Source: Stylophora pistillata
Lineage: Eukaryota
Length of the DNA stretch: 64,000 bases
Assembly (NCBI RefSeq): GCF_002571385.2
Contig: NW_019217866.1
Location: 119,529 to 183,528, forward strand
Direction: 5' to 3'
Of the stretch, positions 1 to 64,000 are shown one piece after another. The first letter of the stretch is position 1; every line of letters starts with the position of its first letter. The notes under the pieces were generated by a model that saw only the letters and a program-made list of their open reading frames with translations, was not told where the DNA came from and searched no databases. A program made the position numbers and the translations under genes.

Positions 1-57
1 AAAAAAAAAAAAAAAAAATACTCTGTAAGGTCAAGCAAGATGTCCAACGTCAAATAC

Positions 58-376
58 TAGGGACCTTAAGAAACCACGACGGCGACGGCACGTGCATTTT
101 GAAACTTTGTACACTTCTTAGCCGTCCTATGCAAAACAACAACGTGAAATCGCCAAAATTTGTGTCGTCTGTGAACCGAAACCGCGACGGCAAATTATCT
201 TAACTTCCATTTGGAACTCAACGGCTACTTTATACGTCATGCTGAAATTGAGCTGTGGCGCTGTATGAGACAGTAAGCTCCTGCAGCCATTTTTGAAAAT
301 CTAACTAAGAGTAGAAATTTATTTTTTTAATCGAAGTCTTCCTTGGCGTCGCCGTCGTGGTTTCTCAAGGTCCCTA
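58..376. mobile_element. MITE-like element with ~30-bp terminal inverted repeats
   Basis: TAGGGACCTTAAGAAACCACGACGGCGACG at the left end matches the reverse complement of the right end with 1 mismatch; non-coding interior. Confidence 0.7.
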
Positions 377-1281
377 CTAATAGTTCGTCGAGTACAAAGT
401 CCTTTAGTTTTCACTGTCTCTCAACAACTAGAAATTAGATTACTACTGAACTACGAAGACGTAAACATGCCTGATATCAACAATACTTTTGCACCCGCTT
501 ACCGCAACCCACAAAAATGCATTTAGCGGTTTGTGGTACTGCAGCAAAGCGATGGAAAGCGTGACCGTCCTCCCTTCATTTAAGTAGCAGGTAATGTCAC
601 AAAAACATGACAAGACCCGAGAAAACACCAGAGTTTGAGTCAGGTGTAGAGTTGAAAACGTTATTCAAGCCAAGGTGAACCATAAGTATTACAACAACGG
701 TCAAATATGCGGCTTTTTAAGACAATGAAGGAAAGTCTAGGTATTGGAGGCAAAATGATTTATGACTGAAGTTTGCTGTTTATGAAGGAAAACTCTTGCT
801 AAAAAATTATTCTGGGCTTTAGTGCTACTAAATGCCTCGTCTATAACACTACTTATTTTACAAGGAGTTATAACTGAGAATATATGAGGTGAGCTTACTT
901 GTTATTGAATTAATGGTATGAACGGACACATTGAACTGTAGAATGCCGACCCATCAGAGTTGAGCTTTCGTGAACTCCATGTGCTGTCAAGCTTTCAATT
1001 ATTTAAAGTCGTTGCCATGACTTATGAACAGTTTTTTGCCTTTCTCGTCTTCTCTATCTTTAGATGCCTTTTTGAGCCTTTAAAGAACAAAGGGCCGTTC
1101 ACTTTTTGCAGGTCCAAGGTGTACAACTGATGAAAATTCTCCAAATTGAATGAGTGAAAAGTCATACCTAACTGTGCTTCTTCGGAGCTTGAAATGTCAT
1201 CTACTTTTAAAACAAATTTCATCTCCTTGCAAGGAGTACACCTCGCTCATTAATGCATTGTTCTGATTAGACCATGGTTAA

Positions 1282-2444
1282 ACGCTCTTTTCATATACGA
1301 TGAATATATGAAGTTCATATATTTTGCACTGCGGTCTTAGATACGTATGATGTACGATCCTCGCAGNNNNNNNNNNNNNNNNNNNNNNNNNNNNNNNNNN
1401 NNNNNNNNNNNNNNNNNNNNNNNNNNNNNNNNNNNNNNNNNNNNNNNNNNNNNNNNNNNNNNNNNNNNNNNNNNNNNNNNNNNNNNNNNNNNNNNNNNNN
1501 NNNNNNNNNNNNNNNNNNNNNNNNNNNNNNNNNNNNNNNNNNNNNNNNNNNNNNNNNNNNNNNNNNNNNNNNNNNNNNNNNNNNNNNNNNNNNNNNNNNN
1601 NNNNNNNNNNNNNNNNNNNNNNNNNNNNNNNNNNNNNNNNNNNNNNNNNNNNNNNNNNNNNNNNNNNNNNNNNNNNNNNNNNNNNNNNNNNNTAATACCG
1701 CAGTTCAAAATATATGAACTTCATATATTCATTGTATCTGATTTATCATCACGGGTTTATTACGAATCAACTTAACGGCCTGCTCCCAGTTGGCTTGTTA
1801 GCTCAATTGGTAGAGCGCTGCACTAGTATCGCAGAGGTCAGTGGTTCGAATCCCGTACAGGCCTGATTTTTTTTCAGGTCTGATTTTCGCTATTGCATAA
1901 ATAGCGCTATCTACTGCGAAGGATCGTGCATCATACGTATTTAATACCGCAGTTCAAAATATATGAACTTCATATATTCATTGTATCTGATTTATCATCA
2001 CGGGTTTATTACGAATCAACTTAACGGCCTGCTCCCAGTTGGCTTGTTAGCTCAATTGGTAGAGCGCTGCACTAGTATCGCAGAGGTCAGTGGTTCGAAT
2101 CCCGTACAGGCCTGATTTTTTTCAGGTCTGATTTTCGCTATTGCATAAATAGCGCTATCTACTGCGAAGGATCGTGCATCATACGTATTTAATACCGCAG
2201 TTCAAAATATATGAACTTCATATATTCATTGTATCTGATTTATCATCACGGGTTTATTACGAATCAACTTAACGGCCTGCTCCCAGTTGGCTTGTTAGCT
2301 CAATTGGTAGAGCGCTGCACTAGTATCGCAGAGGTCAGTGGTTCGAATCCCGTACAGGCCTGATTTTTTTTTAGGTCTGATTTTCGCTATTGCATAAATA
2401 GCGCTCTCTACTGCGAGGATAGTGCATCATACGCTCTTTTCATA
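1282..2444 (+). mobile_element. Tandem tRNA-derived repeat element (at least 3 units of ~248 bp) with inverted 5' segment and 14-bp target-site duplication
   Basis: Near-identical units start at 1693, 1942 and 2190. Segment 1300-1366 is a reverse-complement copy of the unit junction. ACGCTCTTTTCATA occurs at 1282-1295 and 2431-2444. An N gap (1367-1692) hides further sequence. Confidence 0.8.
1792..1864 (+). pseudogene. tRNA-like (Thr-AGT-like) core of the repeat unit; also at 2041-2113 and 2289-2361
   Basis: 7-bp acceptor stem GGCTTGT/ACAGGCC, A box TAGCTCAATTGG, B box GTTCGAATCC, anticodon loop CTAGTAT, downstream T-run. The T-stem (AGTGG/CCCGT) is mispaired, so this is probably SINE-like rather than a functional tRNA. 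Confidence 0.6.
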
Positions 2445-4094
2445 GTTGAAACTTATAAACTAGAAGGTAACCTACCCTTATGGACTATACAGCTATGTAG
2501 AAGTTTGAAAGGTATGGTATTTCATGCCGGTTCTGGATTTTTAGCATTACGAGTTTTCTGGTTTCCAAGGGAAGCACGAAAACGTAAATTCAAAATCGAT
2601 AATAGAACAAGAGAATTAAATAGAAAAAATGTCAGTCATTTGAGTTAAATTTTCAGATGAGTTCTACTTACCCTTGACATCGGGTCTGATGCGAGGCTTA
2701 TTTACGTTACAAGAAAGCGCGCTCCGTAAACCAACTGAACTAGCGGACTTTTAGGAGCCAGATCTGAATACAGGCATGCATGGATATCTCAGAGGCCAGG
2801 GGTCCGTTTCCCCAAAGTCCCGCTGAGCCATATTCTACGATCTAAATTCTTGGGACTTAGCTCAAAAACCATTACACTCTGTTTCATCTGCAAATGTCAT
2901 TATTCCTTTAATTTCAAACCTATCACTACCTTGATCCTGAGTGCTAAACTCACGACCAAAGAGGACAGCTTTCTTTCGAGAAATGGATCCCCGGTCAGAG
3001 AACAGATGTGGAAAGTGATATTTGTTTTTTTTGCCTGGGTTAAGATCAGACAAAGCGCACCTTACATCATCTGAGGCGAAGGGAAGATTTATGCGCTTTC
3101 CGGTGGCGTGTAAATTTCAACGTCACTGATGCTCTAAATCCAGTTCACCGCTTACGGCGAATGTTCCTTGTCATACATATGTTTCTATTTGGAAGTACAA
3201 TTCTTTGGGAAACTTCGATGTACAATTTTGTAACGTGATTACAGTTGTTTGGTTCGAGGAAGAATCCTTAAAACAGTATTGGGTAAAAACAGATCGTTTT
3301 AGCGTGGAACCGCTTATTCAGTAGAAATTCTTGAGTACTGAGGATTTATTTTACTGAACGACGAAAATTTTTTTCCCTAGATAATCAGTTAGGGAATCGA
3401 TGACACTTACAAGTGTTTCATTGATCGCTTCAATTACAGAAATTAAAAACATGAAACTCGTTTTAAAAAAATGAAATCAGTGGTTTTATTCATTCAAAAT
3501 GCCCAAATCGTGGCTACAAAAAAACTATCCAGTCGACTTTCAGTTAAACTGACTACCTCTCTTCCTAAGCCTGTACAAGGGTATACCGAAACCAGTCGCT
3601 TTTCGCAACAAAATCAAGGCGTCAAGAGGCCATTGATCATTTTTTTTTACATTCGGAGCAGCTGAACAGAGTTTGTAATAACTTCGATTCTTCTAAATAG
3701 GCGACATTCTAATTTCAGACCTCGATCGATTGCAACAGGATGTGTTTTCAACCGGCGAATATAAACATTTTAAGAGCATTTAGAATATTGTAACAAATAA
3801 TATTATCGCTGCTCAGTCTCTTTAGGAACGTTAAATGAAAAAGACATCGCTAATTTCTAATAGAAAGATGAAAAAATTGTCATATGTCATTCGTGATGTA
3901 CATTGCAATATTTGCAAGTAGAACCTTGATTTTCAATCGTCATTTAAAATCCCATTTGCGTGGAGGAAAGCTCCCTTTCCAGAACTTATCTTCTGAAGAG
4001 ATCTCTAGCACTAGATTTGGCTTCTTTACTTCTATTTTTCGCGAAGAAAAATAAGGAAAAACAGCAAGTAAACATCTACTAGGTGTTTTGCATG

Positions 4095-4228
4095 AAAGCA
4101 GATGTTTACACCCGAATGCGCCTCAGGGGAGACTGGTGCGATCGGTCACGTGATTACGCGTATCAACAGCAACGTGTGCTAACTTGAAATCAACTCGAAG
4201 CCAGCAAGTAACCGCCAAGAAAAGCACG
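4095..4228 (+). promoter_or_regulatory. Putative promoter and non-coding first exon of PCGF paralog A
   Basis: CACGTG at 4147-4152 and donor CACG|GTAATT after 4228. Clearly homologous to 15960-16088 upstream of paralog B. Confidence 0.55.
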
Positions 4229-7200
4229 GTAATTTCTCATCTTATACTGAAAATTTTAGCCTGAAATTCTCCAATACGTTAGGAAAATTATTTGACTTCT
4301 TATATGGAGTATTTATTTGCAGCTATGAGGCGATTTTTGTCGTAAATTTGTTGATCAAAGTGTGCGTTATTTTTAGTTATCGGACCGCAATGTAAATCAT
4401 TTCGTGACACAGAAGCAACAGACCAAATACATCTCATACATTTCGGACGGAATGGTACATTTGATCGCATAGTTTCTTCTTATAGTTCAGACAACCTATC
4501 TAAAAAAAATGTGAACATTTCGAAAATTTCAATTTATGAATACTGAGTTCAGCTTCAAACAGAATGTGAACAATGTTTGAGGAAAGCTCTTCGGTATCAA
4601 CGGTGTCGGGGTAATTTCAAGTTGGAGAATTTTTCTGTCAGACAAAAGGTAGATTTCTTATTCATCTTTGCTGGCTTTCAAACATCATTCTCGATAATCA
4701 TTTCATCACAGCCTTGAAAATTTTCTTGTCCTAGACAAAGCAGAGCGATTTCTATTTCAAAATGCCTGTGAAACCGAAAGAGAATATGTTGGATCAGGTT
4801 GTATGTATGCACCATTTGCCGTGCCGGAATAAATTTCGGGCTTGAATTATGCGCTTCGATTGTAAAGAATTTTTTAAGTCGCACAACAATACAAGGAATT
4901 GAAAGATCGATCATGTTTTAATGGACAATTCTGAATTGGTTTTTCAGATTTTGTTTGCATCTGTTGTACAAATTTTTTCGTTCATACCATCGCATAGTGT
5001 AAGTCAACGACGGTTTATCAGTCCTCCAGCAACTTCGAGTTCTTCCGTCATGTAGCTGAATCGGCCAACATTTTAATTTACTGCTGATATTGGTTACGGA
5101 GAATAAGGCTGGATTTTTCTTCGGGATTTAATTCTGGCTATCTCTCGGCTTGCTAACCGCTCAAAATTGGTTCCTCGACCTTCTGAATTGAAAAAATCTT
5201 CGGTCAATTTCAGGCCGCGTGGCCGATGACGGCCTAAATCAGTAAATCTAAGTTTGGCGAAACGAGTTTTCTAGGTCGTGACTAAACACGCCGTACAAAT
5301 TCTATAAATAAAACTGAACTTCATGGTGATAAAGTTATTTCTCCTATTGCATGTATTTATGGCTGAATGAGAGAATTATCGATCTATACTGAAACCTTCT
5401 TCTGAATAAAACTTAAGTTTTGTGTTTCGGTCTCATCAGTCCTAAACATTTCTTTCTGTGTCAAGAGCTTGATCATGCGAAGGAGTATGTAGTACTTCTC
5501 TAACGAAAAGGTATGTGAGGTCGTCGATTAGAACAAGGTTTTTTAAGTCATTTTCCTAGGTTTTTTTTTAATTCTTTAAATTAGCTAAGAATGTAGTAGA
5601 TTCAAATTTTCCACATTCCGACGTAAAAGCAATTTGTCCTCAAAGCACTCGTGAACTCCAATGTTCTTGTTATTTGGGCTACAAAGCGAAGTGATTCACG
5701 ACTCAGTCCACTTTAAAGAGCCATCGAATTACACGAGGATGCATGTCATCGGTTAAAAGAACCGTAAGATGAAGATATTCACTTAAAGGACGCCTGAGAA
5801 GTTGATAAAGGTATACGGATAAACTGCTACAGCGAGTTGTGGAAAGCTGATGGTCTAACCGTTTGCTCTACCTTAGGCGAAGGGCTAGCAAAGACAAACG
5901 GTTCGAGTTTTCAGCTGTTCAAAATTTGTCACGGTGATTTTTCTACCGTAATGAAATTCTGGTTAGCAATCCGGCAGTTATCTGCTTTACATGGCCATCG
6001 ACGAAGCACGACAGTGCGTTTAGATACTATAATCAGTATGTCCGTAATTCCGGGAGAACCCTCAGTTTGGGAAAAATCTATCAGGAATTGAAGTGTAATC
6101 CGCGGTTGCATTTTCCTAACATTTTAAACAACAGATAGATACGATTCCCACTATTTTTTCCGGACCGATACGTCGTTTTGGGTCGATGGCACATCCTCTA
6201 AACTTTCGCTAAAAAATGTTGACAATAGCGTTGCCGAACTCTTGCATATATCACTTTCGAAAATCTTACAAAGACAAAAGGCTACGCTTGCAGCAAACCA
6301 AACGGCGGAGTTTTCCACTCATTTCGTTAATACTACTTCTTTTAAACCTCACATAGATCCATCAGCTAAAAAAAAAAAACAACCCCTACTCATAACAAAT
6401 CCAAATATTTTCGTGTATTTGCCAAAAACGGTCGACAAAAGGCAGGCAGCGAAAGTTAAGCAGTTCTGCTTGGTATTCTCAATCCGCTTCGATCATCTTG
6501 GTCCAAAATTTCTCCTTCGCTTGATTCGTCTACTTTGGCCTCTTATCCAAGTTAAACGATTTCTCTTTTGGTCGATCGAGTTTAGGTTGCATTTGTTGGT
6601 ACTGTCAGCTGGGTAGTGAGATTCATGTGATTCAAGAAGAAGCTCGGTTTTTCGAGTGACGGCAATTTAGCCATAATCCAGGGCTGAAGATATTTAACTC
6701 GGTTCAGAATGATATCTGTCGTTTTAAAAGTGCACTTTCATTGGAATTACCTGGGGATCTGTCGTAGTGCTAGACACTTTAAAGGGAAAAAACTACGGCG
6801 GAACGGTAAATCTGTCTGCAAAACCTCTATTATGTTTTGAATGACCCGACCCTGTTCATTCTAACATTATGGTGTTTTGATAAGCGTCTTATTTACAGAC
6901 AGTTAAAGGTTTTAACGAAATTTGCGAAAAATCTCCACGAAACACAGCCTTACTTTTTCGTGTCCCTGAGATTGGTAATGACAAGAATTAAGTTTGTAAG
7001 GATCCTTGCCTCTTTTTTTGCGCGAAATTCTGCCGGTTCAGAGTAGTTCATACCCAACTGAATATATTTAGGTACGGACGCGGCACAAATTTCCGAGGTA
7101 GTTAGCTCACTGTAGCTTTATAAATCTAATTGCATATTTAGCCTCGAGGTTTCGTCTTGCAGCACAGTATCACCTACAAGACTGAAAAGAAACGGGTAAC

Positions 7201-7588
7201 TTCGAAAGAGTGAAAAACAAAGCTGGAATGTATAATAAACAAGTGTCTGAAATCTACTCGAGTAATGGTTTCGCTCTGACGAAGGGATGACGCTCGAAAT
7301 GTCATCTTGAAACTCTTTACGATGGCTAATTAACATGACACCTTGAAAGTCGCTAAGGCTTTTCCTTGTTGGAAATGAACCCAGTTTAGCGACACATACG
7401 ACGTTATACGAGTCGCCACATATGATTCGCTTTCTAATGATGTTAACGAATGTATGAAAGCGATCCTCGTAGTAATGAACCGTACTCGTGTAATAGTGGA
7501 AAATAAAGCCTGAAAAAAATTTGATATTAACGGATGTTTTTCTTTTTTCTCGTCTTACTAAGGACGTGGAAGACGTTTGCAACGGAAG

Positions 7589-10500
7589 ATGTTACGGTGT
7601 ATGAAGATACAAGACTTAAACCCTCACATTATGTGTATGCTGTGTGGTGGATACTTAGTAGATGCCACAACTATTGTCGAGTGTCTGCATTCGTGTAAGT
7701 TTAGGATACGACTTACGTTGCAAAGGCTTTCATTACTCATAAAAAGTGATTTAAATAACAAATGAACGATTTTTCTTTTAAAGGTATAATCTCAGTCTAA
7801 AGCTAACTACATTTAGCTTAGTGGAAGCAACTTTTTTTATGGCTCAAAAAAGCCTCTAGTGATCGCAAGTGGCGATCACTAAAGAAATATTTTTAATGAT
7901 CACGGAAGTTGTAAACACGGAACTTCTAGCTTCAGACTTGGCTCACACTAGAGGATATTTTTCCGGATTCATAAATGTCACCGAATTCATCAGTTCTTGT
8001 TTAGGGTTATTGGATTCACAGGTTTTTACGCTAAAAACGTATCTGGATTCCCAACCGTTTACGTACTGCAATAAATCCGCAAACAATCCTGATTGAGTGG
8101 TTACAAGGCTGTTTCGTTTCATGCCTCGATCGACGACAACAAACTTCCGCCAAATAAAAAGGGGTAGAGTCGATCAAGATGCAAATTTAAGTTGGACAGC
8201 TGACGAAGTTGAACTTCTGCTCAGTCTTTCGTGCATATTCCACTCGAAAGATTACGAAGGGTTAGAATTGGTCGGGAGATGATCAAAAGCAAATACGGAG
8301 ATATCGGGAAACAGTTCGTCACTTTGTGTGAACTACAGGATGGATCCTAGCCTGTTCACCTAAGAGAGAATAACAAACTCTAAATATTGCAGGCAGAATA
8401 TACGCAGATTCGTTCTTCAAATCTTTAACAAGGATAATCTTTCCGAACTCAAAAGTTTTTGGATTCCATGCAACTTTAAATTTCGAATTAAAATCTCCAG
8501 AGACACGACATAAAAGGGAATGTTTCATTTTGCATTTGTGTACTTGTATGTAAACGGAAAAATTTAATCGGAATCTAAAACGTACAATTTCGTAAAACAA
8601 TTTCTTTTAGTGTAAACCTAGTCTCATTGACTCGAGCAACAGTAACAAATGCAACAACAAGGATTGATCTGAATCAAAAACGTTATCTACCGGAAGAGTG
8701 TTTCAAAAACAAATTATCGGCCATCTGACCGCTCACAAAATCGACCTACCGTGTAAGTGAGATGTGGAGTGGGAGTGCTCACCTCAAGATCGCATCCATA
8801 AAAAGTTATGAAGCGATGCATTATCTATGGTTGGTGTTCATTTGAATTTTGGTCTTTTCTTGAAGACTGAGCTTAAAATATTACCTTCACGCCGCTTTGT
8901 CCAGCCTATTAGGCTGTTGCTTGTCATCATCTGGGACCTTCCTGGCAGACTGCAACCTCTAGGGCCTAGTTGTTCAAAAGGCGGATAACATTATCGAAAG
9001 GATAAATGATCGCTATCAAGCGGATAAGTCTTAACAAAGTGTACCGCGCGATCTGCCAGATAGAGCGGAGTTATTTAGTGGATAGCGTTATCAAAACTTC
9101 GAACAACTGGAACCAGATAGCTTAGTTTGGTTTACCATAAGCAAGACTCCACCGTCTGTTTGGAGAAGTAACGGGTGTTTGAGCCAAGCTCATGGCCTCG
9201 TCAATCAACGAATTGGACTGTTTCTCACTTAGGTCCGAGTCCTCTTGAGGAATCGGATTTTTTTCAGTCGCACACTTGTGAGAGACTTTTCATTTTCAAC
9301 TTTTTTCATCTATAGTGTGTTCGTTGTTTCTAGTTTGTCGCAGTTGTATCGTAAAGTACCTCCAAGCATCTTATCACTGTCCTGTTTGTGCTGTTGAGGT
9401 GCACAAGACTAAACCACTACTCTACATAAGGTGAGAGATATATAGATTTTGACCAAATTCAACCACTTTTTCTGTATTTGTATTGCTCATTTACAAAGAT
9501 TTAAGACCGAACTGAATTTAAAGTTTGGTACTTTAATACTGAAACAGGGAACCGTAAGTAACTAGGTCATAGCTGCTCGAAGATCTCCCCGAAAAACCCT
9601 CCCCATTATAAAATGTAGCAAAGCTTTGAACTGAATAAATGATCGAGGCACAGTAATCAGCTTATGACTTTCACTCTATGAACGTTATTGAGAACTGGCT
9701 GAGAAGACTGGTCCATTGAATACAAGAACTCAACCAAAACTTTTCACACTTTTTCACGGGAGTTTGAAGAAGAAACCGGAAAATCTCTTCTATAGGACTT
9801 TCATTTGTTTTTTATGTAGCCACCTGAGCGGTAAGTTCTGTTAAATGAAATTACTGTGGGGTTAGCTGCTAGGGTTGACCTCCGAGAAACGAATGGCCAA
9901 GGATGTCCGTAAATACCTCTTTTATTTTCAGGCCTGACCGAACCCTCCAAGAAATCGTCTTCAAACTCGTGCCTGGTCTCTATCAAGGTATGCCATGCGG
10001 TATGATAATTTTTTTTTCATCATCAATACACTGGTAGCTGCAGATATTCAGGGTTATTCATCCTAAAGCGCGTACATTTCAAAAACCAAAGCGACCACGG
10101 ATTACCTTCGACACCCAATTCAGATTGCTCTGAAAAAAAAAAACCTGTAAATGTGAATCGAAGTAGTGGAATGTATGTCAGTGATGTATGTTTTTAATAA
10201 TAATAATAATAATAATAATGATTATAATAATAATAATGATAATAATAACAATAATAATAACTTTTATTTATATAGCGCTCATATCCTGAGCTCATGGCGC
10301 TTTATAACACTGTGCGGGGAACTTTACCAGACTGCTAAGCAGTTTACAATCAATTAAAGACGAATCTAACAGATGCCCCCTCTCCCCAATTCCCAGTAAA
10401 CAGGCTAGACCACATCACAGTAATCTTGTGAGTGGGTTCTTTAACGTCCCCTGTCTAACCAAATTAACTAATTAATAGATGCAGGAGACGGGACCTATGG

Positions 10501-12256
10501 TTTATTCGCGCGAGCATTGAGGTTTGATAGGGGAGAATAATGTCACGAACATGAGCGATTGCGCAGGAAAAATAGCGTTCACTATTTGTGCCAAGCATGT
10601 CGCTTGCCTTGAAGGATCATAGTACGCAAACAAGACGAGAGCACTTTTCCGTAGGAATTTGTGCGCAGAAAAGCTTTAGCCTCTATTTTCTGACTTCTGA
10701 TTGATCAGAGAAAAAGAAAATAAAGAAGAACTGAATATAGACAGGTTCAGGCTCTTCCATCTTCCACAAAGTGTTGCGCGCTGGCCACACCAACAACAGC
10801 AAAGCTTTCATCTTGACCTTGCCTTTTAGTCGTACCACTGACTTTCTCGAGAAAAAGAATTTTGATACAAAAATCTTCAGACTTAAAATCGGCTCATTTA
10901 GAATCGAACACTATATCTAGATTGAATTCAATCTTGAATTTGTTTAGCTGAACAAAAGCTTCGACATGATTTCGAAGAAAATCAAATAGATGAAAGAGAA
11001 GAAAGCAAACCTTCAGGTAAACCATTTTATCACGGTAAGAACTACATTTTTGCTCGTTTCATTTTGACCTTGTTCGTTTGTTTTTGTTTGTGTTTATTTT
11101 TATTTGTTTTCTTCTTTGCCTGTGTGATTACTTGCTTGGTTTCTTGTTTCTTTGTCTCCTATTTTACATGTTTGCCTGTTTGTTTTTTTTCCTATTTGTT
11201 TGTTTGCTTGTTTGCTTGGTTGCTTGTCTGTTTTTTTATTTGTTTGTTTGCCTTTTTGCTTCTTTGTTTGCTTGCTTGCTTCAGTGTCTGTTTGCTTGCT
11301 TGTCTGTTTGCTTGCTTTTTGCTTTTTGCTTCTTTGAATGTTTGATTGCTTGCTTGTTTGCTTGTTTATTTGCTTGTTTTGTTTGTTCACTAGTTGTTTG
11401 TCTGGCAAAGACTTCCCAGCCTCAGTCTTCCAGTGAAATGATTTCCAGGTTTGGGTGGAGGGGTTCCCAGCCTGAGTCTTCCAGTGAAATGATTTCTAGG
11501 TTTGGGTGGAGGAGTAAGGTTGAATTATAATTTTAGTGTTTCGAAAAAGAGGCTTGAAGGAGAAACAATTCTAGTCCTATTCGCGTTATTCTTCTAACCA
11601 AACTATCCTTTTTTTTCAGACGAAAACGTAGTTCCGGGTGATTTCAAGGATGAAAAGGAAGTTGTGATGGAGGATCCGGTGTGTGTAACTCTAGAATACT
11701 ACAGGTAAAAGTTGAACCGATGACAAAAAACAGTCCATCAATATAATGAGTTCTCCTTTTTCGCTCCGTTGAGTTTCCTTCTTTCTTTTCTCTTACTTTC
11801 TTTCCTTTTCCTTGTAGGCGAAAAAGAAACTGGTTGGAAAATCAGGTATGGTAAAGAAACTTATCAATGATTGCATGTAAAAAAAAAACCTTTTATCTTT
11901 ATCGTTTTAGTCTTACAAGATTTTACGTGATTTCTTTGTCTAGATTTTTCCTACTCGTTATCTCCGATGTCCTTCCGCGGTGACCGTTGATGTGTTGAAA
12001 AAATTTCTGGTTGCAAAGTTTGCCATTCCAAATACACATCAGGTACAGTTTTTGCTCTCCTTACTTTTGCTTTTAATCCTTTATATGGAGTGTTTTTCCG
12101 AATGAAAGATGAGAAGTAAAATTTTAATTTCTCTTGGGTAATATTTCTTTCAAGGCTGAAATAATCCGCAGTGATGAAATCTTAGATGGCCAGCTGACGA
12201 TGAGAGAAGTGTCCAGGATATACGGGTTATATGCTAAGGTAACAAAGATGATGATG

Positions 12257-12304
<48 letters not shown>

Positions 12305-12566
12305 GTAATAATAGTAATAATAGTAATAATAATAATTTATTAAATTATTATGATTATATTTTAGGGCTAGTGTAATTTCAATTTTATCTCTTGAACAATA
12401 AAGACGCATTTTTATTTTAGCATCGACAATAATAATAGTGATGTTGATGAAAAGGATTAGATTGTAAATAGGATTTTAATTGAAATCGGAACTACTACTA
12501 GGTCGCTTTTACTTTTAACTTGTAAATAGATATTTGCTTTGAGTGTTAACAAAGTTTGATTATTTA

Positions 12567-12599
<33 letters not shown>

Positions 12600-13756
12600 A
12601 ATAATAATAGACGCAAGGATTGTGGACAAGGAAAATCAGATCGTTACCCTCTTAGAGATGAGTTCCCCCTGGGTTGAGAATAGAGAACAGAAAGAGAGGG
12701 AGAAAACTCTCAAGTACGCCCCACTACGTTTGGAGTTGAAGCAGCAATTCCCGGGGTACAAGATCAACCAAGTGAACGTTATAATCGATGTTTTAGGGGG
12801 CTACTCCAATGAGCTGTAAGGTAGTGTTAGGGATTTGCTAGGAGCAGAACGAAGTAGAGAATGCCTGAGAAGGATGCTGAAGTCCGTGCTGAGTAGCAGC
12901 TTAAACATTGCGACATCTTTCAAGGTCTTGAGCTGAACAATATACTCGCAACATTAGGAACTTTTAGGGTTTTTGTTTATTTATTTATTTATTTATTTAT
13001 TTAACGACTTTCTTTTAACTAGAATTTGAAGTTGATTTATGTATGACATTTTGAATAGTATATTTTCTGTAAATTTATACACAGAGCTAGCTACGGTTCG
13101 CTGCCTAGCTTTAGTGGTTTTTTTTTTTTTAATTAAATCTGGCATCCAGATGCGTATAACTGCCATAATAGTTACAATGGAAGATGATGTTATTCGGTGA
13201 ACGAGGCAGGTATACATAAAGAAATACATTAGATCATGTTAAAAAGACGTCAATTTACAAACACTTTTCTAAAACACACTGTCCTAAGTGGCATAATGAA
13301 CAGTACTGCGAATCGGGTAATCACAGCCTAAAATTGGGGCAGCGTGGAAATTGTTTTACAGCGATCTACCACTTTTTCCAGTGGCTGTTTCCTAACCTTA
13401 AGTGTTTGATGTTTGAACTATTTTTTCAGTCTTTTCTGGATCTGGAATACGCCATCTTGGAAGTCGGAGCGAAGGAGGAACCAACCCAACCACGAAAAGA
13501 AGACCTTGACATTACTCGATGGAAAAAGATCAAGATCAAAAAGAGAAAGAAAAGAAACAAGAAATTGAAAGAAATGATAGCAACAGAACTATTAACAAGA
13601 AATGAGACTGTTACGGAGTCGAAAAGTGAACTACCAAGTTTACCGGAAGAAGAAAACAAACCTTTAATCAAAAATGATATCTTGCCAACATTTCCCGACA
13701 CCCCCCCGAATGTTGATCATGTGCAGTGTTCGCCACAGATCGATTCTCCAGCCTAA
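7589..13756 (+). CDS. BMI1: Polycomb group RING finger protein, BMI1/PCGF2-4-like, paralog A (~316 aa)
   Basis: Exons 7589-7694, 9334-9430, 9932-9987, 10948-11016, 11620-11704, 11818-11845, 11944-12042, 12155-12238, 13430-13756; all GT-AG and phase-consistent (951 nt). [44 protein letters not shown], then [17 protein letters not shown] and RAWUL-type [18 protein letters not shown]. Confidence 0.93.
7965..8620 (+). mobile_element. Degenerate DNA-transposon remnant, possibly Harbinger-type Myb/SANT ORF fragment
   Basis: Fragment [17 protein letters not shown] resembles transposon Myb/SANT-like proteins; frame is broken. Boundaries approximate. Confidence 0.3.
8961..9115. mobile_element. Short MITE-like repeat
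   Basis: Ends AGTTGTTCAAAA..GATAAC and GTTATCAAAACTTCGAACAACT are inverted; internal GGATA(A/G) repeats. Confidence 0.5.
10196..10505 (-). mobile_element. 5'-truncated SINE copy with (ATT)n tail
   Basis: Reverse complement of 33440-33714, same family; ends in the (AAT)n run at 10196-10260. Confidence 0.8.
11060..11400. repeat. (TTTG/CTTG)n low-complexity microsatellite
   Basis: Direct inspection; it explains the Cys/Leu/Phe-rich spurious ORFs. Confidence 0.9.
12247..12335. repeat. (AAT)n microsatellite
   Basis: Direct inspection. Confidence 0.95.
12608..12940 (+). mobile_element. 3' fragment of an RLE-type non-LTR retrotransposon (restriction-like endonuclease)
   Basis: [36 protein letters not shown] matches the D..E..K/KY pattern of RLE domains. 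In-frame stop; preceded by (AAT)n. Confidence 0.65.
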
Positions 13757-14659
13757 AGTCACGTGAACAACGCATGATCGATTACTAGGGCGAGACAGAG
13801 ATTAACTTGAAATCAGTTTAAGTACTCACCATCTACAGGAGCCATCCAGTTGGACATTTTATGCGTTGAGATTTCCGATTTGAACATGACCTTACGGAAA
13901 CAGGAGATAGATTTTACGGACCAGTCATTATTTAGCGCGGGGGAGGGGTGGTTAGAGGAATTTTGGGGAGGAGAGGAATCACATGGTTTTTAGAGAGAAC
14001 GGAGGGGATCAGTTGTCGTCACAGAGTTTAGAGGGGAACCATAGAAAATTCCCTTCCAATCAGAGGGAATCATTTGAATGCTACACAGCCTTAAGTAAAG
14101 CCAAAAGCCCTCCGACCCTCTCTAGGCATAAATAGTGACAGGTCCCTTAAGCAACCTAAATTCAAGGGAAACGAATGAAAAAGCGATTCATTCCAATTTG
14201 TAGTTGCTCATAATTTTACTCACAATCCCATCAAAAAGATGGGAACTTGATCTCCTTGAAAATGTTAAGCATCGTTTGTTTGAACTTGAAAGCAAAGTTG
14301 GAAAAGTCTTCAGGACACTTGCAATCACTTTTTTGCACTTTAATTGCCATCCAAGTCAACCGAGCAAAATCTCTTACAACGCCGGAGAAGCTACGGCGAG
14401 ATTTCGTAAAAGATATTTGAGCCTTTTCCTCAACTTACCTTATGCGGGTCTCCATCGTTTCAGACCTTTCCTCAAGAAACATATTTATTGTAATAAGAAG
14501 GTTTGAACAAGAACGAAGAGAAAAAAATTAAGAACTGTTCCTTGCACACTGAACATTAATCTATGATAGTTTATGAATCTCGCGTTCTTCTTTGTCTCCA
14601 CACGTCACTTCTTCACTGCATTTCTCGCTTCTTCATCTCTTAGTTTCTTGCTTGCGGTT

Positions 14660-15295
14660 CTTCCCTGCTTCCTTGCTCCATTCTTCACCCCACCTTCCCT
14701 TCCTCCTTCCCTCTTCCCCCTCCCCCTCCCTCCTCGTTACGTCCTCACTGTCCTGCTTGCTTGCTCCATTCTTCATCCCACCTTCCCTTGCTCTCTCCCT
14801 CTTCCCCCTCCCCCTCCCTCCTCGTTACGTCCTCACTGTCCTGCTTGCTTGCTTTTTCACAAATCTGACCGCTTCTGTGAGACTACACCTATGTAACACA
14901 CGTTTTTGCGTAAAAGAGAGTTTTCACTCAAAGAGAAGTAAAAACTCAAGAAAACAACCCANNNNNNNNNNNCCCCCTCCCCCTCCCTCCTCGTTACGTC
15001 CTCACTGTCCTGCTTGCTTGCTCCATTCTTCATCCCACCTTCCCTTCCTCTCTCCCTCTCCCCCCTCCTCGTTACGTCCTCACTGTCCTGCTTGCTTGCT
15101 CCATTCTTCATCCCACCTTCCCTTCCTCTCTCCCTCTCCCCCCTCCCCCTCCCTCCTCGTTACGTCCTCACTGTCCTGCTTGCTTGCTTTTTCACAAATC
15201 TGACCGCTTCTGTGAGACTACACCTATGTAACACACGTTTTTGCGTAAAAGAGAGTTTTCACTCAAAGAGAAGTAAAAACTCAAGAAAACAACCC
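14660..15295. repeat. Pyrimidine-rich minisatellite, with a duplicated segment flanking a small N gap
   Basis: Unit CCCTCCTCGTTACGTCCTCACTGTCCTGCTTGCTTGC occurs 5 times; 14805-14960 is repeated at about 15140-15295. Confidence 0.85.
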
Positions 15296-15959
15296 AAAAG
15301 GTGCATGGATCTAGTGATGTGCATTTTCAATGGCTGAATTCGAGATAAGTGAAGAACGCCGCTTATTTCAACGCTACTGTGCATAGTTTAGATTCCTTTC
15401 ACGGTGTCCCTAAATAAAAGTATGCGGCCTCGACAGAATTTCTAAAGAAACCGTGATGCCGTGTTGGTGGGGGGGAATTAAGGATAATTCATCAACTCAG
15501 TCCCCTATAGACTTTATAGCGGACTGAGTTGCTTATCTGTATGGTTAGTGTGGAGAGTTTCTAAAGCTAACCTTATTTTGGAAGCGTTACTGAGCCCTTC
15601 TTCCGTATCCTGAGAAGAGCTAACGCTTGAAACGGCAAACATATAAAACAGGATTATAAAACCATTGATCAAGGTTAGGCAGTAGAAGTAATTTGACATA
15701 GAAGAAGCTGACCAAGGACTTTCGCTTTCGGTTCTTCCTATCTATTTTGTACTACTTGACAGGGCTTATCGTTAAGTGTGAATTAGAAAAACGATGAAGT
15801 GCCAAAATTATTCCTCATCAGTAGATTCACAACATTTTGTTACCCCAATATCTGAGAGAATCACTGTAATTATGTAGAATGACGACCTTAACTTCTGTTA
15901 ATTATTCAACTTCCACAGAAACCTGAAAAAGCAACATTAATTTTTATTGAAAGTTGTTT

Positions 15960-16088
15960 TGCATCAAACAGATGTTTATCCGTAATACGCCCCAGGAGAG
16001 ACTGGTGCGACTGTCACGTGATTTCGCAACGCAACGTATCTACCTGAAATCAACTCGAAGCAATCAAGAAATTGTCGAGAAAAACACG
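15960..16088 (+). promoter_or_regulatory. Putative promoter and non-coding first exon of PCGF paralog B
   Basis: CACGTG at 16015-16020, donor CACG|GTAATT after 16088; homologous to 4095-4228. Confidence 0.55.
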
Positions 16089-18440
16089 GTAATTTCTCAA
16101 ATTATATTGATATTCTTAGCCTAGATTTCACTACGACGTTAGATAAATTATTTAACTTTTGATGCACAGTAATTTTTTGCAGATTTGAAGCTATTTTGTT
16201 CGTATATTTGCTATTTAAAATTTGCGTTATTCTCAGCTATCAGACCGCAATGCAAATCATGTCGTGACCACAGAAGCGTCAGACCAAATACGTCTCATGC
16301 ACTCTTTCGACGAAATGGACATTTCATCACATAGGATCCTACCACCACTTAGAAACGTTATCTCACACAAAAAAAAAGACAATTTGGAAAATCTGGAATC
16401 GCAAATGCTTTGCTGGGATACGAACAGAATTACAACCTTATTTCAACCGGTTGGCAGAACTACTCATTCCCGATTGAGAATATTGGCAATGTGGCAAATT
16501 TTTTAGACGGTAGATTTTTTATGAGTCGCAAGTACATTTCAGATTCCTGTTTTCGATGTTGATGTTTAATTTGGCATCTAAATGGGTTCCGAGCTTGGAA
16601 ACAATTCTGGTCTTGCCGTAAATTCTTTTGAAACCGAAAGTGAGAGAGACCAGAATGAATGCTTCAATTTAACGTACCGGAATAAATTTCGGGCCTGAAA
16701 ATTATGCGCTTCGTTTGCAAAGAATTTAAGTTGCCCAACAATACAAGGAATTTCATTCTCGCTTGTCATTCAATTGCTTCCCTTTGAGTGATATATCGAG
16801 GTTATGTTTGGATTTCCTGTTTTAGCTTTTTTGCCCTTCCTACAATCATCTGTCGCAGGCCGCCCTGTGTCCCTCCGCCAAACTCGGTCAGACTTCCAAA
16901 TGCAGTCAGTCAACGTTTAAACTTAATATTAATATTGGTTAACTGACCACAATTAAAACATTTATAGTTTTTTTATCATTCGGCTTTCAAACAGCCCGAA
17001 AACAGTTCCTAGCTGAACGAACTAAACATCTTTCTGGCCAAAGATGTCGGCCGAATGCCACCGAATTCAATGTTTACGGTCGTGGTCAAACCTTGAACAT
17101 ATTAAACTGCGGAACTGTGATCTATATTCCAAACCTTCTTCACAGGTACCACTAAACCAAATGCCATCATTACACGTAGATCTCACATACCTAATAAAAG
17201 ACTAAGGGGAATTAATCTGCCCTTAAAATTACGTAGAAGTGGAGTTTAAACCCCTTACCGTAAATGAAACTCACTTCGTCGGCCGAGATCCACTTTATAG
17301 GCTCGTCAACTAATATAAAAGTGATTCGGACGCATGAGAAAGCCTAACCCAGACACGTGTATATTTGAAAGCTCTATTTTGAGATCATTTACTATACGAT
17401 TATCTTACCTCTGGGTAGCCTGCATAGCTGGCTTTTGTAAGCGCGTGTTCTGTTTTTTTTTCCCGGATATTCGATGAAAATTAAGGCGTCGGAGCCTAAC
17501 TTAGTAGACGTTAGCGTCTCGCAGCCAAAAATTCTCACAGCTACGAAGCCCGTATTGAAAGTCTTCGAACATGACTGAGAAGCTATAAAATGAAACGAAG
17601 CTAGGATTCATTTAGTAAGAGTTTCATATAGTGAGGACCTTAGTTCAAAGGTAAGCAGACTTCAGAGAACTGGGAAAAAACATTTAGCTATTAAGCTTTA
17701 CAAAGATAAATGATCGAAACTTCCGAGCTCATTCATCACCGCTTTAGAGGAAAAAAAATCTTGTTAATGAAATAAAATACAAGCTAAACCTTTTTGATAT
17801 TAAAAACATGGTTTTCAGTCCTGTTCCGACGAGAATCTATCTATTTTACTATTATCTTAATTGCTTCTCTCTCCTTGGCGAAATTTTCGATGCCAGGCGA
17901 GGCTTATGATTTAAGTTCCCTCGCAGAAATTTTAGGCCCTAGTTTTTTTTTTTTTATAATTTGGATTCAAAACTTTGTTTATCAATGCTTGTGAATTTTA
18001 TTTTTGGCCAACTGTGCGTACTGAAATATATATTTCAGCTTATTCTATCGGCAGGCGTCGCATATAGACTAAAACATAAACCGATAATGCCGGCTTTTTC
18101 TGCTCCTCGACTTGTCGGTGAAGTTTATCGGCGGCGGAGGAGACAGAATGGGTCTTTGAAGGAAAAAATTCAAGTGCGCCACGCATTAAGTTAGTTTTTC
18201 CGCTGTCAACATTTTGTCACTAAAATGAATTCATTAGCTTGTGGCGGTCAAATCATAGCTTCGTGGCCGATACGGCTCCTGTAGTTCTCGTGTTGAAATC
18301 TCAATTGCCCTCGACTATCATTCCTTAGAAGTATGGCCAGGTCGCGGCAAAGGGACTGCTTTCTATGATAATTAACGAATGTGTTTTCTTTTTTTTTAGC
18401 CTTTATATCAGGGAAGTGGAAGACATAATTTCAACGGAAG

Positions 18441-19779
18441 ATGTTACGTTCTATGAAGATCCAAGATCTAAACTCTCACATTTTGTGCGTGTTATGTGGT
18501 GGATACTTAGTGGATGCCACAACTATTGTGGAGTGCCTGCATTCGTGTAAGTAAAATGGCAGAACACAGTAAAGAGTTCAGTAGCGTATTTTGGAATGAC
18601 AAATTTTCGCCGAGAATGTAACATTGATAACTTTACTCCGATTCTAGACTTGAGACTGTTTGAAACCCTTCTCCTCTTCTCCGCAACAATTTCAGACAAT
18701 CTTTAGTCCTGTATTCAATTTTTCCCTTCTTTTGTACCGCCGTAAGCAGGTACCAAAGGTCTTCATCACGTATTCGAAGACGTCTGCCTATCCCGCATAG
18801 CATAAAAAGGAAGTATGGCTGGAACACGGAACTGAGAGCTCCAGTGAATAACTTAATTCTAACAGGAAGATGATCGGAATGATTTAAACAGCGAATATCT
18901 AACAGAATTGCCTCAACTGAAAGGTTTTCTTGGTCGTTCATCTTCTCAAGTTGCTAGCATTGAACGGTGCTGAACACGAGGAGAAATGTTTTACTTTTTT
19001 TCAAAGATTTCAACTGAAGCATGAATTTCTTTGAATTCGTATGATTTGAATAACAAATGATAACAGGGTTAAAACCACATTCGGGTTACGGTTTTATTCC
19101 GGCCTAGTATGAAAGCCTATTCGGATTACGGGAGCGGGTAATCTTCCTTGAAAGCACCAACACTTCACCGTAAACACTCCTTTAAATTGCTTCGTGTGTT
19201 TCAGCGATCATTTGGTAGCTAAAATTGATCGATAAAAACAGTTGAGCGAAACTGAGCTATTTGGCTGAAACAGTTCGCAGCAGGGGTGAAATATTGTTGT
19301 TTTATATTGGTTTTTTTTTTTTTTTTTCTAGTTTGTCGCAGCTGCATTGTGAAATATCTCCAAGCATCCTATCACTGTCCTGTTTGTGATGTTGAAGTCC
19401 ACAAGACTAAACCTCTGCTAAATATCAGGTTAGTATCGAGGTATTCTAAAGTTCATCAAGCTAGCGCCGTTCATCCGCAATGAATTTAGATTGTACCGAA
19501 AATTTGACCATGAGTAAAAAAACCGTAGCCTAAAGAGTGATGATGAACATCTAATTATTTCCGCAAAACCTGCAAGTTGCGAAAAAAAAAAAACAAAAAA
19601 CAAAATGAAAACAAGAATGGTTTAGCTGGTCAAAAAAAAAAAATGAGACCCGTTTAATTGTTAATCGATGTGGTATGAAGGGCTAACGCTCGAAACGTCA
19701 GTTTTAATTTTTTACGGTGGCCAGTTTACATTACCAACTCAGTTGATAAAACCAAATTATCTTGTGATGCTCCCTACCT

Positions 19780-19813
<34 letters not shown>

Positions 19814-22800
19814 TTGTTTTCATTTAGATAATTATTTGAGTGAGCGGGGTTAGGACAAGACTAATGAAGCCATTCAGAAAACACAAGCTTAGCTTGATTT
19901 TATTTGAAAATATTACATCAAGCATGTTTAAAAAAAGAGATGAAAATAGGTTAGAGTGACTTTAATCTTGGCTGAGTTGAATAAGCTATTTAAAACTAGT
20001 AGGTTAAATAAAAAAAGGTTATCTGTTCCGAACAAGGCATCATTTGAGAATGGACTTTTAAAATCATTATTTCGTTATTTTTTTCAGGCCTGACCGAACT
20101 CTCCAAGAAATTGTCTTTAAACTTGTTCCCGGTCTCTACCAAGGTAATTAAACCACCGTTTGAAAGGAATTAGCAGTCTGTTTAAACAAACGTTAACAGT
20201 AGAGAGTGACCGGTATAAACTAGCTGGCCTGCTGCCCGCGCACAATGACAGTGAGAGATCTTTTAGGACTAGGCGTATGTTTTCAATCCCAAATGTGAAA
20301 ACAAAGAGGTTTAGAAATACTTTCATAATGCACTTTGCAATTAAACAACAATTGTAAATACAAAATTAATACTAGTATAGTTAGGAATTTTTATAGTTTG
20401 AATTTTTAAACATTTTGAATATAAGACAAGTAATTCAGCTTATAGCTGCAAGTTGTGGTTTTTTAATAAACGATTTACGGAATTCGTGCACTAAAACGAA
20501 GAATAAGGATAGTTCAGGTTCAACTTAATGAAATCCAAAACCATTCCACTTCGTCAAGATTTGTTCGACGTTTTCTGCGTTAGGGAAAAGGTTTTCTATG
20601 AGACGGTTTTCATTCTTTGTCCCCATCATATGTTACAGACTCAAGATTGTGACTTGGTAGCTTTTTCTACAAAGTGTTAGCAAAATATATCGGCAGCGGT
20701 CAACGTCTGACATGGATGATCCAAGGTAGTTGGTGGTACTACATATATGTATCATCGACTTCAGTTTATCACGTCTTGCAAACAGAAATCCGTGGCCGGT
20801 CAATTCACCCGGCAACACCCGAGAACTTTAAAGCTTTCTGTCAAGTAACGAAGATAATCTCACGATGAAACAATTCTGGATATTGACAAATAATACAGTT
20901 TTAAATCAATTCCACTCTAATTTTTTCCAGCTGAGCTGAAGCTTAAACAAGAATTCGAAGAAAAACAACGAGAAGAGAACAAATCGCCAGGTAATTTTTA
21001 TGGATTTAAACTTAAATGTTTGTACACCCAGTCTTCTTCACTCGAAGCTAAGGTGAGAGATATTTTTATCGCGATGTGACATTTGATGAATACCTTTCAC
21101 CAAAGTGGAGGTCCTCCACGGTGGCTAGTGGTATATATATACCGAGCCGTGCAGTGAAGCGGCGAGGAAAATATCCACCACCACTGAGCCACTGACACTG
21201 AGGTGAATAGTTGTTTTATTATTTACTAAAACAGTGAGAAAATACGAAAAAAAAAATTAATTTGTCGCAATTATTCTTGTGATGTTTACAATATTTTCGG
21301 GCGCAAATCCCACGCGAGTTGCTCGAAGGTAAGCAAAAAATGATGTTCGGAGTTTGAGTAGCCAATCAGAGCGCTTTTTCAACGCTATGTATTGCGTTGG
21401 TATATGCTAAAATGTGAAAACTGTTACCTGTAATCATATACGACAACAAAGTTTACCTTTTAATCAACTACCACGCATGGTTGTGGCGGTGTCAATCATC
21501 TCTAAGGAATAGTTGTTTATTCCGTGTAAAAATAAACGATCTCAAGCTGAAACCTTTTAAAAGGGTTCTTTTCTGGGCTCTTACACCCTGGGGAGGAACT
21601 TGAACTAATTGTTTCTGGTAGTGCGCTGCTGGCTTTTCAGTACCCTTAGCCCATAATATTCTACGCTGTGGCTAATCCCAGATCCCATCTTAGTCAGTTT
21701 TGGTCATACTTTAACAACTTTGTAATCGTGAATCTAACCATTTTTCAATCCATACTTCCAGAATTTTCTTACCCCCAAATCCCGAAAATGTGCGACTCCA
21801 TTCTCGTAATTCTACTAAAAATGCAACCCCGTTGTAGTCAATCTTATCGTTAAAATGAGACCTCATTCATGGATACATCCCATCGGTCTATTCCTAGGAA
21901 GTATCACCTCCTACCTGGGCTCTTATGATACGCTACTAAGTAAGGTAACAACATTGAAATCGTTATTAGCGAATTCAGCTTTAAAGTAGAAGTAGTTGGC
22001 GGTGAGATAGCTTATAAGGTTTTTCTTCCCTTGTTTAGAGGAAAATGAAGCTGCGAATGAAATCACGGACAAGAAAGAGATTATAATGGATGATCCAGTT
22101 TTTATCACTCTGGAATACTACAGGTAAGGCTGGCAGACGGAAGCTGTTTTATTTCAAGGCTCGTGTTAGACGGCTTTAACTCAAATAGTAGAAGTTAAGC
22201 AATTTTTAATTTCGGATCCTCCCTCTCTCTGTACAGGCGTAAAAGAAACTGGTCGGAAAATCAGGTATGTTGGACTGTGGGAAACTCGAAAGATGACCTA
22301 TTTTTCATCTAGTCATTATATATCTCGTTGAGAAGTTGTGGCGTGGAAAGGGGAAGGGAATTGTTGAGACATACCACCTTGAACTTGTAGCTACGATAGT
22401 CTTGAATTTCAAAAGCCTTTCTTCTGATACACCAAATAGAACGTGTTTTATTAAAATCAACTTGGAGTCTTACAACTGGATTACATAAATTTAAAAAAAA
22501 ATTGAGGAAAAAATTGTTTAGAACGCGAAACTTATCTTTTAATTTATCCTGGGTATAAAAAAGGGTAAAAAATCCATTTAATTATTTAATTATATATGAA
22601 TAAAGGCTGATAGTTTCGAAAGAAACTGTTTGGGGCTGCGTCGGTGGGAGTAACGAAATAATTTGGATATATCAACAAAGTTGAAATGGTAAATTGGCCA
22701 CCGTAATGATTACAAAAGCTGACGTTTCGAGCGTTAGCCCTTCGTCGGAGCGAATAGAGGAATTGTGGGTTGTGTGTGCTTTTAAAGGCAGAAAATGGAG

Positions 22801-25800
22801 CTACGTTATTGGTGGGTGCATGGCAACGAGAAAAACATGAATAAATTAGTGGAATGAAAAGCGTTCATTGATCCCTGTGGGATTGAGACTGCCGGTTTGA
22901 AAGATGAGCTTTTGTTCAAGATTTTTACGGCTTTCCGTGCCACCTAAGTGCAAGGAAAGACCGCAGATTGCCATATGTTGCTTAGAATGATTAGGTAAAT
23001 TAAAATGTCTAGCGACTGGTTTAGATGTGTCCTTGTCATTCCTTTCCACGTCTCGAAGGTGTTCTCGGAATCGGTCACCTAGTCTTCTGCCCGTTTCGCC
23101 GATGTATATCTTTTTGCAATAAGTGCAAGTTATGCAATAGATTACATTAGCGGAGGTGCACGTGAAGTGATCGGTGATCTTAATGGATCGTTTAGGTCCC
23201 GATATTTTATCAGTGTTGTGAATGAAAGGACACGTTTTGCATCGCGCACGAGCGCATTTAAAAGTGCCTGGTTGCTCATTAGTCTGAAAAGAACTTCTGA
23301 CCAAAAAATTGCCTAAGTTTTTGTAGCGTCAAAAACTTAGGCAATTTTTTGGTCAGAAGTTCTTTTCAGACTAATGAGCAACCAGGCACTTTTAAATGCG
23401 CTCGTGCGCGATGCAAAACGTGTCCTTTCATTCACAACACTGATAAAATATCGGGACCTAAACGATCCATTAAGATCACCGATCACTTCACGTGCACCTC
23501 CGCTAATGTAATCTATTGCATAACTTGCACTTATTGCAAAAAGATATACATCGGCGAAACGGGCAGAAGACTAGGTGACCGATTCCGAGAACATCTTCGA
23601 GACGTGGAAAGGAATGACAAGGACACATCTAAACCAGTCGCTAGACATTTTAATTTACCTAATCATTCTAAGCAACATATGGCAATCTGCGGTCTTTCCT
23701 TGCACTTAGGTGGCACGGAAAGCCGTAAAAATCTTGAACAAAAGCTCATCTTTCAAACCGGCAGTCTCAATCCCACAGGGATCAATGAACGCTTTTCATT
23801 CCACTAATTTATTCATGTTTTTCTCGTTGCCATGCACCCACCAATAACGTAGCTCCATTTTCTGCCTTTAAAAGCACACACAACCCACAATTCCTCTATT
23901 CGCTCCGACGAAGGGCTAACGCTCGAAACGTCAGCTTTTGTAATCATTACGGTGGCCAATTTACCATTTCAACTTTGTTGATATATCCAAATTATTTAAT
24001 TATATATGAGTTCGTTGATGCAGTTATAAATAAACGAGTCAGCTAGTCTCCTCGTTTTGCAACTGGTGGATGGCAGTTGATATTTTCGTTTCTTTCGGAG
24101 TTTGTATGCTGGCTTGTTGGAGGCTGGAATGATGTCGTAGATCTTGCTAGACGAGTTGTTAGCTTTCGACTGAAAGAGTTGCCACTGCTTTACTGTTCAG
24201 TACAACTTCTTCAGTTACAAGTTTGAGGCATCTAGTATTTCACCACACGCTTTGTGCTTCTTTAATTTGTGCGCTTGTGCGAACACAGCGGTCAAACGTC
24301 GGATATGCATGAGGGGATCAATTTGTCTCACAAAATAAGGGAAAGAAAGTTGAAACCTTCTTGAACTTCTGTAAAAGAAAATAGAAGTAGGGAAAAAAAT
24401 CGACTCCACGCTTTTCGAACACAAACCCTATTCATATCCTGTGTTATTTACCATTCTGTTTTGAGCTTTACCAAAAACGTCAAACACTTTTAAATTAAAC
24501 ACCGTGACTTACCGCCTTTTGTGGTTGCTTGCGAGCGCTTTTAAGACAACTTGGTTATTACTTCCCGAGAGCACGCTACCTAGTCATTATAATCTTCGCA
24601 CATGCGCAAATGTTTGCCCGCTGTGTTGCTTGTGTGTTTACTCACAATCGAGACTGGACAGTTTGTTGTTAGTAATTTAAACTGCAGAACAGTCTTTTTT
24701 TAGGGGGCTGCAGGTGTCTTTTCTTTATCTAGATTTTTCCTACTCGTTATCTACGATGCCCTTCTGCGATGACTGTCGATGTGCTGAAAAAATTCCTTGT
24801 AGTCAAGTTCGCCATACCTAACACTCATCAGGTTAATAGTTTCATTTTTTTTTTTTTTCATTAATTGCTTTCGTAAATCAGAGTCGAGGGGTCTTAGCAA
24901 AGGAGATCTACAGGTTTGGCGAATTGCACCCTGAGACAATACGTGTAATTCTCGCAGTGTCTCTATTGACGAAAGGCCGGCAGGGGTATCCATGGATACC
25001 AGAAAGTTTTCAAAAAAAGACTTGACGAATTTCTAGGGGGGTAACAAGGTGGTTTCAATTCCAGTGGTGGAGAAAGCGATGGCGTGATGGGCAGCTCTTC
25101 CCAGAAAAAAGGGTCACAAGGCTCCTTTCCCCTAAAGAGAGGGGGAGGGGTGGGGTGGGGTGTAGAGGCATATTCCCTAGGTCAAAGCTAAGTAATTTTC
25201 AACGTTCTGAGCATCAAAAAGTCCAAAGTCCAAGGAAAATAAACGGTGGCGAGAGTTCTAATATTACATTATAGCTTCTGACTTTTAATTGAAATACCTG
25301 GTAACTTACGATACGCGAAAATCTGGTCAAGGGCGCTTATGTGTTGGCAGTGGTCCTTGTCGTGTCATACCGAGAAAACTAAGATAAGTGTCAACTCCGG
25401 TAATGAGCCGTTTACAGCTCTTGAGAGTTGAGTCCTTCTATGAGTTCAGTCAGTTTGCGGGATTGTGTTTCCGAAAGCACAATTTAAGTGAATGATTTAT
25501 ATCATTACAAAAGAGTGAGCTGGCATGACGCCATGATTGTACAACAGTTAACGGCTTGATCGAAGATTGAAAAAGAGAACAGGAAAACGAATTTCAATCA
25601 GATGTATGAAAGTGATCCTCGCAGTAATGAACCCTACTTTTGTAGTAGTGGAAATGCGGCCATTGCTGCGAGAATCGCTTTCATACATTCCATGAAACCG
25701 CACTACACATATATGATTCATGTTTTCAAATTCATTGAATTTCAATCACTTTAGCATTATGGAAGAAAACGTGATATTTGACTGTACTTTTAAACCATCC

Positions 25801-26775
25801 CCATAAAATTATACCTATTATCTGAATGTTTTGTTGTTGTTTTCATTTTACACTCAAGGTTGAAATGATCCGTAGTGATGAAATACTAGACGGTCACCTA
25901 ACCATCAGAGAAGTTTCCCGAATGTACGGGCTGTACGCCAAGGTAGGTTTGCCAATGTTTAACATTGTTATTAAGCAAAGATTTATAATAGAAAAAGATG
26001 GAATACTAATGGGTAAGTCCCAATAATACAATGGAAAGAATATCTTTGATTCACTTTTACCCGATGAAGTTGTTATAATGCTGGCATCAAAACCTCATTG
26101 CTTTTCAAAATATTTAGCTATGATGGTCGTAGATTTTTCAGTTTTATCACAAGAGTTCATCGCTGAATTGTTAATCTGAATTTTCAAATTTTCAAATTGC
26201 AATATTGACTGACACATTAACCTGTTACACTCTAACATCAGTATGCATATTCTCCATACTGTTCTCTATACATTTCCTAAGGTACTGACAAGGAGAATTT
26301 GTTAAATAATCAAGAGCTTCTTAGTGATCATTTCTCTTATTCTCGTTACCTTATTGAATGATCCAGGGATGATAATGCAATGAGAAATTAGATTTTAGTC
26401 ACTCTTATGGGAAAAAAAGGTTAAGGTGTATTTTTTACTTTTCCTCAGTCCTTTCTTGATCTTGAATATGCCATCCTGGAATTCCCGACAACAGGAGAAC
26501 CATCCATTCCAAGAAAAGTAAAATTAGACATCAATCCATGGACAAAGATCAAGATTAAGAGAAGGAAAAAGAGAAATAAGAAATTAAAACAAACGATGGC
26601 AACAGAACTATTACCAAGAAATGAAACTGTTACGGAATCGAAAAGCGAACAACAAAGTTTACAAAACAATCTCGATGGACTCTTTTTACAAAATGGCGAA
26701 ACACCATCTTTTCCCGATACGCCTCCGACTATTGATGAAATACCAGGCTTGAAAAATATCAATTCGCCCGTTTGA
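18441..26775 (+). CDS. BMI1: Polycomb group RING finger protein, BMI1/PCGF2-4-like, paralog B (~313 aa)
   Basis: Exons 18441-18546, 19332-19428, 20088-20143, 20931-20990, 22039-22123, 22237-22264, 24733-24831, 25859-25942, 26449-26775; GT-AG and phase-consistent (942 nt). Same exon sizes as paralog A except one (60 vs 69 nt); intact RING and RAWUL motifs. Confidence 0.93.
19670..19815 (+). mobile_element. Short Penelope-like terminal fragment
   Basis: GAAGGGCTAACGCTCGAAACGTCAG..GGTGGCCA..GCAGCACCACAGTTTCTTTAGAAAC, same family as 22600-23989. Confidence 0.7.
20150..20470 (+). mobile_element. 3' end of a CR1/L2-like LINE
   Basis: C-terminal-like [21 protein letters not shown], then a short hairpin-like tail TTCAGCTTATAGCTGCAA and AATAAA. 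Confidence 0.5.
22846..23304 (-). pseudogene. Penelope GIY-YIG endonuclease domain (5'-truncated ORF), left arm
   Basis: [32 protein letters not shown] motifs; no RT domain present. Confidence 0.85.
23349..23807 (+). pseudogene. Penelope GIY-YIG endonuclease domain (5'-truncated ORF), right arm
   Basis: Translation identical to the left arm. Confidence 0.85.
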
Positions 26776-27674
26776 AGTCACGTGAGGAGCACGTGATCAC
26801 TGCATGTCTTTGATCGACAGGTCGGTACGCACGAGGGTACACGTCCCTGCAACCAGTTTCTTGCGACTCATTTCTCCACTTTAAATCTTAACACAGGGAT
26901 TCCCTTCTCCCCAAACCCTCCTTAATGTAACGAGTTTTCCAGGCGTTTGGTAAGTGCACCGGTTGCGCATGCGCCAGCACAGTGAGGCGAATGTAAGGCG
27001 ATGAGAAAGAAAGAGAAGCTAAGAACGGCCCACAGGCAGGAATTATATCAGGAGGACCTTTTTTTGAAAATCGGTTAACAAGTGTCTTGTCACACTTCTC
27101 CTCTGTCCTTCGTTTTAATCGCTATATGTTCGCCGAAACGCCTTGGAATTTCTGCCGAAACTATTGTGCCCCAACTATATAAACTCGTAACACTGGTAAT
27201 AAGTGTTAAACCTATCAAAAAATATTATTTCGTTCATTTTGATCGACTAGCGGCTAGCGCTAGTTTAGGGTTTAAATCTACACCTGGATTCGCTTTCTCT
27301 TCCATTAAAGCGTCTAACAGTTTGCGGTATACTATCTTAGTGTACAAGGCAAAACTGAATGAAGTGTAAGCAAGAAGTTGAGACTCTCTGCTCAGCTGTA
27401 AAACTGGCCGAATAATTTACTCTGACCCTGGGTTGGCTGAATCGCGGTTAATCAACCTGGCCCAAAGTGTGAGCGGTTTTTGTGATCCAGCAAACGATTA
27501 ATGAAAGTCAACGACGGCTGTCGGGCGAAGATTTAAGCTGATATTTTTCGGTGATTACCGGCCTCTGATAAATGGTAGAGTCCTCATGAAAAAGCTCCAT
27601 GAAAATAAGCGCGATAACAATTTGTAAGGAAAGGGCTATTTTTACATTTGCTAATAAAGTTTAAGGAACATCTA

Positions 27675-27861
27675 TATAGACCACTTTCATAAATGGCTGC
27701 TGGATTAATATTCCTTTGTTTAAATTTAAATTTGCCTAGGTGGCCTCGTTCTCCAGTACAAAATTCAAAAGAATACATTATCTCAAGCGAGGCCACCCAG
27801 GCAAATTTAAATCTAACCAAAAGAATATTAATCCGGTAGCCATTTATGAAAGTGGTCTATA
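27675..27861. mobile_element. MITE with long terminal inverted repeats
   Basis: TATAGACCACTTTCATAAATGGCT..GGATTAATATTC is mirrored at the right end. Confidence 0.75.
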
Positions 27862-29269
27862 AAGGGGGCTGATCTCTCGTTCTTTCATCTTGGAAAAAAG
27901 AAAATCACAGTAGCTTATGACTTAATCGACTTTCGCATTTAATAAACTTTTCGATGGTATATAGTTTGTGATGGTTTGTTAGAAGAAGAGCACGCACGAT
28001 TTTGTTTCGTGAAGGCACTCGCGAAGGTCTGGATCAACTAGCACTGACGTGCGGTTAGGTCTAATTCTGCTGAAAGAAAAACTGACAATGTCTCTATTGT
28101 TTCACGAAGCTCTTGATCAAATCACTCCGTTTTAAACGACAACTCAGTTTCAGTGACCGTACATAGTTTTAGGCTGTTGAATCTGCCACGTTTCGAAATT
28201 TTCCAGCAAACGAACTATATTTCAGTACATGAATAACAATTACACCCTTGAGGCAGTACTTGCTAAAAATATGTGCTAGAACTAAAAATAGGCGTTCCTC
28301 CGATTGAGTCATTAATAGACTACACAATGCTTCATTAGGGATGTCACATCCCTATTGTGCCTGTACTGGAGCTCGTCGTGTTTCAGTAACCGCTTGATTT
28401 CCGATTGATTACTCAAGGGAGTCCCTCAAACAGCGGCCCCGGAAGATAAATTTATACATGGTGTTATGGGAAGATTCAAGTCTTAGGAAAAGTCATTATT
28501 TACTGCTATTGGAGTAAAATTTTGAGCAAAAATCTTTTAGCATTGTTGAGTTTTTTCATTTATAGGCTGGGCTGTGTGGATGTTGAATAATTTATCATAA
28601 AACCAGGATTACATAATCGTATCACAGCGTACGTGTTGCTCACGCGGTTTTGCTTAAGAAGTTTTCAAGTTACACACCATTGTTCAGTTCTTATTCTCTG
28701 GATTAAGCAAGTATTTTTGGCTCGCAGCCATTGACTGGCTTTCCAAGGCAAGTCTGGTTCTGTCCTGGTGTACCGGTTCACAAGGGAATTACCATTGTTC
28801 TTTCTTTGTTTAGGAGTTATCGGTTAGCTATTGAGTATTGTTTGGTCTTTTGTATTGGCTCTTGTGAACCGGTACACGAGGACAGAACCGCGAGTCTTTA
28901 AGAGATATGCACTTATGCAGAGGTACTTTATAGCTTACGAGTTTGAGTGTTGGGGTTTTTCCCTTTCATACTTTTCATTGAGAAAAAAAAAGAAGAAAGA
29001 ATGGTTGTTGGGTGTTAAATAAGAGCGACAATGAAATAAATGAATAGGCAATCAAACCACAAGGTTACGTAGCAATTATGGACAATTCATAAGGAAAAAC
29101 CTCTTTTATGAAGCAAAACTCGGAAACGTGACAAGAAAACAGGTGCGTTCAGATACTATTGTTGCTGTTTCTTCGGTGCTTCAAGATTAAACAGCTCTTG
29201 GAAAGCCAAGCGCCCGAAACTGGGATTACTCTGACCATCTGAGGAGTTCGCATCTGAGGTAGGTTCCAA

Positions 29270-30313
29270 ATGTCCGGAAATTTCACCAACTTTTGCTGTA
29301 CCGATCTGGCCACCAGCGAAAACTTCTCCCTGGTGACTTCAACTTGGCCGACAAGCGTTGTTGTTTTAACTGCTATTATCATGATTGCAATAAACTTGGC
29401 CACGATTGTTGGAAACGCTTTAGTCACCGTAGCACTGGTTAAGATGAATGCCCTGAAGGTTATCCCAGCGAACAAAGACGCTATCGTATCGCTGGCGGTT
29501 GCCGATCTCTTTGTTGGTCTACTTGTCATGCCTTGTGCGATAGGCAGTGTTGTGGCGGGAAAGTGGCGCTTTGGACGAGTGTGGGGAAAACTCACCGCTT
29601 TTGGAAACTTTTTGTTCTGCATTTCATCTATCATGCATCTAACACTGCTTTCTGTCGACCGTTACGTGGCGATTTCTCGCCCCCTCGTCTATTCATCAGT
29701 GGTGACCAAGAACAGAGTTCGAGGCGCCTGTCTCTTGTTATGGATATATTCAACATTATGGGCATTGCCGCCTTTATTCGGCGTTGTTACATACGAGTGC
29801 TTTATTCCTTACATCGGGAAATGTTTCGAGACGGAATGGCCTCGTGGGAAAGGAGCTGTTTGGTTCACTGCCTCAGTGGTTTGCTGTACCTATGGGGCAG
29901 CGGTTTTAGTCATGTGTTGTGTTCACTTCAAGATCTTCAACATAGTTGCAAATCAATCCAGAAGAATTTCGGTGGAACTCAAAAAATTTCGAGCAAACAA
30001 TGGCTTGGAAACGAGAACGAACGTTGCTTCAGGTAGAAAAGGAGCTTTAACAATCCTTATTGCCATTGGAACTTACGTGGTGTGTTGGTCGCCATTTTGT
30101 TTACTACTTATTGTGCAAACCGCTCATGGCAAGGCCACAGGAGGACCAACTGTAGATATAACAACAATGTTCATTGGCTTTGCAAACAGCGCTTGTAATC
30201 CACTCATATATTCTATTAGATACAAAAGTTTTCGCATAGCTGTCAAGCGTATGTTTGCGAGGAGCAATTATTACATAAAGAATCTGTTTTGGTCGGGGAT
30301 TTCTAACGCCTAA
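29270..30313 (+). CDS. Class A (rhodopsin-like) GPCR, amine/adenosine-receptor-like orphan, 347 aa, single coding exon
   Basis: Seven hydrophobic segments; GN (TM1), SLAVAD (TM2), DRY, CWSPF and NPLIY motifs; N-terminal NFT/NFS sequons. Confidence 0.93.
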   Translation: MSGNFTNFCCTDLATSENFSLVTSTWPTSVVVLTAIIMIAINLATIVGNALVTVALVKMNALKVIPANKDAIVSLAVADLFVGLLVMPCAIGSVVAGKWRFGRVWGKLTAFGNFLFCISSIMHLTLLSVDRYVAISRPLVYSSVVTKNRVRGACLLLWIYSTLWALPPLFGVVTYECFIPYIGKCFETEWPRGKGAVWFTASVVCCTYGAAVLVMCCVHFKIFNIVANQSRRISVELKKFRANNGLETRTNVASGRKGALTILIAIGTYVVCWSPFCLLLIVQTAHGKATGGPTVDITTMFIGFANSACNPLIYSIRYKSFRIAVKRMFARSNYYIKNLFWSGISNA

Positions 30314-32179
30314 ACGGACTTGGAATCAAATGTTGCAGAAGTTTTCAAAGTATGGTTTTCTCTCAAGACGGATTGGATGTCGGAGACGTAATCAGAAGGG
30401 GAGAGCGATACGAACTGGTGCAAATCGAACCGACTGAATCGGAAGAAATAAAATATCGATGCCGCTTACAACTTTGTCGTCTACGATCCAATGAAAGCTG
30501 TATTCTCTGAGTCGTAAGTCGGTGTTCGCCGGTATCAGACTGTACTCGAAGGGCCCGAGAACTGGCATGCACTGTGATTGGTTGGTTCTTCCGTTTCTGC
30601 TTGCGACTCCGACAATCTAGTTTATACTGGATTATATGCAGGATCGGAAGAAAGTGAAACTGTTCTGTTTCTTCCGAATCCATCGAGCTTATGACTCCGC
30701 GTACGACTCTATTTTCTAATTTAATCGGGTTGGAAGTGCTCTTAAGACTTCGACTCCGTCGCCGATGAAAACCAGACTTGATGCATTTCTATTTTTTCTC
30801 TCAACCGACTACTGGCTGTTAAGCTTCTTTTTTTTTTTTAAATTTCATGGCTGTTTATCATTGAAAGTAATTTTATCTACTTTTGATATAATTTCAGAGC
30901 TGAGCAAAGAGTTTCCAGCACTCTGATTGGTCGAGCGGTTCCTTATATGAACCGCTCCACGCGGTTTATATAAAATGTTCAAATAAAATGTTATGATTTT
31001 AGAATTTTCTCTGTTGTTCAGCCCTGAAATTGTACTAAAACAAGATTTCGTCAGGTTCGATGAATATTGTCGAATAATCCCCTCGACTTCGTCTCGGGGA
31101 TTATTCGACGATATTCATCTTACCTTCGGCGAATAATTGTTAAATATTGAATTAAGAGATGTAAATAAACCTCACGTTCGCAAAGACAGAGGAAAAAACA
31201 AAACAAGCGTTTCCATTGATAACTGATACGCCATATAGCATGCCAGTGTTATTTTTCCAACGTCAGACTCAAATTAAGGAAGTCACCTCCACCCTTGAAA
31301 AAATGAGTAACAAATGTTGGAAAATATTACTTCTTAAAAATTTGGGGAAAATTTCTGAAATAAACGTAACTATTTATGAATTCGAATTTCGTTTGGCAAA
31401 AATTTTCATTTTACGTTCCGAAGAGTACTGTTAAGTGGTTAATTATTAGCGGTGTTTAATTTTTTCTATTTTCGCGGAAGGGGACTTTGCGCGAAATTTA
31501 AACACCGCGAAGTCGGAGTTGGCCGGCCGCCATCTTGAATTTATAAGTATGACACCCAAATCCAATAAACGCAGAATTATTTACTACAAAACAACATTTA
31601 TTGCACAAATCAAACCTTAAAAATATTATTTACATATTATTTGCATATTGTTAGACGAATTTTTAGCACTGTTATAAATGTAAATACCATTACGAGTACA
31701 ATAAATAACTATCACGGGTCCACATTTTAAAATATTAATAAAGGTGTCAAGCAGATGGAGAAAAAGCACTGTACGAAAATATAAGAGTTCAAGACAACGA
31801 ATGTTCGTAAATAGAAACGCGAGAATCACGTAATTGCATCACTACTCTCAACTCTTTCACACGTCTTGCTGAAGCCTTGGCACACTATTATAATAATAAA
31901 TAATACTTTTGGGACTCATTTTCACGTCTTTCTTTATGGAAAAATTAGAACAATGAAACAGAGGAAACCACGAAATTAAAACACCGCTAAAAACGCTGAA
32001 ACTTTGAATGCGCGAAATTAAACCATTCTACAATAATTGATCGCATGATTTCTATCGGAGTGAGTGGTTACACAGCAGTAAAATGTGAGCGAGTGGTTAC
32101 ATGGCTAATTCTGTGTAACCACTCACTCCAACAGACTGTTGAAAGCTGAGCGATTCCGTCAAATATTTCCAAGAAGAAG

Positions 32180-32527
32180 CAAGTACGTTCCATAAAGGGG
32201 GTAAGTTTCTAAAGAAACCGTGGCGCTGCGTCGGTGGGAGTAACAAGGTAATTTGGTTACATCAACTAAGTAGAAATTGTAAAGAGTTAAAAAGCTGAGG
32301 TTTCGTTTTTAGTATTCTACTAATTCATTCTTGTTTTTGTCGTCACCATGTTCCCACCAATAGTGTAGCTTCACTTTCTGTCTATAAACACACACCATAC
32401 AACCCACAATTCCTCCATTCGCTCTGACGAAGGGCCAACGCTCAAAACGTCAGCTTTTTAACTCTTTACGGTGGCCAATTTACAATTTCAACTTAGTTCA
32501 TAAAACCAAATTACCAAGTACGTTCCA
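32180..32527. mobile_element. Short inverted Penelope-end insertion, 13-bp TSD
   Basis: CAAGTACGTTCCA at 32180-32192 and 32515-32527; asymmetric inverted arms; degenerate hammerhead-like motif at about 32421-32454. Confidence 0.8.
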
Positions 32528-33269
32528 GCCAGATTCTTTTAAAAATTCCGTGCGACTGTGGCTTGGTTCCCCTGCTGTCTACACTATTTCTTGAGGGTAG
32601 CGGTCGACCGTTTGCCATAAAAAGGCTAAAAAATTAGCTTTTAGGCATTAAAGTTGACACTTTTAAATAAGTTAGCGGCTAAAATTTTCTCATGTATCTG
32701 CGACTGAAAGAAATTGATCGTTAGCTGTAAAATGACTAAGAGTATAAAGGTTGGCCGTCACCCCATTAAAACCCTCACTCTATAAGAAACCCGGTCGAGA
32801 ACCAAAGAGGAATGTTTTGTCTGGAGAATATTTGTCAGATTTATTGCAATGCAATCCTGTATCACATAATTCTGAAAGCAGCACTTGTAAAACAATGAAA
32901 ATATCAGGAAGCGAATTAGCAAAGGTTGGCTTTTAAATTTGATCCCCAATTCCATTTCTTAGATTTCTAGTTTGATATGAACTTAAGCCCGGCTTTCGTT
33001 GCGCTGTGCCAGCTTATGCGTTTGGTTTCAATAGTTAAAAAAAAAAAAAAGAGATTTAACAAGACTAGACGATACTTGGAAAGGCAAGATTAAAACTGAA
33101 AAATCGATGTCACTTACTCTTTTCACCCTAGCATCGGGATGCATATTCTCCATACTGTTCTATATACATTTTCTAAGGTGCTGACAAGGAGAAAATGTTT
33201 CAAAATCAAGATATTCTTCAGTGGATGATCTTTTCCTTCATCCTCGTGACCTTAATGTATTATTCAGGG

Positions 33270-33677
33270 TGATTAAGCTCAATTGGTTGAACGCTGGACT
33301 GTTGTGCGGGAGGTCGAGGGTTCAAGCCCCGGCCGGACCAACACTCAAGGTCTTAAAATAACTGAGGAGAATGCGCTACCTTTCTATAATATCAAGAAAT
33401 GGATAGACATTCTGGTCTTCTCGGATAAGGACGAATAAACCATAGGTCCCGTCTCCTGCATTTATTAATTAGTTAATTTGGTTAGGCAGGGGACGTTAAA
33501 GAACCCACTTCACGAGATTACTGTGATGTGGTCTGGCCTGTTTACTAGGAATTGGGGGGAGGGGGCATGTTAAATTTACCTTTAATCGATTGTAAACTGC
33601 TTAGCAGTCTGGTAAAGTCCCGCGCACAGTGTTGTAAAGCGCCATGAGCTCAGGATATGAGCGCTATATAAATAGAA

Positions 33678-33714
<37 letters not shown>
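33270..33714 (+). mobile_element. Full-length tRNA-headed SINE with (ATT)n tail, nested in another dispersed repeat
   Basis: A box AGCTCAATTGG, B box GGTTCAAGCCC, (ATT)n tail. It interrupts the CATATTCTCCATACT..GGAGAAAT repeat also seen at about 26220-26425 and 41540-41770. Confidence 0.8.
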
Positions 33715-33715
<1 letters not shown>

Positions 33716-34159
33716 GTAAGGAGAAATCAGATGCTAGTCACCCTTAGGAAGTCAAATGATTACAAAAGTGGCGGTCATTATTTGTAACCATTACAAACTA
33801 CATTGTGTATGTCTTTTTATTTAATAACTCAGTTTTTACCACTGACTAGCTTGCTTTTTGTCACCAAGGCAGTTCACCACCTCATCAAGTACACGTTTAA
33901 AGGCAGATTTTGCATATCTTGGCCAGGGTATCGGTGGTCTTACTCTAATTCTTATAAATCCTACTTTTTGGCGTCAAAATACGAACAGGAATCCTGTATT
34001 TTAGAGGCTGTGGTTATTCGTCATCGTGAAAAGAACAAGATGAAATAGACATTCCAGAAACATGGATACCCGCGATCAAGCAACACAACAACAGGAGCAC
34101 GCGCGAAAGGAGACCACTGAGGAAAACACATGTCGAAAAGCGCCAATCACAGCAATGAA

Positions 34160-34315
34160 TAAAGGGGGTAAATTTCTAAAGAAACTGTGGCGCTGCGCAG
34201 GTGGGGGAGATTAACTAAGCGATTATTTGTTTTCATTAACTGAGTTGATAATTTAAAGTGGCCAATGTAAAGAGTTTCTAAGCTAACGTTTCGAGCATTG
34301 GCCCTTCGTCAGAGT
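34160..34315 (-). mobile_element. Short Penelope-like terminal fragment
   Basis: Same tail as 22600-22750, with CTGACGA..GAAACGTT on the - strand. Confidence 0.7.
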
Positions 34316-34831
34316 GGATCAACCCAGAGTGAATCGACAAAACTTGATAAAACTAAACTGTAAACTATGGAAATGTTTACTAAGCTGGAGTGTAGCCATT
34401 CGACCACGTCGACTAGGAAGGGCTTGTAATGTACCAGACAGCCGCGAACCACATCGCTCCGATTTGGTAAAGTCTACAGAGAGAGAGAATAATTTTGTCC
34501 ACCCACTTGTCTTTCAAAAGTAAAAACAAGTTGTCGCTTTTTGGGTAAAAAGGGAAAGAGATCAGTACTCTGTCCTGTTTAAGAACACCTTTCAACCAAA
34601 GTTAGAGATTCCTTTGGAAACCTCGGTTATTGGAAACTCAATATTTACTAAAACTTGTCTCGCACAATCACTCGGCCGAGACCGCAGGCGGATTTGACCC
34701 TCTTCGAACTTAGCTGGTTTTAGAGCCTCGTCAAACGAAAAATTATTTCAAGGTCTCCTCGTACCTCCATGTGTTCACACAAACGTGCACAAGCAAACAA
34801 CGCGGAGGTGATCTGAGTTCGCGTGTCCTAA

Positions 34832-36281
34832 TCAAACTTGTGGCGACGTTTCTTCTTCGCCAGGATCAAGTTCAAAACTTGGAGGCGTCTCCGGAAATGT
34901 TAGTAAAATAGCACCCTCCGGAGAATGATGTACGGGACTATCCTTATCGAGCCTTATATCCTGCTGTTGGGGATGTTTTCCCTTTTCGTCCACAGTTAAC
35001 TGTTTGGTTTGTACCGCCCCAAAATGTTCGCTTTCCTTTGTTTCATCCCCGTCTTCGTTGCATGTTCTAAGTTTTTTTCTTGGTGGTTCTTTGACTTTTG
35101 TCACGGTATCCTCCTTACAAACGTCCAAGAAAGAGTATTGGAGATCCAGGAAAGACTGCAAACAATAAAGATTAAGATTTAACCATCAGATGAAAACAAG
35201 GGTACAAAAAAAAGACTAATTAATTTATCAGACATAGAGTCGTTAACGTAGCCGAGAGGTCAAAAATTCATTCGCAATTTTCAAACAATGAACAAAAGTC
35301 GATGAATTAGAATCTGTGTAAATCATATATGTGTAGTGCGGTATTAAGAATTTTATATGAAAGCAATCCTCGCAGCAATGAACACTACTTATGTAGCAGT
35401 GAAAATAAGGCCTGAAAAAAAAATTCAGGCCTGTGCCGGAATTGAACCTAAGACCTCTGCGATACCGGGTGCAGTGCTCTATCAACTGAGCAGTCAACTA
35501 TTACAATAGTAGTGTTCATTACTGAGAGAATCGCCTTCATATACAAGGAATAGAGAGACTGAATACTTATTACCATCTTGTTGTTTTGTTTTTGTTTTTG
35601 TGGTTTTTTTTTAACGATTAAGTGTGGTTGGCTGGCATTAGCCACAAAGGTAGCGAGATAAAATATGTATTCAGGCATATCTAAATATATACATGTACAT
35701 ATATGTGATGTCGGTCAACTGGTTCAATGAGACTTTGTTTCTCTTTGTGCTACATGTACACAGTTTTGGAGTGGAAGCAAAGGAAAATGGAGATCAAAGT
35801 TGGTTTGAAAAATTTCAAGTCTTAGGCTGTAGAAAACTTTAACACCACCATTTGTCTAACAGTCTACAAGTCAAAGATCTTACATAAATAAGGCTTTATT
35901 TACATAGAAACGCTTTTAACTGTTTTTTTTGGCATTCTGCAGTCAAATGGAAGAATGCCGAACTTTCGTTTGGTATGAAGTGCTGAATGCGCTAAAATGA
36001 GAGTAGTTTTTAATCATGATGAACTAACTGAACTCTTCTTACTTTCGAGTAGAGCCCATATATTTGCGAAACTTCCTTCATCGTCAACGAGTCGTCAAGA
36101 AGCTCGTCAGAGCGAACAAGTTCAGCCTGAAAAAAATTGGCAAAATAAATCGATTGATCGATCAATCGACCAATTAGTCAGTTAGACAATCAAACAGTCA
36201 ATCCTTTTTTTTTTTTAATGTAATTTGGTTTTATCAACGGAGTTGATAATGTAAAGCTGACATTTCGAGTGAGTAATATTC

Positions 36282-36316
<35 letters not shown>

Positions 36317-39300
36317 CATCCCCTTCATTCATCCATCTTTCATCTGTTTCTACAACTTCACTTACTTATTTATTTACCTGATGTGTGTTAGGAATTGCAA
36401 ACTTCATTGCAAGGAACTTTTTCAAGACGTTGACAGTCACCGCAGAAGGACATCTGAGATAACGAGTCGGGAAAATCTTCAGAGGAAACAAGACAGACAT
36501 CATTCAGAAGCCGTTCGATAACATAAACTAGTTCAAACATCGTTATTTTGAACATAAAGAAAAACAGTCAAACGTTGTTTATCGTTTTTCAACGGTCAGT
36601 CAGTTAGTTTCAAGGAGCTGCGTCACTGAAAGTCCATGCCGAAAAAGTTATGCAAAGGTTTTCAAGGTCGTAATTTTTGTTTCTTTTTAAAGTTCACCGT
36701 CCTATACCATCCTTGTTCTTCTGCTCTACTGTCTCTATACTCTAATAAACGATTCTTTTATGGTGTTATGTACTACATTTAAAGGAAATGTTCTATTTCC
36801 CACCAAATGTCAGCTCAGGAATTCAAGGCTGCCATCCTCGCTTTGTTTCGCTTTGTTCGCATCCCTTGGCTAATTTCCTGAAGTGTCGTAAGGTAGCTTC
36901 CACAAAATCCCACATATATAATCGTACGTACATCTTTTGGTATTTGGAATGCGACGAAAGAGAGATTTCATGTTTACACTATAAACAGTTTATCCATAAA
37001 GGCGCTGTGTTAGGAAAGCGCTATGTCCTCAATTCCGATCAGACTGACGGTCAAAGAATGGTACGTCAGAAAGTAAAAACAAACCTGGCGTTCATTCCAG
37101 ATTCTTTGACGCCTATCGAATGACAAAAAGGAAAAGATGAATTGAAATTACAATAAGTAGAACGCTCTTGAATTTGTAACTTAAATTTGCACTCCCTATT
37201 CTCCTTTGATTTTTCCTTCTTTTTATTTCTGTTATTTCACCAAAAGGTGGTAATGAAAACCGACATACTACTTGAGGTTTACGGTAGCATATTTTGGTCG
37301 CCCTTTCTCTGAGGCAGGAAATTAGTTTAGTCAGATGCCCTTCTCTTTACCGTTCCCCTCAAAATTTTCCTGAGCTCTTCTTTACTTTCACCAACGTTTT
37401 TAAACTCAACCCTAACAGCAGATAGAGACACAAGAAGATGATAAACTAACCTGTAGTATTCCAGAGTGACAAACATCGGATCTTCCATCTTTACCTCGGC
37501 GTTGCTCTTTGAATTCGTTTCGCAATCAGTTTTCACAGCCCCAGTCTCACTTATTAAGGCTGTATCGACTGATAAATCCGTCAATAGAAAAAAAAGAAAT
37601 AAGACAGATTTACGCATGACCTCGAGAATAATGAGAGGATCAATGCTCAGCTCGTAAAATTCTAAGTGTCGTGGTTCAACCGTGCATGATGATTCAACTC
37701 TTCTGGCGATGTTATGCTTGCTACATTCATGATCAAGATATTGACATTTTTAAAACTCTAACAATAGAAATATCAGGAGATTATACTTAGATTTACACTT
37801 TAAAACAGTTTGATCTCAACAGTTAAGTTATTTGGACTCTGGACGAACCAGCTCCAGAACGGAGTTGTTACATAGCATGGTATTCTACGCGCGATCCAGA
37901 TGGATTTGCCTGGGCAAATTAAATGCATCTTATGTAAGATTAGAATTCCAACAACCATCGCAATGCAGTTTTGCTGTTTATCCTCTTACCCGCGCTTATA
38001 GAATTTTCCTCTTCTGATTTGTCTTCGAATTTTGAACGGCGATCGAGTTCGTCTGTAATTCAAAAAGATCGGTTAAGAAACAACAAGATTTCTCTTACGA
38101 AATTTTTTTTTTGTCACGTTACTTTTGTTTAAAGCAACACCTATCAAAGGTTACCCAGATTGCGTAGGTGTAGTATGTACAAGTGCTGAATCATCTTAAA
38201 TTTTCCCAGGAGTGTTGACCAAAGAACAAGATTTTATTTCCATGCGAGATAAAGATAACTCTTTGGCTGCGCAGGCTACACATAAGGTTAAGAAAACAAT
38301 ATTTGAACATTACATTATGTTCTGAAAATATATTTTTTATCATAACTCAAAAGCAATTTTTCCCATCGTCATTAGCGTCCTACCGCAAATACTGTCAGGT
38401 TAAGTAACGTGTCGTACAACCAAAACCAAAGTATAATCGCAGTGGCCAATCAGTAGGAAGGAAAATACCTTTAGAGCCAATGAGGACACAAAGAAAAAAC
38501 AACAAAACTGCCTTAAGTGCGGGAAAAACGGGAGCGGACAAGTTCTGGTTAGTATCTGATTGGTTAAGACTGGAGGTTAGTGGGAGTTTTCTGGACCAAT
38601 CATATATTTAAATAAAGTAAAACCAAAGAAATCCCACAACGTTTGCGACACTCTATATCTCGCTATGATTGGTCTAGAAAACTCGCACCACTTTCTTTAC
38701 CAACCAGATTCAAATCTTAAACCAATGGCGACTTGATCGTTCGCTTTTTCTATTCGCTTTCAGTTTGACCATCTTTCATATTTTGCCTTTTTCTTCATGA
38801 CTGTTGTGTTTACTTTAGTTGGGCTGTACGAGATATTTCTCGATTTAACCGCTCGGCAAAGACTTGTGCTCAGATTCCTCTTGTCCTGACCGATGGAGTA
38901 GCATTGTTTCACCCCATGAGATTACGCTACCATTTCAGAATTTTACGTTATAATTGTTCTTCTCACCATATACTAATCCTGGGACAAGCTTGTTCACAAT
39001 GTCCTGGAGCGGTCGGTCGGGTCTGCCATGGCATAGAAAGGCCAAGGAAAAGAGGATTAAAACATCGAAATACCAAAATATCTCTAGTTTCCCTACATCG
39101 CTACCCTAGAATTCGTATTAGAACTTCGTATTAGAAGCACAGTTCACGATATTTGTACACCAAGCTATTTTTTTGCAATTTTTTATTGTCGTCAAGAGTC
39201 TCACAGATGAACTTCTACCATCTCGAACCAAGGTAAGAAAATTCAGGATTATACTGAGGCATAGCTATTCTGAATTCATACAACAATTGCTGAGTTTCGC

Positions 39301-40144
39301 TACTTTGAACACCTATTATTGTAATACTTTTTGGAGCAAAACTCTTCAGTAACCGTGTTTTATCGCATTGCTAAAAATTAACCACATAAGTAATAATCTT
39401 TTCTTTCGTATGATATATTGTTTCTTTTACTATTAATTAAGAAGGAAAAATATATTGCAAGGGTCAAAGTCTATGATAGGAACAACTGAAGCAAGGACTC
39501 CCGTCGTTAAATTGCAAGATATTTATCTGTTGGGACGGCCTTAGAGCAATTCGGGCTAAAGCCAAACAAACAAGCTTACTTACCTTATATGTAGCAGGGG
39601 TTTGGTCTTGTGGACTTCAACATCACAAACAGGACAGTGATACGATGTCTGAAGGTATTTAACGATACAGCTTCGACAAACTACAGAAAAAAATCACAAA
39701 ATTTTCTAACCGTGAAAGCCAGAGAAGAATCAAAATATCTTGTGAACTTTTCAAATATCTGCATACATCCATCACAATGCTTTGGACTTGTTGAGGAATA
39801 TTAGAGACGAGTGAAATTATATCTTAGACTGGCTAGATCGATCTCACGAGAGAGTACATTAAAAAGAAAACGTAATATCTTAAATAACCGACAGCGGTTG
39901 AAGATTTGCAACAAGTGCTCGCTTTACTCAGAAACCTGCTTCAACCAGTTTCTTGCACGGCTAATGCTGAAATGACCAACACTGAAAAACATGAACTGAT
40001 GATGATAAATCAGTTTATAATTAATGCGAACTTACAAGAATGTAGGCATTCGATAATCGTCGTAGCGTCAACAAGGTACCCAGAACACAACACACACATC
40101 AAGTGAGGATTGAGTTCTTCAAGCGGCATCTTAAGTAAAGACAT
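34832..40144 (-). CDS. BMI1: Polycomb group RING finger protein, BMI1/PCGF2-4-like, paralog C (~329 aa)
   Basis: Exons (high-low) 40144-40036, 39680-39584, 39022-38967, 38052-37990, 37568-37451, 37308-37269 (donor could be 3 nt earlier), 36476-36378, 36126-36043, 35155-34832; phase-consistent (990 nt). [41 protein letters not shown]..; [22 protein letters not shown]. Confidence 0.92.
35320..35545 (-). mobile_element. Degenerate copy of the tRNA-derived repeat family at 1282-2444
   Basis: Minus strand reads GCTCAGTTGATAGAGCACTGCACCCGGTATCGCAGAGGTC..CAGGCCTGAATTTTTTTTTCAGG. Confidence 0.7.
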
Positions 40145-41007
40145 GTTGGCGATAACGATGGCAGTAAATAAGCGTGATCTTTGAGCGCCACTATCGTGTG
40201 TCTAGCGAGAAAAACTTAAGACTTCCGGTCCACTGTTGTGCGTGTTCAGCGAAAACGCATCGAGACTTCCGGTCGCACCCTCTCCAGTATGACAAAGGAA
40301 GATGAACACTGAAAAAGGATAAAGATTAAAAAATGGCAGAGAACAAAAATTCAACCACGCTAGAAATCCAACCCAACAAGATAATGGTTCTAGCAATCGA
40401 TAAGATAGCATAGGTCTCACGGCAGTTTTTCCGTACGCCTGAATTTACTGAAAATGCATATGTCCTCATGATCTGTAGGCCAACGGCTTCGAGTAAACCC
40501 TGAAGAACTTGAACTGCTATCAATATTCGTGATTTCAAGTGATTCTTAGTCGCAATTCCTTTGGGAGATTCGATGATGAAGGTCGATGTTCGAACTATGG
40601 TTGAAGCAAAAAGGAAAAAATTGCCAACAGATATTTTACACTGTAACCAGAGAACTTAAGTAGTGACGTTTTTGAAACGCGAACAGCAACCGGAAGAAGT
40701 ATAAAATCAACTCTGGTGAGCTTTGACGTCAATGGATCGACTGAAGAGTCGTCGTTTTAGCATTTTAAATCAGCATGTGCCGACCACAAAGGTGTAGTAA
40801 GCATCAGGAATGATAAGAACTTTTAACTTTCGGCTTTCGTCCGCGTTTAGAAAACGTTTCAGTGTTTTTAACCTCCCTGAGTTTTTGTAACTTACACTTA
40901 ATATAATTCTTAACGTACCGTTCAACCGCCCACGATTAGTAAAGAGATGAAATTGAGTTAATTATATAAAGAATAGCTCACAGATCTGACTCGATAGTAA
41001 CATTGTA

Positions 41008-41396
41008 CAGTGGAACCTCGAGTTAATGAAGTGCCAAGGGACTGGGGAAATTGGTTCGTTATATCGAGGATTCGTTAGTGGAACGTCGATTTAACGAACC
41101 CGCCTCTATATAACAAAGTCCTCGGTACAAAAAACGATACTTCAGGTTCAGCCCGGCTAAAGTTATAGTAAAATGTACGACACAGAACCTCGATCTAACG
41201 AACCCTCGATATAGGGAAGCAATTTCCCCAGTCCCTTAGCACTTCGTTAAATCGAGTTTCCACTCTATCGAGGTTTTATGGCATACATTTTACTGTAACT
41301 ATAGCCGGGCTGAAACTGAAGTATCGTTCTTTGTACCGAGGACCTCGTTATATAGAAGTTCGTTGTATAGAGGTTTGTTATATCGAAGTTCTACTG
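41008..41396. mobile_element. Tc1/mariner-pogo-type MITE, TA target duplication
   Basis: TA|CAGTGGAACCTCG ... CGAAGTTCTACTG|TA; nested internal inverted repeats. Confidence 0.7.
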
Positions 41397-43948
41397 TAGC
41401 AGTTCATTTCATCATTTGAGGTCTGGGTTAATTCTATCGATAGCGAACTGAATTACTTAAATGGGAACCGTTATCTCAGACTTTACATAATACAATTCCT
41501 TGCGTTTAGTTGAAACACTGTTTTTCGACCCTTTACAACTTTAACATCAATATACATATTCTCCACACTTTTCTCTATCAGAAGCAGATAATGCGCTCCT
41601 GTCTCCATACTTCAGTTTCCTAGGGTGCTGACGAGTAGAATTTGTTGGACAATCAAAAGCTTCGTTAGATACTGATCATTTCCTTTATTCTCCTGACCTT
41701 AATGCTTGATTCAGGGGTGATATTGTATGGAGAAATTAGATGTAAGTCACTGTTAGGGGCCAAAGGGTTGACGGAGAAGTAAAATCGAATCATAGCTTAA
41801 GGATTTCACTTTGAAGCTTTTAACCTCTTAACTTAAAAAGTTGTGACTGCTTTTATTTTCGCTATTTACAAGATAATGTGAAAAGAAACAAAGCAGCTGC
41901 TTCTAAGTTGAAAAATCTGACAAGTTGTTCGTTGTTCGTCAGCCTAACGAAACACATTCCTCCAAAAAAAGGGATGCAATATGTTTAGGAGAATGAAACT
42001 TGCGACAACTCTACCATGAAAAACCTCAATCTGCGGCAGATCAATCATGTACATTCGTTACGAATGAAGATACTTTTTCTGGGCTCCTAGCGAAGTTTTC
42101 TTTTTAAGTTAACTTAATTCTCCGTTAAACGTTCAGTTCATGCCTAAGTATGATTTTTTAGTCCTATCACTTTGCTATTACATCTCTTAGTGAGAATATT
42201 TGCGATGATTAGTCAACTTGGCGACCCATATTTCACTGTACGGCCCGTTAACTTCAAAAAAGTTTTCGAATTAAAATCTTCCCCCTCTATTTGAACCCAA
42301 GGATACGATAATTATCTTAATAATCTCGTTTTTTCATTCGGTTCATACTGTATCTTATGGAGTCTCGCATTTTCCGTTCGGATTAATGGCCCCACACGTT
42401 TCACGCTTTAGCCGTAATTTTTACAGTACGGACCTCAACCTCGAACTCGATTAGTAAGAGGTATAAAATGAGTAGAAACGGCACAAGTGTGTACGTCATT
42501 AAAAACACTAAATATTCAAAAAGGAAGAAACGATATGGCAGATGTACAATTGGCGAAGACTCATGTATACCTTGGACAACCCAGCAAATTATTATTTTAA
42601 ATTTACAGGATGAAGATCTTACCGTAGAAGAAAATTAAATTTCAAACAGAAAATCAGAAAATCATTCCACGTTGCAGCAAATTTAGCTTCAGACCAGCCC
42701 AGCCCAGTGATATGTACTTTCATCTTGACTAACAAACGAAAGTCGGAATCTCCTCGAAGTAGAATTATCCAACCATTTTATCTTTAGGTCCGAATAACTA
42801 CCGCCTCACTGTGTGTAGACTAAATTTATCTTTTTAAAGTCGATTTTGACAAGCAGTTCAGTACACAAGTGGGCAGCAATGCGAAGTTGATTAAACACAT
42901 GGCCCCAAGCTTTGTCGAATATTTTCGCGGTGGTTGATTTTTGCAAAACGCAGTCTTAGATGATACTAAACAAAACCTATATTTGCCGTAATTTTTAAAG
43001 TATTTGCTGCTAAGAAATTTAAGAAAAGTATGTACCGTCCATCAATATCGCCACCTAACTCGGCAGGTTCAACAAAGCCCATACGTTCGCATGCAGATTG
43101 GCTGGGTCGTACATGCGAAAAAACTCCTGTGATATAATGGGATATAATGTGAATATTGTTCAATGTCAGCACTTGCGCTGTCATTTACTAATCGACGAAA
43201 AGTTATTTTAACCACGTCAAAATTTGGTTGATCTTTAAAGATAAGACGTAAGAAATTCACAGTCCAATATAGCTTTTAAGGTCTCGATAGCTGTAAAGTA
43301 AATCTGTATTTAGATAAATCAAAGTACAAAATAAGCAAGGGTGATCCATTAAACTCCACTGATTACCACGAGGAAAGCCTTTCGTCGAAGATCTCGGCCT
43401 TAATATTTTTAATGCGGCTACGATGATTTGTGAGTGAACCAAATTGTCTCCACGCTAAATAAAGTGTGCATATTCAATTTGAGGGGCTAAATTCTAAAGA
43501 AACGTCCTCAGTAGCAAATGATCTCGGAAGGGAGATTTATATGTCATGTTAGTCATTCCCGGCTGAAGGAGTTCAGGTTCTCTGCCCATAAACCGGTGGT
43601 TGTTTATCACAATTACCAGGTGAATTGGCAAGTTGGATTGGGATTTCATAAACGTCTAATGCAATGGCAAGGACCAACAAAGGTAAATAAATACAGTAGG
43701 TATCAAGTGCGCCATGTAAATTTATAACAACGAGTAGTTGAAAGATACGCACAAATGGTCACGTTCTGTGACAAAATTACCCTCCAATGTACGCTTAGCA
43801 TTCATTAGAAAGGTGTTTCACTCGAAGCGATACCAAAAGAAATTATCAGTAAATTCTCAAACATTTGCCGACCGTAGCAACACGGATATATTACCTAACG
43901 AACAAGAACAAATCGAGTTTAAATGAGAGGATTAAAATGGCGAATTAC

Positions 43949-44045
43949 CTCTTGATTTTGGTGGTACTGCGACTCGCATATTCCGTCAAAAGAGTTAGTT
44001 CACGTTGTCTATTATGCAAATTACGTAAACCACGTGACTCCTTAC
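43949..44045 (-). promoter_or_regulatory. Putative promoter and non-coding first exon of PCGF paralog C
   Basis: Minus strand reads GTCACGTGGTTTACG..CAACGTGAACTAACT..AGTACCACCAAAA..GAG|GTAATT. Paralog A reads GTCACGTGATTACG..CAACGTGTGCTAACT..AGTAACCGCCAAGAAAA..CG|GTAATT. Confidence 0.5.
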
Positions 44046-45202
44046 TAGGGCCAGTTCCCTCAAAGCAGGATCTCAACGGGGTGATGGCTTTTACGGCTAA
44101 CATGTAAAACTTTGGCCAATTTCCGGCCATTGGTTCATATCTTTCCTTTGTAGTCACAATAAAAATTTTCACAGTTAACTTCTTTTAATACAAACGGTTA
44201 AAATTTGTCTATTTCCACGCCTAATGGATAAATTTTTTAGCCGCTTTACGAAGCTGAGACCCACTAAGGCAATTGCTCCTCGTGAGGGACCAGTAATGGT
44301 ATAGCTGTCACAAAGCCGCATACTGGACCTGTTAAATACACATTTAAGGAATAAAAAATATTTAAGCCTTCCTGATTATGCATTGTACTTTGATTTTACG
44401 ATGGCACTCAACCGCCGAGAAGCGCTCTGAGTCTAAGAGGTTGGAAAAGGACTGAAAGCGACAAACTTAAGTGCTGCACGAAGGACAGATCGCAGGAGCA
44501 CTGCTGATTCATGCAGGTCGTGCGCCATCGATCTGCATCGCCGGGGGAAACTGAGTGACTAGTTCCAAAAAGTCGGCTTCGAACATTTTCTATGATCAGA
44601 CCAGTTTGTTCCAATCAGTTTTGCACAGCGAGGTACGCGAAATGACTTATCTTGACACTACCTCTCAGACAAACAAACTGACAACGCAAACATGGTCTGC
44701 TTACCCTCTGACACCTACAGGTGATTTGCATCTATTTCCTCTTTACAATATCATCCTTGAGTCAAATATCATGGTCATGAAAATGGAGGAATTGTTCAAA
44801 ACTTCCACAAGCCTCTGATTGTCGAACAAATTCTCCCCATTTGTACAATGAGAAGAACAGTCCGGAGAATATGAACATAGTGTTGAGATGAAAAGGCGGA
44901 CACACAACCGGTTTTTTTACATCAGTTTTATTCGTCGTTGACGAATACTACAAAATGAACGTATTTGATTATGTTCATTGCTTAACAAAATGCAGAAAAG
45001 GGTAAGTTTTATATACCATCTTTTTCACATTGACTGTGGCCAAAAGGTGCTACGAAATCTCTTTATTTGCACTATTTGTCAATGCAGCACAGTATGTGTT
45101 AAGTCTCCTTAACAAATAAGGGATTAATGAATACACATTTAATTTAATCATAAAAATATATGTCTTTGTTTGCTAAATCTTCCTAAGGTTTGGGACTGAA
45201 CA

Positions 45203-48200
45203 TCAGTTATTAGAGGCCTTCTCTACACTTTTGCAAGCATCTTTCAGTTTCCCGACCAGATCCTACCACAAAAAGAAAAAAATTAGAAAATTAAAAGATC
45301 ATAATCACATGCACGGGTATCTGAAGAAAAAAAGGGGTAAGTTTTTGAAAAAAAAAAAAAAAAAAAAAAAAGTGGTGCTGCATCGGTGAGGGTATTTTCA
45401 GATAATTTGAATTTATCAACCGAGTGAGCACTAATCGTCAGAGCGAATGACGAAAGGCTGACGTTCTAAAACTCAGCTTTATAAACTCCTTACGGTAGCC
45501 AATTTACATTATCAACGAATTGATAAAACCAAATGATCTGAAGAATAGATTTCTACCCCTCTACAGACACTCTACAAAAATCGAATTAAAGGTTTGCGTA
45601 GTAACAAAACTTTAACAGAACTAAACGTTCATTAACCTGCAATTGCTCCATTGTGCATGAAAATTGTACATCCTCTCCTTTAGCCTTTCCTGCTTCCTGG
45701 GACGAGAAAGAGATCAACCAAGTTCTCAACAATATTTGGGGATATTTCAAGGAATGATGGTGGAATAATAAAATAATTCAAGAAGACACCATAATGACGT
45801 GTCCATGACAAAACAAAGTTAATTAAATTAAATTAAATTTTTCACATTTTTCTGAGTGCAATTATGTGATTCTCAAGAATTACACATCAAAGGAGGCTAT
45901 TACGGAAAGATTCTGTTGAAGAAACCAGACAAATTGGTACAACTGACCATAGAAGTTTAAGTGGAAACAGGGAAACTAACATTAAAAATGCAGAAATTCC
46001 ACAAACTGCACATGTACTGTACCTCAGTTTTTAGTGTGATGAGATATGTGGGTTTGTTTACTTTCTCCATTTGATTATTCTAATAAATGGAAGAAAAACA
46101 AGTTTCGTGTAAGGAAGAAACTCAGAAACAAAAAAAAAGTTTTGTTTGCCACGTTAACATAGGGAACATGACTAAGAAGTTATAGCATCTTAATTGCAGT
46201 CAAGAGGTCCTGAGCTTTAAACTAACCATGAACACAGGGTGGACCTAAAGGACTGAGTTTTATAGAAATTGGTTGCCTCTGACTGTTGTTATTTCTGAAA
46301 CAGACGTTTTGGCTAATGCTTAAGCCTTCATCAGTGATATCATATCACTGATGAAGGCTTAAGCATTAGCCGAAACATCTGTTTCAGAAATAACAACAGT
46401 ATCAGAAATAACAACATATCACTGATGAAGGCTTAAGCATTAGCCGAAACGTCAGTTTCAGAAATGACAACAGTATCAGAAATAACAACATATCACTGAT
46501 GAAGGCTTAAACATTAGCCGAAACATCTGTTTCAGAAATAACAACAGTCAGAGGCAACCAATTTCTATAAAACTCATGACATCTCCTGACTACACTTTTT
46601 CAATTTTTAGACATAAAAGACTCTTTGGAAACTCAGTTACCATGGGGTGAAAAAGGTCATCTGATGTTTCAAAGCCTAAGTATCACGAAATTTCTTCTAA
46701 ATTTCTCTTAATTTTTTTTTTTCAAAAGAGCTGGGTAAGTTTTAATCACCTTTATGTAATAGTCTAGTCTCCAATCCACATCCACAACATGAGGAAATGA
46801 ACTTCCTGTTCTAAAATTAGGAGCAAAACATAAAAAAAACCCATTTAAAATGTAATCATTCATCAGAATCAAATACTTGGAAGTCAACAATTCATGGCAA
46901 ATCTTTCTTTTAACATTCCAGGTTTAATTTTCACTTTATATGACAGCATAAAACCTATCTAATATATTAGTTATTGATTAATTTATTAATTAGCACTAAA
47001 ACAAACAGAGCTACCCAATGAAGAAAACTAAACTATTTACCTGGCAAGAAGCGCTTCCAAATTAGGTTTATAATCCTAAAAAGGTGAAATATCAACAAGA
47101 GAGACAGTAAATTACAGTATAAATCTATCATCCTCAATATGAAGATATTTCTACTTGAACACTTCAAATTTTGTACACTATAACAGGGCTCGAAATTGCG
47201 ACCGATACAGTCGCCAATGCGACTAAAACTTTTAACTTGGTGACTTAAAACTCGAGTTTAGTCGACACTTTGGCGACTATGAACAATTGAGAACATTAAA
47301 AAAACCTGAAACCTGACATTCGTTTTTCTCTATGAACCAACTGTTGATTGTGTTGTCAATTTCCTGCGAAAAACTAAAACACACAAAACAAGCCAAAAAT
47401 CCTGGAATCCCGGCCTCAGTTCACGAGTAATTAATTTTCCAGTGAAAACACGCTCAAGAAAATCAGCATAATCCAACCAGCGGATTTACATTGAGATCAG
47501 GAGGTGCGGTACTAAATGGCTATCCGCCATGTTTGATAAATGTTTGATGCCTGCGTATCTTACGATTTCTTGCATGCGATGTGACAGATTCTCTTTCCTA
47601 AAGTAACCCTGAAATTTTCTTATTACTTTTTTTGACTTCAAACTTTCTAAATGATTAGACTTAAGAAAAAAGCTGCTTGAACTTCCAAAATCCTATTAAT
47701 TAGTAATTCTTCCTACATGCTGCCATACTTTTCCTTGTAAATGACAAAAGGTTGATAGTTTCTAAAGAAACTGTTTGGGGCTGCGTCGGTGGATGTAACG
47801 AAATAATTTGGATATATCAACAAAGTTGAAATGGTAAATTGGCCACCGTAACAATTACAAAAGCTGACGTTTCGAGCGTTAGCCCTTCGTCAGAGCGAAT
47901 TCGCTCCGATGAAGGGCTAATGCTCGAAATGTCAGCTTTTGTAATCGTTACGGTGGCCAATTTATCATTTCAACTTTGTTGATATATCCAAATTATCTTG
48001 TAAATGACACTTGAGAATTTGATTTTATTCCAAAATATCACTCTCTAACTGATAAACTTTTCTGTTCTCATAACTTGTTTACAAGATGTCTGATTGGGGT
48101 TGCAAGGAGAAATTGCATGTTAGTCACTTCTGGGAGTTAAAGGGTTAAGAAGTTTAAAAATAGATCTCACAAGAAAATTAACATCAAAAGGATCCAAAAG

Positions 48201-50518
48201 CCACGAGCAAACTTCAAACCCATTTTCAGCACATTTTTTTAAATCTATTATAAGGCAGAAGGCAGGCAACAAAAATATTTAAGAAATCATTTTAACCTGG
48301 CATCCTAACTAAGTATGTATTTTTTGTTATCATGAATCATGGGTCTGGTGTTTCTTTTTTGTTACATACCAAGAATTGTTTGGTAAAATACTCTATTCTG
48401 TCAGTGCCCCATTTGCAGTCCTCCAACACAGAACTGCAACATAATCAAGCTCCTTTGTAAGTATTATCAAAGGATAAGAAAGTATATAACAGGGCTTGAC
48501 ATTAACTTTTCAACTTAGTAGCCAAGAGGCTAGTGATAACATAGATTTTACCATAATTTCAGTTTGTTTACTAGCCAAACTGGCTGGTGGAAATCGAAAA
48601 TCACTTGCCAAAACTGAATTTCTACTAGTCTGTGGCTAGTTGGCTACCATTAGTGTCAAGCCCTGTATAAACACTCTTTTCTTTGAGTTTTCAAATCTCT
48701 TCATGCAATTTCAATTACTCACACAGGACTCTCCACTAATGACAGCCAACTAGCCACAGACTAGTAGAAATTCAGTTTTGGCTAATGGTTTTTTCGATGC
48801 CAGTTTGGCTGGTAAACAAAATGGAAATTATGGTAACATCTAAGTTGTCATTAGCCACCTGGCGAGTAAGTTGAAAAGTTAGTGTCAAGTCCTTCTTACA
48901 GGTACACAGTAATTTATATTCAGAAATGCAATGGTTAAAAAATCATCAAAATACTGCATTTACAATGTTCATCTACTCAAAAAATGCATATTCATGATGG
49001 AAAAAAATATAAAAATGATTCAACAAGCACCCCTCTCTACTCTCAGCTGTCATCTAATCAAGGCATCGCATGGTTGTAAAAGGATTTTGAGCCCTAAGAA
49101 AAAGCCATAACAACACACCTATAGAACAACAATACAATAATTTTTCAGGTGTGATTTGATGTTGCCAATCAGCTGCTGAGTCACATCACCTACCTTTTGC
49201 TTCACTTAATCATTAATAGAGTAGACTTTTTTAAAGTCAATTATTAGGCCTAAGATAATGTTTCTATAATACACAATATAATACAAGATGCATGCTTCTA
49301 GAAGTGGAATTTCTCTTCAAGAGTTCAACTCAAGGAGAAATTCCATATCTATGCCTGCCTATGAACTATTCTCTATGCGTTTCAAAAAGTTCATATCAAC
49401 CTTAAAGAAGATGAATCACAATCCATCTTGATAGCCTCTAATATCATCGTCACTAAGCCAGCATATACTTGCTTTAGGGTTGCTGAATCAACACTAGAAA
49501 TGTCTTCATCCCCTGCAGAAAGAAAACAAGATTTTCTGCTAGTTAATGATAAGCCTTGTTACAATTAACACTGATACCAATACCAAGTAGTGTCATGTGC
49601 CAAACTATTTAAGTCCTTCTATTAAGCTTTGGGTTTGATTCCTCTTTCCAAAATGCGTGGGGTAGGTGGGTTACTAACCAACATTTCCTACCCTCCTCAG
49701 AGTTGAAAATTTCAAACAATTTCACACAGAATGGCAGAGATTTAAGGAAACACCCTATAGAAAAATGGACTTGGTTAGCAAATCTAAACATTTTATTCGG
49801 TTTTCAACAAGATATTAATTTAAAACAGGGTAAAGTTGAACCTGTATTTAAGGGGCACTGCATCAAGCAGCCACCTGTATAAAGTGGTCAGTTGTCAAAG
49901 TCCTGAAGTTCTATCCTCTGTAATTTTCCCTTCTATTGGGCCTGAAGTTCTATCCTCTGTAATTTTCCCTTCTATTGGGCCTGAAGTTCTATCCTCTGTA
50001 ATTTTCCCTTCTATTGGGCAGTCACCTCTATTAAGTAGTCCTCGACACCTTTTACTGAGTCACAGTGGCATGTTTCTAATGTCTTCTGTCCCTACTGAAC
50101 AATCACTTTAAATGGAACTAATTAAATAAAACTAGAAACAAGCTCACAAATACATTTACTCCACGTTTATCTCTCGTAGTTGTATTTTAGAGTGAGTTTA
50201 TGTACTTTAAGAGGCCAATTATGGATTGAAACGGCATTTGGAGAGATTTCCGTATAACCCCATAACATTCAAAAACAAAGCCGTAATCCCAAAGGTAATC
50301 CGTTGCTTTGCCTCTGCTTTTTTTTATCCAAGAATTGCATGCACAATAAAGTACGGGGTTAACTGATCGTTAAACTTACTTTTAAGGGCATCTTCGTCCT
50401 GTTTCTTCACCAGAATATCTAAGGTAATTGGAACCAAGTTTCGAAAACTACGATCCCCAACACGCGACGAATCTCCGCAAAGATTGAGCCCTTCGATCGC
50501 TACACTGCTTAACTCCAT
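45203..50518 (-). CDS. COMMD3: COMM domain-containing protein 3 (195 aa)
   Basis: Exons (high-low) 50518-50380, 49512-49401, 48433-48370, 47075-47041, 46810-46750, 46079-46023, 45696-45637, 45262-45203 = 588 nt, phase-consistent. MELS.. start; COMM domain FPHVVDVDWRLDYYIK..PTYLITLKTE..VQFSCTMEQLQDLVGKLKDACKSVEKA. Confidence 0.95.
45319..45545. mobile_element. Short inverted Penelope-end insertion, 10-bp TSD
   Basis: ATCTGAAGAA at 45319-45328 and 45536-45545; degenerate family sequence. Confidence 0.65.
46254..46576. repeat. Inverted-plus-tandem repeat of 74-bp units carrying hammerhead-like cores
   Basis: Units start at 46341, 46415 and 46489 (+), with one inverted copy at 46254-46340. Each reads CTGATGA-AGGCTTAA(G/A)CATTAGCC-(G/A)AAAC(G/A)TC. 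Confidence 0.8.
47734..48009. mobile_element. Short inverted Penelope-end insertion, 13-bp TSD
   Basis: CTTGTAAATGACA at 47734-47746 and 47997-48009; palindrome centred near 47899. Confidence 0.85.
47863..47896 (-). ncRNA. Minimal type I hammerhead ribozyme motif (Penelope-associated)
   Basis: GCT-CTGACGA-AGGGCTAACGCTC-GAAACGTC-AGC: intact CUGANGA/GAAA/GUC core, stem I GCT/AGC, stem II GGGC/GCTC, palindromic ACGT stem III. Confidence 0.65.
48490..48665. mobile_element. MITE with CAGGGCTTGACA termini (hAT-like); second partial inverted copy at ~48735-48893
   Basis: CAGGGCTTGACATTAA ... TTAGTGTCAAGCCCTG. Confidence 0.65.
49902..50019. repeat. 39-bp tandem repeat x3
   Basis: CCTGAAGTTCTATCCTCTGTAATTTTCCCTTCTATTGGG, three exact adjacent copies. 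Confidence 0.9.
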
Positions 50519-50775
50519 AGCAACGTTCTCTCTTCAATTTTTCTGAATAGGGGCTACATACATGTATAGATTTTCTACGCTGAAAAGACAATGTTTTGAA
50601 TTCCTTGTTGAGACTCTTTCACAACTCTCGCGTAATTCTCGAATGGTGGTTGGTTCATTCCGCTGACCATGTGGATGCACTATATGTTAAATGAGTGCGC
50701 TTAAAGCAAGTATCTGGTACACGCTTTTAGTCATTCATTATTATTTTGGTAGCAGGGGGTTGATTATCTACTACC
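50519..50775. promoter_or_regulatory. Putative bidirectional promoter of COMMD3 and CISD3
   Basis: Only 257 bp separate the divergent start codons. Confidence 0.65.
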
Positions 50776-52502
50776 ATGGCCTTGTTCTGGCGAAATTCTA
50801 GACTCCTTGCTAACCAGCGTTTCTGTCTACAGTTGCAGCAGGTAAGGCACGGATAGCTTTAATTGTAAGTTGTGATGTGCTTGGTATGCGGTTCTTACGT
50901 AACACTCAGTCAGGACTGCTGAAATGCTAACTGCACTGTAAACGTTCCATCAGTATCTTTGATTTTAGCTCCTAAGGCTATTAAGAGAAAGATTNNNNNN
51001 NNNNNNNNNNNNNNNNNNNNNNNNNNNNNNNNNNNNNNNNNNNNNNNNNNNNNNNNNNNNNNNNNNNNNNNNNNNNNNNNNNNNNNNNNNNNNNNNNNNN
51101 NNNNNNNNNNNNNNNNNNNNNNNNNNNNNNNNNNNNNNNNNNNNNNNNNNNNNNNNNNNNNNNNNNNNNNNNNNNNNNNNNNNNNNNNNNNNNNNNNNNN
51201 NNNNNNNNNNNNNNNNNNNNNNNNNNNNNNNNNNNNNNNNNNNNNNNNNNNNNNNNNNNNNNNNNNNNNNNNNNNNNNNNNNNNNNNNNNNNNNNNNNNN
51301 NNNNNNNNNNNNNNNNNNNNNNNNNNNNNNNNNNNNNNNNNNNNNNNNNNNNNNNNNNNNNNNNNNNNNNNNNNNNNNNNNNNNNNNNNNNNNNNNNNNN
51401 NNNNNNNNNNNNNNNNNNGCAACAGTTATTGCAGCTAAGGAACCATTCCAAGTGGAACTTGTTGAAGGGAAGAAATATTCTTGGTGCAAGTGTGGGCTAA
51501 GTAAAAAACAGGTAGTTACTTCACATGCCTATAAGGTTGAGTTAGCTCATAATAAATTAACATAACCTGAGACTAACACTGTTGATGACTAACACTGTTT
51601 GGGTGTGATTGTCTGGCTAAGGATTGACATGGAAAGAGTCATTTTCTATGGCTGACATTTGGAAAAAAAATCTCAGGGCAAGTTCTAATCAAAATCAGAT
51701 TGTTAGGATCGCTCATAACTGGACAATCACACTACAAATTAATGTCAAAGTTTTTCTGTGTAGAATTATTAAAAGTTGTATTTGTCATCTTCTGGGTGTA
51801 GTGTAATAACCTTTAAAATGTTGTATTTGTCATCTTCTGGGTGTAGTGTAATAACCTTTTGTATGAATTTTTGGTGGCATTAATTTTTCTGAGAGACATC
51901 TCACTTTTGTTTGTGACTTTAAAGGGTGCTTTCTGTAGACAGACCCTAAAAACTACTTAAATTAATTTTTTTGGGAAGAGAGAGAGCCTTTCAGACTTTT
52001 CTGTGACAGAACTGTTTGAACAGGTGGGTAAAGTGATTTTTGGAAGGTTGGTATAAGGGTTTTTTTTTTTCTCGTGTTGCTAGACAACAGGAAACAACAT
52101 CCCTGAAAGAGATTATATACCTGGTACCTTTGAAATTTGTCAAAAGCTTGAATCCAAAGGTGATGTTTAAAAGTTGTCACCAAAATCCACTTTTCACGAA
52201 ATGACAAAAAAAAGGTGCAGAGAGGGGAGTTACCTTAATTAAGAGCCAGTGGAAGATCTGCTCTGAAGTTGTAATGAAAAAAATAGACCAATTTCTATTG
52301 AGCGACCTTTTTTTTAAGTGCACTTAATTCCTTGCAGCCATTCTGTGATGGAAGTCATAAAGTGACTCAAATCAAGCCAGTTCGGTTTGTGGCAGAAGCA
52401 ACCAGCTCTGAGATCTTCCTGTGCGGATGCAAACAGACAGGTTCAGCACCGTTTTGTGATGGAACTCATGCCACAGAAAAGGTCCAGTCTGCAGATTTAT
52501 GA
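50776..52502 (+). CDS. CISD3: CDGSH iron-sulfur domain protein 3 (mitochondrial, two CDGSH motifs); partly hidden by an N gap
   Basis: Exons 50776-50841 (Arg-rich presequence-like MALFWRNSRLL..), <51419-51511 (PFQVELVEGKKYSWCKCGLSKKQ) and 52338-52502 (PFCDGSH..LCGCKQTGSAPFCDGTH). Gap at 50995-51418. Confidence 0.9.
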
Positions 52503-53283
52503 TGGTAAATTTTCTAAACCGTTGCTTTTACTGTGGACATATTGTCACCAGCTGTCAAACTTCGTTTTATCACGGTACAACCTTTATGGAGAATATTGGA
52601 GTGTTCTAAGAACAAATAAAGTGTCACGCGAGCATTGCAGTTTCTGTAATTTTTCGGTGCAGAAATGATAATTTAATGAAGGGTTATGCCTTTATCCCCC
52701 ACCCTCCCCNNNNNNNNNNNNNNNNNNNGAGAATAAGGCACTTGTATTGTAAGTTGTCTTGAAGCGAACACATTCTCGCATTTTTAGTCGTTTCATGTTA
52801 TATTCTCTACAGAATCTCGCATTTACTAGTTATTTGCTAGCGTTGTGAGGTCAGTTATGTACGCCCTTATTCTCAAAGAATGGGCCAGATCCCAAAGCGG
52901 TAAGAACTGGCTTGAATTTTGTGCTTGGATTAAGTTCGAAATACTTCATTTTAAAAATATGGCGACAGGGGCCTTGATTTCCTTGGCTTTCTGAACGATT
53001 CTTTTTAAGGGTTTAAATGTATTTCCTTGATGCCTGAACTATTTTTTAACATTTTGAAGTAGCCATTGCAAACACACAGACAACACAGCTCAGCTCCACA
53101 ACTTGCGTTCCAGGGTGATTTATTGTTAGGAAATTTTCTTGTTTGCAAATTTAGTCTATCTTGTTGAATTACTTTTCATTGTGTGATTCTCTTTATCAGA
53201 AAGACAAAAAAGTGCAATAGAATTTGAAATATCCTTTAGTGTCTTGCTTAATTTGTTAGTTTTTCGGTCTAAATATAAACTCG

Positions 53284-56200
53284 TTAATCGTCGGATCGTT
53301 CAATAAGGACTCCATACAGTTCAATACCAGATAAATAAATGCTATGTCTCCCTGAAGAGTTCTTGGCAGTCTGAAAAATCCTGAAATACCGAAAAGCTCC
53401 GAGTTCCCCGTCGACACACCAGGTTGCGGTGTAATATGGGTAAGGCTCTTTAAGCCCGCGATCATTCTCGTGTTTCCTTAGCAGTTTCCAAGTACGTCCG
53501 TCCAACGATCCCTCCAGCCGCCAATTACGAATGATTGACATACCGTTATCCCTTCCTTGTCTGAGAGTGTAATGTGTGAGATAAAGAGCATATTTCTCAC
53601 TTAAGTCAACACTCCACCACGATCTTTCCTCGTCTTTGGTGCCGCTTAATGTTCCGCCTCTCCGAGTATCTAACAGATCACTTGCCGAGCCTTGTTCGTC
53701 AGAAGATCGTGTGGCGATTATTCTCGTCGGAAAGGAGTTCGTGCTGCTGGGATTTACCCATGATGAGGTACCAAAATTTGTTCCTAGCGCATAGATGAGT
53801 CCGTGTCTGTCAAAATCCTTTCTATAGTTCAAAACGCCTGGGTTAACAAAAAAAATATATCATTGTGAATATTCTTCTCGTAAAAGCTCTACAAGTAAGA
53901 TGAGATCCTAATTCAATAGGACTCATTAACTGATACATCAATCGATCGATAATCAGTCGGATTATTCTTGTTCTAAAACATTACATTTTGTCGGTCTGAA
54001 GATTGCTCTTCCGAGGGTTTCAACGGCTAGAAAATTCGCGTGACCAAGCTGCGATTGGTTGATGGGGTGGCGCGAGACCAATCACAGTGCGCTACAAAGC
54101 AGTAGCTATGCAATCCCGGTTTTTTATTTTTATTATTATTTGTATTCGATTGTCAATTGATAATTGCACTACTTATAAAGGTGTGGTTACCAAATTTAGC
54201 ATACTTACGTCCTGGCATGTTCCTTAGTCTTGCGATTTCTTCTTTCAACGCTTCACACTTACAACGGTCTAAGAAGTCTTTACGAAGACGCGCAATTTCT
54301 TCTCCCTTTTGTTTTTCTTTCTCACTAAGTTCAACCTTCAATTTCGCCAGTTCTCTCAAGGCATCCGTCTTTCCTTTAGTCTCTGCCTCCATAACTTCCT
54401 TGGTTTCTTTGAGCTTCTTTTTCTCGCGAGCTAAGTTTTTCTTCACCTTGACGAATTCATCTTCGATTTTCTCCAAATGTGATTTTTCTTTCTTTAGTTG
54501 CGTGGAAACCTTTTGAACCTCTGATTTTTGTTTTTTTAACAGCTCGTTGAGTTCTTCATTTTGCCCCTGCAAATTTTTCATCCTAGCAATTTGCTGCTCG
54601 ATCACTTCACGCAACATCTTCTGCAACTCTTTTTCAAAGTCCCTCGACAACTTTTCATGTTCTTCTCTCAAACCTTGTAGTTCCCTTTGTAGAATCTGTT
54701 TCTCTTTTGCGTGCTCAGCTCGAAGATCTTGAATATCTATGTTTAGTTCCTTAATTTCCTCTTCTAATTTGACTTTCATTCCTTTGATAAAATCTCTCTC
54801 AGTTCGTAATAAGGTACATTCTTCTTCTAACGTGTCACAGCGCGAACAGGGATTATCTCCTACGCAAAAAATAAACAAACAAACAAACAAACATTATTGA
54901 GTAAACCAAAAATGATAATCTTTCAGTCTCCTACCTTACTTGACTTAACACAGTCCGGTCCAATCTACACACTTAATGATACTTATATTAGACAGTCTTG
55001 ATGGTCTGGTTGTAATGACGGCCAGTCCACCTCCTAAGCCCCTCGGAAAGAAGCAGATTGCAAGGACTTGTGCAAAACGTGTGGGTTTAAGACTCTGTCG
55101 TCAGGGAAACACCCTCAGACGTCAATGAAGTTGGGAACTTGCTGTGTATCGAATATCAACAAATCCTCGCCCCCATTTCTTCTACTCAAGCGGTTTCGTG
55201 TGAGGGCTGGTTATTTAAACAAAGTTTTGCCATTGTTTAACAAAACCGCGTACTAAACTTTCTTGAATTTAGCTGAATCTTTTGTCTGAACGTTGATTGT
55301 GTTAACAGTGTCAAGACAGCCGAAAGCTAGTAGAGGAAGGATATTTATTTGAAAAAAACAATCTCCTTTAAGAGAATACGGAAGGCTCACTGTTTGCTGG
55401 CGACTCGTGACGCACACAGTCCGCGAAGGACTGAATATATATGGTGATTACGATAACTCAAAAGACTAAAAATGTTTTAAATTAATTGTAGTTTAGATGC
55501 CCAAGGTTAGGGTAGGGTTACTTGCGTTAAAAACCTTTCACTCTCGTTCACAAAAATCAAAAGAAAAATGTAATCCACAGCTACAGTTATAGTTTGCTAA
55601 CTTACCCTCGAAGTCAGACTGTATTGGTTCACCAGGAGATGTCGCTCGGTCGTGAAAACTGCCACTTCTTGTCCTTTCCAAACTGGTGAACGTATCTTGG
55701 AGTTGCTTTTCTAGCTCTTCGCACTTTTGTTTCAAATCTTCGCGTTCTTTTGTTACTTTAGCTATATCCTTTCTTGTCTTATCTAAAAGTTCTACTGAGA
55801 TGGCGTCGTTTCTGCAAAATGCTGGCTTCATTTCCTCATCCTCATTTTCGATGAAATGAAAGTTTGGACTATGTCTGTTGAAGATATTATGTCCCACTTG
55901 CATCGACGTCCAAGTGGTCATTTCAGAAGAGTTGCTTTGATTTAAAGTAATGTTTTGGTAGTCTGAGAGTTTCTTCGTAAGTTCTTTATTTTCTTTTGAG
56001 GTCTTTTCAAAGTTTTCCTTCAAGTTTCTCAAATCATCGTCCAGTTTATTACACATTGTTCTCAAACGCTCTGTTTCCCCCACGAAAACTTCTTTAGCTG
56101 ACAGTTCTTCTTCCAAGCTCTTAATTTTATTCTCTAATTCCATACCTTTTGCTTGCAAAATTCGCTGATCGTCCTTACTTTTCACCATAAGCGTCTCGTG

Positions 56201-57426
56201 TATACTCTTCAGTTCCTTGAGTTCTTTCTGTGTTTTCTTATGTTTTTGTTGCTCGTTTTCTAAACTTGTCCTTATGAGACAAACTTCCTCACGTAACCTT
56301 GCACTATGCGTCCTTGCGCGGTTAAGCTCTGTCTTCATTTCCTCCATTTCTAGACAAAAGAAAAGCCAATTACTTAAAAATTTTTGACATTTCACGCTTA
56401 GCCTTCGGTGCTTTTCTTTTGTAGTTTTACCTTTAAATCCATCGTAACGGTAGCCCTACATGTCTTAACCTTCATTGATACAGAACAAACTGGTAGTGGT
56501 CTGGGGCTGAGTCCTGCTGAGGAATTTTCTTGGACGATGAGCTGAAAGAGTTCATGCATTTGTTGTCTCTATTGAACAACTGTAATGCTATATTTGGTAT
56601 TAAATGAAGGGTATCTTGTCAGCGACCAAACTGAAGTCCCTGCTGAAATACCACTTCAGTCACTAATACAGCTACGTGTAATCTCACAAATAGAATTTGT
56701 TAGTTTGCTTTTTTTCTCATATGTAATTTGATCACGTGGGACCTTGCTGGGTCTTGCCATGAACGTAAAGAGTTATGTCTTTATAAAGAGAGAGATGAAA
56801 GAATAGGGAGTGAAGAGATGGGTAAAGTCATAAAAGAGTTAAATGTTCTCCGTAGGAAACACGCAGTTTTTAAGGGAAGTACTTTCTTGGAATCACTCTT
56901 ATCTATAATTGCCATGTCAAGTATGAGTACTGGTCGAGAAAAATGTCGCTTGAAAAAATTCCGGTTCTGCAAATAAAATCTGCATGCCTATTGTCGTTAG
57001 CGGAAAAAAAATATATCTTTTTGGACTTAAAACTTACTGCGACCTTTCGAGGTTTATCCACCCCTCCCTCTCTTGTCCACATCACCCCTTCCCATCCCCC
57101 TTCCAAGTGCTTCTTCTTCAATGACCTATAATGTCATCCATTTCATCGCTGGGTAACTTACCTGCTTCTTTGACCAAAGGTGTGGCTAGAAATGGCTGGA
57201 CTTCTTGTAATGCAGTCACAAAATCATCAAAAGCAGTTGGTCCTCTTCTCGGTAGGATCTCTAATAGCTTGTCTGTTCTTTCCTCTCGAGTGGCTTTCAC
57301 TTTCACTTCCTGTTCGTCTGTGACGTCCAATACGTTTACCAAATAAGGAAGGAGCTTCACAGGTTCCAGGTCTCTCCTAAGCGCTGGCCAATGGCGACGC
57401 AAGATGTCCCGATGTCTTTCATTCAT
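53284..57426 (-). CDS. CARD - long coiled coil - HECTD1-type Sad1/UNC-like (galactose-binding fold) domain protein (~737 aa)
   Basis: Exons (high-low) 57426-57162, 56349-55606, 54859-54209, 53837-53284; three phase-1 introns, open frame of 2214 nt. CARD-type KLLEILPRRGPTAFDDFVTAL; heptad-rich middle; C-terminal DFD..GLIYALGTN..WVNP..WWSVDL..YTLRQG..RNWRLEGSLDG..W..FRYFRIFQT..LSGIELYG. Confidence 0.85.
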
Positions 57427-59206
57427 GCTGTTTCAGGCTCAATACAAGTCTCTATCACAGAAGTGTCTTTAATTTTCTCTCCAAATTGCAACTTGCTAAC
57501 AACAAGAGCCTTGTCAAGAAAACCTATGGGTTTAAATGCATGTTCTTTCAAAAATCAGTGAAAGAGAGATTGGGCTTCGTTGTCGTTTCTCTTTTATTGC
57601 ACGAACTTCTGCCCTTCCAGTTTCATTCGCTGTGCCATGCCACTGCGGATATCATAAGCCATGTCGTCAAAGAATTACATCCTTATATCAATTTTTTTTT
57701 TTCTTGGTTACGCAAACAATGGTAGAAATATTTATCAAAGAGAGGGGTTTTCCTGACTATCTCTAAGAAGAGGCTTTGAGTTTTCGTTGATAAAAAAAGT
57801 ATTTTGACTATTCTGCAAGTTTCTGTGGCCGTAAAAGATTATGCGAAAAGAAGAGCAAAATTTGCAAGTGAATAACTTTTCTAGCCGCTCCAATGAATAT
57901 CTTTACAATAGATGTTCTGTTCAGTTGGTCGCATTCAAAAACGGTTTTAGTGTTAACTCTAGTACACCTTAGTGCAATTAAAAGTTTATTTAGTTTACTG
58001 TTTAATGATGAATGCTTGCACTCTCGGCAAATTTAAGTAGATAAAATGTCACCTTTTTCCCCAACCTGGTTTGATAGGTTTGAAGAATAATAAGATTGTC
58101 GGCTTTGTGAGGTGTAGCCGGCTGGAGAGCGTTTCTACGCAAAAGTGGTATCCGCTAAAGATATCCAATCTCAGGTTATTAGCTGCGCTTAAGAAAACGT
58201 TGTTAAGCGGCAAATTGATAACTTTTATAAGGGCTTAAGATAATTTTACTTCAAGCTCTTCACTTCGAATAGCCTGAAGTACTTTCCGCGTGTTGAACCA
58301 GTACGTCACTCCGATGTTAAGTGAACCGTTAGTTAGATATGCAGTGTTTAGATTACCGAATATCGTCATAGAGTTATTGTATATAATATACTTTGATGCG
58401 TGTAAACAAGGTTGTTAAAACTCGCCATGAAGTGATTAAATATTTGACCGGCGTAAATTAGCGAAATGAAATAACACATTTGGCCAAATGCTTGGAGGAA
58501 GACTCTAAACAAGCTGCACTTGCAAAAGAGTCAAAATTATATTACAACGCAAGACTCAAAATAAATCAGTTCATTTCATAACAATTGTGTATAGCTTTAA
58601 CGTTAGATTTAAGAAATTCAACAAACTAACATGAGTTCAAGATGGATCGGTTGACAGCCTACCTCGTCCTGATTCAGCCAAAAGTCGAGTAATTTTTGAC
58701 CCCACAGCAAGTCAGATGAGTGTAAACTTCTCTACCGCAAATGCAGTCAGCTGTACTTCACGGTGCTGGAATCTGTGACACTTCTTTCTCAGCACAACCT
58801 TGAATTAAGTTTGTATATTGGATAAGGACCTTCCGTCAATGAGTGAAATACTTATACTCAAATTTCATCAGAACAAGGCAATTGATTCACCATAATTCTT
58901 CATAAAAAGATATTCAAGAACAGTTTTAGTTCAACGTTACCCTCAACTCTCTTTGATTTTAGTGACGTAACCTTCCGTTTTCGCCGACCAATCAAACACT
59001 TGATTGCATTAGCAACCTGTTGTTATGGCTGCAGTTCTCTGGAGATTAGCATACTGATTTAGATGTTGTCAAGGGACACAAAGTACCCGCAACTTGCCTT
59101 GGAATTTCTAAATTCAATCAGGCAGTGAATTGCGCTGAAGCGTTAAGAATTATTATGTCGTCTAGATTCCACTGAATTTGCTCCAATCCTTTAGGAAAAC
59201 AATTCT

Positions 59207-59234
59207 AATAATAATAATGATGATAATAATAATG

Positions 59235-59270
<36 letters not shown>
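59207..59270. repeat. (AAT)n microsatellite
   Basis: Direct inspection. Confidence 0.9.
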
Positions 59271-59272
<2 letters not shown>

Positions 59273-60059
59273 GGTTTATTAGCATTCCAAAAATGAATTG
59301 GCTCCGCTATGCTAAAATTACTATACTATTGTAATTACGCTATATCATATAGTTTACCATGAGAATTTCATGGTATAGTGCGCTATGTCCCGAGTGGATT
59401 GTTCCCTTACTTAATCAGTCTCTTATTGTTAAAGAAAAAAATGTCTGATCAGTCCTTCAAGAACTACCGAAGAAGACAACTGTTGATTCTCAAGACAACG
59501 ATGATGTTCCCAAGATGACGGTTCTTAGTAATCTTTGACTGACACCAGTGGCTCTCAACTCTTAAGCAAAAATACATCATATTATTCAAAGGTTAGGAAA
59601 TTTAGGGCTCATTCATCCATTAAGTCGCCTTGAAACAGTTATTATTTTACATTTGAGGCCCATCATGTGCATAGATGGAACTGATTTTAACGATAATAGG
59701 GAAAACATTCTCTTTCTTAGCCTTATATGATCTGGCCCATGCCATGATCACTTTACACTTTTATCACGCAATTAAAGGATGAGTGAACCCTAAAATTCCT
59801 AATCTTTGAAGATTATAATGCTCGAGTTTGCTTGTTTGTTGTTTTTTTTTTATTTCGCGCAGACGGCAAGAGCACGGCGACCACATGCGCATGAAGGCCT
59901 TTGCGTTTCCCCTAGAGAAATACAGGAGAAATACAGATTCCCGTATAAATTGACAGGAATCAGCTGGTGGGACGGAATCCCTTTGACTACTTTGTTCTTT
60001 GCTGTGGCTTTCTGTACGAAATACGAAATATCAATGTAAAAGAATACTGAACGTTATTT

Positions 60060-60330
60060 GGGGAGCGGAGATGGCGCAGTGGGGAGAGCACTCGCCTCCC
60101 ACTGCTGTGGCCTCGTACCATTTCTTGTGCCTGGCATCACATGTGAGTTGAGTCTGTTGTTGGTTCTCATCCTTGCTCCGAGGGAAATTCCCCTGGTCTC
60201 CCAAATCACAATTCGACCCAGAAACAGTGGACAAGAAGAGCCGCCTCAAGGAATGTCCACTGCCAAATCGTGCTACTATTATTATTATTATTATTATTAT
60301 TATCATTATTATAATCATTATTATTATTAT
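60060..60330 (+). mobile_element. tRNA-headed SINE (second family) ending in (TAT)n
   Basis: A-box-like TGGCGCAGTGG head, central GTGAGTTGAGT..GTTGGTTCTC..CTTGCTCCGAG, microsatellite tail. Confidence 0.7.
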
Positions 60331-60339
60331 TTCAATTCT

Positions 60340-61820
60340 CTCCAGTTGTTGGGTGTTCCACTGAGTAACGTTGTTTGTGTCTCAGCAACTTCCCGTAGCT
60401 CAGAAACACAACACTTTTCGCAACAGATAAGCCGTTCCAAGGATGGCCGATAATTGAACACTTCCAAGTAAGTTAGGTACACCTAACTTGCCAAACTAGG
60501 CCTTTGATCTTTTCGATATGCTTCCGAGAGCACCTATCACGATAGGTATTACTGTGACTTTCGAAGCTCCATGGATGCTTCTGATTTCGTATGCTAGTTC
60601 CTGGTACTTTTCCACCTTCTCCTCCTCGGTCCGGGTGATGTTCTGATCCGCAGGCACAGCTATATTAATAAGTGTCCATTTCTGTGTGTCTTTATGAATT
60701 AGGGTAATGTCTGGCTGATTATGCCTCAGCACTTTGTCTGTGTAGATAGTAATGTCCCAATTAATCCTCACCTCTCCATTTTCTGCGACTGACAAGGGTC
60801 ATATCACTTGTCAGTACACTCTATTTCCATACTTTCTGCACATCTCCCAGTGTGCCCGCAGGACCACCTTGTCGTGGCGCTTTCTATACCTCTCTGGGCA
60901 AGCTTCTTGCATCCACTGACAATGTGTCTTACTGTTTCAGTGGTGTCTCCACACAGTCTATACAGTGGCGTTTCTGAAGTCTTGTCTACGCTATACTTGA
61001 TCGAGTTTGTTCTTATAGCCTGTTCCTGAACCGCCAGAATCAAACCTTCTGTCTTTTTTTTAAAAATCCGTTCCTTAACCATCTCCAGGACTCCTCTCCA
61101 GCTTCATCTGATATTTGTTGGATGAACTCACCGTGTAGGGCTTTCTCCTTCCAGTTTTTAACTTTCTCTACTTTCTTCCTCCTCTCATAGTCCTGTAGGC
61201 TCTCTTCTTCAACAATAATCTTCTCCTTCAATGCAGTTTGAAGCATCCATTCTGTGCCCTCACTCAGATAACCATAAAGGGACTCCCTCTTCACACACTC
61301 TTCGATACCAATCAGTCCTCTTCCCCCTTCCTTTCTCGACAAGTACAGCCTCGCAACGTTACTCCTTGTGTGTAGACAGCCGTTCATTGCCAAGATCTTC
61401 CTAGTTTTTCTATCCATGCTGGCTACCTCCTCTGTTGTCCAATCCACAATCCCTGCACTGTAGCGCACCACACTTACAGCCCAGGTGTTGATGCCGCAGA
61501 TCAAATTTCCCCCATTCAATTTTGATGTACACAACTTCTTGACTCCTCTGGTATACTCCGATGTTATCTTGCCTTTCATCTTGGTGTTAAGAGTCTGGTC
61601 CAACTGTAGTATGGCCAAGTATTTGTAGCCTTCTTCGTCTATTTCCCCGATGTTCTGGTTGTCGGGTAAGTCTGTTCCGCTACTACCCTTCTCATTTCCA
61701 GAACAGCACACTTGTTTAACCCAAACGACATCTTAGTGTCATGTAAGAAGATCCTTAATACTTGAATGAGTGAGTCTAGTTGATCTCTACTAGCTCCGTA
61801 CAACTTCAGATCATCCATGG
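60340..61820 (-). mobile_element. Decayed RLE non-LTR retrotransposon (R4/Dong-like): RT C-terminal half, CCHC knuckle, endonuclease
   Basis: Consecutive frameshifted ORFs: MDDLKLY (RT), RLYLSRKEGGRGL, RLCG..ETVRHIVSGC, PDITL..INIAVP..KVEKY. The 3' side abuts (TAA)n. Confidence 0.88.
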
Positions 61821-62089
61821 AATGCAAAAGAAACGCACGGGAGCTCGTTAGCTCAAGTGATGCGCCAAGAAATAAGAACGGGAGGAAAAAGGGCTACATT
61901 GAACTAATGACTGATCTCTGGAATACAAAAGGTTATGAACATGTTTCCATTAAAAGACAGAACCTTAGGGATCAAGCTTCGCGACTAGAGAAAAACGCGT
62001 CCTCTTCAAGTATTTCAAGTCCTTTGGATTCTAATGGCGATATTTGGCAATCAAATATACTTGGAAGTAATCTCGATAGACGCCACTGA
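61817..62089 (+). mobile_element. Fragment resembling the N-terminal region of R4/Dong-like retrotransposon ORFs
   Basis: ECKRNA..GRKKGYIELM..LW..KGY..QNLRDQASRL; recognised from memory only. Confidence 0.4.
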
Positions 62090-62548
62090 CATTTAGATGT
62101 AGAAGATGTAAGAAATCTTGCACTTATTTCGTGCTCCAGCCATCTCCTGTTTGCTTTGCAGCAAAAGACTGAACTTGTAGTTGTCATTGCTCCCCGAGCA
62201 GTCCACGTTCATTGCCGAAAGATAGTTCGTCATTCGAGCTTTTTTTTGGGCCATAAAGAACCTTCAATTTGGGTAAAGTCTCGTCAGCTTTCTCGTAGCT
62301 CACTGAAATTAGCGGCTTACCGTGCATCTGCACTCCCATTCAAGCGCGCATTCAGGTTTTAACTGATCAGAGGGTACTTTATAACGAATGATATTTTACT
62401 ATTAATCGACACAGATTCCTTACTGGCTATGATAATGTTTCCTTTTTTTTTTTTAAAGTAAGGGCGAGAAGACTGCATGGCATGTATGTAACGTTTACTC
62501 AGCCCTGACCAATGTTCTGTGTAGATGGAAGATAATTGTATGGCTGTT

Positions 62549-62951
62549 ATCGAAAGCTTTGTTGTCCTGCTCTAGGACCGAACGAACGCTGTAGTAGAAA
62601 TCAACCAAGCAAGAAAAGATCTATTCTCAAAGAAGGCTAGGAGCCCTATTAAAATCCCAACAACACGAGCTGCACTGCAGCAACACGCAATGCGTGCAGT
62701 TTTTTTAAGGAGCATGCATCCGAGGTCAAGTGCTTCTAAAGAAACTCGTGATTCCTTCGCCTTCTGCATGGGGATGGGAAAAAGAAGGGACCTCCTGGAA
62801 ACCCAAGTGGACGACTCTTCCTCAAGCAAAGGACGCTTGCTATGAGTTAATTTACTGTGGCTGCAAGTAAGGCTGCAGGGGCCGCTGTAAATGCTTGAAG
62901 GCTAATCTTGACTGTACAGGTTTGTGTAATTGTGGTAGAAATTGCAACTAA
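62549..62951 (+). mobile_element. Pseudogenic C-terminus of an Academ-like DNA-transposon protein (Cys8/CXC finger)
   Basis: Manual translation across stops and one frameshift: INQARKDLF..IPTTRAALQQHAMRAV..PSPSAWGW..WKPKWTTLPQAKDACYELIYCGCK*GCRGRCKCLKANLDCTGLCNC. Confidence 0.6.
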
Positions 62952-63015
62952 AAGAACCTTGACTCAGCGAGTGTTTTTTAAAGGAGGCATAATAACGTCA
63001 AAGCTAGTAAAGGCT

Positions 63016-63199
63016 GTTTTTCAAAACGATTAAAGGCTGATGGTTTCGAAAGAAGCTGTTTGGGGCTGCGTCGGTGGGAGTAACAAAATAATTTGGATAT
63101 ATCAACAAAGTTGAAGTGGTAAATTGGCCACCGTAACGATTACAAAAGCTGACGTTTCGAGCGTTAGCCCTTCGTCGGAGCGAATAGTTTTTCAAAACG
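63016..63199 (-). mobile_element. Short Penelope-end insertion, 13-bp TSD
   Basis: GTTTTTCAAAACG at 63016-63028 and 63187-63199; nearly identical to 22600-22756. Confidence 0.85.
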
Positions 63200-64000
63200 T
63201 TTCCTTCAGACCGAAAAGTTCAGCAAGTGTTTATTGTAACATACCTCATCTATTCCGGCATATTTATAAGTTTCTAAGGGCATGTAGATGGATTCTCAAT
63301 CACAGTAAGCAAGTAACTCAAGAAAATCATATCATTAAATTGACGCTGTATCTCAGCCTCGATTTGATGCATAGTTCTGATATTACGTCTTTGACACATC
63401 CCAAATACATTTCAGGTTTGAATTTCCTAGGCTAGATAGTGGAACCTACATTGCAAATGGCTAAATTGTGCACGTAAAAAATAGTGATGATTTCATCAGT
63501 GCCTATTGTTTTCCTGGTATTTGAAAAAAATGGTCACGTGACGATCACTTTTATTTTTAATATGATCAAGTGACATAACTTAAGACTCAAAGGCACTGGT
63601 TAATTTTATGTCGAATGAAAAAAGCAAGACACCAGGCATAGTTGTTCTAAGGCCAAAAAAAATATCAGTATTTTTTTACCAGCCTCGTTTTCATATCAGG
63701 GCCTTGTTTGCCATTTTTTTGACATGTCCATTCCATGGTCCTGGGCACAAATTTGGGATGGCTTCATCTAAGGAAATATTTTTCCTATAGAGGTTGGTAA
63801 CTCTGCCAATTTTGATGTTTTTATCAAAAATCGAACAATTTTGTCCCTTAACAACTGGATTATTAAGTGTAGGATCCTTTTAAAAGTACTCCGTACAGTT
63901 CCATACCAGTTAGGTAAATGCCATAGTCTTTCGAGGAATTCTTTCCTGTCTGAACAATTTGAAAAAACCGGAAAGCTCCTGTTTCTTCTTCAACTGACCA

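What the first reader, a model, noticed from the sequence alone, without database searches (positions are those of the whole stretch)
34832..52502. CISD3-COMMD3-PCGF block unites the neighbours of both human BMI1 and human PCGF2
Seen: PCGF paralog C (-), COMMD3 (-, directly upstream, same strand) and CISD3 (+) are consecutive genes. Established: human COMMD3 lies directly upstream of and co-oriented with BMI1/PCGF4 (10p12), while CISD3 adjoins the ohnolog PCGF2/MEL18 (17q12). Inference: this window preserves an ancestral three-gene microsyntenic unit that vertebrate genome duplication split by reciprocal loss, and C is the ancestral-position copy. Such deep linkage suggests a regulatory or splicing constraint. 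CISD3 is upstream and divergent here, which may differ from the human arrangement.
Basis: partly seen in the sequence, partly recalled or inferred. Interest (0 to 1): 0.85.

Follow-up and report, generated by a model that had tools for sequence, protein, structure and literature searches.

The report
Ancient CISD3-COMMD3-Polycomb gene neighbourhood in coral
In this coral genome a BMI1-type Polycomb gene, COMMD3 and CISD3 lie side by side; the same neighbours occur in an annelid, in part in a limpet, an acorn worm and a sea anemone, and split over two human chromosomes, so the neighbourhood predates the cnidarian-bilaterian split.

Summary
PCGF-C (-, 34832-40144), COMMD3 (-, 45203-50518) and CISD3 (+, 50776-52502) are real, consecutive genes.

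- **Identity:** PCGF-C is BMI1/PCGF2-4 type. COMMD3 is the single COMMD3 ortholog in the genome. CISD3 carries two CDGSH motifs.
- **Assembly gap:** it does not break the linkage. CISD3 exon 1 lies left of the gap and exons 2-3 lie right of it. A gap-free chromosome assembly of another coral, Oculina, has the same order.
- **Other genomes:**
  - Owenia (annelid) has SPAG6-CISD3-COMMD3-PCGF2/4.
  - Lottia has COMMD3-CISD3-SPAG6.
  - Ptychodera has COMMD3 next to a PCGF gene.
  - Nematostella has CISD3 head to head with COMMD3.
  - Human 10p12 holds COMMD3-BMI1-SPAG6 and 17q12 holds CISD3/PCGF2.
- **Inference:** the block is ancestral. In bilaterians it has four genes, and it was split in vertebrates.
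- **Limits:** gene orientations differ between lineages. No partner lay within 10 kb in four other genomes. This argues against read-through splicing as the general constraint.

This is a new, clean example of a known phenomenon, ancient microsynteny.

The parts
34832..40144 (-). PCGF-C, a BMI1/PCGF2-4-type Polycomb RING finger gene. Coding exons: 40036-40144, 39584-39680, 38967-39022, 37990-38052, 37451-37568, 36378-36476, 36043-36126 and 34832-35155 (with stop). One further lysine-rich linker exon probably lies between 37451 and 36476.
   Evidence: Pfam RING and RAWUL on exons. PDB best hits are BMI1. Splice sites were read from the sequence. The exon 37451 to 36476 junction does not close in frame (phase 2 into phase 0), so a small exon is missing from the model.
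40145..45202 (.). About 5.06 kb spacer between the COMMD3 stop and the PCGF-C start codon. No recognisable gene.
   Evidence: No Pfam match in its seven longest ORFs. No blastn similarity to the Oculina spacer. PolyA RNA-seq contigs hold up to 0.55 of the sampled words of 39700-45699, which hints at transcription but is not resolved.
45203..50518 (-). COMMD3 ortholog. Coding exons: 50378-50518, 49401-49512, about 48364-48435, about 47040-47081, 46750-46810, 46023-46079, 45637-45696 and 45203-45262 (with stop).
   Evidence: Collinear tblastn of named COMMD3 proteins over residues 1-195. COMM_HN and COMM domain. PDB hit to COMMD3. The Oculina ortholog scores 154.6 bits to COMMD3 against 27 to COMMD5. 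Only locus in the genome.
50519..50775 (.). 257-bp head-to-head (bidirectional) promoter region between the COMMD3 and CISD3 start codons.
   Evidence: The start codons are 257 bp apart here and 241 bp apart in Oculina. The Nematostella gene ends are 353 bp apart. A motif, TGGTCAGCGGAATGA, is shared with Oculina.
50776..52502 (+). CISD3 ortholog (two CDGSH motifs). Exon 1 at 50776-50841, exon 2 readable at 51419-51511 (its 5' edge is in the gap), exon 3 at 52338-52502 (with stop).
   Evidence: Pfam zf-CDGSH twice. PDB 6avj CISD3 and two-domain bacterial CDGSH proteins. Exon 1 matches the Oculina exon 1 peptide.
50995..51418 (.). Assembly gap inside CISD3 intron 1, reaching into exon 2.
   Evidence: The reading frame is open at the right edge. 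Exon 1 lies left of the gap. Gap-free Oculina has the same gene order. The letters were not filled.
7601..13756 (+). PCGF-A, a paralog of C (context).
   Evidence: tblastn of C exons. 81% identical to C in conserved blocks.
18444..26762 (+). PCGF-B, a paralog of C (context).
   Evidence: tblastn of C exons. 92% identical to A and 79% to C.

Best explanation
The window holds a surviving piece of a very old gene neighbourhood. [quoted passage not shown] In bilaterians SPAG6 belongs to the same block.

Vertebrate genome duplication made two copies of the block, and complementary gene loss followed. This left COMMD3-BMI1-SPAG6 on human 10p12 and CISD3/PCGF2 on 17q12.

In this coral the Polycomb gene was multiplied locally into four copies. 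Copy C kept the place beside COMMD3.

What is conserved is nearness, not orientation, because small local inversions have flipped single genes repeatedly. In hexacorals CISD3 and COMMD3 share a promoter region of about 250 bp, head to head. In spiralians CISD3 instead sits head to head with SPAG6.

Shown: gene identities, contiguity across the gap, and the neighbourhoods in eight other genomes.

Inferred: common ancestry of the block and reciprocal loss after duplication.

Not shown: why it persists. I think the likeliest cause is regulatory DNA of the Polycomb gene and shared promoters interleaved with small housekeeping neighbours, helped by slow rearrangement in these lineages.
For: Identities.

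Gap spanned by one gene.

Gene orders, written with COMMD3 on the + strand:
- Oculina: CARD gene, CISD3(-), COMMD3(+), PCGF(+), no gap.
- Nematostella: CISD3(-), COMMD3(+).
- Owenia: SPAG6(-), CISD3(+), COMMD3(+), PCGF(-) of 1382 aa. That PCGF scores 294.7 bits to BMI1 against 126.6 to PCGF1.
- Lottia: COMMD3(+), CISD3(-), SPAG6(+). The SPAG6 exon scores 221.6 bits to PDB SPAG6.
- Ptychodera: COMMD3(+), then a PCGF(-) of 317 aa. Its last exon hits only BMI1, weakly.

Human arrangement from papers:
- COMMD3, BMI1 and SPAG6 are the three genes of one 263-kb region (PMC3325425).
- A COMMD3-BMI1 readthrough is annotated (PMC6862657).
- CISD3/PCGF2 are a convergent overlapping pair (PMC6746723).
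Against: - No partner lay within 10 kb of COMMD3 in Capitella, Asterias, Priapulus or Saccoglossus. The Saccoglossus locus is 27% N.
- In Nematostella the gene after COMMD3 is a thymosin-repeat gene, not a PCGF.
- Orientation differs between lineages, so the ancestral order cannot be fixed.
- The PCGF class of the Oculina neighbour was not tested, and that of the Ptychodera neighbour is only weakly supported.
- No sponge, placozoan, ctenophore, Hydra, amphioxus or gar was examined.
- No full PCGF1-6 tree was built.
- Only 10 kb on each side could be seen.
Confidence: 0.8

Rival explanations
1. The block is ancestral but is held by nothing. It is neutral leftover synteny that survives only in slowly rearranging genomes and decays elsewhere. 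Local inversions keep neighbours together by default.
For: The linkage is lost, or not within 10 kb, in four of the ten genomes sampled around COMMD3 (this window and nine others), and PCGF is missing beside COMMD3 in Nematostella. Orientation is variable. No conserved non-coding sequence was found in the COMMD3-PCGF spacer between two corals. Owenia and Ptychodera are known as conservative genomes (my own knowledge).
Against: Survival of the same unrelated neighbours in cnidarians, spiralians, a hemichordate and both vertebrate ohnolog regions is far more than most gene pairs show (Irimia et al. 2012, PMC3514665, abstract). Zebrafish bmi1 and commd3 share a 22-kb transposon-free region (PMC2241635). 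The head-to-head distances are very tight.
Confidence: 0.4
2. The linkage is kept because COMMD3 and the Polycomb gene are made from a common read-through or spliced transcript, as in the human COMMD3-BMI1 readthrough.
For: The genes have the same strand and order in this coral, in Oculina and in vertebrates (PMC6862657). RNA-seq contigs cover about half of the sampled words of the 6-kb stretch that holds the spacer.
Against: COMMD3 and PCGF are convergent in Owenia and Ptychodera, so a joint transcript cannot be the shared reason. The spacer is 5 kb here and 7.5 kb in Oculina.
Confidence: 0.1
3. The adjacency of CISD3 to COMMD3 in this window is a scaffolding artefact of the assembly gap.
For: A 424-N gap of estimated length lies between COMMD3 and most of CISD3 (finding note).
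Against: CISD3 exon 1 is on the COMMD3 side and exons 2-3 are on the other side, in the right order, strand and phase. Gap-free Oculina and Nematostella have the same head-to-head pair.
Confidence: 0.03
4. The shared neighbours arose independently (convergence or chance) in corals, spiralians and vertebrates.
For: None specific. Orientation differences could be read this way.
Against: Four unrelated gene families recur as immediate neighbours in at least five lineages (PMC3325425, PMC6746723). The chance expectation per lineage is of the order of 1e-4 per pair (my own estimate).
Confidence: 0.02

Closest known systems
Ancient conserved microsyntenic pairs and blocks of metazoans (Irimia et al. 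2012, Genome Res, PMC3514665; the genomic regulatory block model with bystander genes)
   Same: Unrelated genes stay immediate neighbours from cnidarians to vertebrates. One member, PCGF2/4, is a developmental regulator and the others are small housekeeping genes. After vertebrate duplication the block was kept in complementary pieces.
   Different: No conserved non-coding elements or regulatory interactions were shown here. Orientation is not conserved. I could not check whether this block is in that paper's lists, because its supplements are not held.
Human COMMD3-BMI1 locus on 10p12 with an annotated readthrough transcript (PMC6862657; PMC3325425)
   Same: COMMD3 lies directly upstream of, and is co-oriented with, a BMI1-type gene. 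Both proteins are clear orthologs.
   Different: The coral has four PCGF2/4 copies and CISD3 on the far side of COMMD3. SPAG6 is on another scaffold. Chimeric RNA was not tested.
Human CISD3/PCGF2 convergent overlapping pair on 17q12 (PMC6746723)
   Same: CISD3 and a PCGF2/4-family gene lie in one neighbourhood.
   Different: In human the two genes are tail to tail and overlap. In the coral CISD3 is head to head with COMMD3 and upstream of PCGF-C. The human orientation matches Owenia with COMMD3 removed.
Anthozoan PCGF5-PCGF3-PCGF6 gene cluster (Gahan et al. 2020, bioRxiv 10.1101/2020.03.18.997064)
   Same: A cluster of Polycomb RING genes in anthozoans, on the same scaffold here (candidate exons at C83:749-776 kb).
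   Different: That cluster holds the non-canonical classes. The window holds only PCGF2/4-type copies: four here, against two reported for anthozoans.

Membership tests
PCGF2/4 (Psc/BMI1/MEL18) class of Polycomb group RING finger proteins | N-terminal C3HC4 RING finger followed by a RAWUL domain | tested here: met
   zf-C3HC4_2 halves on exons 1 and 2. RAWUL at 37.3 bits (cut-off 33.5) on exon 36378-36476.
PCGF2/4 (Psc/BMI1/MEL18) class of Polycomb group RING finger proteins | Closer to BMI1/PCGF2 than to PCGF1, 3, 5 or 6 | tested here: met
   Exon 1: BMI1 53 bits against PCGF6 42, PCGF1 40, PCGF5 34. Exon 2: BMI1 49 against PCGF1 44, PCGF6 27, PCGF5 25. The RAWUL exon hits only BMI1. PCGF3 and PCGF2 have no PDB chain, so they were not compared. 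The other PCGF-like exons in the genome are only 50-61% identical to Owenia PCGF2/4, against 69-81% for A-D.
PCGF2/4 (Psc/BMI1/MEL18) class of Polycomb group RING finger proteins | Placement inside the PCGF2/4 clade in a PCGF1-6 tree | not tested
   No full-length PCGF reference set could be fetched (length filter on exon queries).
COMMD3 | COMM_HN N-terminal domain plus C-terminal COMM domain, about 195 aa | tested here: met
   COMM_HN at 26.2 bits (cut-off 23) on exon 2 and the start of the COMM domain on exon 5. Eight exons are collinear with residues 1-195 of named COMMD3 proteins.
COMMD3 | Best match to COMMD3 among COMMD1-10; single ortholog | tested here: met
   The only COMMD hit for the window exon is COMMD3. 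The Oculina ortholog, 73.5% identical to the window exons, scores 154.6 bits to COMMD3 against at most 27.4 for others. One locus in the genome.
CISD3 (MiNT), two-CDGSH-domain protein | Two CDGSH [2Fe-2S] motifs in one short chain | tested here: met
   The first motif spans the exon 2/3 junction and the second lies in exon 3. zf-CDGSH has 2 stretches, E 6.4e-12. PDB 6avj CISD3 at 41.8 bits against CISD1 at about 16.
CISD3 (MiNT), two-CDGSH-domain protein | N-terminal mitochondrial presequence | not tested
   Exon 1 (22 aa, basic) is present and conserved with Oculina. No targeting prediction was run, and about 7 codons are unread in the gap.
Ancient conserved microsyntenic block | Orthologous, non-paralogous genes adjacent in distant phyla on both sides of the cnidarian-bilaterian split | tested here: met
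   Two corals and Nematostella, against Owenia, Lottia, Ptychodera and human (PMC3325425, PMC6746723).
Ancient conserved microsyntenic block | Retention caused by cis-regulatory constraint (regulatory elements of one gene inside its neighbours) | tested here: inconclusive
   There is no nucleotide conservation in the spacer between this coral and Oculina, but the species are distant and only 10 kb was available. No chromatin data.
Readthrough or conjoined gene pair (as human COMMD3-BMI1) | Chimeric transcripts joining exons of both genes | not testable with these tools
Only the share of words held by RNA runs is known.

The most novel reading that the evidence does not exclude
The block is a true regulatory unit. 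Enhancers or Polycomb-response-like elements controlling the canonical PRC1 gene PCGF2/4 lie within or around COMMD3, CISD3 and SPAG6, and this has locked these unrelated genes together for more than 600 million years. In cnidarians and vertebrates, transcription reading through from COMMD3 into the Polycomb gene would be an ancient, conserved way of feeding PCGF2/4 expression.
Probability: 0.2. Interest if true: 0.7.

Novelty: new member of a known kind. Interest (0 to 1): 0.5.

Why it matters
- It gives the well-known human COMMD3-BMI1 pair, and its readthrough gene, a history reaching back before the cnidarian-bilaterian split.
- It ties the BMI1 and PCGF2 regions together as two halves of one ancestral block: SPAG6, CISD3, COMMD3 and PCGF2/4.
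- It is a compact textbook case of reciprocal gene loss after whole-genome duplication.
- It supplies a positional marker for telling which copy of an expanded Polycomb family sits in the ancestral place.
- It defines a small, testable locus for asking whether canonical PRC1 gene regulation constrains genome order.
- It does not by itself reveal a new mechanism.

Tried and rejected
Read-through therefore stays untested.
2. The search of protein representatives with COMMD3 exon 1 returned mostly exon-sized ORF fragments. One Nematostella fragment, P0011, served as a bridge to full-length COMMD3 proteins.
3. Look-ups that found no record: Exaiptasia, Acropora palmata and Lingula COMMD3.
4. No partner within 10 kb in Saccoglossus (much N), Capitella, Asterias and Priapulus. 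This is absence within 10 kb only.
5. No blastn similarity between the COMMD3-PCGF spacers of this coral and Oculina.
6. The shared promoter motif was not found in the Nematostella, Lottia, Owenia or Ptychodera loci.
7. The supplements of the two microsynteny papers are not held, so prior listing of this block could not be checked. No paper in the library links COMMD3 with microsynteny in invertebrates, or CISD3 with COMMD3 as neighbours.
8. Full PCGF1-6 phylogeny. Only local comparison of exon blocks was done.
9. The PCGF-C model does not close in frame between 37451 and 36476. A lysine-rich candidate exon near 37150-37230 has no clean boundaries.
10. Coral SPAG6 is on another scaffold (C182), so its linkage here is unknown.
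Full report
**What the window is.** The window is G000:C83:119529-183528 of a 398-Mb, 5513-contig assembly. By its protein matches and the RNA runs that hold it, this is a scleractinian coral. GC content is 35-40% and genes are split by introns.

**The three genes.** On the minus strand a Polycomb RING finger gene (PCGF-C) runs from the ATG at 40144 to the stop at 34832.
- Exons 1 and 2 carry the two halves of a C3HC4 RING. Exon 36378-36476 carries the start of a RAWUL domain, above Pfam's cut-off.
- Against the PDB, the RING exons score best to BMI1 at 53 and 49 bits. PCGF1, PCGF6 and PCGF5 score 25-44 bits.
- The RAWUL exon hits BMI1 chains only.

COMMD3 lies upstream on the same strand (ATG at 50518, stop at 45203).
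- I first saw it as COMM_HN and COMM-domain exons.
- A search with exon 1 gave a Nematostella fragment. That fragment led to named full-length COMMD3 proteins from corals, anemones and many bilaterians.
- These align collinearly over residues 1-195 to eight window exons.
- The Oculina ortholog scores 154.6 bits to human COMMD3 and at most 27 to any other COMMD.
- The genome has one COMMD3 locus.

CISD3 lies on the plus strand. It has two CDGSH motifs and matches human CISD3 (6avj) and two-domain bacterial CDGSH proteins far better than CISD1. The 5-kb spacer between COMMD3 and PCGF-C has no ORF with a Pfam match.

**The gap, tested first.** The 424-N gap (50995-51418) does not lie between genes. 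It lies inside CISD3.
- The reading frame of exon 2 is open at the right edge of the gap.
- CISD3 exon 1 (22 codons, 50776-50841, with a canonical donor) lies left of the gap, 257 bp from the COMMD3 start codon. It matches the first exon of Oculina CISD3.
- Comparison with the Oculina exon structure shows that the acceptor and about seven codons of exon 2 are unread.
- One gene with exons on both sides, in the right order, strand and phase, is good evidence that both sides belong together.
- Oculina's gap-free chromosome has the same four-gene order: CARD gene, CISD3, COMMD3, PCGF.

**Paralogs.**
- The window holds two more PCGF2/4-type genes, A (+, 7601-13756) and B (+, 18444-26762).
- A fourth, D, lies 44 kb before the window at C83:~72,000-75,661.
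- In five conserved exon blocks (139 aa, compared locally only), A and B are 92% identical. C is 79-83% identical to the others. All four are 61-63% identical to the Owenia PCGF2/4 over the first four blocks.
- This is a lineage-specific expansion, in line with Gahan et al., who reported two PCGF2/4 genes in anthozoans and called them lineage duplicates.
- Nothing in the sequences marks C as older. Its claim to the ancestral position rests on being the copy beside and co-oriented with COMMD3, as in Oculina.
- No COMMD3 or CISD3 exon lies near D.

**Other genomes.** I used COMMD3 as the anchor and read 10 kb on each side. Orders are written with COMMD3 on the + strand.

| Genome | Order seen |
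|---|---|
| Nematostella | CISD3(-), 353 bp, COMMD3(+), then a thymosin-repeat gene; no PCGF |
| Oculina | CISD3(-), COMMD3(+), PCGF(+) |
| Owenia fusiformis (annelid) | Arm-repeat gene(-), CISD3(+), COMMD3(+), PCGF(-) of 1382 aa |
| Lottia (limpet) | COMMD3(+), CISD3(-), Arm-repeat gene(+) |
| Ptychodera (acorn worm) | COMMD3(+), next called gene a PCGF(-) of 317 aa |
| Capitella, Asterias, Priapulus, Saccoglossus | no partner within 10 kb |

- I fetched the Owenia PCGF protein (P0150). It scores 294.7 bits to BMI1 over residues 1-247, against 126.6 to PCGF1.
- The last exon of the Ptychodera PCGF hits only BMI1, at the matching position, but weakly (E 0.18).

**A fourth member.**
- The Arm-repeat gene beside CISD3 in Lottia is SPAG6, at 221.6 bits to PDB SPAG6.
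- The Owenia gene has the same length and the same Pfam pattern, and starts with the same eight residues.
- In human, COMMD3, BMI1 and SPAG6 are the three protein-coding genes of one 263-kb region (PMC3325425).
- The bilaterian block therefore has four genes. In the coral SPAG6 is on another scaffold.

**The human side.**
- CISD3 and PCGF2 are a convergent overlapping pair (PMC6746723).
- A COMMD3-BMI1 readthrough is annotated (PMC6862657). The databases echo this: a PDB BMI1 chain is labelled 'COMMD3 protein', and a duck COMMD3 protein is named 'BMI-1 isoform X2'.
- Zebrafish bmi1 and commd3 share a transposon-free region (PMC2241635).

**Reading.** The same unrelated neighbours recur on both sides of the cnidarian-bilaterian split, so common descent of the block is by far the simplest account. 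Vertebrate duplication followed by complementary loss explains the two human regions.

Orientation is not conserved. Human 10p12 (COMMD3 then BMI1, same strand) looks like the corals. Human 17q12 (CISD3 and PCGF2 convergent) looks like Owenia with COMMD3 removed. The ancestral orientation cannot be decided, and single-gene inversions must have been frequent.

This speaks against read-through splicing as the general reason for the linkage, because COMMD3 and PCGF converge in Owenia and Ptychodera. It fits either constraint on nearness or plain slow decay. Shared short promoters are a local feature only: CISD3 with COMMD3 in hexacorals at 241-353 bp, and CISD3 with SPAG6 in spiralians at 217-690 bp. 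I found no conserved non-coding sequence in the spacer between two corals. That test is weak.

**Limits.**
- One PCGF-C junction remains open.
- Only 10 kb on each side of COMMD3 was visible.
- Amphioxus, gar, Trichoplax and sponges were out of reach.
- No paper in the held library describes this block outside vertebrates. The large microsynteny lists could not be read.

**Verdict.** The main inference is supported and extended to SPAG6. The constraint idea is open, and its splicing version is unlikely. This is a new example of a known kind of feature.

Noticed in passing
G000:C83:~72000-75661 (L013:2010-5661), minus strand, 44 kb before the window: A fourth PCGF2/4-type paralog (D) with all conserved RING and RAWUL exons. 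With A, B and C this makes four copies within about 90 kb, against the two PCGF2/4 genes reported for anthozoans.
   Followed up: partly
L004:14303-20480 (Lottia) and L006:1-7412 (Owenia): SPAG6 sits head to head with CISD3 in both spiralians (217-690 bp apart). Human SPAG6 is the next gene after BMI1. SPAG6 therefore belongs to the same ancient block.
   Followed up: yes
window 50519-50775; L003:9760-10000: The COMMD3/CISD3 bidirectional promoter shares a 15-base motif, TGGTCAGCGGAATGA, between this coral and Oculina. It was not seen in the other loci.
   Followed up: partly
window 53284-57426 (-); L003:1-3314: A gene encoding a CARD domain, a coiled coil and an F5/8-type-C-like domain lies beyond CISD3. 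Oculina has a CARD plus F5_F8_type_C gene in the same place and orientation, so the coral synteny extends to four genes.
   Followed up: partly
window 39700-45699: PolyA RNA-seq contigs from several studies hold up to 55% of the sampled words of this mostly intergenic stretch. This may be a long UTR, read-through, an unannotated transcript or carry-over of unspliced RNA. It could not be resolved.
   Followed up: partly
   Followed up: no
window 29270-30313 (+): An intronless 347-aa ORF between PCGF-B and PCGF-C that looks like a rhodopsin-type GPCR by eye; it was not searched against Pfam.
   Followed up: no
G000:C83:749480-776116, G000:C84:40938-41084, G000:C144:10817-17117: Further RING and RAWUL exons of other PCGF classes. 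The group at 749-776 kb on the same scaffold is probably the anthozoan PCGF5/3/6 cluster of Gahan et al., about 590 kb from the PCGF2/4 array.
   Followed up: no
G000:C2755:79-210: A second CISD3-like exon (55% identical) on a very small contig. It could be a paralog or foreign DNA.
   Followed up: no
window 60496-61711 (-): Long ORFs that by eye look like retrotransposon remains near the end of the window; they were not searched.
   Followed up: no
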